Assembly: GCA_000002445.1 (NCBI GenBank)
Contig: CP000067.1
Span: 640,001-704,000, forward strand
Direction: 5' to 3'
DNA length: 64,000 nucleotides
DNA from: Trypanosoma brucei
Lineage: Eukaryota
Part shown: positions 1 through 64,000 of the stretch, piece after piece
Layout: the number at the start of each line of letters is the position of its first letter
How positions within the stretch are numbered: the first letter of the stretch is position 1
Translations under genes and position numbers: made by a program
The notes under the pieces: generated by a model
Database searches by the model: none
What the model was told of the DNA's origin: nothing
What the model saw: only the letters and a program-made list of their open reading frames with translations

Positions 1-3000
1 GTGACGGTTTACTTCGCCCAGTCCATTTGCTACTCGACGAAGGGAATGAAACAGTGATATCTGTTACCCCTTTTTTGAAGGAAGGTTCGTGCGCTCGTCT
101 TGCCGGAAAGCTTGAAGAGGATCGGTTACTGTCTATACTGCGTGATGTTGCAAGTGCTCTCCGTCTTCTTCATTCGCACAATATATACCACTGTAACCTG
201 AAGTTGGAAAACGTTCTTTTGAGGGAGGATGGGAAAGCCTGCCTTGCCGACGCAGCGTTGTGGCGTATCTTCTCTACACAGAGCCGTGATTGCCTTCTCT
301 TTAATGGTGAACTCGCGTGCATGCCTCCCGAGATGTTCATGATTGATGAAGCTGACAACCAGTCGAAGGACGCGAGCAAAGTAGACATTTGGGGGTTTGG
401 GCTGTTCATGTACCGTCTGGCGTACGGGCGGGAGCCGTTTGACATTGAAGGAAAGGCACTTGAACAAGTCTGTGAACTAGTTTCTGTTGATAGGCTCCAG
501 TTTCCTCAACGCAACTGGAGCATCGCGAGTTCGCTTGAGGATGCCATCCGTGTTTGTCTTGACGATGATCCGGAACGTCGACCAACAGTTCCGGGGTTGT
601 TTAGCTTCTCATTGTTTCGGAACCACAATTTTAATTCTGTTGTGGCTGGAGGAAGTGTCGGGTTACCGGGATTCAGGGCGTCGCATAATGATACTGGACC
701 AAGTGGTGGGCGCTCTGGCTCGGATAACTACATTAGGTGGGCATACCCAAGGTATCATTGGCGGAAGAACGTGTCACTCGACGAAATGCTCGGGTCTGGA
801 GGCATCTGTGAAACATATCGGGTGCACCTGCGGCGGCATCCATCTAAGCAGTTCGTGATGAAGGTGCTAAAACGGTCAGTACTGAAGGCTGCCTCACAAT
901 ACAGAATCAGCACAGACGATCTGCGTCACGCACTAGCTGTTTCGCGACTTATTAACCATCCTAACGTATTAAACCTGCTGGAGATTGTGGACTCGAGGGA
1001 CGGGTGCTTTGCTTCGCAGCAGTTGGCTAAAAGCAGGTTTCTTTACGCGGAGTTTCCCCCGTTGCTGAATCACAAAAACCCTCTCTTCACACTGAAACAG
1101 ATGCTCGCCGATGTCCTCCAGGGGCTTTTCGTGCTTCACCTAAATGGTGTGCCGCATCTCCGTCTGACACCATCAAACATTTTTTATGAGCTGGGCGTTG
1201 GTTTTAGGGTTTCGGACTTTGGTCCTTTGTTCCTTGCACGGGAGGAAATTGTCGAAAGTATGGAAACAGACCAACCACTGTATAGTGTACCACAGTGGGT
1301 GGTTGACGATTTAAAGGTGCCGATCCACATGTCGAGATTCAGTCTTGACGTTTTCTGTGTTGGTTTACTGGCCGCTTCAGCACTCCCTTCAGTTCTGCAT
1401 GAAGACTGGTACCGATTTTCTAATTCAGAGGGGTGTATTCTTGATGTGAAGGGGGTTTGTGAGAAGGTAAAGAATGCCTCCCTTTATCTTAAGCCGATGC
1501 TCGTGGACTTTATCCTCCAAGCGCTAACTAACCCCGCAACAACTGTGAGGGACTTGATGAATCATTCATATTTGAGCGACGCGATCGACGTCAGCAGGCT
1601 CGACGAGATGAAACCGCTGAACATATCGCCTGCTGATATGGAGATGGCCGTGTCAGAGAGGTTTACCACCACTGACGAATCTGGACTATGGAATGTTCTC
1701 GGTCACGACCCAGCGGCAGGGAATGGCCACTTGTGGTGCTCAATGTTCCGCAACGAAGCACTGCCCGACGGCTGCATACGGTCTGGCATTCAATCTGTTA
1801 ATGAAGTTGCGGCTGCAAGGCGGGTTCCTTTTGTTAAGAAACTCGTTTGCGGGCTGTGCCGGTGTGAATTACCCATAGTTTTATTTCTATGCGATAAGTG
1901 TGACGATTACATACGCTGCGCCAAGTGTTCGTTAGTGGATACACACGCCGACGACCACAAACTCAGCCCACACCTTGTCCACACCGTCGGGCAGGATGGG
2001 GTTGATGGCAACTTTTTTGCTTTATTGGTGCCAACATGCAATATATGTGTCGCGCAGTCACTGGAAGCCCTAGAAATGCAGGCCAACCTGCCACACGGAA
2101 CGCTGACGAAAGATATCACCACCCAATCAGTTACTGCGGAGCGAGCCCTACGGCGGCTAACACTTGCGAAGTTGAATCCAGGCCCCAAGGTACTTCCCAA
2201 AGTCTCGGATACTGAAGGTGAGACTTGGGAGGAGGAAGTTGCAAGCTGCCGCGAGACTCGAAACACTGAGCTGTTGTTGCATCAATTTGAACTGAACACT
2301 GTACCGAAGGAGCTGTTTGACCCGCCGCTGCTTCACGTGGCGAGTATTGACCTTAGTTACAACAAGTTAACCAGCCTTCCCGACGATCTGGCCCTTCTTT
2401 GCAACTTGAGAAGTGTTTCCGTTGCGCATAATGCTCTGACTGTTCTACCAGACAGCATGGGTGAACTCCGTCAACTAGATCGTTTAGACGCGAGCCACAA
2501 TAAACTAAAGGACCTGCCGTTAACATTTGTCAAACTACGCAAGTTGAGCACTGTCACCTTAGACTTCAATGAATTTTCGGGGTTGCCTCGCGTTTTGGAC
2601 GATCTCATTGTTGCCACCGCATCGACACCGCAGCTTTCCACCATTTATTTAGCGGAGAACACCAACATAACAAGGTTCCCCGATTACACGAACCTTGCAA
2701 TCTTACCCACGCTTAAGTTGGCCTTAGACAACGAACCCAGTGTTTATCAAACGTATCTCAATGAAAACCTTGCAGAAAAGCTACCCAACATTGGCATGCT
2801 TTGGAATAAAATATATCCAGATCGAATCGTTGATAACGTGTTTTGTGGGAGCTTGCGCACCACTCAATCACAGGTGGTGTACGATAAACTTGGCATAAAA
2901 AACCTCTTGACAGTGGGAAGGGACCTCGTTCCCGTCCCTCCGGTTGGTGGAAAACATCTCGTTATCTCATTAGATGATATTGAGGAGGCGGATATCCGTT

Positions 3001-3299
3001 GTACATTTGATGAGGCTGTCAACTTCATTGATATGAGTGTGGAAAAAGGTGAAGGGTGTTTGGTCCACTGCTTCGCCGGACTCTCGCGTTCCGCCACGAC
3101 AGTAATAGCATACTTCATGATGAAGAGAGGCATGAGACTTGGCGATGCGTACCAGCTAACGAAAAGGGGCCGACCTTCTATTTACCCCAATGAGGGTTTC
3201 TTTAGACAAATGATTGAACTGGATGGTGAGTTGTTCCCCGATGACCCGCCACTGCAACTGGAGGACATTGGAAGAGAAAGTCCCAATGTAAGGGTGTAG
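1..3299 (+). CDS. Multidomain 'kinatase': two tandem pseudokinase-like domains, a B-box/ZZ-like Cys/His zinc finger, leucine-rich repeats and a C-terminal dual-specificity phosphatase domain. The 5' end is truncated by the window edge; the frame is open from position 3 and the first in-window ATG is at 27.
   Basis: The first kinase-like domain has a degenerate catalytic loop HCNLKLEN (expected HRDLKxxN) and DFG replaced by DAA (LADAAL). The second kinase-like domain has HLRLTPSN and VSDFG. The zinc finger is CGLCRCELPIVLFLCDKCDDYIRCAKCSLVDTHADDH. LRR units follow (LxxLPDDLALLCNLRSVSVAHNALTVLP...). The DSP signature VHCFAGLSRSATTVIAYFM is an intact HCxxGxxRS. The ORF is 1090 codons in the + frame. 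Confidence 0.8.
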   Translation, partial: DGLLRPVHLLLDEGNETVISVTPFLKEGSCARLAGKLEEDRLLSILRDVASALRLLHSHNIYHCNLKLENVLLREDGKACLADAALWRIFSTQSRDCLLFNGELACMPPEMFMIDEADNQSKDASKVDIWGFGLFMYRLAYGREPFDIEGKALEQVCELVSVDRLQFPQRNWSIASSLEDAIRVCLDDDPERRPTVPGLFSFSLFRNHNFNSVVAGGSVGLPGFRASHNDTGPSGGRSGSDNYIRWAYPRYHWRKNVSLDEMLGSGGICETYRVHLRRHPSKQFVMKVLKRSVLKAASQYRISTDDLRHALAVSRLINHPNVLNLLEIVDSRDGCFASQQLAKSRFLYAEFPPLLNHKNPLFTLKQMLADVLQGLFVLHLNGVPHLRLTPSNIFYELGVGFRVSDFGPLFLAREEIVESMETDQPLYSVPQWVVDDLKVPIHMSRFSLDVFCVGLLAASALPSVLHEDWYRFSNSEGCILDVKGVCEKVKNASLYLKPMLVDFILQALTNPATTVRDLMNHSYLSDAIDVSRLDEMKPLNISPADMEMAVSERFTTTDESGLWNVLGHDPAAGNGHLWCSMFRNEALPDGCIRSGIQSVNEVAAARRVPFVKKLVCGLCRCELPIVLFLCDKCDDYIRCAKCSLVDTHADDHKLSPHLVHTVGQDGVDGNFFALLVPTCNICVAQSLEALEMQANLPHGTLTKDITTQSVTAERALRRLTLAKLNPGPKVLPKVSDTEGETWEEEVASCRETRNTELLLHQFELNTVPKELFDPPLLHVASIDLSYNKLTSLPDDLALLCNLRSVSVAHNALTVLPDSMGELRQLDRLDASHNKLKDLPLTFVKLRKLSTVTLDFNEFSGLPRVLDDLIVATASTPQLSTIYLAENTNITRFPDYTNLAILPTLKLALDNEPSVYQTYLNENLAEKLPNIGMLWNKIYPDRIVDNVFCGSLRTTQSQVVYDKLGIKNLLTVGRDLVPVPPVGGKHLVISLDDIEEADIRCTFDEAVNFIDMSVEKGEGCLVHCFAGLSRSATTVIAYFMMKRGMRLGDAYQLTKRGRPSIYPNEGFFRQMIELDGELFPDDPPLQLEDIGRESPNVRV

Positions 3300-3356
3300 T
3301 GCCAATGGCGTGCTAGCATAAACATGCTTTTCCGGAGTCAATGGGCCGATGCCTAA

Positions 3357-3378
3357 ATATATATATATATATATATAT
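3357..3378. repeat. (AT)11 microsatellite.
   Basis: Direct read of atatatatatatatatatatat. Confidence 0.95.
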
Positions 3379-3952
3379 GCACATATTCATGAGACGACCG
3401 TTTCTTTTCTCCCTATTCTTTCTATTATTCGCTCTCTCTTTTTTTTTTGGTGCAGTGATTTACTCTAACTTCTTATCGCTGTTGATGGACCTCCCATTTT
3501 AGTACGCCACCACTTTATTTTATTTTTTGCTTATTGTTGGTGACTTTCCCCTCTCCTCTTTTCCTTTTCTTCTTCTTTATTCGATATCCATGTGTGTTTG
3601 TATTTTATTTCATTTGGCTGTTACTCGCATCGTCCATATCACATATCTCTCTCCCATCTGCTGACTCGGTTTCTCTCACCTCCACACCACTCCCTCCTCT
3701 TCCCGGCAGCGAAAAAAAAAATGAGCATGTGGCTGAGTTAATGGTGGTGTGTTTATGCGCAGGGAAGAGGATCTATATAAATATAAAAATATATATGTTT
3801 ATGTGCTTATATACTTCAAATCTAAATGGTCAGATTGCAGTGAAAACTATAATTGTTTGCTGTATTTTCAATGTAATTTTTTTTTCTTGAGGGGAAGATA
3901 AATAGCGTTTTCATCCATCTACCTTCCCGCGTGTTAGCGACCTTTTCTATAT

Positions 3953-3985
3953 ACACACACACACATTTATATATATATATGTATA

Positions 3986-4020
<35 letters not shown>
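3953..4020. repeat. Compound microsatellite (CA)n-(TA)n-(GT)16.
   Basis: The sequence reads acacacacacaca ... tatatatatatat ... gtgtgtgtgtgtgtgtgtgtgtgtgtgtgtgt directly. Confidence 0.95.
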
Positions 4021-4023
<3 letters not shown>

Positions 4024-5701
4024 GTTCTGCGTGTTTTGTGCTTTTATTCGTTGTTTTCTTTAGTTTCTTTTTATCTTTTTATATTACAGGCTTTTGTTTT
4101 TATTTTTTATACACACAGCAGCCATTGTGCCAAATGTCAGTTTTACGGATTAACCCCCCCAGTAACGTCATGAGTCTCACGTCGGCATTTGGGTATTTCC
4201 CCGTTTGTATTTTACCCACCAAATACATAAGCTGCACAGAGACACGAAGATACAAACAACCAAGGAAAGAAGGGAAAATAAAAGCAATAAAACAAGAGAA
4301 AGGGAATTTTTAACGGTAGGATAGCCTTTGTTTTTCTTCCTTTTATTTCCCCCCTTTCAGGTCCCCATCGTTTATTTTCTCACACACTCATTCCCCTGAT
4401 TATTTATTTACTTTCTGTTAACCCAAACCTCCACTTGTATATATATACATAATCTTTAAATTGTTATATGTTAGTCGCACGCACCTTACTTCTTCCTTTC
4501 TGTGTTTTCTTTAATTGGATGCGTTGGTGCGTTTTCGGATGCCTCCTTTTGTATGTGAGTGTTTTTTTTTTTTTCGTTTCTCTTCTACATGTTGATGTCC
4601 CATCCGTTACGCATGGTTCAAGATGCAGCAAGAGCAGCGGCGGTGAATAAAATTAAATAAATAAGAGGGTTAGTTAATAAACGATAATAATGACAACGAA
4701 AGGGTGGAAAACGAAGCTCAATGAAGTGACCTGAGGGGTGTTACAAAGACGAAACTTCTTCCTGCCACTTATGTTGCATGTATTTCTGTTGCTGCTGCCA
4801 TCATCATCATTATTATTATTATTGTTTGCTGGTGGTGCTGGCGGTGCTGTACTGACCCACGATATAACAAATGGTGGGAGGGGCGTGGGACAAACATATA
4901 GAAGTAAGGAGAGGGATTATGTGGAGATGTGCTAAGTTGTCTCATGATGTGAGGAATAAAAGAGACGATTAGTCACCGGATGTCCAACAAATGTGCCCGG
5001 TAGTACCTCTTTATAGTATTCCTTAGCTTCACCTTTTCATCCAATTCCCTGCATGAACGCGCGCCCTCCCCCTCCTCCTTTCTCCCCTTCCTTCGATTGT
5101 ATTTGTTCATTATTTTTAGCCTCTAAAGGTTTTCTTTGACTGTCTGTCTGTTTTATTTAATTGCCGCTTACCCTTATATAACCTGCACACCCCCCCCCCC
5201 CTCCCCCAGAGTTATCTAACGTACTATTCAATACCTCCTGTGGGAGTTTCTCAGTCTTTTTGCATAAGAGGTGTTTTATATTTTAAATAAATTTGAGGGG
5301 GAAAGGAAAGAGAAGCACTTAATTCTCTTTTTGACGGTTATTAGTATTATTATTGTTGTTGTTTCGCTGTATTTTAAACGTTGAAAAGTTAATCAGAGTA
5401 TGTGGAAGTGTGTATTATACCGCAATCGGGGCGTTGATGTGACTGTTTGAATATTTTGTCTGTTTTCATGTGCAATTTCCATACAGGACGGAAGAAATGA
5501 AAAGACGGCGCGTGGAGTTCAGTGTGTGTGTGGGGGAAAAAACGAGGTGACGGGGCTTTGGGATACTGACGAGGAATGACGAAGGCGTTAAGGGAGGATG
5601 CCAGGAGTACAAGCATTTATATGGCGATATCCACATTTGTTTATTTGCGTTGTTACCATGTTTTTGTTACCGTTCCTCGGCCCCATGGTTGTTTGTCACT
5701 T

Positions 5702-5705
<4 letters not shown>

Positions 5706-5739
<34 letters not shown>

Positions 5740-5763
5740 TTATTTATTTATTTATTTATTTAT
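5706..5763. repeat. Compound microsatellite (TA)15-(TTTA)7.
   Basis: Direct read: atatatat... followed by tttatttatttatttatttatttattta. Confidence 0.95.
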
Positions 5764-6240
5764 ATACATACATAGATGTATGTGCGTACTGATGTGCTTC
5801 TGTATTTATTCATCTGTTGTGTGAATTGGTGAATACTGCAGTGTTTCCCTCTTTTTTTTTCTTCATCCCTTGAATCCTTTTTCATATCGTGTTCGACAAG
5901 GAAGTGTGTGGAAAGTAGTCAACAGGGCGTTGTTTCAACGTGCAAGATCTTGTGCTACAGCGAGTTCTCTATGACGCAGTTGCTGCCATTGTAGTAACGT
6001 CGGCTGGTGTATGCCGTTGTTTACTTATTTTATTGTTGTTTCTTCTTCACTCTATCATGTTTGTTTTATTACTTTTCCCCCCCATTTCCACAATCGAGAT
6101 TTCCTCCCTGATATCTCCTTTTCACACTGTTATCGCCCATTTCTGTCTCCCACATGAAACCTTCTACACTTTCGCTACCACTTGTCTCTTAACTTCCATT
6201 TGAAAAACAAGAAGGCCTCTCGCACTTACTTATCCATTAA

Positions 6241-6288
6241 CTCTATCCGCCCGATTCTCTCTTTACTTTCCTTATTTTGACCAGGCAG
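6241..6288 (+). promoter_or_regulatory. Polypyrimidine tract plus AG dinucleotide. I take it as the candidate trans-splicing acceptor signal for the gene that starts at 6307.
   Basis: ctctatccgcccgattctctctttactttccttattttgaccaggcag. In kinetoplastids the polyY tract directs both spliced-leader addition to the downstream mRNA and polyadenylation of the upstream mRNA. This is established biology. The exact site is inferred. Confidence 0.45.
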
Positions 6289-6306
6289 AAGCCAAATCTT
6301 TAGTTA

Positions 6307-9300
6307 TTGGCGCGCTGCATGGAGCTACTCAACGTGTTACCGCATGAGGCCGCTCTCCATAGGTTGATGCGCGCAGGTGTGTGCAACGATGACCAAATGC
6401 ATGATTATTTCATATCGCAAGCGTTTCGTGGCATCGCATATGCTGTAAACCGCGCCACACTTCCTGCACCCGTTTTTGTACAGCAACCATTCCTGTCAGG
6501 CAGTTCAAACACAACTGGAAGCTCGGGTGGCACCAACGACTCGCCCACACTGAATCCCTGTGCTGCAGGGAGTACAACCGCTACAACTACTGGCGCAGTG
6601 TGCGTGCTGTGCCGAATGTGTGTTCAAGCTGTGACATCTCACATGTCGCACCGGACAGCGGCGTATCTCGCAACGCGGCTCTTGGCTGATGAGGCAACAG
6701 CTTTCGGTGAAGGTAATGAGCGACCATGTTGTACAGTGGCATGGGTTGAAGCACTGTGCTCGGTGGGCAAAGCATCTTTTTTACAGAAGCAGTTAGGCGT
6801 TAACAGACGCATGGCACTGGGCTATTTGTACATTCTTGCGGAAACGGTGCGTGCGACTGCGCGAGGCCGTGTCATTGGTAAACGACTCAGTAGTCATTTT
6901 GTGGAGTTCGCCCACCGGATATTGGATGATGTCATACCGTACTTAGCGATCATGGCAGATGCCCGAGAGGTATTTGCGGTGACGCGGCACGTGCCGGTTG
7001 CAGGCAACCCATCGGAGGGTAATATTCCAACAGAAACAACGTCAACGGCGGCAGTTGTACCGAGGCCTGCGTGGCATCCCCCATCAAGGTTGACTGTCGA
7101 GGCCAACAACACGATTATACACCTGTTTCATGATATCGCGCATGACATCATCGACGTGCACCACAGGAGCGGGAAGAATCCAGGGGAACGTTGCCTAGTT
7201 CTTGACCGTGACATGCCAAGCAGGATGTGGCCAGCGGTGTCTATACTCCAAAGTGCACTTCATCGTGCATTAGATTGGATTTTACAGGAGGGGTTGGCTT
7301 GTGTTCGCACCATGGCACTGGCAACAGAGCACAGGGAAGAGAAAGCCGCAATAGAGGCGGTACAGACTGTCAAGAAGGCGCTGGACGACACGTTCGCGCA
7401 GATGTTTGAGAGGCAGGAAACACTGGAATGCTCGCGGCAAGCCGTAGAGAGGCAGTACGGGAAGGGTGCGAAGGATTATCATGGAATCACGGACACATTG
7501 TGGGCAAATACGCTGCGGCTGTGTCTCCTCTGCAGGAATGTCACTGGTGCGTGGATAGAAGTGTATGGCGGTGCAGGTTACACTGAAACGCGATCCACGG
7601 ACAAAAACGTCCTCAGTTTCATCGCCTCGTTCGTGTCTTCGGTACCACTAATGGACGGAGATGAAACGGAATCAAGTGTCTTCCTTGCCACTATTGCACT
7701 TTTGTCGGCAGCACTCGCAGCTGTTGTTGCGGCCCCTGTTCCTTTTATGCAGGTCTCCCTGTGGGTATCCGACACCGCGTTGACGGGTCAGGTGCACAAT
7801 GTCGTTATTCAGCGTGGACTTCGATACAAGGATGAGCTCGTGCAGAGGTTGAGTGCGCTCATCTCACAATTAATACTTTCTGGTTCATCGCTATCCGGGG
7901 CCTCTCGTGCCATTGTTGAATCCTCCGATCAGTTACTCGAGCTCATTTCAAACGGCAGGGATGCGGCTTCGCACTGCGTTATTCGTATGCTTTCGCGCGC
8001 AATACTTGAGCGTCCCCATAGCATGCTTCCAGCGCTCTTTCGTCTTCTGCAGCACGGCGATGTGAAGACACGGCGCAATGTTTTGGATGTCCTTTCTGCG
8101 CTACCGCAAATGGACGATGAAGCCGGCCTCGGTGAGAAACTGGTCGCGGAGCAAATGCGACCGATGTTGCGACAGCTCTCAGAGGAACTACTACTACGTA
8201 TCCAGGATGAAGAACTACTTGTGCGACTACAGGGTTCCAAGCTTTTCGCGAAGGTGTGGCCGGAAGATGTAATCCGACCGCTGCTGAATCTTGCCACACA
8301 GAAGGACAAGTCGCACAAGAAGCAATCAGCTGCTCAACAGGCGCTACGCTCTGTCGTAGCGGCACACACAGGAGACAGCCGTGTTGTGCTGCTTCTGCTT
8401 GACGAATCGTTGAAGCTCGTGGGAGAGACCACACCGACAGCCCCCACCGCTCCTAACACCCCGGCGGGTATGTTGGCTTTTGCGCAACTGCACTCTTGCG
8501 TGGGGGAAAGGGAAGGCGAGGGGGACGGTGCTGGGGGGCAACCAGGTTGTGCGGCTGCAACGGGCGGATTGACTACCATTAGTGCTGCTGGGGGTTTTTG
8601 CCAGCGGTTGATGGGGATTGCTCTCTCCTTAGTGAAACGGTGGGCGGAAGAGGTGCCTTCGTGGTCCGAGCCAGTGCTCCAGCCCATCGTTGACCGTGTT
8701 GTGAGTGCGCGCAGTCCAAAAGAGCAGGAGTTCGCAGTCCGATTCATTGCGCAGGTCTCATCCTTGTGTGGAATAACGGTGGAGGGGGCAGCTGCACTTA
8801 CGTCGTGCGTCCTGCGGGTTGTACAAGGGGGTAAGACAGGATCATTGCCGTCTGAGCGATGGCTAACTGGATTGTGTGGATCACGCCAAAGTAACAATTC
8901 AAACGAGAAAAGAGATGAAATTGCGTTAGTGGAAGAATGCTGTCCAGTTGACAGCGAATATCGGATGATTGCGCCACTTCTCTGTCTTAGGGGCTGCCCG
9001 AGACGACCATTTTTGTCTTGTCGTGTGGACAGTATGCCTCCCTCTATGCTGAATCTTTGGGAATTCATTTGGTTTGTCTTATTCTCATCGGACTACTGCG
9101 AGCAGCTTACGCCCGACACGCAGCGCTTGCTGCTGGAACTCGTCTGCAAGTACAGAACATCAATGGTGCTTGAGCGTTTTGCTCACTTTGAGCGAATGCA
9201 TTTGGAAAAGAATGGAGACAAGGAGCGTAAAAGCTGTGAAGGAAATAGTGCATATTTGATTTGTGCGGACAAACAAGCTTGTTTCTTGTTCCGTGCGGGG

Positions 9301-10353
9301 TTCTTCTGCACAGGTACTCTTGTTGCGCAAAGCAGTCTAGCGTTTACCAAACCGGCCACCAAAGATGGCGAGTCTCAGCTGGGAGTTGAGACTGCGACTA
9401 CTTCGTCCCCAGAAGGCAGTTGCGAAGAAGCAATGGAGCTACTTGATCTGGTTCATGCTGCAGAGTTGGTGTCTCGCTGGACTGAGTCTGTTGTGTTCCC
9501 CTGGCTCCTTGGTGACAATGATGACGAAACCACGTGTAGCAGGAACCCCCCTAGTGATCTGCAGCGCCTAAGTCGCTCCGCTATTGATTGTATCGCGCTC
9601 CTTACAGTTGTTGCACTAAACCGCGCGGAATTCGACGCTCATGTCTCGCGTCTCGTCAGGAACCCTCTGAGTGAACTGGCTCTCTTGTACAGAGAAGAGG
9701 TGAAGCAATCGAAGAAAGATGTTGGTGCTGAGAGGAAGGAAGCCTTTGCATTGGAGAAATGTGGTGATCTGCTAGGGCGGTTCGAGTTTGCGGTTCAAGT
9801 TCACAGCCGCGTTCTCAACATCTTGCGTGCGAGTCAAATGGGAAGAGGAAACGTTTGCACCTGGTTCATTGCGTTTATGCCGCATCTCATTGAGCTTGCT
9901 AACGCGGCCTGTGGGGTTGCTGCGCGCCTTGGTAGGAATGATGTTGGTCAGGTAGCGGTTGAGTGCTGTAACGTGTTATTTTTAGCCGCTATGTCGTCCA
10001 GTGGCGGCCCGCCGGCGGTGGAAGGGGAGCGGCGAGCAACGAGCGGTGAAAGCGATACCAAACCTCTTCTGATGGACCTTTGCACTTCTGATCGGAGCGC
10101 ATTGCTTGCCTTTGCGGTCGGCAGTTCGCGGTATTCGAGTCTACCGGCGGTGCAGTCAGAAGGTGTTAAGCTCCTCTCCGCATTGTTGGGTGCAGCGCCC
10201 GATATATTCGTAGACACGGCTGCGGGTAAAGGGACGGCGTTGGATGAAGCCTTCAGTGCCCTGAGTTCCGTTGCGCTCCTTCATGAAGACTGCAAGACGC
10301 GATCACTTGCAGAGGCAGTTATCAGCACCATTCAAAAGACTGAGCAAATATGA
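6307..10353 (+). CDS. Large conserved hypothetical protein of 1348 aa, possibly an alpha-helical repeat protein. I recognised no catalytic motif.
   Basis: Uninterrupted 4 kb + strand ORF with complex, non-repetitive composition. A polypyrimidine tract and AG lie upstream at 6241-6288. It sits in the same orientation as all neighbouring genes. Confidence 0.6.
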   Translation: MARCMELLNVLPHEAALHRLMRAGVCNDDQMHDYFISQAFRGIAYAVNRATLPAPVFVQQPFLSGSSNTTGSSGGTNDSPTLNPCAAGSTTATTTGAVCVLCRMCVQAVTSHMSHRTAAYLATRLLADEATAFGEGNERPCCTVAWVEALCSVGKASFLQKQLGVNRRMALGYLYILAETVRATARGRVIGKRLSSHFVEFAHRILDDVIPYLAIMADAREVFAVTRHVPVAGNPSEGNIPTETTSTAAVVPRPAWHPPSRLTVEANNTIIHLFHDIAHDIIDVHHRSGKNPGERCLVLDRDMPSRMWPAVSILQSALHRALDWILQEGLACVRTMALATEHREEKAAIEAVQTVKKALDDTFAQMFERQETLECSRQAVERQYGKGAKDYHGITDTLWANTLRLCLLCRNVTGAWIEVYGGAGYTETRSTDKNVLSFIASFVSSVPLMDGDETESSVFLATIALLSAALAAVVAAPVPFMQVSLWVSDTALTGQVHNVVIQRGLRYKDELVQRLSALISQLILSGSSLSGASRAIVESSDQLLELISNGRDAASHCVIRMLSRAILERPHSMLPALFRLLQHGDVKTRRNVLDVLSALPQMDDEAGLGEKLVAEQMRPMLRQLSEELLLRIQDEELLVRLQGSKLFAKVWPEDVIRPLLNLATQKDKSHKKQSAAQQALRSVVAAHTGDSRVVLLLLDESLKLVGETTPTAPTAPNTPAGMLAFAQLHSCVGEREGEGDGAGGQPGCAAATGGLTTISAAGGFCQRLMGIALSLVKRWAEEVPSWSEPVLQPIVDRVVSARSPKEQEFAVRFIAQVSSLCGITVEGAAALTSCVLRVVQGGKTGSLPSERWLTGLCGSRQSNNSNEKRDEIALVEECCPVDSEYRMIAPLLCLRGCPRRPFLSCRVDSMPPSMLNLWEFIWFVLFSSDYCEQLTPDTQRLLLELVCKYRTSMVLERFAHFERMHLEKNGDKERKSCEGNSAYLICADKQACFLFRAGFFCTGTLVAQSSLAFTKPATKDGESQLGVETATTSSPEGSCEEAMELLDLVHAAELVSRWTESVVFPWLLGDNDDETTCSRNPPSDLQRLSRSAIDCIALLTVVALNRAEFDAHVSRLVRNPLSELALLYREEVKQSKKDVGAERKEAFALEKCGDLLGRFEFAVQVHSRVLNILRASQMGRGNVCTWFIAFMPHLIELANAACGVAARLGRNDVGQVAVECCNVLFLAAMSSSGGPPAVEGERRATSGESDTKPLLMDLCTSDRSALLAFAVGSSRYSSLPAVQSEGVKLLSALLGAAPDIFVDTAAGKGTALDEAFSALSSVALLHEDCKTRSLAEAVISTIQKTEQI

Positions 10354-10625
10354 GTTGAATTCTCGGAGGTGAACGTGGCACCGTTCCAGTGGCCCTTCGT
10401 TACAGCACGTTAGTTGTCCGTTAGTTTGATTCACAGCGGGGTTATCTTTGCTCCAACTTCGTTACAACTGGCGGGGGAAGCCACACAGGAGATGAACAAG
10501 TCATTTCTGACTCTTTTACAGTTTTTTTGTTAATATTGTAGCGGTGGCGTCATCATTGCAACTGTTACCATTTTGCGCTGATACCTAATATACAATACCA
10601 CAACGCGTGACGTGCATTTTATCGC

Positions 10626-12173
10626 GTGATCATCTCAAAAATAGGATACGGTAACACCCATTACCCTCTGATGCAACGAGTTCTCCCCTTCGCTCTACAC
10701 TGCTATTTTAACCTAGGTTCTGCAATGCGCGATTGGCATGCGCTAGCGCCAAGCGCAGCGATCCATCTGCCCATGACGTTGTGCGGTGGACAGTGCTTTC
10801 GCTGGCGCCGGACACCGCGTGGGACATGGGTGGGGGTCGTTCGGCATACCGCCTATGAACTGTGCGATCCACTTAAAATGAGCATTGCGAAGCCCGAGCA
10901 GAAGAAGGCGAGAAAGACTGCTTCATTCCTTTCTCCTTTGTCCCTTGCGGCGACTGCTGCTCCACCTTTTATATCTTCTGCCGATGTTTCGGCGACTGGG
11001 CAGCCTTCCGCTGATCTCCTTTGGTTCCGCTGTCTCAACTGTGACCTACGCAGCGAATCGGATGCTCGTGAGCAGACGCTCTTTCTTCGCCACTACTTAG
11101 CACTTGATGTTGATTTGCAAAAGATGTGGCTGCGGTGGACAGCAGACAACCCGATGAAGTCTCATCCTCTGGTGAAGTGTCTTACCCCGTGCGGCTCAAC
11201 TGATCTCCCCGTGAGTATTCGCCATCTGCGACAGGATTTGCATGAGACCCTTCTTGGGTTCTTATGCTCACAGAATAACAACGTTCCACGCATCACGAGT
11301 CTGATGGAACGCCTCTCCATCTCCTATGGTGATTATTTGTGCGATTATAATGTAGTGACAGGTGATGTGCGCCACGCGGCTCACTGTGGAAACGTAAAGG
11401 GGAACCCTTCGGAGCAAAACGATGGTGGAGGCTGGATAGCTTTGCATGCTCTTCCTTCCATGGACCAGTTGGCGGCAGCCACGGAGGAGAGCCTGCGCGC
11501 TCTGGGTTTTGGCTATCGCAGCAGATACTTAACCGAATGTGCGGCAATCATCAGTAAGAGCGGTGCTACCAGGGTTCAAAAGGAAGTTAAAGATAAGAAA
11601 ATGAAGAAAAAGGAGGTGGGCAAGCCAGCTGGCCCACTCGCCGCCGTGCAACCGTACAAATGGTATGAGGAACTTGCCAGCAACCGACTTACCCTTCAAG
11701 AGCGAAGGGAAAAACTTTTAGCCTTGCCGGGTGTTGGGCGAAAGGTTGCGGACTGTATTTTATTATTTGCCCTAGGTCACCACGAACTTGTTCCTGTGGA
11801 CACACATATGGCGCAAGTTGCGGCTGAGTATCTAGCCTGTCCACCAGCGGTTGTGGTAGCTGCGAAAAAGCAACGTGAAAGCGAAGCCTCGGAGAGGCTC
11901 AAACGGAGACGAGGAAGTAACCATGAAGAACTTGCAAATGCTGTGGATAGCGGGGACTCGGTACTGTCATCTCTGTCATGGGAAAATACCCTAGTGGAAT
12001 GGTATAGGAATGGCAGAGGCAAAAAAGCGAAGTTTCCTGCTTTACTGCTGAAACACCATGACGCAATACAGTACGGGTTTAAGCTACTCTTCGGTGATTA
12101 TTGTGGTTGGGCGCACAGCATATTATTTTACGCCCGCATGAGATCATCTGGGAACAAGGAAGCAACAGCATGA
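10626..12173 (+). CDS. OGG1: 8-oxoguanine DNA glycosylase (OGG1, HhH-GPD superfamily). The true start may be the internal ATG at 10725 or 10671.
   Basis: The N-terminal block LCGGQCFRWRRTPRGTWVGVV resembles OGG1 'SGQSFRW...W.GV'. The HhH-GPD motif ALPGVGRKVADCILLFALGHHELVPVDTHM retains the catalytic Lys (GVGRK) and Asp (VPVDTH). There is a Lys-rich insertion, KEVKDKKMKKKEV. Confidence 0.8.
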   Translation: MIISKIGYGNTHYPLMQRVLPFALHCYFNLGSAMRDWHALAPSAAIHLPMTLCGGQCFRWRRTPRGTWVGVVRHTAYELCDPLKMSIAKPEQKKARKTASFLSPLSLAATAAPPFISSADVSATGQPSADLLWFRCLNCDLRSESDAREQTLFLRHYLALDVDLQKMWLRWTADNPMKSHPLVKCLTPCGSTDLPVSIRHLRQDLHETLLGFLCSQNNNVPRITSLMERLSISYGDYLCDYNVVTGDVRHAAHCGNVKGNPSEQNDGGGWIALHALPSMDQLAAATEESLRALGFGYRSRYLTECAAIISKSGATRVQKEVKDKKMKKKEVGKPAGPLAAVQPYKWYEELASNRLTLQERREKLLALPGVGRKVADCILLFALGHHELVPVDTHMAQVAAEYLACPPAVVVAAKKQRESEASERLKRRRGSNHEELANAVDSGDSVLSSLSWENTLVEWYRNGRGKKAKFPALLLKHHDAIQYGFKLLFGDYCGWAHSILFYARMRSSGNKEATA

Positions 12174-12952
12174 CCGTCTCCAGTGTGGAACCACGGCTTT
12201 TTTTTTCACTTATGTCCTACAAACTACTTGCGGCACTGCAGATTAGTCACATCGGGCCGTGCTGGACCGTTGCTAGCCGCACTCCACATTTAATGCAGGA
12301 AACTCATGTGTATGAGAGACACTGGTATTTGCTGTTTTCGCCGTTATAACTCCACTACGGCTGAGGACCTCACTCCAATGGGACAAGGTATTCGGTTTCA
12401 TCACATTCTACAAGGGCTTTGTATGGCGGAAGGGTGGTTTTTACATACGCAGTGTTACCTGTTCGTGTTGTAGCTTTTGCCACGCTACTTCGTTGAAACT
12501 TCCTGATGCTTTCAGCACTACGCGTTAGGGGAACAATTTCTGCCCATTTTGTGTACATTCTACCGGGAATCATGCGGAAGCCATCAGCCTAATTGGGTGC
12601 GGCATCGCAATGCAAACGGTTTGCAACATTTGTGTTACCTGGCATGCAAGCACCCACTCAGTGACGGCAACACATGAGGAAGTGTTATCGGGCGACGTCA
12701 AAGACGTGAGTTTTCTATTTGTTATTATGTGCGATAAGGCAACGTTTTGTGTTTTTGATGGCTTGTTTCTTTTTTTCTTCAGTTTATCCCCAACTCTACC
12801 TTCCTTTTTTTTTTTTGCGCTAAATAGCGCGCTCCCACTGGCTTTTCAAGAAGAAAACTTGGCACGCAAAAGGAGAACGAGATCTCGTACCACACGACGC
12901 ACGCACACGGGCTATATTTATACGGGTAAGGTGACAGCTGGAAGGGGGGACT

Positions 12953-14305
12953 ATGAGCAACAATGTGGAGTTGTTGCGGTTCGTGGCACTTTCTGCCGCT
13001 GTGCATGCCGATGCGGTTCAGTGTCTAGCCGACGATACCCGCCGCGTTTTATCTCAAATGGCAGTGGACAGTGACCAGCTAGAGGCGCTGGAGGCTCAAC
13101 TTACCGACCTCCTGCAGAAGCAGCGCCGTCTCCATACATTGCGAGATGCGGTAACTAAAGCAAGGCAGGAACGAAGTGAGGAAAGTGGTAGCGGATGCAA
13201 AAGCAGCGGCAGCCGCGCTCCCAAGTCCACTGCGCCGGTTATTCCCCCCACCTCCGCGGGCAATGTCGACCGCAACATAAAATGCATCCTACAATTTGCG
13301 TCTAGGGCCGTGGAAAAAGATGAGATACAGCCGATTGGCACCCGTCGCAGCAAGAGAGTAACAGTTACTCCCACTTCTTTCCTTCCGAAAATTCCACATG
13401 AGGAACGGACGGAAACCACTTGTGATAGCACCGATGGGGGAAGGGAAGAAAAAGAGGACACTGAGTGCACGATAGACGAAGAAGTGGAGCGCCTGAAGAT
13501 GGAGATTAGGCACGCAGAAGCCATGTCAGTAGGAAAGAAGCTGCGTGACCTGGAGGCACTGAAGCAGCAGGTGAAAGAAGTTGATGCTAACTCCCTTGTC
13601 CAGCGGTACGTAGGGTCGTTTAGTTTCCCCATGGAGGTGGAAGAGTTGTGGCGTGGTAATAATGTACTGAATTGTACAAACATCGACACTTTTGTTTCCG
13701 GTGCCTGCAAGCGGTTTGCAGGGCGTTACGATGATGCTCTGCGTGCGATTAGTGATTTCCCACTGTCGGAGGCAAGCGATGCGGCGCGTGTGTATGGCTC
13801 AACGTTGTACGCCGAAGAGCTCACTTCGTCGAGCAATTACGACGCTGTTGGTGTTCAAGTGCTCGAACGGAGTGGCGAGTCGACGCTCCCACAGTTCTAC
13901 AGAAGGAAACGGCGCTTGGCACGAGTGAGCGCTCCTTTTAGACGCAGGGCTGTGGGTACGGTGCTCGGACCCGAGGAGTTCACTTTTCTTCCGACTGATT
14001 GGCCAGCAACTCAACTGATTTTACCACCAGCTGAGGGACATCTGCCCCCTGCAAAGCATATCATGACGCCCCGCTTCTCGTTTGCCAGTACGGATGAATT
14101 GAAAGCACTCCAGAGCCTTCGTGTAGACATTCAGCGAAGCGCTGTGGCTGCCTTTATGGACGCGTCCAAAGCACTTGATGAACTAATGAATCCTACCACA
14201 TTACAACGTGATGGAATCGACTATAAGGCAACGCTCATTCGGCTACTAGAAGCGGAGCGGAAGGGAAGCAGTAGGGTGTGGACCACACTTGCGCGTGAAG
14301 GTTGA
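12953..14305 (+). CDS. Hypothetical protein of 450 aa with a predicted coiled-coil segment.
   Basis: Long + strand ORF. It has heptad-like charged stretches (LEALEAQLTDLLQKQRRLHTLRDAVTKARQER; VERLKMEIRHAEAMSVGKKLRDLEALKQQVKEV). I saw no enzymatic motif. Confidence 0.5.
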   Translation: MSNNVELLRFVALSAAVHADAVQCLADDTRRVLSQMAVDSDQLEALEAQLTDLLQKQRRLHTLRDAVTKARQERSEESGSGCKSSGSRAPKSTAPVIPPTSAGNVDRNIKCILQFASRAVEKDEIQPIGTRRSKRVTVTPTSFLPKIPHEERTETTCDSTDGGREEKEDTECTIDEEVERLKMEIRHAEAMSVGKKLRDLEALKQQVKEVDANSLVQRYVGSFSFPMEVEELWRGNNVLNCTNIDTFVSGACKRFAGRYDDALRAISDFPLSEASDAARVYGSTLYAEELTSSSNYDAVGVQVLERSGESTLPQFYRRKRRLARVSAPFRRRAVGTVLGPEEFTFLPTDWPATQLILPPAEGHLPPAKHIMTPRFSFASTDELKALQSLRVDIQRSAVAAFMDASKALDELMNPTTLQRDGIDYKATLIRLLEAERKGSSRVWTTLAREG

Positions 14306-15743
14306 AGTGGTCGAGTTTGATAAAGTGATGGATTTTGCCTCACATATGACGATTCGCTTCGCCTGCAGCCCGTATGGTCATACGGTTTAATCTGATACCC
14401 GTGAATTGAACGCACAAGAGGGCAGAGTGTCAAAAGCTGAACGTCGCCCGTATGCTCTCGGGCGCGTCACTCCTTATCACTATTTGATATTGACCGCTCA
14501 TATGCGTCCCCATAGATATGAAAAGTCACATACTAGACGGCAGTATAAAACATCCTTTTGCATCCATATATTCGAATACGCTCATACACATACACATTGT
14601 TTGGTCGCGGTGTTACTACAGTTGTGGTAGTTGCGGCCTTCTCTAATTCTCTCTTACTTTCTGGAGCGATATGTATGCATGCATGTGGTAAAAGACCCTT
14701 TATCGTGTACACTAGGTACGAAACATGTCTCTTCCTCATTTTTTTTTCTTATTTTTCCTTCACGTTTGTTAAGCCTTAGTGTGATACGCAATCTGTTTCT
14801 AGGAGCCTTTTCCTTTTCATCTTTCCTTTTCACGTTCACGACCCTGCGGTTACACCGACTGACCTCTTTACAGTAACGAGGTAGTCAGGGGAGAAGAGGA
14901 ATTACTTAGGGAACGGGGAAAGGTAAGACGTGAAAGAATAGGAAGAAACAACATACAACACAATAATCAAGAGATAAATAAAAGCCGGAGTTAGCACTGC
15001 AAGGATTTTTCTTTTTGGTTCACTGGCGCCGTTATTTAATATATATATATATATATATATATTGATTGCAACTTGCGCCACAGGACGGGAGATTGTGTGC
15101 CATCGTTAGTTCGGTGTGATTTTGTATTCCTAATTCTCGTTGCCCGTTGTTGCTGTATACGGTTGTTTGTGCGTTGCGATAGCTACAGTGAACGTTCTAC
15201 TACGCGCAGGCTGAAAAACGGTTGAAGTACAAAGTTCCCCTTGGTGTTTTCACTGCTCTTGGTCCCTATAGTGAGGGGTCTTTAGCATATTTGTACATCA
15301 CTCTGTAGACTACTACTCTTGTACTCGCTGATCCTTCCGGTTCTGCTAGACTGACTTTGTTTCTTTTCCTTTCTCCGCCAGGTTTACTACTTCTCTTTTG
15401 TATCGTGTCAGAGAGGGGACATTTCCTTCATTTTTTTTTTGTCCCCTTTCTATCACCCTAGTTGCTTCCGTCGCTTGGCTCTCTTTCCGCGTTATCATTT
15501 TTCTTTTTCTATTTTTGCCCTGTGTGGCCCGTGTTTTTGTTGAAACTGAGGGTACAACCCCAAAGGAAGAAAAAAAAAACAGCGTTACCCACAGTAGTCA
15601 CTTGAATCAACCGCTCGCTACGTTGTTTGTGTTTTTTGTGTTGTCAGTCATTCTTTTGCCCATAAATTGTTTGTCAGTCAGTGGGCTCCTCAACGTAGAG
15701 GTCTTCCTAGCGCATTAGTTTGTTTGGTTCTAATCGAGCGGTT

Positions 15744-15830
15744 GCTTTTTTTTTTTACTTTTTATCTTCGTTTGTTCATTCCGGCGAGCTTGGCTGTTCA
15801 TTGGGTTTGCTATTTACTTTTGTGAAGTCT
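15744..15830 (+). promoter_or_regulatory. Polypyrimidine tract and downstream AG. This is the candidate splice-acceptor region for the eIF2-alpha kinase gene.
   Basis: ttgctttttttttttactttttatcttcgtttgttcatt ... gtgaag. It lies 50-130 bp upstream of the ATG at 15877. Confidence 0.4.
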
Positions 15831-15876
15831 TACCCGTGATCTCTTGTTCGCGTGTGTTTGTGTGTGTGTCTGTTAA

Positions 15877-18800
15877 ATGCCGGATGCCTATGTTTTTGCT
15901 GCGTCATTGCTTTGTTGCCTGTGGGCCCTTACGGGTTCAGGAGTGCGGGGAGGTGACACAGAAGCCACTATCCGGAGCCAACCATCAGGGGCTGAAAACA
16001 ACATCTTGCCACTTGCAGTCACTCCACCGAGTGGTCTGCTCCTTCTTCTACAAATGGACGGTAACATCACAGCACGATGGTTGGATTCGGGATCCCACAT
16101 GTGGACTGTGAATACTGGTGGAAACATAATATCGGTAGACGTGTTGCGGCACGCGACAAGGGAGGTGATCCGGCGTGATCCGTTTGCGCTTCCGTTTATA
16201 ATTGAGGGAGGGATGCTTTTCACGCGACGGCGCTACCCAGCTAGTGATGCCGGGAAGCAATTAACCACTAGATATACTAAAGATGGTACCTTTGATGATG
16301 GCGACGACTATGAAGACGATTATATAGATGACGCGCCGCTCACTCCATCGCACCCGCAGTTTTTCATGAATCTCTCTACGCTTATTCGCCGTCGGCACGT
16401 GAATGTAGAAAATACAGAAATCTATGTCACAACGTCCGTACAGCTCATGGACTACGATAGCCACACTGGGATTCCGATTATGAGACCAACGCCACTAACT
16501 TCCTTTTTACACGTGGTACTTTGCAACGTCACCATTCATGTGGTGCGGCGCGGCATGTATAAGTGGAAGATGAGTATAGCACAATACAAACTTTCGGAGA
16601 GTTTTCCACCGCAAGGCCCGGAAAGTGATGAAGGAGGTGAAAAAGATCAGAACTTTATTGCGAACGTTGTAGAGGAGCAGAGTCAAAACAGTGTCCGCCA
16701 AGCCATACTTGCGATGCAGGCTCGTTTGAGAGATGCAGCGATGCCTTTTGACTTTAAACGCAAGACGTTTAACGTCGATGACCTTGTGATGCGTGAAGTA
16801 GGAAACCAACGGTATACGCTGTGGAATACGCTAACTAACGTTGCCGAGTGGCCTGCGGCAGTTGGAACGACAAGTAGCATTGTGAATGCCTTCTTCTGGC
16901 ATCCCGGTCGCGGTGGTGTTTATCCTATCCCCCTTTACCGCTTCCACAGGCCACCAACAGCTGATGCCTTCACGCACGCAGGTAGATTACAAAGGAACGG
17001 ATTCCCTCTTCTCAGTGATCGGCCGTGGACGCACCGTACCGTGCGTTTAAAACCGTACGTGGCAACGTGGGAAGACGATATAGACGCAGACGAGCGTGAA
17101 ACGGAGGAACTCCAGCGTTCTTTTCAACAGTGCTCGTGGCTTCAGGAGTGTTCGGCCAACTCTCGCCAAATGGTGGCCTATTCTTTCAGGGAGGGTATGG
17201 TGGGGAACGAGTCTATTCCAATACTGTCCCTTTCGTACATACTGTTGAACACTATGACGCGACGGACGATGTTCTTTGCATTCCAAACGGTCTGTATTCT
17301 CGTCTCCGCAACCCTCGTTGGCTTTGGTATGTTGCTGCGGCCACGTTTAAGGAATGCGTGGGCGCAGTATGACTCACTTATGGATAACATGCGTCAGACT
17401 TCCAAAACCACGCCGACTGGTTTTGCAGCCGCCGATCGTTCCGGTCGTTTCGATACTCCTGCTGGTGGGAGCCCCGCAGCCGTGTTCGTTGAGTCGTCAC
17501 CATTTTCGCTAACAATGACAGCGGCGCCACTTGATGATGGGGTTGAACAAATCGTACGAATGGGGAAACCACAAGTGACTGACAGCGTGAATGAAACTTC
17601 TGCAGGTCTCGGTGACACGTGGTGGAAAAATCCAAACGACTACGATGATGATGATGAGTACGTTGCCGGTGAATCCTCACTGAGCGTAAGGGGAAGCGTG
17701 TCCGCCACGCAACCTGTCACCACACCCATGCCACAACTCTTTCAGCAGCATTTTGATGTTTTGAAAAAGATCGGCCGAGGCGGTGAAGGGAATGTCTTTT
17801 GTGTAAAGCACCAGGTTACGGGAGCTATGTACGCCATCAAAGCCGTTCGTATTCGTGAGGAAGACAAGCAAAGGTGTGTTCGCGAGGCCATTCTTCACAG
17901 CTCTCTTGACAATCCGAACGTTGTGCGGTACTTTTACTCATGGATTGAGAACATTGCTCGAAGCATCGCTGAAGCCCACGGTATCGTCAATAATGACAAT
18001 GTGGAGGGTTCGGTGTCGTTCTGTGGAGACGAAAGCTACGGCACCATAAACGACACGGTGTCATCGGCAACGGGCGCCCCTCTTAATGTGCTGTTCATAC
18101 AAATGGAGTACTTTAAGAGTGGCACATTGGCAGATCACTTCCGCAACCGTAATGCCTTCAGCCGACTAGAAAATGTGGAGCATCTCCTCCAGATAGTCAG
18201 AGGTCTACGGTACATTCACCAGCAGGATGTAATACACCGTGACCTGAAGCCAACGAATATATTTGTCTCTGACGCTGGCATAATGAAGATTGGTGATTTT
18301 GGACTGGCAAAGCGTTGGCAGACGCCATTGGGATGGAAGAGGGCCAGCGTGGAAGAGTTTGGTTCTGCCACAGCGCTCTTCGATGATGAACGTTCCTTCG
18401 CCGGTGGGACACCGCTTTACTGGAGTCCCGAGCAGCAGTGTGGGGGGAGTGCGACGGCAGCCAGTGATGTTTTTTCCCTTGGATTGATCGCTGTGGAATT
18501 TTATTGCGAGTTTACGACACAGCATGAACGACTGCGGACACTCGGTGATGCACGTCATGGTGAACTTCCCTCTGCGTTGGAGGACGACTTCCCTGAGGAA
18601 GCTGAGGTTTTCCGGCAAATGCTGGGAGAACAACCAGACGGCCGGCCATCGGTGGATGAAGTGGTCCAGAAGCTGAAGCATATTGTGGTGGAAATTCGCA
18701 GCGGTGGCAACGGTTCGGCAAAGTTGGGTGACAATGGAGCTACGGATGATGTTGGTGACGTGGAGTTGGCGATGCCTACAAGTTCTTCAGCGGATATGTT

Positions 18801-18903
18801 GAGCGTTAATAAAACCCCGGCCGACTCCATGAATATTGTTCCCTTGGGGAATGTCAGTTCAGTGGAGTCGTCTACGGCTGGGCGTTTGCCGTCAGCCAAC
18901 TGA
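15877..18903 (+). CDS. eIF2K2: Membrane-anchored eIF2-alpha kinase (PEK/GCN2 family) with an N-terminal signal peptide, a roughly 470 aa ectodomain, one transmembrane helix and a cytoplasmic kinase domain carrying a large insert. It resembles T. brucei eIF2K2.
   Basis: Signal-peptide-like N-terminus MPDAYVFAASLLCCLWALTGSG. Transmembrane helix MFFAFQTVCILVSATLVGFGMLL. Kinase motifs: GGEGNVFCV...YAIKAV (Gly-loop and VAIK), HRDLKPTNIF, KIGDFGLAK, GTPLYWSPEQ. There is a long insert between subdomains IV and VI, which is typical of eIF2-alpha kinases. Confidence 0.85.
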   Translation: MPDAYVFAASLLCCLWALTGSGVRGGDTEATIRSQPSGAENNILPLAVTPPSGLLLLLQMDGNITARWLDSGSHMWTVNTGGNIISVDVLRHATREVIRRDPFALPFIIEGGMLFTRRRYPASDAGKQLTTRYTKDGTFDDGDDYEDDYIDDAPLTPSHPQFFMNLSTLIRRRHVNVENTEIYVTTSVQLMDYDSHTGIPIMRPTPLTSFLHVVLCNVTIHVVRRGMYKWKMSIAQYKLSESFPPQGPESDEGGEKDQNFIANVVEEQSQNSVRQAILAMQARLRDAAMPFDFKRKTFNVDDLVMREVGNQRYTLWNTLTNVAEWPAAVGTTSSIVNAFFWHPGRGGVYPIPLYRFHRPPTADAFTHAGRLQRNGFPLLSDRPWTHRTVRLKPYVATWEDDIDADERETEELQRSFQQCSWLQECSANSRQMVAYSFREGMVGNESIPILSLSYILLNTMTRRTMFFAFQTVCILVSATLVGFGMLLRPRLRNAWAQYDSLMDNMRQTSKTTPTGFAAADRSGRFDTPAGGSPAAVFVESSPFSLTMTAAPLDDGVEQIVRMGKPQVTDSVNETSAGLGDTWWKNPNDYDDDDEYVAGESSLSVRGSVSATQPVTTPMPQLFQQHFDVLKKIGRGGEGNVFCVKHQVTGAMYAIKAVRIREEDKQRCVREAILHSSLDNPNVVRYFYSWIENIARSIAEAHGIVNNDNVEGSVSFCGDESYGTINDTVSSATGAPLNVLFIQMEYFKSGTLADHFRNRNAFSRLENVEHLLQIVRGLRYIHQQDVIHRDLKPTNIFVSDAGIMKIGDFGLAKRWQTPLGWKRASVEEFGSATALFDDERSFAGGTPLYWSPEQQCGGSATAASDVFSLGLIAVEFYCEFTTQHERLRTLGDARHGELPSALEDDFPEEAEVFRQMLGEQPDGRPSVDEVVQKLKHIVVEIRSGGNGSAKLGDNGATDDVGDVELAMPTSSSADMLSVNKTPADSMNIVPLGNVSSVESSTAGRLPSAN

Positions 18904-19286
18904 GCGCCGCGGTGCGGAGAGATTAAAAAAAAATTGGGGTCGAGCTACAATTATAACTTTTTCTTTCGCTTTTCTTTTTTTTTCTTTCCTATTACATTCA
19001 GCTGCGCTTTTTTAAAACACCACCCCTCAGATTTTCTTGTGATTTCGGCCCAATGGATGTGTTATGGATGTAAGGACAGCAGTGAGCTCATTATCGAGTT
19101 TGGTAGTCGACTTCCAATACTTTGTTCACTTCTGTTGACTGATGAGCCTCGATTTTCATTTTTTTTTCCCTCTACATCTTACTTCATTTACCTCTTGTTT
19201 CGCCTCACATCACTGTTTTCCCTCCCCCAGAAGCGCCTCTATTATTAATGTTATTATTGTTTTTATCACTATTGTTATTGTTACTA

Positions 19287-19367
19287 ATTATTATTATTAT
19301 TATTATTATTTTGATGCGCACAACTCAACACACCATTCATTTAACATATATATATATATATATATAT
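19287..19367. repeat. (ATT)8 followed about 35 bp later by (AT)11.
   Basis: Direct read: attattattattattattattatt ... atatatatatatatatatatat. Confidence 0.9.
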
Positions 19368-20433
19368 CATTTCGCATCCGCATGCTTTTCTTCTTCTCGC
19401 TTTGGACAGTATCATTTAGTGTGAGGGAACTTTAAAGGGACATGTGCGTGTGTGTGTTTGTGTGCAAGTGGTGAGGAGGGAATGCAATGAGGAGAGGATA
19501 TGAAGGTCATGGGAAAATTTTTTGTGTGTGGAGCTCTGTTTGGGTGTTGTCTCAACTCGATTGATTTTATGAATTGATGGGCGTGTTTTCCTTTTTTTTT
19601 CTTTCTGTGGGTGGAAGCGGTGCATAGGTAGGTGGGAAGAGTGAAATGACTGAGATTGGTGCTGACGTTGTGTGTTTTATGCTTTTGTTTATGATTGTGC
19701 TTGTTGCGTTTTAATGACCTTAAAGGGTGGAGAGATGAGAGGAAGCAAAGAAAGGAATGAAAATTTAAGGTGATGGGGGGATAGGTGTTACGGTGATAAT
19801 TTTTTTTTCTTTCTCTCTCTTATTTCGTTTTTTCTTGCCTAAATATATGTTATTTTTGTTTCTTGTTTTAATTTGCCGTTGTTACTCCATACTGATTACC
19901 TTAATGGATGTGTGTAGCGCAGGGTATGTCGTGTCTGCGTGCGCATGTGTGTGATTATGTGTATCATTACGTGCGTAATATCCCTGAACGCGTTGAAGTG
20001 TACAAATATATATATATATATATATACGTATATTTACTTTACACATCTATATCTAACTATACACGTGTCTTCTCAACCCCGCTAGCTGGTGTTTTATGCT
20101 TTTTTTTAAAAAAAGAAAAAAACAATTAAATGAAATGAAATGAAGTTAAATTATCTATTTATTGTCATGAGTCATAGTTTACCGTACGGTGGAGGAGTTG
20201 AGAATTCCGTTGGGGAGAAACGGAGTGAAGTGGAAGGTGGAGGTGGGATGTTTGACGCTGCACCTCACTGCTCCATTCCGTTTTTAGATGTATTTTCATT
20301 CCCCACTCGCTTCTTCATGTTGCCTCCCTCATTTTTTCACTTCCCACTTCTATCATCATTACCATTTCTGATTGCCGCCTAACAACTGGTCCCGTGTTGC
20401 TTTGATACGGTACGCAACGGGATGCGAGGCAAT

Positions 20434-20436
<3 letters not shown>

Positions 20437-20466
<30 letters not shown>
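20437..20466. repeat. (AT)15 microsatellite.
   Basis: Direct read. Confidence 0.95.
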
Positions 20467-20468
<2 letters not shown>

Positions 20469-21535
20469 ATGAATATTTAAATATAAATAAATATATTTGT
20501 GTATGTGCGCGTGGGATTAATGGGAAGTTGCCGTACGGTCAATTGAAGTGGGCTCATTGTTTTTAGTTACACCTTTTTGTTGTTGTTGTTGTGGGGTTTG
20601 TTTCTTTGTTACTTTTGCGCTGTTGTTGTTGATGTTTAAACAATACTTTTCCCCCTTTTCCCGTCTTACTTCCCTCCCTTTTCATATCCTACTTTTGCTG
20701 TGTGCGTCTCTATGAGTGCGTGTGTGTGCGTGTGTGAATGCATGTGCTCCTCTACTTCAGTGGAACCTGTGTTTTTCTTTCTTTTCTTGTGCTGTGGCTG
20801 AAGGAGAATTTTTGTTTGTTTCTTTTCGTTGTTGTTGTGATGTTCTGACCTTTGGGTTCCTTTACTCTCGTTGGTCTGCCTTCAGAAAAAAAAAAGGTGC
20901 TGTGGTGGTGTGTTTTGATTTCAGAGCATGCCTTCTTCCATTTTCTCTTCCTCCCCCTTTTTTTTTCGTAAGGTCTCGGAACGGTTAATTAGGTGGAAAA
21001 TAATGAGCTTGCTCTTAAGGGAAGAAAGAAAATGAAATTCCTAGTGATAGCCTGATTTGCATATGTTCATGCATCATTGAATGGGGAAATGAGTTGCCGG
21101 ATGGGCGGATGATGATTTCCACATGATTATGATGGTGGCGAATGAGAGAATAATTTAATAAAAAAAGGAAGGGAGGTGACAAGGGAAAGGGGAAAGGATA
21201 AGGAGAGCAAGGGGAAGAAAAGGGAAAGCTGCCCGGCGGACACGATATAACGTAAAGAAATAGCAAGGGAATGCACGTAATTTATGCGATGAAAGGGGGG
21301 GAAGAATAAATCCGCTGAGTGGCTACCGTTTTCGGATGTGCGCTGCGTCATGTGGTTTTGCCATTTCTGTCGTCTGGATAAATGTTGCAGTTGCTCCCGA
21401 TTCCTTTCGTTTATTGACAACGATTTCCACTTTATTTCCATGTTTGTCAAGGTTCGGTGGGTGGAGATATGTGATGGTGGTGCCCATACATCTCGTAACG
21501 GTATTTTCGCCTGTGCATTAGTTTGTGCGAGCTTC

Positions 21536-21611
21536 GCTTTCCCTCCCATTTCTTTACTTTTTTCCACTACTACAACTCACTTAATTTTTTTTTTACATCT
21601 TCCAAATTTAG
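21536..21611 (+). promoter_or_regulatory. Long polypyrimidine tract and AG. This is the candidate splice-acceptor region for the ABCC transporter gene, about 300 bp upstream of its ATG.
   Basis: ctttccctcccatttctttacttttttccactactacaactcacttaattttttttttacatcttccaaatttag. Confidence 0.4.
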
Positions 21612-21908
21612 ACTTAGTTGATCGGGAGGGCGCTCGCTCATCGGTGGTACTGTTGCACCTGTGCACCAACGAGAAAATACGGAATCTGCGACCACTGAGA
21701 CCCCATCGGACACGGGAGACACGATACCGTAGGGAAGTGAAGTGGTGGGAAGAGGGAAAGAAAGAGCGTGTATACGTTTTCCCAAATCACATTGCGTGCA
21801 TGGGCTTATCCCTTTCGTCAAATATACATGATCATCCACAGACGCATACATTTTTTCATACGTATACACAAACTCCAGTAAGAGGGGAGAAGGTGAAGTC
21901 GCAGAGAA

Positions 21909-24900
21909 ATGACAACAAAAAATAGGCCGATTGAGGAGGCTGCAGCGGTGTACATACTGCGCATTATACATACTATACTTCTTTGGTTGGGTGTTACTCT
22001 CGGCTCCGTACTCGTCGTATGTTCTCAACCACGCTTTGTCCCCATTCGGACAGCGATCTCGAGTTTTGTTTATCTTTTGGCCTCTCTGTGTGTAATATTC
22101 GTTAGCATTCTGGAACTCAAAGGTCATATTTCTACCATCAGCGGTGTAACTCACTGGATGGACAGAGTGGGATGTTCCTATTGGTTTTTGCTGCTATTTA
22201 TCCGGTGCATCAAACCCTCTCATGCAGTGGAATGGGTCGCTTCTGCACTACTACCTCTGCTGGTGCTAACTGAATGGGCCGTCGTGACGACTTATATTCT
22301 TATTTCCAGCACTTATCATCCTGTTATTACCGTCGATCTTTTTCTTACGGTTCTCCATACGGTGGTGTTTACCGCCTTTGTTGGCCTGGACCGTTTGATG
22401 ATCAGCGATATTACCGTCATTTTCTCTGCCGCTCGTGCCGCTCAGGATGCAGACGCTGTTGAAGCCTGTGGTGGAAATATGGGTATGTCACGCAGTGGCC
22501 CCGGAAGCTTCAGGTCTGACGATATGTTGGAACTGAGCCATGAGCTTCAGAGTAGTGCCTCTTCTTATTCTTCAGCCCTCTGCAGGGGTAATTCACGTTG
22601 TTATATATTACGTGTGGTGGCACGCCGCTGGGGCGGGACGTACGCCGTGCTTGTATTTGTGCGGCTTCTTTACGAGTTTGGAGGCCTTCTCCCAGCGCAT
22701 CTCTTGCGAATACTGGTAGACAACTTGTCCGTAGTTGAAAATAAGCACGGAAAGAAACACGGAAGTGATGGGCTGTGTATGGCAAGTGTTATGATCGTGG
22801 TAATTATTGCTTACAATTTAATATGCACCTTTCTGCGTGCACACTACAGAGTGGCTTTGCAGAAAATTGTCTTATACACTCGTGGTCTCCTAACTTCAGA
22901 GCTGTTCCGCTGCACACTGTGTCGCCGGAAGCATCTATTTGACGGTAGAACGCAGGGTGATATTATGAACCACCTCTCATTGGATGTTGCGCGCGTAGCT
23001 GATGCAGCAAGTTCTTTTAATGATCTCTGGGCGCTGCCACTGCAACTCTCCCTTGCGTTGTACCTCTTGTACATACAAATCTCGTTTGCATTCGTTGCGG
23101 GTGTGGTGGTGTCAGTTGCACTGATACCCATCAACATGTGGCTGACGAAGCGCATCCAAGGTGTCATGAGTGAACTCATGCGGGAAAATGATGAACGTGT
23201 CCTGCGAATCACGGAGATAGTGAGGAACATTATTTACGTCAAAATGTGTGGCTGGTCGCAATTAGTTCAGCAGTGGGTGAAAGAATCACGTGATCGGTAC
23301 TTGGTGCATCTCAGGTGGCTCAAGTACTTGGATGCATTCTGTGTCTTCTTCTGGGCAACTACGCCTACACTTGTTTCACTTGTAACATTTATAACCTTTA
23401 TTTTGATGGGTGGGGAGTTGACACCCGGAAAGGCTGTAACCGCGTTAGCCCTGTTCAACTCACTTACAATGCCGTTGAATGCGTATCCATGCGTCATTAA
23501 TGGTCTCGTGGAGTCGTATGTGTCGTGGTGTCGGCTTAGTCCCTTCCTGGTAATGCGACCAGACGCATGTCACGGCGACTTGTATGGTTTTGCGTCAGGG
23601 GAAAGTGACTCAGGCACCAAAATGTTTACCGAAATAACGGAGGAATACCAAGACATGGTGGTGAGTAGCGAAGAGATGCCCTGTGCTTCCTCATTGAATG
23701 AAATACAACCACTTCTTCAAGCAAAGGGTTGTGTTGGCGAGATGCGGCGGCAGCGTCTCGCGGGGATCCATGGGCTTCCTCATCCCTTCAGAAGAAATCA
23801 CGATTTGCTCATTGATATCAGAAGCGGCGTCATAAGGCTCAATACGCAAGGTGGCGCAGGGTTGCCGCGACCCAGCTTCATGCTTCATATTCCAACCTTC
23901 CAAGCGACGAGCGGTCAACTTATTGCCGTTGTGGGTGTTTCTGGGTCGGGGAAAAGTACATTTCTTGACGGTCTTGCAGGTGAACACCTGATTGACCCAA
24001 ATGATGCCACCGGCCACGCGGCAGTCTCACGCTTCTCCACGGCTTATGTCGAGCAACAACCTTTTTTGATGTCGGGAACACTGCGGGAGAATATTTTGAT
24101 GGGACTCATGTACGACTCTGTGCGCTACGAGGCGGTTATAAATGCTGTAGCTCTCACTCAGGACCTTCAAACTTGTTTCTATCCCGATGGTGACACTTTT
24201 CTCGTAGGGGACAGAGGGATCCGACTAAGTGGAGGGCAGAGGGCACGGGTTGCTCTTGCGCGTGCTCTATACGCGGGAAAGGAGTTATATTTAATTGATG
24301 ACATCCTTGGCTGTCTTGACCCAACAGTAGCGCGTCACATTGTCACAAATGCCCTCGTTGGTTCAGCAAAAAGCGGGAGTTGCGTTATCGTTGCCACACA
24401 CAACCAGGAGCTCGTTGAGCGGGCAGATGTAGTGTACAGGTGTGTGGAGGGTCAACTTCTTTTTTCTCAGCGGTTAGTGAAAACAGCTGCTACTACAGTT
24501 GCCGAGCCAAGCTCGCCGGCGGCTAAGCCACATGCAACCCAACAACATGTGGCGTTGGCTAATAATGAGAAAGGTCATGGAAAGGTAGGCAATGTTCTAG
24601 GTGATGTGCCATGGCCCTCGAGCGATAGTTCACCTGCGCGTGCGCCCGTCGCAACGCCAGAGAGCGGTTCAATAGAAGCGGCAGAAGTTCTGGAGACATC
24701 TAAACACGGCACTCTTGCGTGGGAAACACTGGCGTGTTACATCGGTCGGGTCGGGTGGAAGCTGTCTGCCTTCATTATCATATCTGCCGCTTTGATGCAA
24801 ATATCTCGCAATGCGGGTGACCAGTACGTTGTAACGTGGGCTAAGAGTGGTGATGGAAATACCACGCGATTCATTTGGTCATTGGCCATCTTAGCTGGTG

Positions 24901-26420
24901 TGAACAGTGTGTTGGCGCTTGCGCGTGGTTTCAGTTTTGCTTTCGGTGGTCTGCGGGCCGCAAAAAGGCTACACAATGAGTTATTGGGCCACGTGATGTC
25001 TGCCACGTTTACCTTCTTCTCAGACACGCCGCCCGGCCGCATCATCAACCGGCTATGTGGTGATACATACACCATTGATGATTCACTGCCATTCATAATG
25101 AACATTTTGTTGGCGCAAACGTTTTTACTTTGCGGAGCGGTAGTCGTAATATTACTCAACTCCTCGTCGTTGCTAATAGTTACACTCATTCCGGTTTCTG
25201 TGCTCTACCATCGTATTCAATGTCCGTATCGAGCGTCGTCGAGAGAGCTGCGACGACTTGAAGAAGCGGCTAACGCGCCACTGCTCGATACAATGCGTGA
25301 TGCGCTGGACGGTGGGGTAGTAATTCGCAGTTTGGGCGGTAGAGTGGTGATGTCTCACCTGCGGCGTGCGAGTCGAAACACGGATCTGTTGTTGCGAGTA
25401 AAGTTTAATTCCATGCTTCTCGGTGCATGGTTTACCATCCGGCTGGAGCTTGTTGGCCTCCTTCCACTTATTTTTGTAGGAGGCACCGCTATCTATTACC
25501 ATGGCAGCGCCTCCGCCCCTTTTATAGGGCTTGCACTCGCCTATGTGCAGCCCCTGACGTCATATGTGGGAGGCTTGCTTGGTGCGTTTGCCTCCACGGA
25601 AACAGAGCTTATTAGCGTGGAGCGCGTGAGACAATACTTTTCATTGGCGAGCGAGGAGCCACGAACTCTGGGCATGTTTTTTTCACCTCCACTCTCCAAC
25701 TGGCCCAGCGGTGGTCAAGTTGTTTTGAGCAACGTGTCAATGCGGTACGACCCAAGCGGACCGGAGGTGTTGCGGTCGCTGAGCTTTCATGTAAATGCTG
25801 GGGAGAAGGTGGCGATAGTAGGCCGGACAGGAGCGGGGAAATCTTCCATTTTTTCGGCGTTGCTCCGACTTGTGGAAATCGAGTCGGGATCCATCCACAT
25901 CGATGGATACGACACTCGGCGGCTACCACTTGAGGTTCTACGCACCCGCTTAAGTGTCCTTCCGCAACAACCGTTCATCTTTAGTGGTTCACTCCGGCAG
26001 AACATTGACCCATTTGGGCTTCACTCGGAAGACGCTGTGCGTGACGTTGCAACCTCCGTTAAACTAGACGGTGTTGCATTGGATTACAATGTCACTGACA
26101 GCAGTCGCGTCAGTGGAGGTCAACGCCATCTGATTGCACTTGCCCGTGTAATACTCCAGCGGTCTCCACTGCTGTTGTTGGATGAACCGACTGCACAAAG
26201 TAGTGCCGAGGCGGAGGCAGCGTTGTGGAGCTCGTTGGCCGAACATCTGAGGAGTACAACGGTGTTGTGCATCACACACAAATTGTCACATATTGACTTC
26301 TTCGATCGTGTCATTGTCATTGAGAATGGCCATGTTGCTAGTGACGGAACTGTTGCTCAACTCCGAGCGGCCTCTGTGTGGCCGTTTTCGTCCCCCAATG
26401 CCGATGCTTCGCTCACATAA
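21909..26420 (+). CDS. MRPE: ABC transporter of the ABCC/MRP subfamily (multidrug-resistance-associated protein). It is full length, with TMD0-TMD1-NBD1-TMD2-NBD2.
   Basis: Two nucleotide-binding domains. Walker A motifs are GVSGSGKST and GRTGAGKSS. ABC signatures are LSGGQRARV and VSGGQRHLI. NBD1 Walker B is LYLIDDILGCLD, with the ABCC-typical loss of the catalytic Glu. NBD2 Walker B is the canonical LLLLDEPTA. Multiple hydrophobic spans are present. The MRPE symbol rests on synteny recalled from memory and is not verified. Confidence 0.85.
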   Translation: MTTKNRPIEEAAAVYILRIIHTILLWLGVTLGSVLVVCSQPRFVPIRTAISSFVYLLASLCVIFVSILELKGHISTISGVTHWMDRVGCSYWFLLLFIRCIKPSHAVEWVASALLPLLVLTEWAVVTTYILISSTYHPVITVDLFLTVLHTVVFTAFVGLDRLMISDITVIFSAARAAQDADAVEACGGNMGMSRSGPGSFRSDDMLELSHELQSSASSYSSALCRGNSRCYILRVVARRWGGTYAVLVFVRLLYEFGGLLPAHLLRILVDNLSVVENKHGKKHGSDGLCMASVMIVVIIAYNLICTFLRAHYRVALQKIVLYTRGLLTSELFRCTLCRRKHLFDGRTQGDIMNHLSLDVARVADAASSFNDLWALPLQLSLALYLLYIQISFAFVAGVVVSVALIPINMWLTKRIQGVMSELMRENDERVLRITEIVRNIIYVKMCGWSQLVQQWVKESRDRYLVHLRWLKYLDAFCVFFWATTPTLVSLVTFITFILMGGELTPGKAVTALALFNSLTMPLNAYPCVINGLVESYVSWCRLSPFLVMRPDACHGDLYGFASGESDSGTKMFTEITEEYQDMVVSSEEMPCASSLNEIQPLLQAKGCVGEMRRQRLAGIHGLPHPFRRNHDLLIDIRSGVIRLNTQGGAGLPRPSFMLHIPTFQATSGQLIAVVGVSGSGKSTFLDGLAGEHLIDPNDATGHAAVSRFSTAYVEQQPFLMSGTLRENILMGLMYDSVRYEAVINAVALTQDLQTCFYPDGDTFLVGDRGIRLSGGQRARVALARALYAGKELYLIDDILGCLDPTVARHIVTNALVGSAKSGSCVIVATHNQELVERADVVYRCVEGQLLFSQRLVKTAATTVAEPSSPAAKPHATQQHVALANNEKGHGKVGNVLGDVPWPSSDSSPARAPVATPESGSIEAAEVLETSKHGTLAWETLACYIGRVGWKLSAFIIISAALMQISRNAGDQYVVTWAKSGDGNTTRFIWSLAILAGVNSVLALARGFSFAFGGLRAAKRLHNELLGHVMSATFTFFSDTPPGRIINRLCGDTYTIDDSLPFIMNILLAQTFLLCGAVVVILLNSSSLLIVTLIPVSVLYHRIQCPYRASSRELRRLEEAANAPLLDTMRDALDGGVVIRSLGGRVVMSHLRRASRNTDLLLRVKFNSMLLGAWFTIRLELVGLLPLIFVGGTAIYYHGSASAPFIGLALAYVQPLTSYVGGLLGAFASTETELISVERVRQYFSLASEEPRTLGMFFSPPLSNWPSGGQVVLSNVSMRYDPSGPEVLRSLSFHVNAGEKVAIVGRTGAGKSSIFSALLRLVEIESGSIHIDGYDTRRLPLEVLRTRLSVLPQQPFIFSGSLRQNIDPFGLHSEDAVRDVATSVKLDGVALDYNVTDSSRVSGGQRHLIALARVILQRSPLLLLDEPTAQSSAEAEAALWSSLAEHLRSTTVLCITHKLSHIDFFDRVIVIENGHVASDGTVAQLRAASVWPFSSPNADASLT

Positions 26421-26530
26421 GTGCATAAGTTTGAGACATAAGCATCGTAAATGAACGAACCCACATCATACCGCGTTTCGGATGCATGCCTTTAAGTTTG
26501 GAAATCGTATGCTGCCATTCCCAGAGCGCG

Positions 26531-26566
26531 AGAAACTTTTCCGCCACTTTACTTCCCCTTGATGAG
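26531..26566 (+). promoter_or_regulatory. Short polypyrimidine tract plus AG between the ABCC transporter stop (26420) and the sirtuin start. It supports the sirtuin ATG at 26641.
   Basis: gaaacttttccgccactttacttccccttgatgag. The intergenic distance is only about 220 bp. Confidence 0.4.
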
Positions 26567-26640
26567 CGGTGGAGGTTAGCTTCCATTCCCACTCTGTCCC
26601 ACCGCTGCTGATTAAAGAAGGACTGTTTGTAGGTTCAACA

Positions 26641-27375
26641 ATGAGGCGGCCCAATGGTATGATTGCTATTTTAACGGGTGCTGGTATCTCTGCCGAGTCG
26701 GGCATTTCAACATTCCGTGATCAGAACGGCTTATGGGAAAACCACCGCGTGGAGGATGTTTGTACTCCTGCCGCCTTCCTCAAACAACCGACAGTCGTAC
26801 AGCGTTTTTACAACGAACGCCGGAGGGCCCTTCTTTCACCGGAGGTGAAGCCCAATGCTTCGCATCAGGCGCTTGCGAGGCTTCAACGTGAATACAAGGA
26901 TGGTCAAGTGGTTATCATTACGCAGAATATTGACGACTTGCACGAGCGGGCAGGATCAAGGCAAGTTTTGCACATGCATGGCGAACTGTTGAAGGTGCGC
27001 TGTACCGCGACAGGACGCGTGTTTGAGTCAAGGGAGGATGTGATCCATGGTGAATCGAAATGTGAATGCTGCGGAGTCGTAGAAACTCTAAGACCGCATA
27101 TAGTATGGTTTAACGAAATGCCACTGTATATGGATGTAATTGATGAAGTGGTGCAAAACGCGGGGCTTTTCGTGGCTGTGGGTACTTCCGGTAACGTATA
27201 CCCTGCAGCGGGTCTTGTGATGATTGCAAAAGCACATGGAGCAGAAACACTTGAACTCAACCTGGAACCCAGTGGGAACTGCAGGGACTTCGATCGGTCC
27301 GTTTACGGGCCGGCGTCTGTCATTGTTCCTGCTTGGGCCGACGAGGTGCTTCACGGAAAGGGTCCCGCGGCATGA
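26641..27375 (+). CDS. SIR2rp3: Sir2-family NAD-dependent protein deacylase (class III/U, bacterial CobB-like sirtuin). The longest ORF starts at 26569, but the polypyrimidine tract and AG at 26535-26566 argue for the ATG at 26641.
   Basis: Rossmann NAD-binding motif GAGISAESGISTFRD, then QNIDDLHERAG, catalytic His in LHMHGEL, a cysteine cluster CTATG...KCECCG, and VAVGTSGNVYPAAG. Its position is consistent with T. brucei SIR2rp3, from memory. Confidence 0.8.
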   Translation: MRRPNGMIAILTGAGISAESGISTFRDQNGLWENHRVEDVCTPAAFLKQPTVVQRFYNERRRALLSPEVKPNASHQALARLQREYKDGQVVIITQNIDDLHERAGSRQVLHMHGELLKVRCTATGRVFESREDVIHGESKCECCGVVETLRPHIVWFNEMPLYMDVIDEVVQNAGLFVAVGTSGNVYPAAGLVMIAKAHGAETLELNLEPSGNCRDFDRSVYGPASVIVPAWADEVLHGKGPAA

Positions 27376-27857
27376 GCCACTGCTCATTTTATATTCTTTC
27401 CTTTTCCTTCCCTTGTCTTTGCTTTATCCATTGTTGTTGTTGAGCTGCTCCAACCTCATCTTTTTGATGGCGTTCGTGTTTTTTTTTTTGTTCCAGGAAC
27501 TTGCCGTTGCAGTTTGAGTGGCTGTGTTGGAGTTGTGGCTTTGTTATGTCGTTTCGACGAATAAAAATGGTAGAGCAAAAAGTTCGCATCTCCTTGTCTC
27601 TGTACTCTCCCCTCCATTTCGCCTTCAAGTTAATCTCCGCATTGCTTGTTATCGTCACCATTACTGCTGTTTTAATTTCGTCCTTTGTCTTCTTTTGTGG
27701 ACCACATAAAAACGTTGGGAAGAAAGCACGCTCACACACTCTACACCTAACCGGTAGCAAAAAGAAAGCAAGATAAAGTAACACAAATAACAGTAATACC
27801 TCGCTCTTTTCATCATCTTTAACCACTAAACAGTTGCCTGCGTAATATTCAGCACTA

Positions 27858-28334
27858 ATGGGCTTCGGTGCAGTCGTCAGCTACTTTGGGCTCATCTTCT
27901 TGCTCACGGTGTTTATCGCCTCGGGTGTTCAAATCATGATGTACCCCACCTCAGGCGCCATGATGTTGGCGAAGAGTAACTTCCCCAAGTTGCTGGAAAT
28001 GGCTGGCATTCAGTACCGCCTCTCTGTTGCTGAATACACCATGGTTGTGCAGGGCATTGGTGCTTCCTGCATTGGCTTTTCCCTGCTAATGCTGCTGGGC
28101 GTTGGTCGTTCCTTCTTTGCCTTCTTGCTCGCCGTTTTGGTTTCTCTGCTTACACTCGCCTTCCACATTGACCTCCGTGCCCCCACGAAGATGAGTGAAA
28201 CGAATGCCTTTCAGGTCTTGAAGAATGCCGCCATTTTCGGTGGACTGATGTTTGTTGCAGGGAGCTCTGGTCGCTCCCGCGCCGCCCCACGGGCCGCCAC
28301 CAATGCGACGGGGAAAGAAAAAAAGAAGAATTAA
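27858..28334 (+). CDS. Small hypothetical integral membrane protein of 158 aa with about four transmembrane helices and a basic C-terminal tail.
   Basis: Four hydrophobic segments: GFGAVVSYFGLIFLLTVFIASGV, MVVQGIGASCIGFSLLMLLGV, FFAFLLAVLVSLLTLAF and AAIFGGLMFVAGS. Codon composition is non-repetitive, unlike the surrounding low-complexity ORFs. It is in the same orientation as its neighbours. Confidence 0.5.
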   Translation: MGFGAVVSYFGLIFLLTVFIASGVQIMMYPTSGAMMLAKSNFPKLLEMAGIQYRLSVAEYTMVVQGIGASCIGFSLLMLLGVGRSFFAFLLAVLVSLLTLAFHIDLRAPTKMSETNAFQVLKNAAIFGGLMFVAGSSGRSRAAPRAATNATGKEKKKN

Positions 28335-29785
28335 CCGACTCATGCATGCACCGCTTGCCGGGTCACCCCTCCGTAGAGAGAGAGAGAAAAAAAAGGAACT
28401 TCAGTGGATATTGCAGCGAAGAAAGAAAGAATAGGGAGGAGAGGGGGTTTGCATTACGTTCACAAGGGTTGTTTTGATTGATTACCTTCCCCTTTCTGTT
28501 TCCGTTTCCTTTTTCTTTTCTTTTCTTTTTTTTTGCTTTGTCTCATCTCATCTTTTCTTTTTATCTTTCCTCTCCTTATTCCCCTCGGTTTTCTCTTCTT
28601 CGCGTACTTGCTCTCCTGCCCCCCTGCGATTTTTTTTTATTCCTTTGCTTTTCTCTATGAATTCCTTCCGCACCCGATTATCTTAGTTATTTACTTCCCA
28701 CTGGCCCACTCCACTGTTGTGAGGGACGCCTGAAGGAAGTCATGTTGGGGAATGTTTGAATCACATGAATGAGTATTTGCAAAGAGAAGTAAACGCAGGT
28801 AAACAAAAAGTGGGAGAAAATTATATTATTTTTTTTGTGTGTGTTTCTTCCATTTTTTTTTTTAGTGGTGGGAACTTTTGACAACAGGAAGTGAGGGGTT
28901 GAGAGAAATCTCAAGAGGGAGAAAATGTGGAACGGAAAGAAAAGAAAAGAAAAGAGAAACAAAGATGAGTATCTTGGCAGTTGTAAGGGGAGGAATGGGA
29001 GGAACGGAGAAGTAATGACAAGTGAATCGACAATACCTTTAAGGGAAGAAGAAAAAAAAAGAAAACGAAAAAAAAAAATACATATTCATAACAACAATAA
29101 TATTGTTAATAACACACGCACCCGTATACATATATGGGGAAGAAAAGGAAAGGAAAAAAGGAGGGGATCCACAAAACAAAAAAAAGAGGGGGATGAAAAT
29201 GTTTTTATCAAGAGAAGTTTGGCACCATTAAAGGGAGGAAAAGAAACAGTCACTTCTGAAGTAAAAAAAAAGAAGAGAAAGATGCGAAGGTTAAACCCGA
29301 CTCATTTTAAAAACAAAGAGGGAAAGTAGAGAGGTTTGGTGGCACATTTTGTTACGCACTGAAACAATTTTTCTCCCCTTTTCAACGAAAAAATGAGAGA
29401 AAAATGGAAGTGCAATGATGATGTTCGACGCCAATATTGTTATTGTTGTTAATTACGTTGCACTGCACAGGGTCGTAAAAATGTGAGGACAAATAGAAAC
29501 TAAACTGGATCGAAACAAACTAAAGCACGAAAGACAAGAAGGGGGAAAACAAAAGAAAGGAAGAGGTAAAGAGATGATGGACTCAAAATCTATTTTGGGA
29601 CCTCCTACCCCCAACTGGTATAACAGGCGTGCAGGGAGAGGCCGTTTATTGGCGTTATCTAAAAATGTAATATTGCATGTGGTGTGGGCATTTAATTGTA
29701 GGAGTGCAGTGAAAGCATGACGGGGCGGGCATTAGTTATTTGCCGGCCTTTAGCCATGTCCTTCAAATAAGCACTTGTTTTGGTT

Positions 29786-29786
<1 letters not shown>

Positions 29787-29832
<46 letters not shown>
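29787..29832. repeat. Compound microsatellite (AT)7-(GT)16.
   Basis: Direct read: atatatatatatat gtgtgtgtgtgtgtgtgtgtgtgtgtgtgtgt. The architecture matches the repeat at 3953-4020. Confidence 0.95.
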
Positions 29833-29833
<1 letters not shown>

Positions 29834-30240
29834 GACAAATATGTTTCTTCTCTCTTTTTTCCCCCTTCTTCTTTTTTTTTTCTTTGAAAGAAAGAATTGT
29901 ATTTGTTTCTATTTTTCGTCCGTACGTCTTGGCGCCGGGTATCTATCCTGGAACACGTGGAAGTTATTTCGGTTACAAGGATACTTAGTAGTTCACTGGC
30001 GCATCACCTACAGCGCGGCGCACTGCACGAAAGCAAACAACGGTTAGAAACGCTAGCGAAGCGCACGTAAGTTTGCAAAAACAAGCAAAACCAAACAAAA
30101 AATCAGCTGCGTAAAATAAGGGCACAGAGCAAGGCACAGAATAGTTGGAAAACAGAGGTTATATATATATATATTTATTTATTTATTGTATAGGGTGTGC
30201 GGGTACGCGTTGGTTTGCACCACTGCGGAGGTAACTAACC

Positions 30241-30477
30241 ATGCTTCTTAAGGTGAAGACTGTAAGCAACAAGGTTATTCAAATTACCTCACTTACTGAT
30301 GATAACACAATAGCGGAGTTGAAGGGTAAGTTAGAAGAGTCAGAAGGCATTCCTGGGAATATGATCCGCCTTGTGTATCAGGGAAAGCAATTGGAGGATG
30401 AGAAGCGGCTGAAAGATTACCAAATGTCCGCCGGTGCGACATTTCACATGGTGGTGGCCCTGCGCGCGGGTTGCTGA
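30241..30477 (+). CDS. Ubiquitin-like protein with a NEDD8-like beta-grasp fold, 78 aa, and an atypical C-terminus ...ALRAGC.
   Basis: MLLKVKTVSNKVIQITSLTDDNTIAELKGKLEESEGIPGNMIRLVYQGKQLEDEKRLKDYQMSAGATFHMVVALRAGC aligns along its whole length with NEDD8 ([71 protein letters not shown]). NEDD8-diagnostic Ala72 is present (ALR...). The di-Gly is replaced by Ala-Gly followed by a single Cys. Confidence 0.75.
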   Translation: MLLKVKTVSNKVIQITSLTDDNTIAELKGKLEESEGIPGNMIRLVYQGKQLEDEKRLKDYQMSAGATFHMVVALRAGC

Positions 30478-31254
30478 TATATTGAGGAGAAACTCTAAAA
30501 CAGTTTGCTTCGGCATCTCTCAACAACTCATCCCATTACCATGTGAATGGCGAAATTGCACAAAGCTGGTGTCAAACAGCAGCATACGGCGCTGCATGGT
30601 TTCTATCGGCTGCGTCGTGCTCAGATGGTTAAGAGGGAGAAGATTGACCAGAGGAGAAATGAAGGAAGTTAAAGGCCGTTCAAAGAACGAAATTGGTACA
30701 AGGAGGCAAAAAGTCATGAAAAAATAGGCTATTGGGGACCTTAGCAGACTCGGACCTCAGCGGTATATATATATATATATATTCTTTCGTTTGTCTTGAT
30801 TTTACTTTCGTTCACCCCTTTGTTCATTCCTAATCCTTTCTCTGTCCTCTTTTTCCCACCTCAACTGTCGCTGTGGAAAAAAAAAGACAGGGAAATCGAC
30901 TGTTTGGAACACTGTTGAAATGGTGCGATACCAATGAGGCTCCACAGACTTCGCGTTTTCCGATCCTTCCTGATGCGCAACCGTTTCGGTTAATATATCA
31001 AAAGGAAGTGATGTCATGTGCGCAGGTGATTTTTGACCACTCAACTCTTAGCATACGCCAAAACACACACAGACAGACAAATAGTTTTCTTCTCTACAAT
31101 TGAGTGCGGGGAACCGCACATTATCTTTTCCAGGTGCTTTCAAGAAGTCAAAACACGAGGACGAGGGGAGACTGTTTTTTTGGAGGTGGACAGAAAATCA
31201 ACCCGCAGGTGAGGTTGCGGCAGCAGCGCAACCAAACCGGTCAGTCGGCAACTT

Positions 31255-32187
31255 GTGTTTTCCCATCGTCCAATCAAAATGTCACTGTGGCCGTTTCGTA
31301 CGGGCAATGACGAACGGTTTCAAGTCACAAGCACAGAAGAAACAATATACGACGCCATAAAGAATGAAATGCCAGCGTACCCGTACGGAACAGAGGTGGA
31401 CCGGTATCTGGAGTGGCGGTGGCGGCGTGGGTTAGTGCAAAGCATCTTTCCTGCCACATGCTATGGAGCATTTGTAGGCTTTGCGGTTGGATATCGTCAA
31501 GCGCGCGTGGAGGGTCGCTACATTGGTCGCTACAAAGTCGTGTGGCGCTACAGCTCAACGTTTGCAGCTGTTGGCCTCTTAACAACCGCATTCCATCATG
31601 TGCTTGTGGTGCGCAATAACTACCACGACCGTTTCTACTACCCCATGATGGCTGGTGCCTCCGGGGCTGTTGTACTCACAGTAGCCTCACAAATGGGGAC
31701 GCTCGGTCAAGGCATGCTAGCCGGCTCTTTAGTTGGTGTACTCTACACCTTAAGTTGCTACGGCATGACATATTACCACAGGCGGCGTCTCAAAATGTTC
31801 CTTCGTCAGCAGCAGACACAACAAGTTCCCGTGCATAAGGTGTCTCCTGAGCTTCAACGCATGTATAGGGCCTACCTTTATGATAACAGACCGTTGGAGG
31901 AGAAAGACGTGATGGTGCGGCGGGCAGTTGTGCTCTCCATGAGTGAAGATGACACCTGTTTGGATGCAAAGCGGGTTTTGCAAAACATGACGCCGGAGAT
32001 ATACGACTGGGTGAATTTTCCTGACTGGTGGCCACTGAAGTTCCCTCAACAGACGGAAGAGGAACGAATGATTTATGAACGGCAGCGCGACGAGGAAGTG
32101 GAGCGGCGAAAACGCGCTTTCCTTGAGACTGATGATGGGGCCCTCATTAAGCGCGTCAATCGGGCAAAAAAATACAGAGATTTATAG
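31255..32187 (+). CDS. Hypothetical membrane protein of 310 aa with Gly/Ala-rich (GxxxG/A) helices and an acidic/basic C-terminal tail.
   Basis: Hydrophobic segments VQSIFPATCYGAFVGFAVGY, FAAVGLLTTAFHHVLVV and MMAGASGAVVLTVASQMGTLGQGMLAGSLVGVLYTL. The C-terminus is charged and probably a soluble tail (EEERMIYERQRDEEVERRKRAF). Confidence 0.5.
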   Translation: MFSHRPIKMSLWPFRTGNDERFQVTSTEETIYDAIKNEMPAYPYGTEVDRYLEWRWRRGLVQSIFPATCYGAFVGFAVGYRQARVEGRYIGRYKVVWRYSSTFAAVGLLTTAFHHVLVVRNNYHDRFYYPMMAGASGAVVLTVASQMGTLGQGMLAGSLVGVLYTLSCYGMTYYHRRRLKMFLRQQQTQQVPVHKVSPELQRMYRAYLYDNRPLEEKDVMVRRAVVLSMSEDDTCLDAKRVLQNMTPEIYDWVNFPDWWPLKFPQQTEEERMIYERQRDEEVERRKRAFLETDDGALIKRVNRAKKYRDL

Positions 32188-32604
32188 CGATTTTCATTCG
32201 TCCGCGCCTTTGTGTAGCTAGAACGGTTCGATGGGCAAATGGACTTGTGATACCCATATCGTGTGTGTTGGCAATTGGATGAAGGTGAACGCAGACATCA
32301 AGTTCGGACAACATAGGCTCAGAATAACGTAAGGGAAAGTATTGTAAAAAGGTAGAGGGACCTCTCCACTACTCGCGTACCATTACGATTCTTCGCTGTT
32401 ATTTTGAATCTTTAATTTACATTCCTGTCTGTATTTTGTCGTCTCTTTGTTGCTGTGTCGTATAGAGGAAGGGAGGGGGGGCTGCGCGGTTTACAATCTT
32501 TCGTTGCAGTCCAGGAGGATAGTTACATTTGCACTAACTTGTAGTAGAAACCTCACCCGAGCAGATCGTGTCCAAATACCGGCTTACCACATACTCTCTC
32601 CTGT

Positions 32605-34572
32605 GTGAAGCAAACATTTCAACGGGGAGTAGGTGGAGAAAACTGGTGGGGGATGACCTTCAATGGAAGGTTTCGTGCGACGCTGCGCGGCATCAATATT
32701 AGAAATGCTTCAATGACTTCGTTGTCATTGACAGGAAGTCATGCACAAAAGCAGACGGTTTTAGGGAGCACTCCGGGGGCATTGGGCACAATACCGACAG
32801 TGGCCCTTAACGGAGTGAACCCACTGCCCCGTTACCGGCACAATCTGTTGTTTGGTACACTTTCATTTGGAGATCGCTGGGATCGTATTCAGCGTCGGTT
32901 GGCTGTTCTTGGGCGGGCGTCTACTGGAAATGTGGTAGTTCCGTTTAGTGACAGTGCTGACGCTTTCCGACGTATGTGGGAGTCTGTCGATTCTGCCAGT
33001 GATTCGGTCCTGTGGCAAACGTACATTTGCAAGGACGATTTCGTCGGGCAAAAAACGGTCAAGAAGTTAGAGGAAGCGCATCGTCGCGGGTGTAAAACAG
33101 AGTTGCTGTACGACTGCGGGGGAAACATAACTGGACGCAGGCGGCTGGTGGGTGACCTCAAAAAGTCTGGAGCTAACGTCATTGAACATCGTCCCATGTG
33201 GGAACATTTTTTCCCCTACTTCCTCAGGGGGATGAAGTGGGAGCTCAGTCCAGGTATACGTAACCACAGAAAAATCCTTATCGTCGACAACAAGTTGGGT
33301 TTCTGTGGTGGCCTCAATATTGGGGACGAGTACTGCGGTACGAGTGAGGGTGGAAATGGACGCTTTAGGGATACACATTGTGTCGTCATGGGTCCCGCCG
33401 TGATGCACATGCGCGAAGTATACGAAGATACAAAGGCGCCAAAGCCATGGAAATGGAGCTTAGCCCGGTGGCGACAGATTGCATCAGCGACAATGAACCT
33501 TCGGTACCTTGAGGGTATGAATGTGAAACATGACTACCTGGAGCCCACCACGACGTTTGTGCGCCAGGGCGGCGGTGTTTACCTCCGCCGCCAGATGGAG
33601 AGAGCGGAACGTAGCACAGTCCGTATGATGGAACGGATGCGATGGAAACGGCAGCGTGAGCGCCTGAATCGATGTCTGCTTACGCTCGCGAAAAACCTTC
33701 GCGAGGGGCAGGGGCTTGTATTCAAAGCCGCAACAGGTAAAGGCGATGACGTGGCAACCACGGATGCGGGAAGCAAGAGAAACAATGAGGTGTCTCATGG
33801 GCAATGGAAACTGATGAAGCGCCGCATCGACGAGTACCGCCAGCGTGCAATTAAAAACGCCGAGGAATCCTTTTTCCGTAGGTTGAGGGTGGTTAACCCA
33901 TCGATGCGCCTCCTTGAAGACACCTCACCCGTTGCGGAAGCTGAGGCATATGGTCAAGCGCATGCCGCTGTGACGCAGGTGCTCTCCTGTAATCCCCACT
34001 CACGTGACTGGTCCATTCCTTATGCCTTTTGGCAAGTGTCAAAGTTTGTTCACCAGAGATTGTGGGTTACCACTCCTTATTATATGCCTCACAGGAAGTT
34101 AATGCGTGCCCTTCAGTTGGCTGCTCGCCGTGGTGTCGATGTCCGCATCCTCGCAGGAAGCAACCGGACAACAGACCCATGGTTCATGTGGTATGCATCG
34201 AATTATATCACGGGTATGCTAATGGCATCGGGGGTTCGCGTCTACGAATATAAGGGAGGGCAGGTGATGCACGCTAAAACAGTGGTAGCGGACAGCATAT
34301 GGACCTCCATCGGGAGTTACAACTGGGACATGATGAGCAATAAGAATATGGAAATTTGTGTTTGCCACCTGGACCACAATTTGGCTCTAACTATGGAAAA
34401 GCAGTTTCTTGACGACATGAATGTGAGCGAGGAGGTGAACTATGAAGAATATCAACGGCGCTCCTTGTGGCTACGGTTCTCCTCGTGGTTTTTCTACACC
34501 GCTTTGCGGATCGCGGAGAAGTTCACGTTTCGAACCTTCTGGGATCCCGATCTCTCCTCCGAGATAGACTAG
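32605..34572 (+). CDS. CLS: Cardiolipin synthase of the bacterial/PLD type, with two HKD motifs.
   Basis: HKD motif 1 is [26 protein letters not shown] motif 2 is [23 protein letters not shown]. Both have the H-x-K-x4-D...G-S/G-x-N architecture of the PLD superfamily. The large size (655 aa) and position are consistent with T. brucei CLS, from memory. Confidence 0.85.
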
Positions 34573-35623
34573 CAGCTCACGAACCGTGCCCTAGTTGTTG
34601 TTATTACTATTCTGATCTTTCTGTACCTGACCCCTGGCGCTTATGTACAGGGAAGTGTGAAGGAAGATTCTTCGTTACTGAGCGGATCCCCACTCCCTCA
34701 AGGTGTGGTCCGGCCAGCCCAAAAAAAAATAAAATATAAGTAAAGGCACGCGGCTCTAACTGTAAGGCGGAGTCTCGCGATTAAAATAGAATGGACGTAA
34801 AAACAGCGCACAAATCAGTCAGATTTGTTCTTTCTCTTCTCCCACTTTGTTTTTTATTCCCCTTCCCTCGCCACCATACCGCTGGGCCGAGCCACCGTCA
34901 CCGCCATGACTTGCTCAACTAATAATACGTGTTGAGACCCACCACCAGTTGGTGGGTGGCCCTCGACGGATATGGGGAAGGGAGAAGGGGTGCACGAGGG
35001 TGTTAAACTTACACACAGTTTCTTACACGTTTATCGACACTTGAGCATCTGATACTTATAATACGGAAAAAAAGGAGAAAGGAGGAAAACAAAGTGTAAG
35101 GGGTCTATTGGTTATTGACGGCGTTACTAATTCTTTCTTCACCATTGCGTGCGTAACATCAGCACCGTTATTTATTGATATATATATATATATATGTATG
35201 TGGCTTTTTTATTTTTACACTGTTCCTCTTTGTGCCGACCATCACAATTATTACCGCCGTTCTCGTCATTTTCATTTTTCATCCGTTTGGCTAGCGATCG
35301 AGAGGGGAGAACAGAAGTTGTGGGGACGGGGGTTTGGACCCGTTTTGCAACAAGGCGTTTGTTCCTTTGTCCGATCGATGCTGGGCAGTTGCTCACATTT
35401 CGCATCGCTTACGCTTCGTTGATGCTCTTGTACAAAACTTCCTTTTTCGCTCTTACCTCTTTGTTGTTGTTCTCGTTATTGGATGTTATTTTACTATTTG
35501 CAGCGCATAACTCATCTGCTGGTTATGCTGCGTTTTCACAATTTATCTTTGCATACACGTGTCGCACCTTCTCTCTTTGTTTTGTTTGGGTATCTTTCGC
35601 CTACGCTTCGTTAAATTGTCCAC

Positions 35624-37027
35624 TTGCTACTGAGTTTTCCAGCGGTAAGTTGTGTTTTGAGCGTATTCCCTCACCACAACACCGATATGACTAACAATCA
35701 TGTAGAAAATAATTGCATCGCCCACTTTCTGCGCCAGTCTGGCTCAGGTGAGGTAACCGGAAGGGTACACATGCTGCTGTTAGCAGCCACAAAGAGGCTC
35801 ACAAGTGACATCAGAGAACTCAATAAGGAGGTGCGGCCCCCACCCGAGAAGTTGGGCGCCCTGGAGCGCACCACTCGCAAAATCAAGGAAATTGTTGCAG
35901 CTGCATTCAGTACGAGGCCACTTGACGTGGTTGATTCCACTGAGAAACATTCACGCGGAGTAGTTGACGTTTTGTGCCATGGTAGTCACGTTTACAGCAC
36001 GGCGCTCGCCGATTCGGCTTTGGATATCACAGTCATCACAAACGACAACCCCCGAGCACGTTACTACTGGCGATCGCTGCGCGATAACGTAGAGAGCATG
36101 GAGACCGTTGAAAGCCTTTTATTACTTCCTGTTAAGGGGACGGAAGCTGCGGCTCTGCAGCCGTACCCTGCCTCCCTCCCGGTGACACTGCCATTGCTGG
36201 AGCGTACTGACATGCTGCAGTATTTAAGTACCGTCATCTCAAAATCATCACTATCGCGGGTTAGTATAAATCGTCATTCGCACAACACGTTCGAGCGGAT
36301 TTGCCTTGGTGGCGCTGCGGATGAAATTGGCATGAATTTGACGGTTAATCAGCGCGACTCCGTAGAGGCTTGTGGGGTTTTACGCCAGTTCTTGCGTAGC
36401 AACGAGCCGGTGCGGCATGTGATCATTTTGATGAAAGTAATTCTGAAGCAGCTACATATACACTCTTCACAGCTCACCCCTTACGTCCTGACGTTGATGG
36501 TTGTTGCATTCTCCCGCCATTGTGCTAATGAGTATCCGCTTTGCGGTTCGTTTCATTACCCACACAGACGCAACATGGTGGAATCGGGGTACTTGCTACT
36601 TTCTTTTCTCAGCTTCTTTAGCCCGCCGCCACGTGGCCTGTTCACCCCCACAGACATGCTTATTGTTCCTATGCATCCTGACGGTATCATTAAGCGCTCG
36701 ACGTGTGTGCCCGCCCCATCACCTGGGGAATGCGTTAATAGTTGGAAAGTTATGGATCCCATTTGTCACAATCAAAACGTGGCCGCCTCTTGCAGTGCTA
36801 TCGATCAGTGTCCCCTTTTTTTCGAACGTATACTTAACCGCCTTCTATGTGGTTATTTGGATGCGTCAGTGCTTCCTCTGCAACACGTTGATGTGGAACT
36901 GGCGGATGGGAGCAACAAGTGGGAGGCGAATCATTGCCATTGGATGAATGCTTTTACAGGATGTGGTCGCCCTCTCTTCGCGTTATTAAAGGCGTGGAGA
37001 GCTCACAAGAAAACAGACCTCTCATAG
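35624..37027 (+). CDS. Hypothetical protein that may have a Pol-beta-like nucleotidyltransferase fold (PAP/TUTase-like) but with a degenerate catalytic triad. The likely true start is the ATG at 35687, because the first 21 codons are encoded by a polypyrimidine tract.
   Basis: CHGSHVYSTALADSALDITVITND resembles the NTase 'hG[GS]x9-13[DE]h[DE]h' signature, but the carboxylates are spaced D-x3-D instead of DxD. Helical segments follow (LMKVILKQLHIHSSQLTPYVLTLMVVAF) that are reminiscent of a PAP-associated region. This assignment is weak. Confidence 0.4.
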   Translation: MLLSFPAVSCVLSVFPHHNTDMTNNHVENNCIAHFLRQSGSGEVTGRVHMLLLAATKRLTSDIRELNKEVRPPPEKLGALERTTRKIKEIVAAAFSTRPLDVVDSTEKHSRGVVDVLCHGSHVYSTALADSALDITVITNDNPRARYYWRSLRDNVESMETVESLLLLPVKGTEAAALQPYPASLPVTLPLLERTDMLQYLSTVISKSSLSRVSINRHSHNTFERICLGGAADEIGMNLTVNQRDSVEACGVLRQFLRSNEPVRHVIILMKVILKQLHIHSSQLTPYVLTLMVVAFSRHCANEYPLCGSFHYPHRRNMVESGYLLLSFLSFFSPPPRGLFTPTDMLIVPMHPDGIIKRSTCVPAPSPGECVNSWKVMDPICHNQNVAASCSAIDQCPLFFERILNRLLCGYLDASVLPLQHVDVELADGSNKWEANHCHWMNAFTGCGRPLFALLKAWRAHKKTDLS

Positions 37028-37617
37028 GCCGTATTTTTGCTGATTCCTCTGAAAGGTGTCCGTTTGATCTTCCGGAGAAAGCAATTAACTTGTTTTGTGT
37101 TCCTGGTTTTACGTTGTTGACGAGTGTTCTCATGTGTTGTTTTGGGTATGAACCCGGCATTTCTTGTTATCATTGCCGTTTCCGTTAGCGTTAACTTTCG
37201 TTACAGAGGACAGACGCATTTTTGTGGGGAGTGTTGATTGCACATATTATATTCGATATATGCCAAATATACCCGTGGGTTATTTTGAGTTTACGTTTGT
37301 TTTCATTTTCCTTTGTTATTTCCGAGACTCGTGAGAGCGATTGTTTTGGTTAGTTTGGCATATACATAAGATGATGGAATTCTTTTTCTTTTATTCTTTC
37401 ATTGGGAACTCTCAAACAAATAAACATAGTGACCGTTGTCTACGGTGTAACAGACGTGTCGTAAAACGTGTTGGTTATGAATGTTACACAAATATCCGGA
37501 CACACGCGCACACACACTTTTTATTTCGTATATGTCACCCTCAGCTATTACAGAAACCCTCTCTTCTACCTTCGTTTTTATTAGTCAGTTGCGTCGAAGC
37601 GGTGTGCCCGTCGCTGC

Positions 37618-40600
37618 TTGCTTCCGGTTGCATTGATGCATAATCGTCTATACCACAGGGTTATGCTGCGCCGGAGGCCGCAAGGAATTATAGGATCATG
37701 TAGGTTCGGTCTGTCGTACCGCAACGTCTGGCACATCACATCACGACTTTGCAATGCAGGAAACACAGGAAGTCCACAAACAGCGACTGGCGCATCAGCG
37801 GAAACCGCCATAGGAGGGAGAATGGATGACACGAGAGCCCATCAATGGAATGATACAACCCTATTGAATGACATTGCACGCATTCTCTGTCAACTTCTGT
37901 CTCAGCGTGGTACGGCGAAACAGGACAAGTCCGAAGGCTCCCAAGAAACAAAATCTCTTCACGTTCACGAGCTCTTCCGTGAGCTCGGCGTCGAACTTCG
38001 GTATCAGCTGCAAAACTCCTCTTTTGGTCTTTTGGACCGGGCCCTCCAAAGTAAACCGGAATGGTTTGTTCTCAGTGCCAATGGATCGGCAGTGAGTTGT
38101 ACGGAAGCAATGCGGTTGCATCTTGAGGGAATTGGCAGAGAAGGATTCACGGACACAATTCCTGGGGCCGCTAACGTCCCCAACCTTGAGTGCAAAGCGC
38201 GAAGTGTGAGATGCTCCAAGCCCGCAGGTCATCTTATAAGTTGCAAAACCAATGTATTGGTTCACGGTCCTCTGGCCACTACGCCGGTAGACGTGTCTAA
38301 GCCACCAATTACTCCCGAGGAAATCGAGCAGCTGAAGCTTAGACGGCTTATTTGCCCTCTTAATTTGTATTTCCTCCTTGATGGCCCCCCGGTGACTCTG
38401 TTCCCCTCCGGTGACAAGCCACGTCGACTCTCAGATCAGTTCCAAGAGTTGGATGCACTGTATGTTGCAAAGGGGTTCTTCTCGCCTTCTGAAGTTGCGG
38501 CGGCATTTATTCACATTACACCCACGTTTTTCGTGGAAACACGTCATGTTCTTAATGCCATGTCACCTGATGTCGCGCACAGCTTTGAGCGGCACATGTC
38601 AAGGGACCATATCGTTGATGCATTCTTTAAGAAGTATCCCATGATCTTCAAACTAAAAACTGGAAAATTTCAGAAGGCATCGGTGAAGCTAAACCTTGAT
38701 TTTCCGTTTGTTCGTGACTATCCTGGTTGTGGCCGCGCTGATCGCCCCTTGCGACGTTACAATCAGGAGTACCGGGCCACGGTCGGTGGTTTATCGGCTC
38801 GGCCGCTTCCTTCAGCCGAACCGGCGGCGAACGCACGTCGTGGGGAACCGCACATCGACGTGAAAATATTTGAGGTACTTGTGCGAAATTTACCACGGGT
38901 TCCAACAGATCCCACGATTCCAAAGCAGCAGCTCGAGGAACAGCGATGCCAGTCATTTCCTCTGGTTGAGTGGATCAATAAGTTCTCCCAGGATGACATT
39001 GAGACGCTGAATAGTGTGCCACAAGCACGAGTGCTGACGCTCATGACCCGCTACGTCCGAATTTTCCAACTTATGTGCCATGGTGAGGATGGAAACGTGT
39101 TTACAGAATCGAAGTGCCTTGACCAGTTGCGAAATGGTAGGCGAAGTCTTCCCGAAGAGCGGTCGAATGCGTCTCGCGCTGCTTCGGACTCAACCAAATT
39201 AGATGAGGATCTCCAAGGGGAAGTAGTTGATTTCGGAGTTGATGATATAGAAGACGAGGATGGCAAGACGCCTGACACGGCACTGATCGCATCTAAAGAG
39301 GAGGTGAAACGGCGGGAGGCAAATCTGTCGGCTGCGTTGCGGGATGATCTCATTGGCTTGGACGAGATCTTACTTGAAGGTAAGTGTCCCTCAGTCGAAC
39401 CCGTCGAAAAAGATGGCGTTACCTCGGGTCAAGACAATGGGGACAGCGCGTCTCTTAAGAATCCTGAAGACGGGGACGATGAGGTTGATGGTTTTGAGGG
39501 TGGATCCAACTGCGCTGAAGGGGACGACGTTTTCCTTCCTTGCGGCGAAGGGAACGAGGAAACCGAGTTTAGGCGCTCAAGGAACGTAGACTCTTCATTT
39601 CCCAATGAAGAGGAAGGCCAAAGTGGGTTTTACATTCCGTCGCGGTATGACATCATTTACGTCCGTCGTTTGCCCAAGCACATCGCCCCGAGAAGTCTAA
39701 GCGATTATAACGTAGCCACAACTCCCGAGCCTGAGCTGTTGCAGTATCTGGTGGCGTTCCTTAACCCACCACCCTCCCTGCATGGGAATCTTATGATGAA
39801 GAAGGTGCCGCCGCCTCTTAAGTTTGCGGAAGGGAAACCTCCCATGCCTTGGCGCTGGGTTCCCGTTCAACGTATTTACGCCTCGCTCAGCAAAGAGCAA
39901 AAGCGATTGCTCCGGCCCTACAAGGGACTTGTGCACTTCATGCGCCTCCACGGTGAGGTCTTTGAACTCAGTGACGACCTCTTGCATGTTATTGCGCATG
40001 ATCCGCAGGGGAAAATACCTCCGTTTGTTCCTACGCAAACTGTCTTTAACAGTGAGGATCGTGTTTTGCTGCCGCCTACACTTGATGACGACGAGAACTC
40101 GAAGGCATCACTGATTGGGGATACGGAGCGGAACAAATTCCGGAGTATTTTGGGCGCTAGTCAAATACCGACTGATCGCCGCCAACTTCTGCTGCTTGAC
40201 CCGCAGAACCCTCTGCTTGATCATGAAGTGCTGTGTGAGGAGGTTTCTTTCTTCATGCCGGACCATCCCGTTTCCCTCCATCAACTGGTGGCACGACTGC
40301 CACCCATTCTAAAGGCGGCACTTTCCCATCGGCATCGCAACAATTTCAAGTCAAGTAAACACCTCACTGTCTGGTCGGATGGCACTCGTATGATGTTGCA
40401 AAAGAGTAAACTCGGTGTGCCGGAAGCAGCACTTCAGGCGGAGGAAGGTCTTAGCGTAGAGGATGCTGTTGAGTGCATTCGGGAGGTGGTTCCTGATGAG
40501 GGCATTATGGTTGGGCATTTGCAACGCATGTTGCCGAGCGCAGCAAAACGCACGCTCAAGGAGCAATTTGGTGGTCTTCACACTGCTCTACTGGGATATC

Positions 40601-40683
40601 CGCAGTATTTCTACATTGAGAAGAATGGTGAAGACCGCAACAGCAGCATGCTATTCCTCGTAGAACGACTGCAGCACGAGTAA
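37618..40683 (+). CDS. Hypothetical protein of 1021 aa with a central acidic low-complexity region.
   Basis: A 3 kb + strand ORF with an acidic stretch (DDIEDEDGKT...EDGDDEVDGFEGG). The N-terminus is basic and amphipathic (MLRRRPQGIIGSCRF), which could be an organellar presequence. I recognised no catalytic motif. Confidence 0.55.
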   Translation: MLPVALMHNRLYHRVMLRRRPQGIIGSCRFGLSYRNVWHITSRLCNAGNTGSPQTATGASAETAIGGRMDDTRAHQWNDTTLLNDIARILCQLLSQRGTAKQDKSEGSQETKSLHVHELFRELGVELRYQLQNSSFGLLDRALQSKPEWFVLSANGSAVSCTEAMRLHLEGIGREGFTDTIPGAANVPNLECKARSVRCSKPAGHLISCKTNVLVHGPLATTPVDVSKPPITPEEIEQLKLRRLICPLNLYFLLDGPPVTLFPSGDKPRRLSDQFQELDALYVAKGFFSPSEVAAAFIHITPTFFVETRHVLNAMSPDVAHSFERHMSRDHIVDAFFKKYPMIFKLKTGKFQKASVKLNLDFPFVRDYPGCGRADRPLRRYNQEYRATVGGLSARPLPSAEPAANARRGEPHIDVKIFEVLVRNLPRVPTDPTIPKQQLEEQRCQSFPLVEWINKFSQDDIETLNSVPQARVLTLMTRYVRIFQLMCHGEDGNVFTESKCLDQLRNGRRSLPEERSNASRAASDSTKLDEDLQGEVVDFGVDDIEDEDGKTPDTALIASKEEVKRREANLSAALRDDLIGLDEILLEGKCPSVEPVEKDGVTSGQDNGDSASLKNPEDGDDEVDGFEGGSNCAEGDDVFLPCGEGNEETEFRRSRNVDSSFPNEEEGQSGFYIPSRYDIIYVRRLPKHIAPRSLSDYNVATTPEPELLQYLVAFLNPPPSLHGNLMMKKVPPPLKFAEGKPPMPWRWVPVQRIYASLSKEQKRLLRPYKGLVHFMRLHGEVFELSDDLLHVIAHDPQGKIPPFVPTQTVFNSEDRVLLPPTLDDDENSKASLIGDTERNKFRSILGASQIPTDRRQLLLLDPQNPLLDHEVLCEEVSFFMPDHPVSLHQLVARLPPILKAALSHRHRNNFKSSKHLTVWSDGTRMMLQKSKLGVPEAALQAEEGLSVEDAVECIREVVPDEGIMVGHLQRMLPSAAKRTLKEQFGGLHTALLGYPQYFYIEKNGEDRNSSMLFLVERLQHE

Positions 40684-41467
40684 CACCGACTCGTCCGTAC
40701 CCAATACAACTTTTTTCTTTGCCCTTTTGCAAGCAAGCGGCGCCCGCTATTCTCTTGTAATATCTCACACTCTGGCAAAGGGCGATGGATTTGCCGGTGG
40801 ATGATTATCTTTTTCCGAAAGGAAAAGATATGTTTGGTCCATTTCTGGTGTGTTGGATGGGTCAAGGGGATACCCGTTTGTGTAGTGAACAACAGCCGTT
40901 TTTTTTTCATTCGTGGGAGAAGCTATCGAAACTTTTCTTCGCCGCGTCTAAACTCAGCTTCCTGAAAGATCGAAATGACGTGGAACGCGATGGGAAATCC
41001 AGAGCAAGGCCGCGCAGTTCATATGCCAACTGGGAGTCACTGTATGTTCACCACAGGTGGATGCGCTCATGCGCGTGCGCATACGGGTAAATTTGTTTAC
41101 ATTATTCTGTCGGTTAATCGATGTGGGCTCATTGGCCAATGAAAGTGCTGCCGCATACAAACATAAACAAAAACAAGCAGTCTGGAATGCATATGCTTGC
41201 ATACGTGCTTGTGCATGTACCAAACCGCGGTCAGCGCCATTGGGCTTCATATATCGGCGGTAAGTTCATTAGTCTCATATATTTTGCGATTGTTTAGCAC
41301 ATGCGCACTTACACACCGTTTCCATGACATGTTTTCCCGCTCTGTTCCCTCCTAGCCTCATTGAAATCGTCTTCACTTTCCCTTCTACTACTCTCAAATG
41401 CCAATAACATTGTTCAAATATATCTGCACATATACATATACGTACACATAAGTGAGGTGGTGGCTGC

Positions 41468-43264
41468 ATGAGGGCGGAGCCGAATCCGAGCGTCGGGGAG
41501 CATGACCCACGTGAAAGCGTCTCGTTATCAGACCGGTCAGGGAACATTATGACCGATTGCTGCGCCTCGCTCTTGGACACAGAATGGCCAAACATACTAG
41601 GTGAACGGTGCTTCACTCCATCTGATGAGGAAGTATTATCGAGTGCAACACGGGAGCAACGCATTGAGAGAGGCATTGAGGCACCCTCTTTTGAGTCCCT
41701 ACTACAAGAAATTATGAAGTGTTACCGAGCATTCTGTAACTGCTCAGGGACGGTACATTTTAAACACTTGGAATTTGAGCGTTTTTTGCGGCGCTGTTTA
41801 TTCGCAGCACACGAAACTAATGGATTAAGTGTTTCCTCACCTTTGGAGGGCACTACTTGCAAGCCTTTTTGGTTGCATTACCCTCCGTCATATTTTCTCA
41901 TGGCACATGATGTCGTTCAGAGCGTAGAGTGCGGCACCCCCCATTCTTCCAACGACGACTCAAAAACATCAAGCGCAACAACGGCAACACTGCACCGAAC
42001 ACCATCCGAAGACTTGAGTTTCACCGGTGACAGTGAAAATGAAGCCAAACGGCGAGAGCACCTTCGCCAACTGTATATTCTCTCTGTGCAACCCGTAGTA
42101 CCCCGCACCATACGGAAAAAGCTAGCACAATGCGCGAAGCGGGAGAGTGCTGCCTCTCCGGGAGCTCTAGCTGAAGCAGTGCGGTACATGTTGGATGTAT
42201 ATTTCTTTTTCATACGCATGCAGTTTCTCCCTCCCTTCAACCGGCCGACGGGTTCTATGTACTCGACGTGCGTCCAGTTCATGACACGTGTCCGTGGGCG
42301 TCTGTTAACGCCGGAGGTTGCCGTCCGGTTCACTGAGGTCGCATTAGTCCTGATACTGCTTTCTGTCAAGCACCAGTCTGCTACCCGGTGCGCTTTAGAT
42401 GAGACCACCGACAGCGCGGTGTCATCCCGACTGGAACTTCAGTTTTTGTTCAGCACATACTTTCCGGCATTAGTTGTCGCATTTCTTAGCGCCTCGCCGC
42501 TTCAGTCTATGGAGGAATTGCGGCACTCCCTTACTCGAACTGACTTGGCAGAGTGTCTGCCAACGTTGCAAACCTGTCGGAAGGGGGCGGAGCTCGTTAG
42601 AGAGTTGTTTGACTTCTCGCAAGGGGCCGCTCCGCTGTGGAGTGTTACGCTCAGCGAAGTGGTGGCTTTTGCCACGCAACATTTGCAGCAGAAAGACAAA
42701 GGCAATGAAGATGGTAACAGCCATGCCTGCATCACTTCCGTCCTGGGGGTGCCTTCGTCAGTGGATGACTGCTTGTTTGTTTGCGATGACACAACACTGG
42801 ACTGCCTGTTGCGTTCCGCACCCAAGAGTGTACAAAAGACTGAAGAAGCGGGACATGAGCGGCTAAGAAAAGAAATAAATCAGACATTCCACCGAAACCA
42901 AACTGGCATGAGCCCGGAATCGGATGAATTCCACCGTAAGGCAATGCGGGTGACCTCCTCGTCGCCGAGTGGTCCGTACAACACACTTTACTTTTCCCTA
43001 CACACACTCGCCAACATGGAGAGCCTCAGTCCCACGGCCTTATCCCTTCTGCTCACAGCAATTGAGAAATGTTTGGGACCTAAAGGTGATCTCCAGCCCC
43101 TTTGCACCTTTGCCTCGTCTGAAGTTTGTACATCCCTTCCGGTAATTGCAGCAGAGTTGCTGCGGGTGGTTGTGAGTGTGCTTGAAGCGGAGAGATCAAT
43201 GAAATTCATGGAGGTAATAAATGAAGTTAGGGATTTGGTTTATCGCGGCAGGGAAAGCTTATGA
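41468..43264 (+). CDS. Hypothetical protein of 598 aa.
   Basis: A 1.8 kb + strand ORF with non-repetitive composition in the same transcriptional orientation. I recognised no motif. Confidence 0.5.
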   Translation: MRAEPNPSVGEHDPRESVSLSDRSGNIMTDCCASLLDTEWPNILGERCFTPSDEEVLSSATREQRIERGIEAPSFESLLQEIMKCYRAFCNCSGTVHFKHLEFERFLRRCLFAAHETNGLSVSSPLEGTTCKPFWLHYPPSYFLMAHDVVQSVECGTPHSSNDDSKTSSATTATLHRTPSEDLSFTGDSENEAKRREHLRQLYILSVQPVVPRTIRKKLAQCAKRESAASPGALAEAVRYMLDVYFFFIRMQFLPPFNRPTGSMYSTCVQFMTRVRGRLLTPEVAVRFTEVALVLILLSVKHQSATRCALDETTDSAVSSRLELQFLFSTYFPALVVAFLSASPLQSMEELRHSLTRTDLAECLPTLQTCRKGAELVRELFDFSQGAAPLWSVTLSEVVAFATQHLQQKDKGNEDGNSHACITSVLGVPSSVDDCLFVCDDTTLDCLLRSAPKSVQKTEEAGHERLRKEINQTFHRNQTGMSPESDEFHRKAMRVTSSSPSGPYNTLYFSLHTLANMESLSPTALSLLLTAIEKCLGPKGDLQPLCTFASSEVCTSLPVIAAELLRVVVSVLEAERSMKFMEVINEVRDLVYRGRESL

Positions 43265-43301
43265 GGGGTTGGTGAGGCGGAAGATGAGGAAATGGAGTGG
43301 T

Positions 43302-43335
43302 CCCCCTCCCCCCCCCCCCACACACACACACACAT
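43302..43335. repeat. Poly(C) tract followed by (CA)8.
   Basis: Direct read: cccccctcccccccccccc acacacacacacaca. Confidence 0.9.
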
Positions 43336-44763
43336 TTGAATCAATCAGTGTTGATTCGCGTATTTGAATGTATGTCAGCTTAAATATTAGTGATTTCACA
43401 CACTAGAAAGGGATAGACAGGCACCAAACTCAAAAAAAAAAATAGTGAGCGAGCTGGGGTGGAACGAGTGCAAACTCGGAGGAAAGAGAAGATAGAGAGA
43501 GGAACGGATAAAGATATGCATTATTTAGTGTGACACCATGGATAATAATGTCAAGAGGTACCAAGAAGAAGGCGAAAGAAAATGGAATAAATAGGAAAGA
43601 TGATAATTCACTGAAGCAATGGAAGGAATAAATAAATGTCGAGCAAGAAGGAAATGGCATTGGAATAGGAAGGTGGGGAAAGGCAAAAAATGGCGTTGAT
43701 GAGCTGTCAGAGTAAGTGGCAATGATAAAAGGATGTGAGAACAAATGATGGGTGTGCAGGTGATATATATATATATATGGATGATGGGAAGGAGAGAAGA
43801 ATAAGGAGAGAAATAGTAATATTTGTTGTCACAATGAGTATGGCGTCGGTCGTTACAAATCACCGTTGATTTGCCTATGCCATTTTCTTGTTGTTGTTGG
43901 TTTGGCATTGGTTATTTTTAGACTTTTTTTTCTAGTTTTTCTATATCCTAACGGTCGGCTCTGCGTTTGAATTCGTTTGATTGTTGCAGCTTTTGGTTCG
44001 TTCCCTCTTTCAGGTGATTTTTTTTTTCGTTTTTCCTCTTCACATGTCGGGTGGTACCATTTGTTTTTGTGTCAACGTTTCTTCATTCACTAGGGCGTGC
44101 GCCTAAAAGGATGCTGGAGTGAGTGGGGGAAAAAACCTGGATAAAAGGTGTTGATACCGCGTATGTCCATATATATTTATTTGTATACATATATGTGTGT
44201 ATGTAGCCGAAAAATGCGTGTTGTACTCATATCACTTTATTAATAGTAATAACGATAATGATGAAGGGTTCTCCACCACTCTTCATAAGAAATTCTTGCT
44301 AACATTATTATTAGTATTAGTATTATTGTTGTTATTATTGTTGTTGTAGTTGTTATTGGTCTCTCTTTTGATTTCGTTTTTTATCTTCTTTTTTTTTCCG
44401 GTTCATCTCATGACCCCACGAGGTTATCGAAAAAAAAAAAAGAGTGTTTTTCGATCTGCCCCACAATTTTTTTTCCCCCATCCCTTTTACCCATTAGCAC
44501 TACTCATCCGAGCAGATCGTCTGATTGTTTCTTTTGTTTTTTTTCTCTTTTATTACTTCCAAGTGGACCTCACCTGATGTCAAGTCCGGACAGAAAACAA
44601 ACACTTTCTGCTTACCGATTTGTTCTCTGGCCGGACGTGGCGTTGGTACCGTTTTTTTTTTCTTTTCTTTTCTCTCTTTTCTTTTTTCTTTCCTCTTTTT
44701 TGTTTCGGTCGTTCATCTTCACATTCTTATTTCCAAGGAATATTTCCGATCTTCATCCATTTT

Positions 44764-44791
44764 TGTTGTTGTTGTTGTTGTTGTCGTTGTT
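44764..44791. repeat. (GTT)9 microsatellite inside a 3.8 kb T-rich intergenic region.
   Basis: Direct read: tgttgttgttgttgttgttgtcgttgtt. Further (ATT/GTT)n runs are at 44296-44360 and 46865-46890. Confidence 0.9.
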
Positions 44792-47073
44792 TTGATATTT
44801 TTGTTTTTTTATCCTTCGATATTATACGCATGTATTATTTCTTCAGATTTGGTTGCATAATGGAGGACGGTAGTGGTGATTATGGTAATATCAGTAGATT
44901 TCCGAGATGAGTGGCGAAAAGAAAAACACAAAGAAAAAAATAAATGAAAAATAATTAGAAAATAAAACAAGGAACACACACATACATATATATATATATA
45001 TATTTATTTATTTATTTATATATATACATAAACACGGGAAAAAACAAAAGAAGACAACTCGGCACTGCGTTTAAACGAACATATACATGCGGCAGTTACG
45101 TGTGGACGCGTTGCTCTGTACACACTTACGCTGACGCCATGAGACCTTTTTGAGTGTGCCACTAAAAATGCAACCTTCCTTCTTGCGTTCTCTTTTTTTT
45201 TTTTTTCCCCCCCTTTCCTCCTCCCCATTTCATGATTGACACTCCAAATGTATTGGTTTCGGTATAACTTGAGTAGGAAAAAGAAGGAAAAAGAAAAAAA
45301 AGATATAAATGCATATACATGTTTATTTGTATATTTGTACACATATGTACGCCCGTCGTATTGTGACTAGGAAATGGAGAGGAAGAAAGGAAGGGGATAA
45401 AAATGCAACAGGCGATCAATAAAAGAAGATGATGGGTTTCATCACTATTTGTATAGTTAAATTATAGATAACATGTATGGTGAGGTTATTTAAAAGATCC
45501 CACCATTCTTCACATCCGGTGCTACCGTACACAGTTTTTCACCAAGCGGTGATTCGTCCCTTTTCTTCTTCTTCTTCTCATTACTACTACTAATGTTAAT
45601 GTTATTATTCACTTTCTATTTATGTTTCTCTCCTATAGTTCGTTTCAACCACTGACACAAACGTTATCTTTTCCCTCTCGTTCTCTCTTTCTCTCTTTCC
45701 CTCTTCTTTTTTTATGCTTTGTCCTTGTTTTCTTCTTAAATATCAAAGCGTTTAGTACCCAACTGGGCTCACGCGTTATAATGAGGGTGATAAATAAGGA
45801 CGGGTTACATGTTTTTATTTATTTATATAATCAAAAATTATGTGCAGCGTGAGAAAGAAAGAAAAAAAGAAAAGAAAGTGACTTTAAAAGTTCAAAAACT
45901 ATACGTATATACACACATTTATTTATGTATTGTATGCGTATGTAAAAGGGAGGGACATGGAAATTACTAGAATTGAAGGAATGTCAGAGCAATAGTAATT
46001 TAAAGAGTGTAGTTAGAGAGCCTACGGTTGCCATTATGGTCATTTTTTACCGAAGGGTTACGAAATGTTTAAATGCATATAAATGTGTGTGTTTGTATGT
46101 GTTGTGCTATTCGTCTGATTAGCTGAAAGAAAGCATGTGGGCGTGCGCGTTATGTGAGTGACATTATACTCTGCCACAAGACTGCGTATGTGAAGTTGTG
46201 TTTCATTAGGCCTACATCCAACTTTAAAAAAAAAAAATGTGTTGCCTTATTTTATACACCACGTCGATGCATTCTCTTCCTGATTATTACCTTTCTTTTC
46301 TGTTTCGGTGCACGCCTTTCTTTTCCACACTTGCGTTGCGCTGCTACGAAGGATTGTTTTATTAGGATTAGATGATAGTGGAACCCATATGACACATAAT
46401 TAAGGGATAACAAAGAATGAAATTTGCAGGGTTTGAGTGAAAATGTATCTCACGCCATGTGGAGAAGGATATGCTCCTTCATAAATGGCACAATGTGCTT
46501 AACATATCAACTGTGCATGGGGGAGGTGATGATAAGAAATAACAATTTTTTTTTTAAAAAAAAAGAAAGCGAAGAAGGAATACCGACTTGAAGTCGTTTG
46601 TTTTGCATGATGCTGAAGGCTTGCCACCGTGTGTTCCGTTGCTGTGGTTGTTTTGCTTTTGGTTCACAGCCTTCACCACGTTCCGGTGGTTACTGCGTTA
46701 GCTCCAATGGGGTTTGGTATTATTATTTTTTTTTCTCTGTGAATTATTTGTGAGGTTGTTTTTTTTTTGGGGGGGGTGGTGAAGAGGGCGGTGGGGAGAT
46801 GGGGCCCTTTGGTTGTTTTCCCTCACCTCTTTTTCCATTTTACTTTTATCAGTTTCCTTTGCATCATGTTGTTGTTGTTGTTGTCGTTGGCTCATACGAG
46901 CACCAACCAAAGACATTACACGCACGCTTACGTATAGGGATGATCATTGCACTTTGTTGCTGCCGCTCTCTTCAAGTTGATTTTTCTTCGTTTGTTTCCC
47001 ATTTTTTTTTTCTGTCAAAAAAAAAAAAAATAGTGTAACGCACGATCATCCGACAATCAAGCGGACGTCAGAT

Positions 47074-50000
47074 ATGCACAGCGTCAATCCCTACCTTTCA
47101 GCGATGTCGTTTAAAAGCACGGACTCCAGATTTGAGGTAACTTTACCGCCGTCTCACTGCGAAGCGCTTCAGGGTATAAACAGGCAAGAAAAACCCAAAA
47201 CCACTACTGTACCCCAGACGAACCATCCGCTACCACTCAGTGATTATGCGCAACCCATTGTCCGTAAAGCCGGCTTGGTTAAAGCGTCAACAAGTAGTGT
47301 TGTTTCCCAATTCCGTGCTGAGGGTAGTGTTATGGAGCCGGTACATGCTCTCCACACTTGTATTCGTCATTTCCTTTCACATCCCGAGGTGTACGGCAGC
47401 GATGTACGTGCTATGCTAGATCGAGAACTAATGTACGTTATGCGTGTGAAAGCGTCGGAAAGCGCCCTGCTGACATCCACCACCGTCCCTGTTTCCAGCG
47501 TATCACTCCCTTCCATTGCCAACACGGTGCCGGAGAATAACAAAGTCGGTACTTCTTTCCTCGGTAAATGTTCCAATTGGGTGGTCACGCCACGCTCCGT
47601 AGATGCGGCGGTAAACTTGGATGCGGCGTTTGGCCCCAACGGCATGTTTGGGCTCGGGAGCGCGAAGCTGGTTGATGGATCCACAGGACTATTTTCACTA
47701 CTTGAACGAAATAGAAATCTCCTGACAATTCAGGAGCGGCAGCTGCCAATGGAAGATGGCGAAGAGAAGGGTTCGCCCTCGACTATGAGTCCCTTGAATG
47801 ATTGGGAAGAAAAGAGTGTAAAAACCGATGGCGGACGTTATCGCGAAAAGTCTCGAGTGCATTTTTCCGTCAATACGCAGTCAGGACCGGATGTGTCCAG
47901 TGAATATGGAGCAAAGTTGCTCATTGATGGTGCAGGATACGAAATATCATTTCTCAGAAGTCAACTTCACCAAGTCGAGGCGGCGTACAACGCAAAGTGT
48001 ATTCGCCTTCATGAGCTACAGCAGGAAAGTAATCGGTTCGCGACTGAGCTAGAGAGTTTGGAAGAGAGAAATCGTCAACAAAATGCAAAGATTAATGAGC
48101 TGAGTCAACAGGTTGATGGTCTAACACGCGAGGCGGAGCGGTGGAAACGCCGTGCTAATGAAATTAACATTAATGAAAAGGCTCACGGCGGGCGGGGTCC
48201 AACAGATCAAACACGCCGAATGCAGGCATCGCAGTACGTAGAGCTCAAGAGGGAGTATACGCACATGTCGCAGCTCTGGAGAGAAACGGAGAAGTCGTTG
48301 CAGGAGACAAGGCGTTCTTTGGAGAGTGCAGAGAAGGAAAATCGTGTCTCACACCGCTACCTGACGGATGCCTTTTCCTTCATTGAGAGGCTGGAGCGTC
48401 GAATCAAGCGGCGCGACGACTTCATCGAGAAACTAAAGCTTCGACAAGACTCCATGGAAGAGCGGTACGAAAAGATTTTGTGGTGCTTGAATGAGTTGCA
48501 AACCCTTAGGGGTCAGCACTCCTACGTAGACTATCTTCTCTCCGAGAATAACGTGTGGTCCATGTTTCTTTTCTCACGTCTTCAATGCCGCTTGGCGAGT
48601 GTGGGTCACGTTGACGAGGTGGCATACGATACAAGTATCCCCCTCTATTTCCGACGCACGGCAGCAGGAGGGAAGTTGGCCGATGCTTACAGCCCACAGC
48701 TTGTGTACAGATTGATAACAGAACACGTTCAGGGAAAGCGAAGGGGCCTACCGGTGGCCAATGATACTTTCCCCTTCGCAGTACCATGCTGGAGGGGGAT
48801 GCATTCTATTAGCTACTTTTCTGCTACCGGCGGCAACCGGACTCCCAACACAAGCATTATGCTCTCTGGGGAGCTAACTCATGATCGACCGCGGCGCAGT
48901 CTACCGCTCCTGACGCTCGCAACTGTGCTGCTGCCACCGCAGAATGGCGCAGCACCCGGGGAAGTGATTGTCGATGAAGATATACCCAACAGTGGACAGT
49001 ACGACCAACTCACTCTCCGCTACCTTATATATTGCTTCTGGGGAGAGCGTTTGACGCAGTACAAGCGGGAAACGGAGCGTCGGCGTGAAGAATACATAGC
49101 TGCAAGGGAAAAGGCGGCTGCACTTGATATTTCAGTTGACGTGGACATAGAGAGTGGGGCAAATGACATGGATGAAAGCATTAAATTTCCCACTTTCTTG
49201 GCTGCTCTTGTTGAATACGTGCGCCGCCTTTGCCCCTATAAGGCTCCGAAAGGGGAAGAGGAGAGTGCGCCCAAGCTTGTGGGTCCCGTCTTTGTTCGTG
49301 GTGTGGTGCTCAACCTCGAGGGAGCGCCTGCCAACCCACGCATGTGCCTTCCCTTCATCTTTCAAAAAGAAGAAAACGGGTCGGAGACGCCAGTTCCACT
49401 TTCCCCTCAGGCCCGTGAGCTGCTCTTCGCACTTTACTACTACGCGGAGGAATACAAGGATGTGGACTCGGACTTCCGCCTCTTCCACCTGGTTGCACAT
49501 CAGCAGTTACCTGAGTTGGTTGCCATCAACTTCTACGCCAGCATGGAGGCCATGCGCACCGAATGCGATAACGTTATTTGCGAGAGCCTCAGGGGGACCC
49601 GGAACGCACCCGAAGACAAAACGTGCGACGGTGCTGAACAGCAATGCCCGGACGAAGCTACAACGGAATTACTTTTCACTGATTCGCCAGCGGAGACACT
49701 GCGCAAGGTGGCAGTGATGGTCGACGAGGCCCCTCTAGCTGAGGAAGACACTTGCATGGAGGCTGATAGTGATGGAGAAGGGTATGGTGTTATACTTCCG
49801 GGAGCCGTAGGGGAAAATGAGGGGAACAAGGAGAAGCAAGAGGCCGGGCAGGAGCCGACCCCTTGCTACTTGACGAAGTTGAAACATGACATCCTGGCTT
49901 GTCTCAACAGGAATACCGAAAAACCTGAGGCCAGTGCCACCAATACTTCTGTACGGTCACCTAAGGCCGACGATACCACCGAAACATCAGACGCACTCTC

Positions 50001-51960
50001 CGTCCCGAAACAGTGGAAGCGCATCGACGAAAAGTTGCAGCACATGCTGGCTCCATTTTCGTCCCTTTTGCATGCATTTAAGAAATACAAGGAGCGAAGG
50101 TCTCTCGGCGGGCGGCGTTGCGACAGACATAAGGCGAGATGTCGTTTAGATATGCTTCCCGGTTCCCGGTCACTGATTGCCATTGAGACGTTTATTGCAA
50201 TACTGCATAAGCATTGCTTTGCCACATACGCCCTCTCCTGTTCCGGAAGTGTCCGCTCCTCGCTTCTTGACGCTGCAATGAAGGGTGGCCATGGTGGGAA
50301 TGACGCAAATGATGTGGGCCCCTTCACACGTGTTGGCCAATTGCCGCCCATGAACAAGCACATCCGCCGCCTGCGGTTTGCCATTGCAATGGATCAGCCC
50401 TCCTCTCTTTTGCGATACACCGACCTCTTCACTGTGGATTCGCGGTTTGGTACGCCATCTCACTTCCATAACGAATACCTTAGATTAACCATCGATACGT
50501 ACCTTGAGCAACAAGAGGCATACATGAATATCATCCTTGGTTCATGTGTGGTTCGTGATGGACGCACCATTCCCACTCCAGTGGTGGATTCGGATGGCAT
50601 CTTGCCATTCCCGGCGCTTCGGGCGGGTTTTGAAGCCGTTCTTCGGAAGTTGTCTTTCGCTCCCAAAGAAAGCAACATAGTGGCCAAACATTTCCTTAAC
50701 TACTGTGACTTGCTGCGACATGAGGATGATATCCGGCAGGAACAATACGTTGATGCACCGCTAGTAATATGCGCAGAGGTGGTATCTAAAAAAGATTTTG
50801 CGAGAGAATCTGCATTACTGAGAGAGCACAGTTGGTCTGTGGAGGATGAGGCAGCCTCCTGTTCACTTTTGCATCTCTCGTTTGCCGCACGAATGATGTA
50901 TATTGTTTGGGGATTGAATTCCTCTTCGAAAGGGCGGTTAGCGATCTCAATGCTTCCAGGAGCTGCCCGTAGTTTTGTGAACGCAGGTTGTACGATTGGC
51001 GGGCAGTTGGTGCCTTCAGAGAGCTCCGACTCCGCAGAAGGGTTATGCCCACTTCGAGAGGACCTTGAGCCCCTCTTTAGGTTTGAAGTGGAGGAAGAGT
51101 GCCGTGATGCGCTAAACCGCGCTAAAGTTGGGTACGGGCGACGCAATGAATTGCGGCAGCTGCTGATGGAAACAGAAGATGTACCGACAACGAAGGCAAC
51201 GGAGTCATCAGCGGCAATCACCGACGTGCGAGAGGTCGAGGGAATGGATCCGTGGGAGTTGCTGGTAGATATTGGTTGCTTTTGTCCCCTTTTTGGTGCT
51301 AGATTGCGTCCGGGAACACATTCATTGCACGGGGAAGCCACGTCCGTGTGTTCTAGGAAGACTAGAACTTCCAAGCGCGTTTCTCCGAGGCCATCGTCAT
51401 GTGACACCGATGCCCCAGCGGGAGCCATTCATTTGTCAGGTGGCGCCTCGCTTTTACGGTTTTTCGGTGCCCGGCGGGCTGCGAAAACGAAAGGCGATAA
51501 GCGGAAGTCAAAGAATCGCAGGAACTCTCAAGAATTACCGGGAGCAGTGTTCGCGCAAGTACTGCGTTCTGAGGTCGCGCCTGTTCACTACCAAAGTATA
51601 TTAGAAAACCTTGCTGCTGTGAGCTCTGAGGCAAACGCCTCCGTTAAGTGTGTTGTTGACCTTGCGAATGCCACAAGTCTCCTTCGTAATCCCCATGTTT
51701 CGTCGCCCCACTCCGCATCGTTACAGCAGCAGACGGAGGTAAGCAATTCTACGATCCCCGAATCGCCGGCCTCACGGCGCTCAAGGGCGGCAAAGGGCCG
51801 AGATGGTCACGCATCATTTTTGGATGGCAGCGAGCAGCGGGCCTACAGCCCACTCGCCATGTCATCTTCAGACAAAAGCGAGCTGGAAGGCGGGGATCTG
51901 GCACCCTCGTCGTTGGCGAGACAACTCCACGTTGCCTCCGCAGTACTCAGTTTATTGTAA
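47074..51960 (+). CDS. Large hypothetical protein of 1628 aa with an N-proximal coiled-coil region.
   Basis: A 4.9 kb ORF. The coiled-coil segment is roughly residues 290-470 (LRSQLHQVEAAYNAKCIRLHELQQESNRFATELESLEERNRQQNAKINELSQQVDGLTREAERWKRRANE...). The rest is complex, non-repetitive sequence. Confidence 0.6.
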   Translation: MHSVNPYLSAMSFKSTDSRFEVTLPPSHCEALQGINRQEKPKTTTVPQTNHPLPLSDYAQPIVRKAGLVKASTSSVVSQFRAEGSVMEPVHALHTCIRHFLSHPEVYGSDVRAMLDRELMYVMRVKASESALLTSTTVPVSSVSLPSIANTVPENNKVGTSFLGKCSNWVVTPRSVDAAVNLDAAFGPNGMFGLGSAKLVDGSTGLFSLLERNRNLLTIQERQLPMEDGEEKGSPSTMSPLNDWEEKSVKTDGGRYREKSRVHFSVNTQSGPDVSSEYGAKLLIDGAGYEISFLRSQLHQVEAAYNAKCIRLHELQQESNRFATELESLEERNRQQNAKINELSQQVDGLTREAERWKRRANEININEKAHGGRGPTDQTRRMQASQYVELKREYTHMSQLWRETEKSLQETRRSLESAEKENRVSHRYLTDAFSFIERLERRIKRRDDFIEKLKLRQDSMEERYEKILWCLNELQTLRGQHSYVDYLLSENNVWSMFLFSRLQCRLASVGHVDEVAYDTSIPLYFRRTAAGGKLADAYSPQLVYRLITEHVQGKRRGLPVANDTFPFAVPCWRGMHSISYFSATGGNRTPNTSIMLSGELTHDRPRRSLPLLTLATVLLPPQNGAAPGEVIVDEDIPNSGQYDQLTLRYLIYCFWGERLTQYKRETERRREEYIAAREKAAALDISVDVDIESGANDMDESIKFPTFLAALVEYVRRLCPYKAPKGEEESAPKLVGPVFVRGVVLNLEGAPANPRMCLPFIFQKEENGSETPVPLSPQARELLFALYYYAEEYKDVDSDFRLFHLVAHQQLPELVAINFYASMEAMRTECDNVICESLRGTRNAPEDKTCDGAEQQCPDEATTELLFTDSPAETLRKVAVMVDEAPLAEEDTCMEADSDGEGYGVILPGAVGENEGNKEKQEAGQEPTPCYLTKLKHDILACLNRNTEKPEASATNTSVRSPKADDTTETSDALSVPKQWKRIDEKLQHMLAPFSSLLHAFKKYKERRSLGGRRCDRHKARCRLDMLPGSRSLIAIETFIAILHKHCFATYALSCSGSVRSSLLDAAMKGGHGGNDANDVGPFTRVGQLPPMNKHIRRLRFAIAMDQPSSLLRYTDLFTVDSRFGTPSHFHNEYLRLTIDTYLEQQEAYMNIILGSCVVRDGRTIPTPVVDSDGILPFPALRAGFEAVLRKLSFAPKESNIVAKHFLNYCDLLRHEDDIRQEQYVDAPLVICAEVVSKKDFARESALLREHSWSVEDEAASCSLLHLSFAARMMYIVWGLNSSSKGRLAISMLPGAARSFVNAGCTIGGQLVPSESSDSAEGLCPLREDLEPLFRFEVEEECRDALNRAKVGYGRRNELRQLLMETEDVPTTKATESSAAITDVREVEGMDPWELLVDIGCFCPLFGARLRPGTHSLHGEATSVCSRKTRTSKRVSPRPSSCDTDAPAGAIHLSGGASLLRFFGARRAAKTKGDKRKSKNRRNSQELPGAVFAQVLRSEVAPVHYQSILENLAAVSSEANASVKCVVDLANATSLLRNPHVSSPHSASLQQQTEVSNSTIPESPASRRSRAAKGRDGHASFLDGSEQRAYSPLAMSSSDKSELEGGDLAPSSLARQLHVASAVLSLL

Positions 51961-53106
51961 GAGAAAGCTCTTACGAGAAAGAGAGGAAAGGATGGGAGGA
52001 GAGCGGGAAAAGAAAAAAAGGGGGAAAATGCAGAACAAACAAATACGACAAGCGGTTGGGATGAGGAAGCGAGGAGGTTGTAGAGGAAACTACGAGTTGA
52101 CGTAAAGAAGGAAGACTGAGCACTTTGGGAGGGGAAGGATAGAACTCTAACTCATTGTTGGGTGCTCCCACCGGTGATAGTGGACGGTGACGGCATGTAA
52201 ATGTGTTTTACACATGTCTCTCTTGTGTGTTTTTGTGATAGTTTTGAATTGTATGATGTCATCCCAAGGAGCGAAACTCGTCACCTTCGACCCCTAACCC
52301 ACACACGCGCGCACGTACTTCTCTTCCTCAATGTTTTTTATAGACATCTGATGCGCCGCATGGCTTCAGAAGGCGTTTTTTTTTTTTTTCCGAATAGCTC
52401 TCAGTCACTTGATGTAAATTTGTATACTCTTCACCTTTGGTATTACGGTCATTTACAGTTGTTTGCGGTCGGTTACACACCACGGCAGGTGGGCAGATTT
52501 CCCCCCTTCCCCGACCTTCGGCTTTATTCTTTGATCATTTTGAATATTTATTGTGTTTGGCAATACTGCGGACTTCAAGGCCACATCGGTCCCCGTGGGT
52601 GTCAAGTCCCACATGTGTCTACACCTGACCAGAGCGATATGGCTAGCAACTTTCAACCGTATTGACCTTTTTTTTTCCTCAGTTTTGCATCTTACGGGTT
52701 TAAAGGCGTTGTACAGTTTTCGGGTCGATCGGCTGTTGACATGTCGCCAGCCCACGGAGGCGAAGGGGGGGAATGACCGCGTTGAGATGAATCTTTTTCT
52801 CACTTTTTTTTCTTTTTTGAATGGTGCCTTTGGAAGTTGAAACGAGCATCGCAGGTCAGCGGATTGAGGCAAATGTTAGATCAGTACAACATTTTCCCGG
52901 AGCACATGCTGCTGTCCATTCTTGGGCCTTATTCCTGTCACCTTGAAAATTAAAAAAAGGTGATAAAGGAAAGAAGGCAGTCGGACAAAGGGGGAAAATT
53001 TGTGTTTACACCTGATCGGACCACTTTTCTTTCTTTTTCTTTTGATCCATCAGTTTAGCTGACTGGATAGCTGATTGACCCTGGGATTTTTGGTCCTGGG
53101 AAGACG

Positions 53107-54009
53107 TTGCATGAAATTAAGCCACCCATCACTGTCACTTTTCTGGAGGCGCCCGTCAAGCTGCTGCGTCTTGTCACTGCACTTCCCATATTATGTTGCA
53201 TTCGTTTTTACCTTCTGAAATTGTTCTCCATTACATGCACACGACAACAACAGTATCGTGGGGTTCGCGTCAGTGCGATGCGCGGCGTGGTGTACTACGG
53301 CGAGCAGTTTGTAGAGGTTCCCGATGCAACCGTCACGCTGAGGGATATATGCACATCATTCGGCCTGACGGGAGAGTTTGTGGGTTTTTCATTGAAAAAC
53401 CGGGCTAGCGGTCTCGTTGTGGCCACGCTTCCTTTTGAGGTTCTCCCCGAAGTGTCAAGTGCCAGTGGCGACGTCGATGAGATGACGTACGATCTTATCA
53501 CACCTGCTGACGGCGATGCCGCAACGGAGGAGAGAGATCCAACAACTGACGATATGACGGACATCTTAAAACAACTCGTGCAGCTTGGCGCCACCCCTTT
53601 ACTTAGCGCAGAGACCGACGCATTGATAGATCCGTACGAACCGCGAGCGGCACCAGGGCTTTTGCTTCGCACCATTTACCCACCGTCTGCTTATTGTCCA
53701 TACCGCTACCGTGGCGACCCCGTCAAAGCGGTTGGGCGTTTTGGTGCAACATCCTCCGCTGCGACACATTCAGCGAGTCCGCCATATATGAGTGCTGTGG
53801 AAGTGTACACTGTGGAAAAGGCAACAGGGGCAGCGCTACGAGGTCGTCCAGACCTGACGCCAAAAACCGAGGAGGAAGCAAATGATATTATGCGGGGGTT
53901 GCTTACAGCGGCAACGCAAGCGAAGGCGATGATTGCGCTAACAAGCGCAGAGGAGCGTCGCCACGCGGAGGTGGATGTCAAGCCGAACATTTATCCCACG
54001 GCCACTTAG
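53107..54009 (+). CDS. Hypothetical protein of 300 aa. The true start may be the internal Met (MRGVVYYG...).
   Basis: A + strand ORF with an acidic central region (DVDEMTYDLITPADGDAATEERDPTTDDMTD). I recognised no motif. Confidence 0.4.
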   Translation: MHEIKPPITVTFLEAPVKLLRLVTALPILCCIRFYLLKLFSITCTRQQQYRGVRVSAMRGVVYYGEQFVEVPDATVTLRDICTSFGLTGEFVGFSLKNRASGLVVATLPFEVLPEVSSASGDVDEMTYDLITPADGDAATEERDPTTDDMTDILKQLVQLGATPLLSAETDALIDPYEPRAAPGLLLRTIYPPSAYCPYRYRGDPVKAVGRFGATSSAATHSASPPYMSAVEVYTVEKATGAALRGRPDLTPKTEEEANDIMRGLLTAATQAKAMIALTSAEERRHAEVDVKPNIYPTAT

Positions 54010-54734
54010 TTTGCGGAGGTGAAACGGACGCGTATGCGCGCGCAAGGGACAAAAAAAAAAGAGTTCGTGGTGGGGTTTGTTTCTACTGGTTTCTCAGATA
54101 ACGACGCAGGATGGTTTGAAGTACCCCTGTCATTTCGTTTTGGTACTTTGTTATGCGATTGTCGTACAGTCAGCGTGTGGCTGACGTTTACCTGAGATAT
54201 TTTCTATTTACAGCGAATAAGAAGAATGTAACGGAGCACAATAAGACACACACCTGACCGACTTGGCAAAATTCTGGTATTTGCTAAAGCACTGTTGAGT
54301 GGTTGACAGAACTTGGTGTCAATTAATGCATCCTCGTTGCATAAAAAATTGGGGCATGGGAGTCTGACGCTCCCGCGCGGGACACTGTGTGGATGTGACG
54401 CGGTGAAGTGTTTTTTCTTCGTTCTGTGATTATTGCATACAGAAGGGTGGCGGAAGCTCCTGCGCTGAGTGGGTGTTGGTCACACCTGAAGACGAGGCCT
54501 CGTCAACTTCCTCACTTCGTCTCTTGCTGGTGGGAGAGGGAAGAGTTGCATCACGTTGAAGAAAGAAGAAAAAATGTTAAGTACATGGTGCTTTTGTTTT
54601 TGATCTTGTCCTGTCAAATTGACATACACAAGCACATAAGCTCCCTCATTACACTATGTTCTCTTTCGCCCTGTATTCGTTTCCGTTTTTATTGTTGTGT
54701 GCGCACAGTTTTGTGAGGTGGTAGCAGCAACGAA

Positions 54735-57266
54735 ATGAAAGGTGTAGGTACGTGGGAGTCTGCCATGGAGGTAGCGGAAGAGCAGCAGCAGCAGCAAAAA
54801 AAACGTGGTGGCGGCTTTCAGTCGTTCGGTCTTGAAAAACCTCTTCTCGATGGCATTTTGAGACTTGGCTACAACGTGCCAACACCCATTCAGCGCAGAG
54901 CCATACCGCCAATGATGCAGGGAAACGACATTGTTGCCATGGCCCGAACGGGATCGGGAAAAACGGCGGCCTTCCTCATTCCTATGCTTCATTTACTGAA
55001 GGCACACAGCAAAATTGTTGGAGTTCGCGGGCTCATCCTGTCTCCCACGCGTGAGTTAAGCATGCAAATCCTCCGCTTCGGTATTCAGATTAGCAAGTTC
55101 TTGGATCTCCGATTCGTAGCACTTGTTGGGGGTAACTCCTTGGAACAACAGTTTGAGATGTTGGCATCCAACCCAGATATCGTAGTGGCAACACCCGGAC
55201 GTATATTACACATTATGGAGGAGGCTTCACTGCAACTTTCCATGGTGAAATCCATAGTGTTAGACGAGGCTGATCGCTTGTTTGAGCTTGGTCTGCAACC
55301 ACAAATTGTTGCCATTATGCAGAAGATTCCGGAGTCTTGCCAGCGGTCACTTTTCTCTGCAACAATGCCTAGTGTTCTCGCAGAGTTTACCAATGCCGGT
55401 CTCCACAACCCTGTGGTCCTCCGCCTAGATGCGGAAATGAAACTGAGTGATAAACTCAAACAGAGTGCCTTTTTTGTGCGAAATGACGAAAAAATTGCGG
55501 CACTCATTGTGCTGTTGAAGAAAGTGATTGGCATTGAAGCCAGTGACAAAAAGAGCGAAAGTGCGGAGAAGCAGGCCCTTGTATTCGTGGAGTCTAAATT
55601 CCATGTAGACTACCTGGAGGCAATCATGGAGGCTTACCATATCTCTTGCAGCGCCGTACACGGACAGATGGATCAGGAGGGGCGCCGCAATGCCGTTCGT
55701 GCCTTTGCCAAGCGGGAGACGAGTGTTATGATCGTGACAGATGTCGCCGCCCGCGGTTTAGACCTCCCTCTGCTGGACAACGTAGTTAACTTCTCTTTCG
55801 CACCAACACCCAAGTTGTTTGTGCATCGAGTTGGTCGCGTAGCGCGCGCCGGTCGCTCCGGGGCGGCGTACTCTATCCTAACCTTTGAGGACTTCCCCCA
55901 CTACGTAGACCTCATGGCATTTCTTAACCGACCATTGCAATGCCGGAAAGAACCTGGGGACCTTCTCTTTACTGCTGACGACGGCTGCTACGGTCGTATG
56001 CCGGAGGACGCGCTGCAGCTTGAGCTGGATTTCATTCGACGGCTCGTGCAGAACGATGTGGAACTTAAGGGCATGACAAAGGTAGTAGAAAACGCTCATA
56101 AGAAGTTTGCCCGCACAAAGAAGAAGGCTACACACGATGGCATTCAAACGGCGCGGCAGAGTGAATATCAGTTTGATAGTACGCCGCTTCATCCGATATT
56201 TGTGGAACGGTTGGAAAAAAAGGAAATCGCCGCTGACGAGGCGCGTGTTGGGCTGAAACGTTTCAAGGCGAAGGAGTCTCTGTTGGAGATCGTCCATGGA
56301 GAGAAAATGATGGAAATCAAGAAACCAGTTACCGTTCAATCTCTCTGGAGGGAGCAACGACAGAGGGGTGAGGATAAAGAGGGGAGTGAAAAAGTTGACA
56401 CTGGAAGCGATAAAAAGCAGGGAAAGCACGAATCTGAAAACTGTGTTTCAATGGTGGCTCGCAAGAATGGGGCGGTGAAGGGCAGCTCGACTATGGGAAG
56501 AAAGCTTTCACTCGCCGAATCGCTTCTCTTGAAAGCACAGGAGCGGAAGAAGCGTGAAAGAGAGGCAGTCAACGGTGAGGAGAACGATGATGTCGATGGC
56601 ATCACGGTTTTTCCAGCGCGTGCCGCGTACCATAGCAACTCGAGTGCTGGTGCAATCGGCGGTATGGAGTGCAACAGTGACAAGTACCGCGACCGCGAGT
56701 TCTTTATGGAAGACGTCAAGCGCAACACCATTGAAGATGTCCACTACTCGGTAAAGGATGCAACGTTTGACATTGGAGCTGACACAGCACAGGAGGCACA
56801 ACAGCGACGGCAAGTTTACGCTTGGAGCAAGAAGAAGAACCGATACGTTCGCATGAATGTCAACGATGCCAAAGCGCTTCTTCGCGGAGTGAAGAATGAG
56901 GCTGGTAAGGCGGTAAACTTCAAGACAAAGCTGAAGACGTACTCTAAGTGGACCAAAAAGAGCAACCTTCGCATTCAGGACGCTGGTGAGGAGGAAGATC
57001 TCGGGCCACTGCGCCAAGCACGCGATGCGCAGCGGCAAAATGAACGGGGAGTAGGAGATGAGGATGATGGATTCGATGAGACGGAGGAAGTGGACATCAG
57101 TAACCCTAATCAAGGAAAGAAACTGCGGATTGGACGGAAGCTGCGCCGGCTTCCAAAGGATGGTCATGTGCGTACTTTCGAGGAAATGGCTCTCATGAAG
57201 AGAAAGGCGGCAAAGGAGAAGGCACGGTTGGAGCGCAAAAAGCAGAAAGGTAAACGAAAAAGGTGA
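54735..57266 (+). CDS. DEAD-box ATP-dependent RNA helicase of the Dbp10/DDX54-like nucleolar ribosome-biogenesis type, with a long basic C-terminal extension.
   Basis: Q-motif region GFQSFGLEKPLLDGILRLGYNVPTPIQ, motif I ARTGSGKTAAF, Ia PTRELS, II VLDEADRLF, III SAT, V IVTDVAARGLD and VI HRVGRVARAGRSG. The C-terminal tail is Lys/Arg-rich. Confidence 0.85.
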   Translation: MKGVGTWESAMEVAEEQQQQQKKRGGGFQSFGLEKPLLDGILRLGYNVPTPIQRRAIPPMMQGNDIVAMARTGSGKTAAFLIPMLHLLKAHSKIVGVRGLILSPTRELSMQILRFGIQISKFLDLRFVALVGGNSLEQQFEMLASNPDIVVATPGRILHIMEEASLQLSMVKSIVLDEADRLFELGLQPQIVAIMQKIPESCQRSLFSATMPSVLAEFTNAGLHNPVVLRLDAEMKLSDKLKQSAFFVRNDEKIAALIVLLKKVIGIEASDKKSESAEKQALVFVESKFHVDYLEAIMEAYHISCSAVHGQMDQEGRRNAVRAFAKRETSVMIVTDVAARGLDLPLLDNVVNFSFAPTPKLFVHRVGRVARAGRSGAAYSILTFEDFPHYVDLMAFLNRPLQCRKEPGDLLFTADDGCYGRMPEDALQLELDFIRRLVQNDVELKGMTKVVENAHKKFARTKKKATHDGIQTARQSEYQFDSTPLHPIFVERLEKKEIAADEARVGLKRFKAKESLLEIVHGEKMMEIKKPVTVQSLWREQRQRGEDKEGSEKVDTGSDKKQGKHESENCVSMVARKNGAVKGSSTMGRKLSLAESLLLKAQERKKREREAVNGEENDDVDGITVFPARAAYHSNSSAGAIGGMECNSDKYRDREFFMEDVKRNTIEDVHYSVKDATFDIGADTAQEAQQRRQVYAWSKKKNRYVRMNVNDAKALLRGVKNEAGKAVNFKTKLKTYSKWTKKSNLRIQDAGEEEDLGPLRQARDAQRQNERGVGDEDDGFDETEEVDISNPNQGKKLRIGRKLRRLPKDGHVRTFEEMALMKRKAAKEKARLERKKQKGKRKR

Positions 57267-57760
57267 GGCTGATATTCGTGGACGGCTGCACTTTACTTCT
57301 TCTCTTTGCGTGGGTGAGTGGGAAGGATGCGGTTCACTGTTTCTCACAGCAACACGGAAAGCGTTTTGCGCAGAAATATCATGCAACATGCCTAGTCATT
57401 ATTTTTCAATACGTGTAAAAGGGGGAATAATGCCCCTATAAATCTTTTTTCTTTTTTTTTATTGTTTACTCTCTCCCTCCCCCTGTGCAGGAGGCTGATG
57501 CCTCATCCAACTTTTCACTTTGTACGTGAGGGTCCCCCTCATCTCTGATACGTGAATAACGCACTGTTACACTTGGGAGAGGAAGTTGAGTGTAGTAATA
57601 ATCCTGTTTGTATAGCAACAGTAACAAAAAAGAAAGTGGGTGCTCGTTGTTTCGGATCCCTTCAACCATACGGCTGCAAGGGAATGTTGTTAGCTGAAAA
57701 TAATTGAAATTGTATCGACTATTGCCTGAATGAATTACAGTTTACACGCTCTCTATCTAT

Positions 57761-57890
57761 CTCTATTTTATTTTTTTTTGTACTATTATTTGCCTTGTTT
57801 GTCAACAATTTTCTGCTTTCTGTTGTTGGATTTTGTCCACCACGAAAACTTTCGTACCACAATACCTGTCCTGAAACAAAAAAAAAAAGC
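57761..57890 (+). promoter_or_regulatory. Polypyrimidine tract, A-run and AG upstream of the TPR/IQ gene. It overlaps the first 41 codons of the longest ORF.
   Basis: ctctatctatctctattttatttttttttgtactattatttgccttgtttgtcaacaattttctgctttctgttgttgg ... aaaaaaaaaaagctg. Confidence 0.4.
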
Positions 57891-57917
57891 TGTACATATC
57901 ACCAAGTTAAGTTACTC

Positions 57918-60900
57918 ATGTACGGCGTCACCCATCCGCGGCAAGGGAACGGCGGCCAAAAACGAAAACAGAAGAGGCCGATGGATCAAGCTGCAGCGAC
58001 TGGGCCGCCTGTTCTTTTACCTTCCATTAAAACGGACGCACGTAGCGTTGTGGAGGCAAGGAACTTCGATGTAATGTGCGGGGCAGAGATAACAACGGCC
58101 ACTGAACAGAAGTATAGGAACACCGGTTCGATGAGTGGTGGTGTCCTGGGGTTGGACTCATCTCCAGAGACAATATTGAATATGAACAAGGAGGCTATGT
58201 CGCTTCTAAATAAAGGTAAGATGGGCGCTTGCGAAGACGTGTTGCAGACGGCGTTGCAACTAGCGGAATCAGGGGTGCAGAACTGCCGTCATGCCATCAT
58301 GATGTCGGCTGACCCAACAAAGCAGGAGGAACTTGAGGCGTGGCAGCTTGTCTTCGCAACAACACTAAGCAACATGGGTTCCGTCCAACGTCGCGTTGAT
58401 CAACCACAGGACGCCTTGCGGTATCTGCAAGATGCGTGCGGCGTAGAGGAAGAAGTTTTTGGACAGCCAACCTGCTCCACACTATTGAATCTCTCAACTG
58501 TAATGCTAAACCTCGGGTTATTTGACGACGCACTGAACATGGCACGTAACTGCGCCAGTACAGCCGAGGGTGGAGACCCTTTACTCCACATCATCGCGCT
58601 GCATAACTATGGTATAGCGTTACGAAGTCATCCGTCAAGTGAAATGAAGCAGTCTGCCGCACCGGTTCTTATGAAAGCGTTGCGCGAGGCGGAGTCAAAC
58701 TTAGGCAAGGACCACCCCACAACCCTTATCATCCGCCAACGATGCGGCATGGCAGCCGCAACACCAGCACGAACGTCAACACCTGGAAGGTCTGTTAGAA
58801 CGCCACTACAGCAACGCAGATCGGGGAGTTCGGGCGCCAAGAGTAGTGTCAGTTCTGGATATTCAGTTAAACAAAGGAGAAAGCAGGGTTCTGGAAGCCG
58901 CACAAGTCGCGGTAACTCTACTTCAGGCAAGCGCAAGAGTGCCACGGGGCAGAAAGGTTCCACTCTCCCACCGGTCGGTCAAGCACCCGTTGACCGACTG
59001 CGGGTGAAGCAAGCCATACAAAGACTGGATTATGGTGAGATAAAGAAGGTAGTAACGACGAAAATGGAAGAGTGCGAATCAACTCCGTCAGCGGTGTCAT
59101 CCGAGACTGACGAAGAACCAGTCACGCCTCGACCCTCCGCTCCCCCTTCGCATCTTCCACCTCCGCTCCCGCCCATCGCCGTGCAGGAAATGAGCGTGTC
59201 AACACACAACTCACAGAAATGTTCGGATGCCTCCCCTTTCACGCCCATTTTTGCGGTGCTAAACGACAATGTGATGAGCCTTGGATCGGCAAGTGGTGAC
59301 AAATCTGCCTTTTCCAACGAAATGGTGTGGAGGTGGCAACCACCAGTTGAAGTGGTGGAAGCTGCGGTGCCGTCTCTGCGGGAGACTCAGGAGGAAGCCC
59401 CAACTTCGAAAGTCGAGGCAACCGCAACCCCGCCTGCTGTTCCTGCGGCTAATGAAGAGGAAAAAGTGGTGCCAACGATCAAAAATGAGGAAAGGAAGGA
59501 AGAGATGATTCAGAAGCAAAGTAGAGCCAGCAGCATCAGACATTTAAACAAGCGAGGTAGCATGCGCCGTGGAAAAGAGAGAAGGAACGAAGAACGGGAC
59601 AGTGATGTGCGAAACAGAAGCACCGGAAGTAAAAAGTCCTCGAAACTCGGTTGTTGTGGCGGATATATCAATCTATGTGAAAGCTTCTCTGAGGGGAGGC
59701 CCTCATTCCTTCATTTTGGCGATCAGGAAGCTGCTCCACACGCTGCTGTGTCTGCAACTGAACCAATGCAACACCAGTTCCCCGGTAGTGTGGGTCCCAC
59801 CAACGATCCTGTTTCGCGAAGGGAACAGAGAAGGAGGGAAAGACTTCTTTTGGGTTTTGATGATTTCGATGACATTGACATCGACGAAGAAGAAGAGGAA
59901 GAGGAGGAGGAAGAAGAGGAAGAGGAAGAAGAAAAAAAAGAAAGGGAGAAACAGCGGGACGCGAAGGAAAGAGGTGAGGGAACTCCCGGTAGGTTCGCGG
60001 TTGGCGATGCGGAGCAAAAAGGTGAAAAAAAGAGGATGGGAATCAGCAAAATTATCGGAACTAGTCCAGCGGTGCGTCGCCTGCAGCGTATTGAAAAGGA
60101 GAAGCAAGAAGAAGAGGCTCTCCGAGCGCGTTGGGAGAGAGAAGCCGCAGAGCGAGCAAAGAAAGAAATTTTTGAGCGCTCACTAGAAAAAATTGTCCAC
60201 CGCACGAGAGTACGAGCAGCCACCACTATCCAATTGGTCTGGATTGAGTGGTGGGAGAACATCGGCAAACGAAGGCGCGAGTTGTTGAACAAGCGGGCAG
60301 CCGATAGGGAAAGAAGGGAAAGGTTGCGGCTGGCACTTCTCGACTACGAAAGCCGTCTCGCACAGCAGCAAAGCAAGAAAGCAGCCCCAGCGGTCGTTGA
60401 GGTCGGTATTCCATCGGTCATTAAGTGTGTAAAGAGGTGGATGGAAAAAACAGCGTGTATTATTTATGCTGTGCAAAAGGGTTTGCGGCGTGAGGAACGA
60501 GACAACAACTTTTTCCGTTCAATGATTGTCAAAATACAGTCAGCTTGGCGGCGCATCCAAGCCAAGCGGCGTTCACGGGAAATTGCGATTACACGGGATC
60601 AGAGGCGAGCAGAAACTCTGGAAAGAGAACCTCAGGAGTATGCCGCTCTTGTCATTCAAAAGTTCGTCCGATGTGCCTTTGCGAGGCAAAAAAGGAAGCA
60701 GCTTAGAACAGAGCGCTACAGACCAGCAGTGATCAAGGTTCAGCGGTGGTTCCGCCAAACATATGCTCGCGCCCGAATGCGTGGCACCGACGTTGTGTCT
60801 TGCTGGAGAAGGAAGTACTCTGCGCGCCTTATTCAAAGGGCGTGGCGGGGGTATCTCGGTCGCCTCAACGATGCAATGAATAATCTTCGCTTCAAGCTGA

Positions 60901-61742
60901 ACGAGACCCGCCGACGGGAACGCGAGGCGGCCACGACGATTCAACGTGTTGGCCGCGGGCATCTCTTGAGATGTCAGGTAGCAAAACGTGCGAAAGATAT
61001 TGATCGCATTTACTCGACCATGCGCTTTTTAGAGTTGAAGGCTACGGATGGGGTGGAGGAACAACAGCCGCTGTCTACGCATGCCACGCTCCCCGCTTAC
61101 CTTCCCTCCGATGCCGAGGAGGTGGCTCGCGTCGCCGAGCTGGAGCGGGAAAAGTATCATATCGGGATGTTTGTGGAGGAGGTGGCGAAGCGCGAGCGGG
61201 AGGCGTGGAGCGATGCGCTTCGCTTCCGTCCGTTTGAGGTGCAGCGGCGCCGCGCCGGTGAGGATCTTTTGTGCCAGTTAGAATTCAACGTTTACCGACG
61301 AGAGAGGGCTGCAACGAAGATTCAGCGGGAGTTCCGAGCTTGGCGTCGGGTACGTCACGACGTCCTTCGCGATAAGACACTCCTCATGAAAGGGCGGGGT
61401 GACTACATGCAAAACTTCTTTGACAATAAGGTTCAGAAGATGTTACACAGGAGGCGGTATGAAGGAGGAAAGGAACTCTACGGTGATCACGCCCGCCCCA
61501 TGCGGGAAATGAAAGAAGAGGCGCAAAGTGAGCTGCAGGAGCTCTGCCCGCTGGTGCGCACACACGCCCATCCGACCGAATTGCGAACCCGTGAGGAACG
61601 ATGCAAAGCGGAAGAAGAATTGCTACATGACGAAGAACTCGTGGCGAGCGAGCAGGTGTCGGATTGGCTCAACTTCAGGAGAGAGACGCTTATGAATCGG
61701 TTTAGGGAAGAGGTAAGTAGTGCCCGCGGCTCTTGCTTCTAG
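57918..61742 (+). CDS. TPR-like, poly-Glu, multi-IQ-motif protein (possible calmodulin-binding scaffold). The longest ORF starts at 57795, but those codons overlap the polypyrimidine tract and AG, so I prefer the start at 57918.
   Basis: N-terminal TPR-like helical repeats (ALQLAESG...ALRYLQDACG...ALNMARNCAS). A Ser-rich linker. An acidic run EEEEEEEEEEEEEEEE. At least five IQ-like motifs: IQSAWRRIQAKRR, VIQKFVRCAFARQKRK, LIQRAWRGYLGRL, TIQRVGRGHLLR and KIQREFRAWRR. Confidence 0.7.
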   Translation: MYGVTHPRQGNGGQKRKQKRPMDQAAATGPPVLLPSIKTDARSVVEARNFDVMCGAEITTATEQKYRNTGSMSGGVLGLDSSPETILNMNKEAMSLLNKGKMGACEDVLQTALQLAESGVQNCRHAIMMSADPTKQEELEAWQLVFATTLSNMGSVQRRVDQPQDALRYLQDACGVEEEVFGQPTCSTLLNLSTVMLNLGLFDDALNMARNCASTAEGGDPLLHIIALHNYGIALRSHPSSEMKQSAAPVLMKALREAESNLGKDHPTTLIIRQRCGMAAATPARTSTPGRSVRTPLQQRRSGSSGAKSSVSSGYSVKQRRKQGSGSRTSRGNSTSGKRKSATGQKGSTLPPVGQAPVDRLRVKQAIQRLDYGEIKKVVTTKMEECESTPSAVSSETDEEPVTPRPSAPPSHLPPPLPPIAVQEMSVSTHNSQKCSDASPFTPIFAVLNDNVMSLGSASGDKSAFSNEMVWRWQPPVEVVEAAVPSLRETQEEAPTSKVEATATPPAVPAANEEEKVVPTIKNEERKEEMIQKQSRASSIRHLNKRGSMRRGKERRNEERDSDVRNRSTGSKKSSKLGCCGGYINLCESFSEGRPSFLHFGDQEAAPHAAVSATEPMQHQFPGSVGPTNDPVSRREQRRRERLLLGFDDFDDIDIDEEEEEEEEEEEEEEEEKKEREKQRDAKERGEGTPGRFAVGDAEQKGEKKRMGISKIIGTSPAVRRLQRIEKEKQEEEALRARWEREAAERAKKEIFERSLEKIVHRTRVRAATTIQLVWIEWWENIGKRRRELLNKRAADRERRERLRLALLDYESRLAQQQSKKAAPAVVEVGIPSVIKCVKRWMEKTACIIYAVQKGLRREERDNNFFRSMIVKIQSAWRRIQAKRRSREIAITRDQRRAETLEREPQEYAALVIQKFVRCAFARQKRKQLRTERYRPAVIKVQRWFRQTYARARMRGTDVVSCWRRKYSARLIQRAWRGYLGRLNDAMNNLRFKLNETRRREREAATTIQRVGRGHLLRCQVAKRAKDIDRIYSTMRFLELKATDGVEEQQPLSTHATLPAYLPSDAEEVARVAELEREKYHIGMFVEEVAKREREAWSDALRFRPFEVQRRRAGEDLLCQLEFNVYRRERAATKIQREFRAWRRVRHDVLRDKTLLMKGRGDYMQNFFDNKVQKMLHRRRYEGGKELYGDHARPMREMKEEAQSELQELCPLVRTHAHPTELRTREERCKAEEELLHDEELVASEQVSDWLNFRRETLMNRFREEVSSARGSCF
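59884..59935 (+). repeat. Coding (GAR)n trinucleotide repeat that encodes a poly-Glu tract of about 16 residues inside the TPR/IQ protein gene.
   Basis: gaagaagaagaggaagaggaggaggaagaagaggaagaggaagaagaa, in frame with the CDS 57918-61742. Confidence 0.9.
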
Positions 61743-62160
61743 CTGAACTAAAGATTGGGGTGTAGGGCGTGGACTCCGTGTGTGAGAAAATATGTACGTA
61801 TATTCGTGAGTTACGTACACGTGAAATGAAAACGGTTTCGTGCTGCTACACCCAATTTAAGGTCGAGGTTTCGCACAGCGAAGTTGTTGAAGTTCACACC
61901 AAATCCATTAGAGATGAGTCCACATCCCCAAAGTAAGGTGCTCACTGTTGTTGTTGTTGATGTCGTGCGAGGATTAGTGACAAGGGTTGTGTTTGCTCTG
62001 ATGGGGATCACTGAGAGAAAGGAAGTGAATTCCCCAAGTGGCATGTACAGAAATAAATTCTTTGAAAACAAGAAAAAGGGGAAAAGGACTTGTTTAAGAG
62101 AAGTGAAAGGTTGACAAGGGGGGTGCTCCTTTTACCCCTTTCTTTTTTTCCCCATTAACA

Positions 62161-62285
62161 GGTTGGCAGAAAACTGTATGTCCCGTTGTGTGTGATTTTT
62201 TGACCATCCCCCATTTTCGAGTAGATTTCTCACGTTTTTTTTTTTACTCACACCACTTGCTGCCAATCTCCCTTTTTCATATGTA
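62161..62285 (+). promoter_or_regulatory. Polypyrimidine-rich region upstream of the RCC1-repeat gene. This is the candidate splice-acceptor signal.
   Basis: ttttttgaccatcccccattttcgagtagatttctcacgtttttttttttactcacaccacttgctgccaatctccctttttcatatg. Confidence 0.35.
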
Positions 62286-62633
62286 TTGTCTAGTGTTTTA
62301 TCCGTGACACTCAGATGTGGGGTGTGGAAGTTGCTGTAAAGGCAGAAAGAAGTCGCTTTCAGTTTATGTGTATGTTTGTGACCTTTCTCCCCTTTTGTAC
62401 TTCTGTGATTTTGTCACTACATCACAAGTGATGGAGTTAGATACTGTTGCCACATTCTTCGCCCTTTCCCAAAGGGATTTTTGTTATTTTTGCTCAATCG
62501 GGATGTGAAGCTCCCCCACGAACAAACAAGCTATGTTTGTGCACCCTTGACTTTACTTTTCTTTTGTAATCATCTTGTTTCGTTTACACCTTCACATACA
62601 TGCATATATAACTTCGTAACGCAGTTTAGGAGC

Positions 62634-64000
62634 ATGATTCGGGATGCAGAGTTTTGGATAGAAGCGCGGCGGTTGAGCAATCGCGGGAACTCCATCTTTA
62701 CTACGCTACTTCCGCTTCTGCATTCTCGTCAGTTAGCTCTGGACTCTGGTGTGCAGGTAAATGAGATCAATCCCGCATGCAAAGAGGTTCCTTTGACAGA
62801 AAATTTGCAAAGGAAGGAGCCATACGAGGAAAATAAAACCCTTCAGCTGCCCAGCGCCACCGCACCACGGGGTTCGGTATCGGAGAGCACATTACGCGTA
62901 CTACAGCAGGCTATGATGTTTGCTGTCCCCATGTATGCCTTACGGTATCAAGTAACTGGAATGTCAATGAGTTCCAAGACAAGTGCAGTAGTAGATCGGG
63001 AAACGAAACAGGTGGCCACATTCGGAGCAGGGGACGGTGTACATATCCCGAATAATATTCGATGCCGCGGCTGCGCAGCAGGCGACAATTTCTTCGCAGT
63101 ACTGACCGACCAGGAGGAAGTGTGGGCCTCCGGTGGGCTGCATGTGCTGACGTGTGATGAAGGCACATTAACCGCCTCCCCACTCGGTAAATCCAATGAA
63201 ATGAAAAAAGTAGCATCCAAAGCCCTAATGGTGGTAGGAAACGGGCAGCGACTGTCGTGCCTTACCGAGTCTCTTTCGGTGCAGCCACTGTCAGTTGTAT
63301 TGAATCCGGTAACATCTATTTTCCCCTTTAGACGCATACGTTTCATGGACATGGGATATGGTGATGATTGCTATATGGTGGGAATGGATTCCGTGCTGTA
63401 CAAAACTGTTGTGTCGAGCCGTACGCTAGGAACGCCGCGGCGCATTATGACACTATCCCGAACCACTGTATCGCGTGTAGCAAGCGGTTCGGGTTTTTAT
63501 GTTTTTATTGATGAGAATGGGCAGTTGTACACCATTGGATGCAACAACAAAGGTCAGTTGGGTAATGGACAGAAGCAGCACGCGCGGCGAAGACCTTTTC
63601 TTCACCAGTCGTTGCGGCACCACTACTTTGTTATGGCCGCTGCAGGTAGTGGACACTCCTTAGCTCTAACTAGTAGTGGCATGGTGTATGGAGCGGGTAA
63701 CAATGAAAGTGGACAGTTGGGATTAGGCGAGCACGTGACTGAAGTGCTAACCTTCACTCCCATTCCTCTTCCTGCCAAGTGCACGGGAATTGCAGCAGGT
63801 CCCAAAGGCAGCATGTTTGCATGTGCCAACGGTTGCGTGTATACATGTGGTGCCAACGACCTAAGGCAACTTGGTTTGGATGTGGATGACCCGGTTGTTT
63901 ATAGACCGATGCCAATGCCTGCAGTCACATCAGGGGTGGAGGCATATTACATGGATTTTGGAGCGTATAGAAGCCCACCGGTGGCGGTTCTTAGGTCATT
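62634..64000 (+). CDS. RCC1-repeat (regulator of chromosome condensation-like beta-propeller) protein. The 3' end is truncated; the ORF runs off the window.
   Basis: I translated the frame by hand from the ATG at 62634 and it stays open to 64000. There is an upstream in-frame stop at 62406 and no earlier ATG. RCC1 signatures are NGQLYTIGCNNKGQLGNG, GSGHSLALTSSGMVYGAGNNESGQLGLG and GCVYTCGANDLRQLGLD. The supplied ORF track omits this ORF because it has no stop codon. Confidence 0.7.
   Translation, partial: MIRDAEFWIEARRLSNRGNSIFTTLLPLLHSRQLALDSGVQVNEINPACKEVPLTENLQRKEPYEENKTLQLPSATAPRGSVSESTLRVLQQAMMFAVPMYALRYQVTGMSMSSKTSAVVDRETKQVATFGAGDGVHIPNNIRCRGCAAGDNFFAVLTDQEEVWASGGLHVLTCDEGTLTASPLGKSNEMKKVASKALMVVGNGQRLSCLTESLSVQPLSVVLNPVTSIFPFRRIRFMDMGYGDDCYMVGMDSVLYKTVVSSRTLGTPRRIMTLSRTTVSRVASGSGFYVFIDENGQLYTIGCNNKGQLGNGQKQHARRRPFLHQSLRHHYFVMAAAGSGHSLALTSSGMVYGAGNNESGQLGLGEHVTEVLTFTPIPLPAKCTGIAAGPKGSMFACANGCVYTCGANDLRQLGLDVDDPVVYRPMPMPAVTSGVEAYYMDFGAYRSPPVAVLRS

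What the first reader, a model, noticed from the sequence alone, without database searches (positions are those of the whole stretch)
1..3299. Two tandem degenerate kinase domains fused to a B-box, LRRs and an apparently active dual-specificity phosphatase
The first kinase-like domain has lost the catalytic Asp (HCNLKLEN) and the DFG motif (DAA). The second keeps DFG but has HLRL in place of HRD. Both are therefore predicted pseudokinases. The C-terminal DSP domain keeps an intact HCxxGxxRS P-loop. The arrangement is an unusual signalling module peculiar to kinetoplastids, in which the pseudokinases may serve as docking or regulatory domains for the phosphatase. The gene is truncated at the 5' edge, so the N-lobe of the first kinase domain was not seen.
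Basis: partly seen in the sequence, partly recalled or inferred. Interest (0 to 1): 0.5.

Follow-up and report, generated by a model that had tools for sequence, protein, structure and literature searches.

The report
Known trypanosome "kinatase" phosphatase gene
The first 3.3 kb of the window encode most of the Trypanosoma brucei "kinatase", a signalling phosphatase fused to two dead kinase domains that was described in 2007, so the finding is real but not new; its supposed B-box is a ZZ-type zinc finger.

Summary
Window 3..3299 (+ strand) is an uninterrupted reading frame. It encodes the C-terminal 1098 residues of a 1286-aa Trypanosoma brucei-group protein, with one residue different from the database representative. 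Length, name and architecture match Tb927.4.2460, the T. brucei "kinatase" of Brenchley et al. 2007 (PMC2175518).

- Pseudokinase 1 has HCN in place of HRD and DAA in place of DFG.
- Pseudokinase 2 has HLRL in place of HRDL and keeps DFG.
- About seven SHOC2-like leucine-rich repeats follow.
- The MKP-like dual-specificity phosphatase domain has an intact HCFAGLSRS P-loop and a general-acid Asp.

These losses and retentions are conserved in 17 trypanosomatid orthologues. They also hold in bodonid-like metagenomic relatives, so the dead-kinase state is ancient.

One correction: the Cys/His cluster is not a B-box. Its eight invariant ligands, profile matches, Pfam matches in orthologues and the predicted fold all point to a ZZ-type zinc finger. 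It lacks the acidic pocket of known N-terminus-binding ZZ domains. None of the three kinatase papers I searched or read excerpts of mentions a zinc finger.

Most likely function: a single-catalytic-centre phosphatase that is targeted and regulated by its non-catalytic modules, probably acting on MAPK-type kinases. Novelty: already known. Interest is low.

The parts
3..3299 (+). Coding sequence for the C-terminal 1098 codons plus the stop (3297-3299) of the T. brucei kinatase (Tb927.4.2460-type, 1286 aa). The 5' 564 nt lie upstream of the window.
   Evidence: open frame. (100% rounded identity to P0001, one substitution H208Y, offset 188 aa). (Tb927.4.2460, Kinatase, 1286 aa).
3..620 (+). Pseudokinase domain 1: the end of the N-lobe plus the C-lobe (window aa 1-206). 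The catalytic loop is HCNLKLEN (nt 189-212, Asp replaced by Asn). The DFG position reads DAA (nt 249-257, Asp kept). The APE position reads PPE (within MPPE, nt 321-332).
   Evidence: Pfam Pkinase. Alignment to Aurora A. Orthologue conservation of H63, N65, K67, N70 and D83 in window numbering. AF2 pLDDT mostly 65-90.
621..767 (+). Predicted disordered linker (window aa 207-255).
   Evidence: pLDDT below 50. Poorly conserved and gapped in A1.
768..1667 (+). Pseudokinase domain 2 (window aa 256-555). The Gly loop is GSGGICE. The beta-3 Lys is in VMKV (nt 855-866). The catalytic loop is HLRLTPSN (from nt 1155), with both Asp and Lys lost. DFG is intact (nt 1215-1223). The alpha-C Glu is not conserved.
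   Evidence: Pfam Pkinase 47.6 bits against a cut-off of 31.7. Alignment to CaMK1G. Invariant K287 and D405-F406-G407. pLDDT 70-95.
1668..1814 (+). Predicted disordered linker (window aa 556-604).
   Evidence: pLDDT below 50.
1815..2102 (+). ZZ-type zinc-finger module (window aa 605-700). The core runs from C616 to H652 (nt 1848-1958) with eight invariant ligands: C-x2-C-x10-C-x2-C-x5-C-x2-C-x5-H-x3-H. A conserved beta-hairpin and helix follow (LEALEMQANLP).
   Evidence: Invariant columns. Profile against PDB returns ZZ domains. Pfam ZZ hits 7 of 15 orthologue segments, best 27.2 bits against a cut-off of 21.4. AF2 model pLDDT 82.7 and Foldseek hits that are nearly all ZZ domains.
2235..2777 (+). 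About seven leucine-rich repeats of the 23-residue SHOC2/Ras-group type (window aa 745-925).
   Evidence: Pfam LRR_8, LRR_4 and LRR_1. Top PDB sequence hits are SHOC2, E 1e-42. Seven regularly spaced beta-strands in the model.
2802..3242 (+). Dual-specificity phosphatase catalytic domain (window aa 934-1080). The general-acid pair D991-D992 is at nt 2973-2978. The P-loop VHCFAGLSRS is at nt 3063-3092, followed by an AYFMM (AYLM-type) motif.
   Evidence: Pfam DSPc. Alignment to DUSP9 and DUSP7 puts D992 under the MKP general acid. Foldseek target TM 0.84-0.88 and rmsd 2.1-2.5 A to DUSP7, DUSP9, DUSP5 and DUSP10. Catalytic residues invariant in all relatives.

Best explanation
The region is the 3' 85% of the gene for the Trypanosoma brucei 'kinatase', an atypical MKP-like dual-specificity protein phosphatase.

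Shown here:
- The protein is a chain of folded modules joined by disordered linkers: pseudokinase 1, pseudokinase 2, a ZZ-type zinc finger, about seven SHOC2-like LRRs, and a DSP domain.
- Only the DSP domain has a complete catalytic apparatus (Cys, Arg and general-acid Asp).
- Both kinase-like domains lack the catalytic Asp in every relative examined.

Inferred:
- The protein works as a phosphatase with one catalytic centre. Its specificity, localisation and activity are set by the non-catalytic modules.
- The LRRs and the ZZ finger recruit partners or substrates.
- The pseudokinases act as docking or allosteric modules. Pseudokinase 1 may still bind nucleotide, because it keeps the beta-3 Lys, an acidic residue at the apparent alpha-C position (my own placement from the orthologue alignment), the catalytic-loop Lys and Asn, and the DFG Asp.
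- A conserved N-terminal Met-Gly(-x-Cys) outside the window may anchor the protein to membranes by acylation.
- The most likely substrates are the pThr/pTyr activation loops of MAPK-type kinases. In that case the extra modules replace the rhodanese/KIM docking domain of animal MKPs.
For: Identity:
- 100% (rounded) match to a 1286-aa T. brucei-group protein annotated 'dual specificity protein phosphatase, putative'.
- Brenchley et al. list Tb927.4.2460 as the single T. brucei kinatase, at 1286 aa.

Architecture: Pfam and PDB sequence searches; AF2 domain and linker pattern.

Phosphatase competence:
- HCxxGxxRS, the DD general-acid position and the AYLM-type motif are invariant across 17 orthologues and in nearly all of the metagenomic relatives.
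- The best sequence and fold matches are MKP catalytic domains.

Kinase inactivity: HxN plus DAG/DAA in the first domain and H-L-x-L-x-P-S-N in the second are conserved. This agrees with PMC2175518.

ZZ finger.

Functional link: the L. infantum orthologue appears essential, and changing its dosage alters cell cycle, morphology, stress tolerance and MAPK1/3/10 transcript levels (PMC13210143; orthology from one kinatase per species).
Against: - No biochemical data exist for the T. brucei protein. A search for Tb927.4.2460 in the paper library found nothing.
- The MAPK link in Leishmania is at transcript level only and is indirect.
- Similarity of the DSP domain to MKPs does not fix the substrate.
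- Trypanosomatids lack a canonical Ras-Raf pathway (my own knowledge), so the SHOC2 analogy may not carry over.
- An Asp-to-Asn catalytic loop does not always abolish all phosphotransfer; HER3 is a known example (my own knowledge).
- The inter-domain arrangement could not be assessed (pTM 0.38).
Confidence: 0.7

Rival explanations
1. Bifunctional enzyme. Pseudokinase 1 (HxN catalytic loop with Lys, Asn and the DFG Asp kept) retains weak or atypical kinase activity, so the protein both phosphorylates and dephosphorylates targets.
For: The beta-3 Lys (K162 in the full protein) is nearly invariant, and the catalytic-loop K255 and N258 and the Mg-binding D271 are invariant. An acidic residue sits at the apparent alpha-C position, which is my own placement. 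Some kinases with an Asn at this position keep low activity (my own knowledge, HER3).
Against: The catalytic base is absent in all 17 orthologues and all metagenomic relatives. The Gly loop is degenerate, with an insertion of about 25 residues before beta-3. DFG reads DAG or DAA. The 2007 analysis also classed both domains as inactive.
Confidence: 0.12
2. The DSP domain acts mainly on a non-protein or non-MAPK substrate such as a phosphoinositide, or the protein is chiefly a scaffold whose catalysis is dispensable.
For: Atypical DUSPs have very diverse substrates (my own knowledge). No substrate is known, and the classical MKP docking domain is absent (no rhodanese hit).
Against: The P-loop, general acid and AYLM motif are those of protein-directed MKP-type and atypical DUSPs, and the best fold matches are MKPs. 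Strict invariance of the catalytic residues argues that catalysis is under selection.
Confidence: 0.13
3. The Cys/His cluster is a B-box.
For: B-box 1 and ZZ fingers are both cross-brace two-zinc modules with similar ligand spacing. Weak zf-B_box matches occur in 2 of 15 orthologue segments (best E 0.02), and PML B-box 1 appears at E 0.6 in the profile search.
Against: There is no Pfam B-box hit on the T. brucei segment. ZZ hits are stronger and more frequent: 7 of 15 segments, best 27.2 bits and above the cut-off. Two metagenomic relatives hit ZZ, one of them above the cut-off. Most of the profile-against-PDB hits and almost all of the top 50 Foldseek hits are ZZ domains, and none of the 50 listed fold hits is a B-box.
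Confidence: 0.05

Closest known systems
Kinetoplastid 'kinatases' (Brenchley et al. 2007, BMC Genomics 8:434): Tb927.4.2460, Tc00.1047053506559.190, LmjF34.2190
   Same: Same gene family, and by all evidence the same gene. It has a DSP domain, LRRs and two pseudokinase domains. The HRD Asp is substituted in both domains and DFG is substituted in the first. The length is 1286 aa and there is one copy per species.
   Different: Nothing differs in kind. This analysis adds a conserved ZZ-type zinc finger between pseudokinase 2 and the LRRs, which is not mentioned in the papers searched. It also adds a conserved N-terminal Met-Gly motif, and relatives in bodonid-like metagenomic contigs.
Animal MAP kinase phosphatases (DUSP6, 7, 9, 10 and others)
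   Same: The catalytic domain matches in sequence (E 1e-19 to 1e-21) and in fold (target TM about 0.85), with the same P-loop, general acid and AYLM motif.
   Different: There is no N-terminal rhodanese/CH2 domain with a kinase-interaction motif. Two pseudokinases, a ZZ finger and LRRs precede the catalytic domain instead.
SHOC2-MRAS-PP1C holophosphatase and PHLPP (LRR plus PP2C)
   Same: An LRR scaffold of the SHOC2 type is coupled to a protein phosphatase. This suggests that the LRRs present the substrate or partner.
   Different: Here the LRRs (about 7, against 20 in SHOC2) are fused covalently to a Cys-based DSP, not to a metallophosphatase. No Ras-type partner is known.
ZZ-type zinc fingers of p62/SQSTM1, p300/CBP, HERC2, dystrophin and dystrobrevin
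   Same: The eight-ligand pattern and the predicted fold are the same. These ZZ domains make up most of the profile hits and almost all of the fold hits.
   Different: The acidic residues that p62 uses to bind an N-terminal Arg are not conserved: D129 aligns with invariant Gly, D147 with a variable position and D149 with Ile/Val (residue roles from my own knowledge). An R-C-G-K-C motif is invariant or nearly so instead. The T. brucei copy itself scores below Pfam detection.
Pseudokinases with an Asn in place of the catalytic Asp (e.g. HER3) and the scaffold pseudokinase KSR
   Same: A kinase fold is retained with the catalytic residue lost, and a docking or allosteric role is presumed.
   Different: There is no orthology. 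Here two such domains sit in tandem on a phosphatase.

Membership tests
Kinatase subfamily of atypical DSPs (Brenchley 2007) | DSP catalytic domain with an intact HCx5R P-loop | tested here: met
   DSPc E 1.2e-24; VHCFAGLSRS at nt 3063-3092.
Kinatase subfamily of atypical DSPs (Brenchley 2007) | Two kinase-like domains with the HRD Asp substituted, and DFG substituted in the first | tested here: met
   HCN plus DAA in the first domain; HLRL plus DFG in the second.
Kinatase subfamily of atypical DSPs (Brenchley 2007) | Leucine-rich repeats between the kinase-like domains and the DSP domain | tested here: met
   LRR_8 and LRR_4 hits; SHOC2 as top PDB match.
Kinatase subfamily of atypical DSPs (Brenchley 2007) | Identity with the listed T. 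brucei member Tb927.4.2460 (1286 aa) | tested here: met
   P0001 is 1286 aa, carries the same product name and is a 100% (rounded) match. The gene identifier itself is inferred from length, name and species group, because the tools give no locus tag.
Classical MAP kinase phosphatase | N-terminal rhodanese/CH2 domain with a kinase-interaction motif | tested here: not met
   No rhodanese hit in any segment. This agrees with PMC2175518.
Classical MAP kinase phosphatase | MKP-type catalytic domain (general-acid Asp about 31 residues before the Cys, AYLM motif) | tested here: met
   D992 aligns with the DUSP9 and DUSP7 general acid; AYFMM motif present; fold target TM 0.84-0.88.
Catalytically active eukaryotic protein kinase | Catalytic Asp of HRD | tested here: not met
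   Asn in domain 1. Arg in the T. brucei domain 2, variable in orthologues. Conserved across the family.
Catalytically active eukaryotic protein kinase | GxGxxG loop, beta-3 Lys, alpha-C Glu and DFG | tested here: inconclusive
   The Lys is kept in both domains. The Gly loop is degenerate in domain 1 and partial in domain 2. At the alpha-C position, Asp/Glu is likely in domain 1 and lost in domain 2. DFG reads DAA in domain 1 and is intact in domain 2. Nucleotide binding cannot be tested here.
B-box zinc finger (PF00643) | Match to the B-box profile or fold | tested here: not met
   No hit on the window segment at E<=10. Only 2 of 15 orthologue segments match, best E 0.02. No B-box among the top 50 fold matches.
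ZZ-type zinc finger (PF00569) | Eight ligands in the pattern C-x2-C...C-x2-C...C-x2-C...H-x3-H | tested here: met
   C616, C619, C630, C633, C639, C642, H648 and H652 are invariant in 17 sequences.
ZZ-type zinc finger (PF00569) | Match to the ZZ profile above the curated cut-off | tested here: inconclusive
   The T. brucei copy gives no hit. The P0019 orthologue scores 27.2 bits and the metagenomic P0089 scores 23.1 bits, both above the 21.4 cut-off. Other orthologues score 12-20 bits. The family profile against PDB gives ZZ domains at E 0.006-0.03.
ZZ-type zinc finger (PF00569) | ZZ fold | tested here: met
   AF2 model pLDDT 82.7. Foldseek top hits are p62, p300, HERC2, CBP, BIG and ZZZ3 ZZ domains with probability up to 0.99. 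The E-values are weak (0.055 or higher) and TM is about 0.5, as expected for a 60-residue domain.
ZZ-type zinc finger (PF00569) | Binding of two zinc ions | not testable with these tools
   Requires metal analysis or an experimental structure.

The most novel reading that the evidence does not exclude
The ZZ finger is an ancient, obligatory part of a kinetoplastid ZZ-LRR-DSP targeting module. It has a non-canonical pocket, basic rather than acidic, that reads a ligand class different from the N-termini bound by known ZZ domains. Together with a nucleotide-binding pseudokinase 1 acting as a switch, it determines which phosphoproteins the phosphatase reaches.
Probability: 0.25. Interest if true: 0.4.

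Novelty: already known. Interest (0 to 1): 0.18.

Why it matters
The architecture was named and analysed in 2007, and its Leishmania orthologue has now been studied genetically. The finding therefore mainly re-discovers a known kinetoplastid-specific phosphatase.

Three points have practical value:
- The domain map gains a ZZ zinc finger and a probable acylated N-terminus, neither of which is in the published Pfam-based schemes.
- The pseudokinase state predates trypanosomatid parasitism, because bodonid-like relatives share it.
- Those same relatives also carry the ZZ finger, so it too predates parasitism.

The protein is absent from the host and apparently essential in Leishmania, so these modules are reasonable handles for mechanistic or inhibitor work.

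Tried and rejected
- Pfam on the isolated Cys-rich segment of the window gave only a spurious I-EGF_1 match. The domain became classifiable only through orthologue segments, a family profile and a structure model.
- A search of the paper library for Tb927.4.2460 found nothing.
- To identify the organism behind the metagenomic contig L003, I first searched its CorA-like neighbour, which found only itself. The PDI-like neighbour then gave Bodo and Neobodo as the best named full-length hits, and a Leishmania gene adjacent to the kinatase.
- The afdb50 fold library was unavailable, so fold-level taxonomic breadth could not be examined.
- The bacterial promoter and terminator scan of the 3' flank is irrelevant for a trypanosome and was discarded.
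- Foldseek of the whole model also listed MAP kinases among matches to the kinase-like domains. PLK1, KSR2, CIPK23 and SIK3 score alike, so I treat this as a generic kinase fold and not as MAPK mimicry.
- The whole-protein model has pTM 0.38, so no inter-domain packing is claimed.
- The short minus-strand ORFs inside 1-3299 were taken to be chance ORFs opposite a conserved coding frame; they were not examined further.
Full report
**Observation**

Frame 3 of the + strand is open from the first base of the window to a stop at 3297-3299. Its 1098-residue product matches residues 189-1286 of P0001. P0001 is a 1286-aa protein from the Trypanosoma brucei group (T. equiperdum record) named 'dual specificity protein phosphatase, putative'. 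There is a single difference, H208Y.

All quoted motifs are at the stated places:
- HCNLKLEN, nt 189-212
- DAA, nt 249-257
- HLRL, nt 1155-1166
- DFG, nt 1215-1223
- VHCFAGLSRS, nt 3063-3092

**Domains**

Pfam finds the following:
- Pkinase, two stretches, whole-protein E 8e-35. Tested separately, the first domain (with its N-lobe added from P0001) gives E 3.8e-22 and the second (window fragment) gives E 1.9e-12.
- LRR_8, LRR_4 and LRR_1.
- DSPc, E 1.2e-24.

An AlphaFold2 model of the window protein was built on 17 orthologues (mean pLDDT 72.4, pTM 0.38). It shows four folded blocks separated by linkers with pLDDT below 50:

| Block | Window residues |
|---|---|
| Pseudokinase 1 | 1-206 |
| Pseudokinase 2 | 256-555 |
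| Zinc-finger module | 605-700 |
| LRR plus DSP unit, with seven regularly spaced LRR strands | about 740-1091 |

**Kinase-like domains**

Alignment to Aurora A places HCN under HRD/HRN and DAA under DFG. Alignment to CaMK1G places H-L-R-L-T-P-S-N under H-R-D-L-K-P-E-N and DFG under DFG.

Across 17 trypanosomatid orthologues (alignment A1):
- Domain 1 always reads H-x-N-L-K-x-x-N and D-A-[GA]. It keeps the beta-3 Lys and, as I read the alignment, an acidic residue at the alpha-C position. Its Gly loop is degenerate (GT[VI]GRS), and an insertion of about 25 residues precedes beta-3.
- Domain 2 keeps the beta-3 Lys and DFG. It has lost the catalytic Asp, the catalytic-loop Lys and the alpha-C Glu.

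Both domains are therefore predicted pseudokinases. Domain 1 could plausibly still bind nucleotide; this is inference.

The upstream 188 residues, taken from P0001 and not present in the window, are the N-lobe of domain 1.

**Phosphatase domain**

The P-loop HCFAGLSRS, the Asp pair D991-D992 and the AYLM-type motif are conserved throughout. D992 aligns with the general acid of DUSP9 and DUSP7. The closest solved sequences are MKP catalytic domains such as MKP-4/DUSP9, DUSP7 and DUSP5, at E 6e-21 to 1e-17. In the model, the domain superposes on DUSP7, DUSP9, DUSP5 and DUSP10 with target TM 0.84-0.88 and rmsd 2.1-2.5 A. 'Apparently active' is a fair reading. No rhodanese/KIM domain is present.

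**The 'B-box' is a ZZ finger**

- Eight ligands are invariant: C616, C619, C630, C633, C639, C642, H648 and H652. The pattern is C-x2-C-x10-C-x2-C-x5-C-x2-C-x5-H-x3-H.
- Pfam sees neither a B-box nor a ZZ domain in the T. brucei segment.
- Pfam ZZ matches 7 of 15 orthologue segments. The best is 27.2 bits against a cut-off of 21.4. zf-B_box matches 2 of 15, with a best E of 0.02.
- A profile of the 15 segments retrieves ZZ domains from the PDB: dystrobrevin, p62, Nbr1-type, HERC2, MIB1, CBP/p300 and ZZZ3. The best E is 0.006.
- A 60-residue AF2 model (pLDDT 82.7) returns almost only ZZ domains in Foldseek. Probability reaches 0.99, E is 0.055 or higher and TM is about 0.5. None of the 50 listed hits is a B-box.
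- The acidic residues that p62 uses to hold an N-terminal Arg (my own knowledge of that structure) align with an invariant Gly, a variable position and Ile/Val (alignment). An R-C-G-K-C motif is invariant or nearly so instead, so the ligand is probably different.
- The 2026 L. infantum kinatase paper has no occurrence of 'zinc'. The passages retrieved from the 2007 phosphatome paper and the 2010 review do not mention a zinc finger. The 2007 InterPro lists and the precomputed Pfam lists of the 19 full-length orthologues also lack a ZZ entry.

**What is already known**

Brenchley et al. 2007 (PMC2175518) defined 'kinatases' as a DSP domain plus two pseudokinase domains plus LRRs, with one gene per TriTryp species. 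They noted the SHOC2-like LRRs, the substituted HRD Asp in all kinase domains and the substituted DFG in the first. They proposed a scaffolding and regulatory role in MAPK-type signalling. Their table lists Tb927.4.2460 (1286 aa), Tc00.1047053506559.190 (1285 aa) and LmjF34.2190 (1382 aa).

A 2026 study of the L. infantum orthologue LINF_340027100 reports the following (PMC13210143):
- Null mutants could not be obtained.
- Altered dosage changes morphology, cell cycle, peroxide and antimony tolerance, and intracellular growth.
- MAPK1/3/10 transcript levels change.

**Breadth of the family**

An exhaustive HMMER scan of 1.84 billion representatives finds the trypanosomatid orthologues, including Phytomonas. 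It also finds metagenomic proteins of 937-1419 aa that carry Pkinase, LRR and DSPc; two of them also match Pfam ZZ (P0089 above the cut-off, P0058 just below).

One such contig, L003, is gene-dense, intron-free and has its large genes on one strand. It carries two kinatase paralogues in tandem, downstream of a PDI-like thioredoxin gene. The best named full-length relatives of that neighbour are from Bodo saltans and Neobodo. The hit list also includes Leishmania martiniquensis LSCM1_02239, whose locus tag is consecutive with the L. martiniquensis kinatase LSCM1_02238. This suggests conserved synteny and a kinetoplastid origin.

In all these relatives the catalytic Asp of the kinase-like domains is missing, and the DSP P-loop is kept in almost unchanged form. 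Most keep the eight ZZ ligands, but one paralogue lineage (P0065, L003:10253-14311) has lost some. The pseudokinase state and the ZZ finger therefore predate the trypanosomatids. I found no full-architecture relative that could be assigned outside Kinetoplastea, but most metagenomic hits carry no taxonomy.

**Mechanism (inference)**

The protein is a phosphatase with one catalytic centre. Its MKP-like domain is positioned by an adjacent LRR solenoid and a ZZ finger. It is regulated or docked by two pseudokinases joined through flexible linkers. It may also be membrane-anchored through an N-terminal Met-Gly(-x-Cys) motif, which is conserved in all 14 complete N-termini. That motif lies outside the window.

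MAPK-type kinases are the most likely substrates. The rivals are residual kinase activity of domain 1, a non-MAPK or non-protein substrate, and a pure scaffold role. They cannot be excluded without biochemistry.

**Verdict**

The feature is real and the reading is largely right, with one domain misnamed. The architecture and this gene are already in the literature. Novelty: already known. Interest: low.

Noticed in passing
Upstream of the window (P0001 residues 1-7; alignment A1 columns 1-10): All 14 orthologues with a complete N-terminus begin Met-Gly, mostly MG-x-C or MGVLC. This is a candidate N-myristoylation/palmitoylation signal. The 1382-aa L. major and L. infantum gene models used in the literature are about 199 aa shorter than the 1581-aa L. 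donovani model that starts with this motif, so they may be N-terminally truncated.
   Followed up: partly
L003:4808-9067 and L003:10253-14311 (also L004): A bodonid-like metagenomic contig carries two kinatase paralogues in tandem, downstream of CorA-like and PDI-like genes. The second paralogue (and P0065) has two kinase-like domains but a degenerate ZZ finger with ligands lost. The PDI-like neighbour's hit list includes a Leishmania gene whose locus tag is consecutive with the Leishmania kinatase, suggesting conserved synteny.
   Followed up: partly
window 1962-2102 (aa 654-700): A conserved beta-hairpin and helix lie directly after the ZZ core, with invariant E688, E691, A694, P697 and G699 (LEALEMQANLP). 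It has no Pfam match and unknown function.
   Followed up: no
window 3357-3378, 3989-4020, 5706-5774: Microsatellites lie in the AT-rich 3' flank/intergenic region (GC 0.37-0.42): (AT)11, (GT)16 and (ATAT)17.
   Followed up: no
window 6307-61742: All ORFs with a Pfam match lie on the + strand, as in a kinetoplastid polycistronic unit. They are an OGG1-type glycosylase (10626-12173), a protein kinase (15877-18903), an ABC transporter with two ABC_tran and two ABC_membrane stretches (21909-26420) and a PLD-like/cardiolipin-synthase-type protein (32605-34572). Large ORFs at 6307-10353, 12953-14305, 37618-40683 and 41468-43264 have no Pfam match at E<=1e-5.
   Followed up: partly
window 624-626 (aa 208): The single amino-acid difference from the T. 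equiperdum representative is His here against Tyr there. It lies in the disordered linker after pseudokinase 1.
   Followed up: no

Follow-up and report, generated by a model that had tools for sequence, protein, structure and literature searches.

The open reading frame at positions 15877..18903 of the forward strand of the window (the whole 64,000-nucleotide stretch of Trypanosoma brucei DNA that was analysed) encodes TbeIF2K2, the already described flagellar-pocket eIF2-alpha kinase of this organism. Our analysis indicates that this protein is very probably a type I membrane protein of PERK architecture, in which a sensor domain of the IRE1/PERK type, likely controlling self-association, is joined to a cytosolic eIF2-alpha kinase. 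The gene itself is not new and has been characterised since 2007; what is added here is a concrete hypothesis on what the eIF2K2 ectodomain senses.

Gene identity and membrane topology

The complete open reading frame (15877..18903, +; 1008 aa and stop) begins with an ATG that has an in-frame stop codon directly upstream, and its product matches XP_844400.1 / AAZ10841.1 from T. brucei brucei TREU927 over the full 1008 aa (identity 100%, coverage 100%). In published work eIF2K2 is Tb927.4.2500; we infer the assignment of XP_844400.1 to this locus (Tb927.4.2500) from its description in the literature as the T. brucei eIF2-kinase-related kinase for which a signal peptide and also a transmembrane domain (TMD) are predicted. 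The identification as the described T. brucei eIF2K2, which the first-pass annotation had put forward, was therefore borne out by the complete identity together with the literature. According to published accounts, TbeIF2K2 is a glycoprotein of the membranes of the flagellar pocket and endosomes, and its catalytic domain phosphorylates in vitro Thr169 of T. brucei eIF2-alpha and also Ser51 of the yeast and mammalian factor.

The topology was read from Kyte-Doolittle hydropathy. The 1008-aa protein has just two hydrophobic peaks, at aa 5-23 and aa 465-487. The first (peak value 1.66; YVFAASLLCCLWALTGSGV) is a signal-peptide-like segment with an h-region at aa 5-19, belonging to a signal-peptide-like N-terminus (aa 1-22; 15877..15942, +) in which the small residues TGSG precede the likely cleavage site. 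Such an N-terminus is clear in 19 of the 23 family proteins scanned, and the remainder are N-terminally extended or incomplete gene models. The second (mean hydropathy 1.99; MFFAFQTVCILVSATLVGFGMLL) is a single transmembrane helix (aa 465-487; 17269..17337, +) followed by RPRLRN, and all orthologues reaching that far have an equivalent lone central hydrophobic peak. By hydropathy, a type I topology, with a signal peptide and one transmembrane helix separating the sensor from the kinase, is thus present and is kept in the orthologues. Both segments had been proposed in the first-pass annotation, whose reading depended on their presence, and both were found. A signal peptide has also been predicted for eIF2K2 in the literature, as has the TMD by TMHMM and CCTOP (PMC8519429). 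On the cytosolic side, the juxtamembrane linker (aa 488-626; 17338..17754, +) is of low complexity (46% S/T/P/G/A), has no Pfam match and is weakly conserved among the orthologues; judging from its composition, it is probably disordered.

The ectodomain and its predicted fold

Between the signal segment and the transmembrane helix lies a luminal or extracellular ectodomain (aa 23-464; 15943..17268, +). A large N-terminal domain had been proposed for this region, and its presence was confirmed, although at about 440 aa instead of the suggested 470 aa. The ectodomain family is small, with just 25 representatives among 1.84 billion proteins. A C-terminal kinase was found in all 15 full-length proteins of the family that were scanned, and the signal segment, ectodomain, transmembrane helix and kinase co-occur across the family.

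In fold, the ectodomain is predicted to match the luminal domain with which PERK and IRE1 sense stress. An AF2 model from a 19-sequence family alignment (mean pLDDT 65.8, pTM 0.58) has structural matches only to the PERK and IRE1 luminal domains. The matched core (aa ~53-358; 16033..16950, +) consists of three confident beta-rich segments with two low-confidence loops between them; these two long loops and the last ~100 residues of the ectodomain are unmodelled. With hhalign, the family profile matched PERK luminal domains at 87-89% probability, that is, below 90%, and a comparison with a single PERK sequence gave just 28%, so that the family profile was needed. Because the model matches PERK and IRE1 only and the profile comparison agrees with it, the likeness to PERK would be one of sensor-domain homology as well, not of topology alone. 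The predicted model and the profile matches together place the ectodomain among the luminal domains of the IRE1/PERK type.

The structure prediction that the first-pass annotation had suggested therefore yielded a luminal-domain fold, and its statement that the domain has no recognisable fold holds for Pfam and single-sequence searches only. Pfam gave no match to the T. brucei ectodomain or to four trypanosome ectodomains, single-sequence searches with the ectodomain found nothing, and a 4-sequence ectodomain profile gave only one non-significant match in the PDB, to a designed propeller (E 0.2). These empty Pfam and single-sequence searches would fit an unrelated, lineage-specific beta-rich domain, whose likeness to PERK and IRE1 would reflect convergence, generic partial-propeller similarity or AlphaFold bias. 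The low sequence identity to the PERK/IRE1 luminal domains (10-17%), the failure of an AF2 model from the 4-sequence alignment (pLDDT 34) and the fact that the sequence signal is strongest in a blade motif of the common PQQ type point in the same direction. We consider such an origin highly improbable.

The blade motif itself (aa 54-82; 16036..16122, +; LLLLLQMDGNITARWLDSGSHMWTVNTGG) is PQQ-like and aligns with the PERK luminal domain at its first strands. It is only through this motif that the family profile matches methanol dehydrogenase and BamB (E 5e-8 to 1e-6), and the profile also has a marginal match to residues 1-30 of the IRE2 luminal domain. A full eight-bladed propeller of the PQQ type, as in quinoprotein dehydrogenases and BamB, was considered and rejected, since the profile match runs through this single motif and the repeated blades of a closed propeller were not found.

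Two further regions of the ectodomain are conserved in the family. One is the motif FMNLSTL (16363..16383, +), which contains an N-glycosylation sequon at N165; the sequon column is kept in 16 of 19 family ectodomains, and the putative glycosylation site is consistent with exposure of the domain to the secretory lumen. The other is an acidic juxtamembrane helix (aa ~395-418; 17059..17130, +; WEDDIDADERETEELQRSFQQCSW), predicted with low pLDDT and lying outside the region matched to PERK and IRE1. At least 16 of the 19 family members keep residues D401, E408 and W421.

TbeIF2K2 was described in 2007 (Moraes et al., Eukaryot Cell 6:1979), reportedly with a regulatory domain without sequence similarity to known eIF2-alpha kinases, and the predicted structural likeness of the ectodomain would go further than this description. 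In the openly available literature we found no earlier account that relates the ectodomain of kinetoplastid K2 kinases to the PERK/IRE1 luminal domain by homology. An HHpred survey of the membrane kinases of T. brucei from 2021 gives folds for other kinases and none for eIF2K2.

The kinase domain and a model for its control

The catalytic domain (aa 627-932; 17755..18672, +; Pfam Pkinase, E 1e-38) has intact motifs (GRGGEGNV 633-640, YAIK 652-655, HRDLKPTN 787-794, DFG 807-809 and SPE 850-852) and a long activation segment of 46 aa. In a phmmer ranking against the PDB, PERK came first (9e-36), followed by GCN2 (3e-33), HRI (5e-30) and PKR (2e-28), and the next matches were MST/Wee1 at about 1e-19. 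On this basis of ranked PDB sequence matches, the kinase domain groups with the eIF2-alpha kinases (EIF2AK1-4), with PERK as the best match, and does not cluster with kinases outside this group. An insert of 47 aa between beta4 and beta5 (aa 692-738; 17950..18090, +) occupies the position of the mouse PERK insert in the alignment to 3qd2_B, and is far longer in the Leishmania relatives. The first-pass description of a PEK-type kinase with an SPE motif and a kinase insert, for which an alignment with PERK and GCN2 had been recommended, agrees with these results.

In PKR, helix alphaG is the docking surface for eIF2-alpha. The corresponding docking motif (F-x-T-x-x-E-R...L...R) is found at aa 879-893 (18511..18555, +), where FTTQHERLRTLGDAR aligns to FSTQMERVRTLTDVR of PERK (3qd2_B and 4g31_A); its Thr corresponds to T487 of PKR. 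The C-terminal tail (aa 933-1008; 18673..18900, +) is of low complexity and poorly conserved among the orthologues.

In the mechanism that we propose, the sensor domain would lie on the luminal side of the flagellar pocket and the endocytic compartments and, by analogy with PERK and IRE1, would probably govern self-association. Binding of a ligand, or release of a bound partner, would lead to dimerisation or oligomerisation, so that the cytosolic kinase domains would meet and undergo trans-autophosphorylation; once active, the kinase would phosphorylate Thr169 of eIF2-alpha and lower translation initiation. By the same analogy, the leading ligand candidates may be polypeptides that are unfolded or only partly folded in trafficking compartments. 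Neither a function nor an activating signal is established in the literature for the T. brucei protein, and on the signal the first-pass annotation agrees. Because a T. brucei eIF2-alpha T169A mutant has just a mild growth phenotype, with normal differentiation, the physiological output of T169 phosphorylation is uncertain.

The kinase domain may also be inhibited by heme, as in the T. cruzi orthologue TcK2, and control could be mainly cytosolic. TbeIF2K2 would then resemble a membrane-anchored HRI, and its ectodomain would do no more than direct the protein to the flagellar pocket and endosomes and/or keep it constitutively dimeric. TcK2 is 36% identical to TbeIF2K2 over 93% of its length, and it is reported to bind heme via the catalytic domain and to be inhibited by it, loss of heme being activating; T. 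brucei takes up heme via a receptor in the same flagellar pocket. However, among the T. brucei and T. cruzi literature covered, heme binding is reported for the T. cruzi orthologue only, and TbeIF2K2 lacks a Cys-Pro heme-regulatory motif, because no Cys in its whole sequence is followed by Pro. Moreover, a predicted sensor-type fold of about 300 residues with strongly conserved motifs across kinetoplastids exceeds what a sorting signal needs. Mainly cytosolic control, which is compatible with the sensor model, is a tentative possibility in our view. As a point against a sensor mechanism, the regulator demonstrated for the T. cruzi protein, heme, acts through the cytosolic kinase domain rather than the ectodomain.

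The sensor model has a stronger form, in which a flagellar-pocket kinase carries a true unfolded-protein-sensing domain of the PERK/IRE1 type, exposed not to the ER lumen but to that of the pocket and endosomes; we regard this as rather unlikely. If it were true, kinetoplastids would have kept an ancestral PERK, which in T. brucei would have been relocated to the one place where exocytosis and endocytosis occur. At that site eIF2K2 would survey how well surface and endocytic cargo (VSG or receptors, for instance) is folded, or how much of it there is, and couple this to translation, so that a counterpart of the unfolded protein response would operate beyond the ER. A further consequence would be that eIF2K2, and not PK3, is the true trypanosome PERK orthologue, and that the IRE1/PERK luminal domain is older than the split of Discoba from other eukaryotes. 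For a domain of the PERK/IRE1 type, assays of peptide binding, aggregation suppression, ligand-driven oligomerisation and release of a BiP-type partner would be directly applicable. The predicted fold would clarify which of the trypanosome kinases corresponds structurally to PERK. It would also matter for how the unfolded protein response evolved, for how ER-stress work in trypanosomes is interpreted and for current efforts to target the T. cruzi orthologue with drugs.

Comparison with PERK, IRE1 and the other trypanosomatid kinases

Metazoan PERK (EIF2AK3) has the same order of signal peptide, luminal domain, transmembrane helix and kinase; its kinase (3QD2, 4G31) is the best PDB match, and its luminal fold (4YZS, 4YZY, 5SV7, 5V1D) is predicted to be alike (profile probability 87-89%). 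The topology had been called reminiscent of PERK from the first reading, and both hydropathy and the kinase ranking uphold this. The two proteins differ in the kinase insert (roughly 200 aa in PERK and 47 aa in TbeIF2K2), in the acidic juxtamembrane helix, which is an extra of the TbeIF2K2 family, and in luminal-domain sequence, identity being just ~13-17%. They also differ in location, since PERK is in the ER, whereas TbeIF2K2 is reported in the flagellar pocket and endosomes, with no ER-stress response reported.

The full PERK architecture, including the predicted luminal-domain fold, would also suit a canonical PERK, that is, an ER-resident unfolded-protein sensor inhibited by BiP and activated by ER stress, and for the Leishmania orthologue an ER location and hyperphosphorylation during ER stress are indeed reported. 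In T. brucei, however, ER stress is dealt with by PK3 and spliced-leader silencing, and a canonical role for TbeIF2K2 is improbable. TbeIF2K2 has PERK-type architecture and is probably a PERK orthologue, but we do not class it as a functional ER-stress PERK, because published work places it in the flagellar pocket and endosomes without an ER-stress response. As for IRE1, whose luminal domain (2BE1 from yeast, 2HZ6/6SHC from human, and 9I3U of IRE1-beta) is the other structural match, its effector is a kinase-RNase and not an eIF2-alpha kinase, and trypanosomatids are said to lack IRE1.

Among the trypanosomatid proteins, TcK2 is an orthologue with the same architecture as TbeIF2K2, but is endosomal and heme-regulated. 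The Leishmania 'PERK' is likewise an orthologue and differs in its reported ER location; the same ectodomain is carried by the Leishmania protein P0045. Another candidate, P0005 (Leishmania LSCM1_03774), was rejected as the Leishmania orthologue, its N-terminus not aligning. Both TcK2 and Leishmania PERK control life-cycle differentiation. Finally, T. brucei PK3/eIF2K3 is, like TbeIF2K2, a member of the eIF2-alpha kinase family, tied to ER stress in T. brucei, but it is a separate gene that is not in the window, and it is named 'PERK homologue' in the spliced-leader-silencing literature. By architecture, the PERK-type luminal domain would be carried by TbeIF2K2 and not by PK3.

The eIF2K2 gene and its kinase domain

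The ORF at 15877..18903 (+), found where the first-pass annotation had placed it, runs unbroken for 1008 codons from an ATG with an in-frame stop just upstream. Every large ORF of the window is on the + strand, in keeping with the polycistronic units of trypanosomatids. Along its entire length the product matched XP_844400.1/AAZ10841.1 of T. brucei brucei TREU927 with 100% identity, confirming the proposed match to eIF2K2, and its copies in T. b. gambiense and T. equiperdum carry the annotation eIF2-alpha kinase precursor. Because Tb927.4.2500 has been described as eIF2K2, for which a signal peptide and a TMD are predicted and which localises to the flagellar pocket and endosomes (PMC8519429), this identification was correct and, judged by its sequence, the gene is the already known TbeIF2K2. 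Hydropathy analysis gave only two hydrophobic segments, a signal-peptide-like one at the extreme N-terminus (aa 5-23) and one at aa 465-487, followed by RPRLRN, consistent with the signal peptide and one TM helix that had been claimed. Both the cytosolic linker (aa 488-626) and the C-terminal tail are low-complexity regions with weak conservation.

The protein kinase domain (aa 627-932, +; Pfam, E 1e-38) has all of its catalytic motifs intact (GRGGEGNV, YAIK, HRDLKPTN, DFG and SPE), a 47-aa beta4-beta5 insert (aa 692-738, +) and a long activation segment. Its best PDB sequence matches were PERK (9e-36), GCN2 (3e-33), HRI (5e-30) and PKR (2e-28), and the next families, MST and Wee1, followed at ~1e-19. 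The motifs, the insert and the top rank of PERK agree with the earlier reading of an eIF2-alpha-type kinase with SPE and an insert, and in the suggested comparison PERK and GCN2 both came ahead of the non-eIF2-alpha kinases. In alphaG, which PKR-eIF2-alpha complexes show to be the family's substrate-docking surface, FTTQHERLRTLGDAR of eIF2K2 aligned with FSTQMERVRTLTDVR of PERK. The reported phosphorylation targets of the catalytic domain are Thr169 of T. brucei eIF2-alpha and Ser51 of the yeast/mammalian protein (PMC4850487; PMC10300260; PMC3218062). An antisense ORF of 158 aa (18205..18681, -), entirely within the kinase-domain coding region, is most likely a chance ORF.

The neighbours, all on the + strand, encode an OGG1-like DNA glycosylase (10626..12173), an ABC transporter with two ABC_membrane and two ABC_tran regions (21909..26420), a Sir2-family deacetylase (26569..27375) and a PLD-like protein (32605..34572). 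As the genes of this polycistronic array are functionally unrelated, the genomic context offers no functional clue for eIF2K2. The + strand ORFs at 6307..10353 (1348 aa), 12953..14305 (450 aa) and 31255..32187 (310 aa) had no Pfam match at E <=1e-4. Another ORF (27..3299, +) extends beyond the start of the window, and its single polypeptide carries leucine-rich repeats as well as protein kinase and dual-specificity phosphatase domains; kinetoplastids have LRR-DSP 'kinatase'-type proteins. Long polypyrimidine runs 5' of the eIF2K2 ORF (15430..15520, 15740..15770 and 15852..15872) are candidate trans-splicing signals, and an imperfect (TG)n microsatellite directly precedes the ATG. The GC minimum of the window is at 44001..46000 (0.345 vs ~0.45-0.53 elsewhere).

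Fold of the ectodomain

Pfam and single-sequence-level searches of the ectodomain found no match, and when T. brucei membrane kinases were surveyed with HHpred in 2021, folds were reported for other kinases and none for eIF2K2. The statement that the N-terminal domain has 'no recognisable fold' thus holds for Pfam and single sequences; it does not hold for profiles. When the profile of 19 eIF2K2-family ectodomains was compared with the PDB, PQQ-type propeller proteins were matched (methanol dehydrogenase, 5e-8; BamB, 1e-6), and a marginal match covered residues 1-30 of the IRE2 luminal domain (E 0.99). All PQQ-type matches run through one blade motif (aa 54-82), and because this single motif alone matches, a full PQQ propeller was rejected as a reading of the ectodomain.

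We also aligned this profile with one built from PERK luminal relatives, gathered with the human PERK luminal sequence (5SV7_A residues 10-326, identity checked); these relatives bear a precomputed PF13360 PQQ_2 annotation. The hhalign probability was 86.9% (E 4e-6) over 225 colinear columns beginning at residue 1 of the PERK domain, and 89.1% (E 2.3e-6, 229 columns) with a cleaned alignment. Reversal of either profile lowered it to 0.1-0.2% (6-13 columns), and with the PQQ-like motif cut from both profiles it was 50.9% (E 1.6e-4, 159 columns). By eye, LLLLLQMDGNITARWLDSGSHMWTV of eIF2K2 pairs with a 27-letter segment of human PERK, RRGMYKWKMSIAQYKLS with PRSGNEKWNFSVGHFELRY, and SIVNAFFWHPGRGGVYPIPLY with PIASAWLLKDGKVIPISLF. 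The eIF2K2 ectodomain is very probably homologous to the luminal domain of IRE1/PERK, though much diverged: sequence identity to PERK/IRE1 luminal domains is only 10-17%, and on the structural side the evidence is a predicted model. The missing fold is the sole wrong element of the first-pass annotation. No statement of this homology was found in the openly accessible full-text literature, so the assignment may be new to the literature or already recorded in a database. The corrected fold is a modestly useful insight.

The ectodomain family

Searched exhaustively with HMMER, 1.84 billion representatives yielded only 25 proteins matching a profile of four ectodomain sequences, the named members being from Trypanosoma, Leishmania and Angomonas. 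A C-terminal kinase domain was present in 15/15 full-length members scanned, one central TM peak in every member extending that far, and an N-terminal hydrophobic segment in most of the 23 scanned. At N165, 16/19 members keep the FMN[LIV]S sequon, a conservation that fits luminal exposure of the ectodomain; Moraes 2007 is said to describe eIF2K2 as a glycoprotein. Just N-terminal of the TM helix, beyond the part matched to PERK/IRE1, lies a conserved, predicted acidic juxtamembrane helix, WEDDIDADERETEELQRSFQQCSW (17059..17130, +; aa ~395-418), in the region of which D401, E408 and W421 are kept in at least 16/19 members. In Leishmania martiniquensis, LSCM1_02234 (1470 aa) carries the ectodomain, and LSCM1_03774 (1423 aa) was matched via its kinase domain only, its N-terminus being unalignable with the ectodomain. 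The kinase-domain inserts of the Leishmania relatives are very large.

Comparison with PERK

eIF2K2, a type I membrane protein whose eIF2-alpha kinase domain is intact, resides in the flagellar pocket and endosomes and phosphorylates eIF2-alpha T169 in vitro. By analogy with PERK and IRE1, something in the pocket/endosome lumen would trigger dimerisation/oligomerisation under control of the luminal-type domain; the kinase domains would then meet and trans-autophosphorylate, and translation initiation would be lowered. The main rival is heme regulation through the cytosolic kinase domain, which is the regulator demonstrated in T. cruzi and which, by extension to T. brucei, may operate alongside ectodomain sensing. 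Together with the heme result, the mild phenotype of eIF2-alpha T169A in T. brucei (PMC4850487) and the reported location of eIF2K2 outside the ER, without response to ER stress, temper the PERK/IRE1 analogy.

The PERK-reminiscent topology noted earlier is present, and every computationally testable architectural feature of PERK is found in eIF2K2, from the signal peptide and the predicted luminal-domain fold to the single TM helix and the insert-bearing eIF2-alpha kinase. PERK differs in its ER residence and ER-stress activation, both of which the T. brucei literature speaks against for eIF2K2. We therefore call eIF2K2 PERK-type in architecture and probably orthologous to PERK, without regarding it as a functional ER-stress PERK. 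T. brucei papers put the label 'PERK homologue' on PK3/eIF2K3 (PMC8630539), a separate gene, whereas the combination of luminal-type domain, TM helix and kinase is that of eIF2K2, which, judged on its own architecture alone, is the better fit for the label.

What the first reader, a model, noticed from the sequence alone, without database searches (positions are those of the whole stretch)
30241..30477. NEDD8-like ubiquitin-like protein that ends RAG-C instead of the canonical RGG
The 78 aa ORF aligns with NEDD8 throughout. It has the MLxKVKT start, the Ala72-equivalent and the LALR tail. The penultimate Gly of the di-glycine conjugation motif is Ala (..LRAG), and it is followed by a single Cys before the stop. 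Processing hydrolases and E1 enzymes are normally strict about the Gly-Gly tail. Either this modifier is processed to expose ..RAG, which would be a noncanonical conjugation terminus, or it is not conjugated, as with Hub1-type modifiers. A third possibility is that this is not the organism's true NEDD8.
Basis: seen in the sequence. Interest (0 to 1): 0.55.

Follow-up and report, generated by a model that had tools for sequence, protein, structure and literature searches.

The report
Trypanosome NEDD8 with Ala-Gly tail
This ORF is the already characterised NEDD8 gene of Trypanosoma brucei (Tb927.4.2540), and its unusual ...LRAG ending, in place of the near-universal ...LRGG, is real and conserved across the trypanosomatid species sampled, in a modifier reported to be attached to cullins.

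Summary
Window 30241-30477(+) encodes a 78-aa ubiquitin-fold protein ending ...VVALRAG-C.

It is a known gene. The window is T. brucei TREU927 chromosome 4, 640001-704000, and the ORF is Tb927.4.2540 (TbNedd8, UniProt Q584D3, PDB 2LRW/5GO0). According to a review I could read, the primary study found TbNedd8 essential and conjugated to all six cullins. A 2025 proteomic study recovers it with TbCul-A, -D and -E.

The Ala-Gly tail is not an error.
- It occurs in all 25 distinct trypanosomatid or trypanosomatid-like sequences I retrieved (Trypanosoma, Leishmania, Leptomonas, Novymonas, Lotmaria, Porcisia).
- All four Ala codons are used at that position.
- None of 113 other NEDD8-type homologues with a readable tail has it.
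- The residue after Gly is variable, and three sequences stop directly at ...LRAG. This marks that Gly as the mature conjugating end.

"Hub1-like, not conjugated" and "not the true NEDD8" are not.

What may be new is small: the family-wide, codon-level conservation, and the predicted Lys-AG tryptic remnant (+128.059 Da, against +114.043 Da for GG). I could not read the primary 2017 paper, so I cannot say whether the tail was already discussed there.

The parts
30241..30477 (+). Complete CDS of Tb927.4.2540 (TbNedd8 precursor, 78 codons plus TGA)
   Evidence: Translation. Pfam PF00240. The exact protein is Q584D3 / PDB 2LRW, 5GO0. Published location is Tb927_04_v5.1:670241-670477(+), 78 aa.
30241..30471 (+). 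Predicted mature modifier, residues 1-77, ending ...ALRAG
   Evidence: Inferred. Gly77 is invariant in all 25 trypanosomatid or trypanosomatid-like sequences. The residue after it is variable, and three sequences have none.
30457..30459 (+). Ala73 codon (gcc), the equivalent of NEDD8 Ala72. This position is Arg in ubiquitin and sets E1 selectivity.
   Evidence: Alignment A2. Ala occupies this position in 104 of the 113 non-trypanosomatid homologues with a readable tail.
30466..30468 (+). Ala76 codon (gcg), the penultimate residue of the mature protein where Gly75 is canonical
   Evidence: Ala is kept with GCG, GCT, GCC and GCA in different species.
30469..30471 (+). Gly77 codon (ggt), the predicted C-terminal conjugating glycine
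   Evidence: Invariant residue encoded by GGT, GGA, GGG and GGC across species.
30472..30474 (+). Cys78 codon (tgc), a one-residue propeptide predicted to be removed
   Evidence: This position is C, V, T, M, H, Y, R, F or G in other species, or absent.
30232..30234 (+). In-frame upstream TAA that fixes the start codon
   Evidence: Read directly from the sequence.
30159..30193 (+). T/A-rich tract followed by AG, a plausible spliced-leader acceptor about 48 nt upstream of the ATG (inferred only)
   Evidence: Sequence and TTAT/TA repeats at 30159-30187. No transcript data were examined.

Best explanation
The ORF is the single-copy NEDD8 orthologue of Trypanosoma brucei (Tb927.4.2540, TbNedd8). 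It is made as a 78-residue precursor. A C-terminal hydrolase removes Cys78 and exposes Gly77. The NEDD8 E1 (APPBP1-UBA3) activates that glycine, which passes to Ubc12 and is then joined by an isopeptide bond to the conserved lysine of cullins, switching on cullin-RING ubiquitin ligases. The only departure from the canonical pathway is that the residue before the reactive glycine is Ala, not Gly. This change was fixed before Trypanosoma and the Leishmaniinae diverged and has been kept by selection. The trypanosomatid E1, processing enzyme and deneddylase must therefore accept Ala at that position. What is shown and what is inferred: gene identity, sequence, conservation and NEDD8-type character are shown here. 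Conjugation to cullins and essentiality come from the literature, read second-hand. The cleavage site, the use of Gly77, and the tolerance or co-adaptation of the enzymes are inferred.
For: Identity: the published location of Tb927.4.2540 ('Nedd8'), Tb927_04_v5.1:670241-670477(+), 78 aa, equals the finding's coordinates plus 640,000. The exact sequence is Q584D3 / PDB 2LRW and 5GO0. NEDD8 character: a NEDD8 profile scores 84.8 bits against 59.1 bits for a ubiquitin profile, and the human controls behave correctly. RUB1 and NEDD8 chains outscore single ubiquitin in the PDB search. The Ala72 equivalent is present. Nearly all named non-trypanosome hits to the profile are annotated NEDD8 or RUB1. 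Function: a review of Liao et al. 2017 reports that knockdown is lethal, global ubiquitination drops, and six cullins were validated as substrates. Tb927.4.2540 is significantly enriched with TbCul-A, -D and -E. The likely L. infantum orthologue co-purifies with Cul1 and Skp1. Tail...ALRAG is found in all 25 trypanosomatid or trypanosomatid-like sequences, at a conserved syntenic position between SIR2, a small membrane protein, a 302-aa membrane protein and a PLD-type gene. All four Ala codons occur at the penultimate position, against a background of 25-48 synonymous codon differences between species. The residue after Gly is unconstrained, and three sequences including Lotmaria passim stop right after ...LRAG.
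Against: I could not read the primary paper (Liao et al. 2017, PMC5247642), so conjugation through Gly77 is taken from secondary sources and comparative inference. The cullin pull-downs do not themselves prove a covalent bond. A genome-wide search for a second, canonical NEDD8 was not possible; only the 64-kb window and word-indexed protein searches were covered. In yeast ubiquitin, most substitutions at G75 and G76 behave as loss of function, so Ala at this position would be expected to need adapted enzymes, and I could not examine those. In L. mexicana the UBA3 null is viable while UBC12 appears essential, so the trypanosomatid cascade may not be fully canonical.
Confidence: 0.9

Rival explanations
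1. It is a non-conjugated, Hub1-type ubiquitin-like protein that binds its partners, including cullins, non-covalently. On this view the AG tail reflects loss of conjugation.
For: The di-glycine motif is broken. Cullin pull-down enrichment does not by itself separate covalent from non-covalent association. G75 and G76 substitutions in yeast ubiquitin are mostly non-functional.
Against: The terminal Gly is invariant across all 25 sequences and is encoded by four different codons, while the next residue is free to vary or is absent. That is the signature of a processed, reactive C-terminus. The Ala72 E1-selectivity residue is kept. Reviews report validated conjugation to six cullins. Hub1 ends in Tyr-Tyr with no Gly (my own knowledge).
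Confidence: 0.03
2. It is a divergent paralogue, and the real cullin-modifying NEDD8, ending ...LRGG, is encoded elsewhere in the genome.
For: Only 64 kb of the genome could be searched directly. The large protein searches are limited by a word index.
Against: The protein identified with cullins by mass spectrometry is this one, Tb927.4.2540. Its knockdown is reported lethal, with loss of global ubiquitination. No Trypanosoma or Leishmania protein with an ...ALRGG tail appeared among 121 profile hits, and every trypanosomatid hit was the AG type. One AG-type gene sits at the same syntenic site in every trypanosomatid checked except Phytomonas EM1, whose assembly has a gap there.
Confidence: 0.04
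3. The Ala is a sequencing error or a strain-specific variant of a canonical GGN codon.
For: GCG differs from GGG by a single base.
Against: The same protein is annotated in four Trypanozoon records. Ala is present in every other trypanosomatid sequence, with GCG, GCT, GCC and GCA codons. The expression constructs deposited in the PDB also carry ...RAGC.
Confidence: 0.01

Closest known systems
Human NEDD8 / yeast and plant Rub1 (canonical NEDD8 family)
   Same: Same beta-grasp fold. MLxKVKT start, acidic E31/E32 pair, Ala72 equivalent, and hydrophobic-patch residues kept or conservatively replaced. Made as a precursor with a short C-terminal extension. Reported to modify cullins through an APPBP1-UBA3 / Ubc12 cascade.
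   Different: The penultimate residue of the mature tail is Ala rather than Gly (LRAG against LRGG). None of the 113 non-trypanosomatid homologues with a readable tail has this. It also has a one-residue insertion in the first loop and is only 44% identical to human NEDD8.
Plasmodium falciparum NEDD8 (tail-less NEDD8)
   Same: A protist NEDD8 whose C-terminal processing differs from the textbook. PfNEDD8 is encoded already ending at the reactive Gly, as are the Lotmaria passim and two environmental trypanosomatid-type sequences here.
   Different: PfNEDD8 keeps Gly75-Gly76. The trypanosomatid proteins have Ala-Gly.
UFM1, ATG8 and ATG12 (modifiers with a single C-terminal Gly)
   Same: They show that a ubiquitin-like modifier can be activated and conjugated with only the last residue being Gly and a bulkier residue before it. 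UFM1 is also made with a short extension that is cut off (my own knowledge, not tested here).
   Different: They are distant in sequence and use dedicated E1 and E2 enzymes (UBA5, ATG7). TbNedd8 is a NEDD8 orthologue expected to use a UBA3-type E1.
Hub1
   Same: A small ubiquitin-fold protein without a di-glycine motif.
   Different: Hub1 lacks a C-terminal Gly altogether and acts non-covalently (my own knowledge). TbNedd8 keeps an invariant terminal Gly and is reported to be conjugated.

Membership tests
NEDD8/Rub1 | Ubiquitin beta-grasp fold of about 76 residues | tested here: met
   Pfam PF00240, E=4.3e-20, covering residues 3-74. The identical sequence has solved structures 2LRW and 5GO0.
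NEDD8/Rub1 | Closer to NEDD8 than to ubiquitin | tested here: met
   NEDD8 profile 84.8 bits against ubiquitin profile 59.1 bits; controls were human NEDD8 at +40.9 and human ubiquitin at -65.7. BLASTP 71.2 against 63.5 bits. In the PDB search, RUB1 scored 64.7 and NEDD8 about 62 bits, against about 54 for ubiquitin. Caveat: the NEDD8 profile was built from hits found with a trypanosome-containing query, though trypanosomatid sequences were left out of it.
NEDD8/Rub1 | Ala at position 72 (Arg in ubiquitin), the residue that directs the modifier to the NEDD8 E1 | tested here: met
   A73 in ...VVALR... aligns with NEDD8 A72 and ubiquitin R72. It is conserved in all trypanosomatid sequences.
NEDD8/Rub1 | C-terminal Leu-Arg-Gly-Gly (di-glycine) in the mature protein. 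This is typical of the family, but the functional requirement is the terminal Gly. | tested here: not met
   The tail is Leu-Arg-Ala-Gly. All 113 non-trypanosomatid homologues with a readable tail have RGG. For this reason I treat it as a tail variant of NEDD8, filed on orthology and reported function.
NEDD8/Rub1 | Reactive C-terminal Gly followed by a short, unconserved propeptide or by nothing | tested here: met
   Gly is invariant. The next residue is C, V, T, M, H, Y, R, F or G, or the stop codon follows directly. This is comparative inference, not a cleavage assay.
NEDD8/Rub1 | Covalent attachment to the conserved cullin lysine through a dedicated E1-E2 cascade | not testable with these tools
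   Literature only. Six cullins were validated as substrates according to a review of Liao et al. 2017. The protein is enriched with TbCul-A, -D and -E. The primary paper was not readable.
Ubiquitin | Arg72 and an LRGG tail, near-invariant sequence, encoded as a poly-ubiquitin or ribosomal-protein fusion | tested here: not met
   It has Ala at position 72 and an AG tail, is 40% identical to ubiquitin, and is a stand-alone 78-codon gene.
Hub1 | No C-terminal glycine, non-covalent action | tested here: not met
   The Gly is invariant and sits next to last or last. Conjugation is reported.

The most novel reading that the evidence does not exclude
The Ala-Gly terminus is an ancient, selected, trypanosomatid-wide change that has not been analysed as such. 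On this reading the NEDD8 E1 adenylation channel, the precursor-processing hydrolase and the CSN5-type deneddylase of these parasites have co-adapted to Ala before the scissile or reactive Gly. Two things would follow. First, trypsin would leave a native Lys-AG remnant (+128.059 Da) that separates neddylation sites from ubiquitylation sites (+114.043 Da) without any engineered NEDD8. Second, there would be a parasite-specific recognition feature usable for selective probes or inhibitors.
Probability: 0.3. Interest if true: 0.5.

Novelty: already known. Interest (0 to 1): 0.3.

Why it matters
The gene itself is not new. It is the characterised, essential NEDD8 of T. brucei, with two solved structures. 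The tail still deserves a sentence in the field, because the di-glycine end is treated as near-universal for ubiquitin, NEDD8, SUMO and ISG15. This natural, functional NEDD8 lineage shows that the penultimate Gly can be replaced. It also predicts a distinct tryptic remnant, which would let neddylation and ubiquitylation sites be told apart in trypanosomatids. In human cells that separation needs engineered NEDD8 (my own knowledge). It also hints at adapted E1 and protease pockets in parasites where the NEDD8 pathway has been proposed as a drug target.

Tried and rejected
- The exhaustive representative search with the 78-aa protein returned only poly-ubiquitin-like proteins in its top 150. It gave no orthologues.
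- The first word-indexed search found only Trypanosoma orthologues and one unnamed sequence. A profile search added NEDD8s from fungi and animals but no Leishmania.
- I reached the Leishmaniinae by synteny instead: I searched with the kinetoplastid-specific downstream neighbour, fetched flanks, then looked up clusters by exact sequence.
- Deeper kinetoplastid-like contigs (L010-L015) keep part of the gene block but have no ubiquitin-like gene there. Phytomonas EM1 has an assembly gap at the site. I therefore could not date the Gly-to-Ala change beyond the Trypanosoma/Leishmaniinae ancestor.
- The search for related loci on metagenomes found nothing. A degenerate DNA pattern for T-x-[HN]-M-V-x-A-L-R-A-G found one real relative, L016, with an ...ALRAGGF tail, and one chance match, L017.
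- Papers not held: Liao et al. 2017, Ponder and Bogyo 2007, and Roscoe et al. 2013 under the PMC id I recalled from memory.
- No paper I could read comments on the AG tail. It is visible in the alignment of PMC7677368, Fig. S2.
- The antisense ORF at 30293-30526(-) is a mechanical ORF inside the CDS with nothing to support it.

Full report
**1. The observation**

Window 30241-30477 on the + strand is an ATG-to-TGA ORF of 78 codons. It translates to MLLKVKTVSNKVIQITSLTDDNTIAELKGKLEESEGIPGNMIRLVYQGKQLEDEKRLKDYQMSAGATFHMVVALRAGC. An in-frame TAA lies at 30232-30234, so no longer reading frame is possible. The last codons are ctg-cgc-gcg-ggt-tgc-tga, which read Leu74-Arg75-Ala76-Gly77-Cys78-stop. 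The description is accurate. The only slip is that the residues before Arg are V-V-A-L, not L-A-L.

The ORF matches the Pfam ubiquitin family at E=4.3e-20. It is 44% identical to human NEDD8 and 40% identical to ubiquitin over 77 residues. tblastn with NEDD8 and ubiquitin finds no other ubiquitin-like sequence anywhere in the 64-kb window.

**2. What it is**

The exact 78-residue sequence is UniProt Q584D3 of T. brucei brucei TREU927. It is annotated identically in T. b. gambiense, T. equiperdum and a fourth Trypanozoon record, and it is the protein in PDB entries 2LRW and 5GO0.

Supplementary tables of a 2025 study of trypanosome cullins list Tb927.4.2540 under the label Nedd8, with the product line "ubiquitin, putative". 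The location given is Tb927_04_v5.1:670241-670477(+), length 78. That is the finding's coordinates plus exactly 640,000. The window is therefore chromosome 4, 640001-704000, and the ORF is Tb927.4.2540.

The neighbours fit this placement. All lie on the + strand, as expected for a polycistronic unit:
- a SIR2-family gene upstream (Tb927.4.2520 appears in a review of parasite sirtuins);
- a 158-aa membrane protein with no Pfam match;
- a 302-aa membrane protein with no Pfam match;
- a PLD-type gene (Tb927.4.2560 appears in a paper on cardiolipin depletion).

**3. NEDD8 or ubiquitin?**

I built a profile from 70 non-trypanosomatid NEDD8 domains and another from 44 distinct ubiquitin repeats. The ORF scores 84.8 bits on the NEDD8 profile and 59.1 bits on the ubiquitin profile. 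The human controls go the right way: NEDD8 at +40.9 bits and ubiquitin at -65.7 bits.

Three further points agree:
- In the PDB search, plant RUB1 (64.7 bits) and human NEDD8 (about 62 bits) outscore single ubiquitin (about 54 bits).
- The residue aligned with position 72 is Ala, as in NEDD8, not Arg as in ubiquitin. From established knowledge, this residue is the main determinant that keeps NEDD8 off the ubiquitin E1.
- Apart from two unusually long proteins, one of them labelled ubiquitin C, the named non-trypanosome hits to a profile of the Trypanosoma orthologues are mostly annotated NEDD8 or RUB1.

**4. What is known about its function**

I could not read the primary paper (Liao et al. 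2017). A 2020 review summarises it as follows:
- Knockdown is lethal and reduces global ubiquitination. It causes re-replication, spindle defects and flagellum detachment.
- All six cullins were validated as substrates.

A second review repeats the main points. Independently, Tb927.4.2540 is significantly enriched in pull-downs of TbCul-A, TbCul-D and TbCul-E. In L. infantum, a "ubiquitin-like protein" on chromosome 34 (LINF_340026400) co-purifies with Cul1 and Skp1 and was proposed to be the NEDD8. The L. infantum sequence I retrieved (P0323) carries that same name, but I could not confirm the gene identifier.

**5. Is the Ala-Gly tail real and selected?**

Every trypanosomatid orthologue I could obtain ends ...ALRAG. 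The species are:
- Trypanosoma: T. brucei and the other Trypanozoon, T. vivax, T. cruzi, T. rangeli, T. grayi and T. melophagium;
- Leishmania: L. tarentolae/braziliensis/panamensis, L. mexicana/infantum, L. major, L. lindenbergi and L. martiniquensis;
- other Leishmaniinae: Porcisia, Novymonas, Lotmaria and two Leptomonas species.

Wherever I fetched DNA, the genes are orthologous by position: SIR2, small membrane protein, this gene, 300-aa membrane protein, PLD.

The penultimate Ala is encoded by GCG, GCT, GCC or GCA, and the Gly by GGT, GGA, GGG or GGC. Pairs of Trypanosoma species differ at 25-48 synonymous codons out of 77. The amino acids are therefore being held in place, not the nucleotides.

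By contrast, all 113 non-trypanosomatid homologues with a readable tail end RGG.

**6. Where is the mature end?**

The residue after the Gly is C, V, T, M, H, Y, R or F in different species, and G in the two L016-type sequences. T. rangeli has a longer extension. Three sequences, including Lotmaria passim, have the stop codon directly after ...LRAG. An invariant Gly followed by an unconstrained or absent residue is the pattern of a processed, reactive C-terminus. Tail-less NEDD8 is already known in Plasmodium falciparum. I therefore infer that Cys78 is removed and Gly77 is the conjugating residue. This is a comparative inference, not a measurement.

**7. Mechanism**

The most likely mechanism is the ordinary NEDD8 cycle:
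- precursor trimming by a UCH-type hydrolase;
- activation by APPBP1-UBA3 (Tb927.2.4020 is the APPBP1 subunit);
- transfer to Ubc12;
- ligation to the cullin lysine;
- removal by the COP9 signalosome.

The one change is Ala in place of the penultimate Gly. In yeast ubiquitin, most substitutions at G75 and G76 behave as non-functional. The parasite enzymes therefore probably have a slightly roomier channel. From my own knowledge, UFM1, ATG8 and ATG12 show that E1 chemistry as such needs only the terminal Gly. I could not retrieve the T. brucei enzymes to look for such changes.

One practical consequence follows from arithmetic. Trypsin cuts after Arg75, which would leave Ala-Gly on the modified lysine. 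That remnant is +128.0586 Da, against +114.0429 Da for the Gly-Gly left by ubiquitin. This assumes T. brucei ubiquitin ends in the canonical LRGG (my own knowledge, not tested here).

**8. Rivals**

- A Hub1-like, non-conjugated role does not fit the invariant terminal Gly, the retained Ala72 equivalent, or the reported conjugates.
- A hidden canonical NEDD8 elsewhere in the genome is unlikely. The protein found with cullins is this one, its knockdown is lethal, and no trypanosomatid ...ALRGG protein appeared in any search. A whole-genome scan is still needed to close this.
- Sequencing error is excluded.

**9. Comparison and novelty**

This is a NEDD8 orthologue by sequence, synteny and reported function. 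It fails one family-typical feature, the di-glycine. The gene, its function and its structure are already published. The tail is visible in at least one published alignment, in which T. brucei Q584D3 is shown ending ...ALRAGC. I found no readable paper that comments on it. I cannot check the primary paper.

What this analysis adds is modest:
- The tail is found in every trypanosomatid sampled.
- It is held by selection at the codon level.
- The tail-less variants support Gly77 as the mature end.
- It predicts a distinct mass spectrometry remnant.

I rate the novelty as "already known", with low to moderate interest.

Noticed in passing
L007:6382-6624(+), L008:6958-7200(+); proteins P0319-P0334: The Leishmaniinae orthologues are much more divergent than the Trypanosoma ones. 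They start MTF[ST]FSVIS instead of MLIKVKT. The Arg42, His68 and Lys48 equivalents are Met, Asn and Arg. Identity to human NEDD8 (36-38%) is no higher than identity to ubiquitin (38-40%), although the NEDD8 profile still wins by 15-17 bits.
   Followed up: partly
L016:106-345(+) (contig SXGS01026227.1); sibling protein P0318: A contig of unknown organism encodes a NEDD8-like protein with a Trypanosoma-like start (MLIKVKTV) and the tail ...HMVLALRAGGF. The sibling ends ...RAGGL. The mature end could be RAG or RAGG. The next gene is AnmK-like, so this contig is not syntenic with the trypanosomatid locus.
   Followed up: partly
P0321 (Lotmaria passim), P0330, P0333: Three Leishmaniinae-type sequences are encoded with the stop codon directly after ...LRAG. 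These are tail-less NEDD8s that would need no C-terminal processing.
   Followed up: yes
L006:187-441(+) (P0002) and P0274, T. rangeli: Two T. rangeli assemblies give different extensions after ...LRAG: 7 residues (MGPGAVF) and 34 residues. Other Trypanosoma species have a single residue. This may be an assembly or annotation difference, or a genuinely longer propeptide.
   Followed up: no
L009-L015 compared with window 26569-34572: The block of ABC transporter, SIR2, 155-aa membrane protein, NEDD8, 300-aa membrane protein and PLD is conserved in Trypanosoma. In L. tarentolae and Leptomonas the block from SIR2 to PLD is conserved, with a protein kinase rather than the ABC transporter upstream in Leptomonas. 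More divergent kinetoplastid-like contigs keep the PLD-type gene, and most keep the small membrane-protein gene, but they lack both SIR2 and the ubiquitin-like gene at this site. Phytomonas EM1 has an assembly gap there.
   Followed up: partly
window 29786-29832, 30159-30187, 30764-30782: Microsatellites flank the gene: (TA)7 followed by (TG)16 upstream, a TTAT/TA tract just before the likely splice acceptor, and (TA)9 downstream.
   Followed up: no
literature (PMC7647121): In L. mexicana a null mutant of the NEDD8 E1 subunit UBA3 was obtained, yet the NEDD8 E2 UBC12 appeared essential. The authors suggest a second E1 or a neddylation-independent role. This bears on how the AG-tailed NEDD8 is activated.
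   Followed up: no
window 30293-30526(-): A 77-aa antisense ORF lies almost wholly inside the NEDD8 CDS. Nothing supports it as a gene, and all neighbouring genes are on the + strand.
   Followed up: no
literature (PMC7677368, supplementary Fig. S2): The published alignment prints the T. brucei sequence as ...TFHVVVALRAGC, whereas the genome and PDB sequences read ...TFHMVVALRAGC. This is probably a transcription or text-extraction slip.
   Followed up: no
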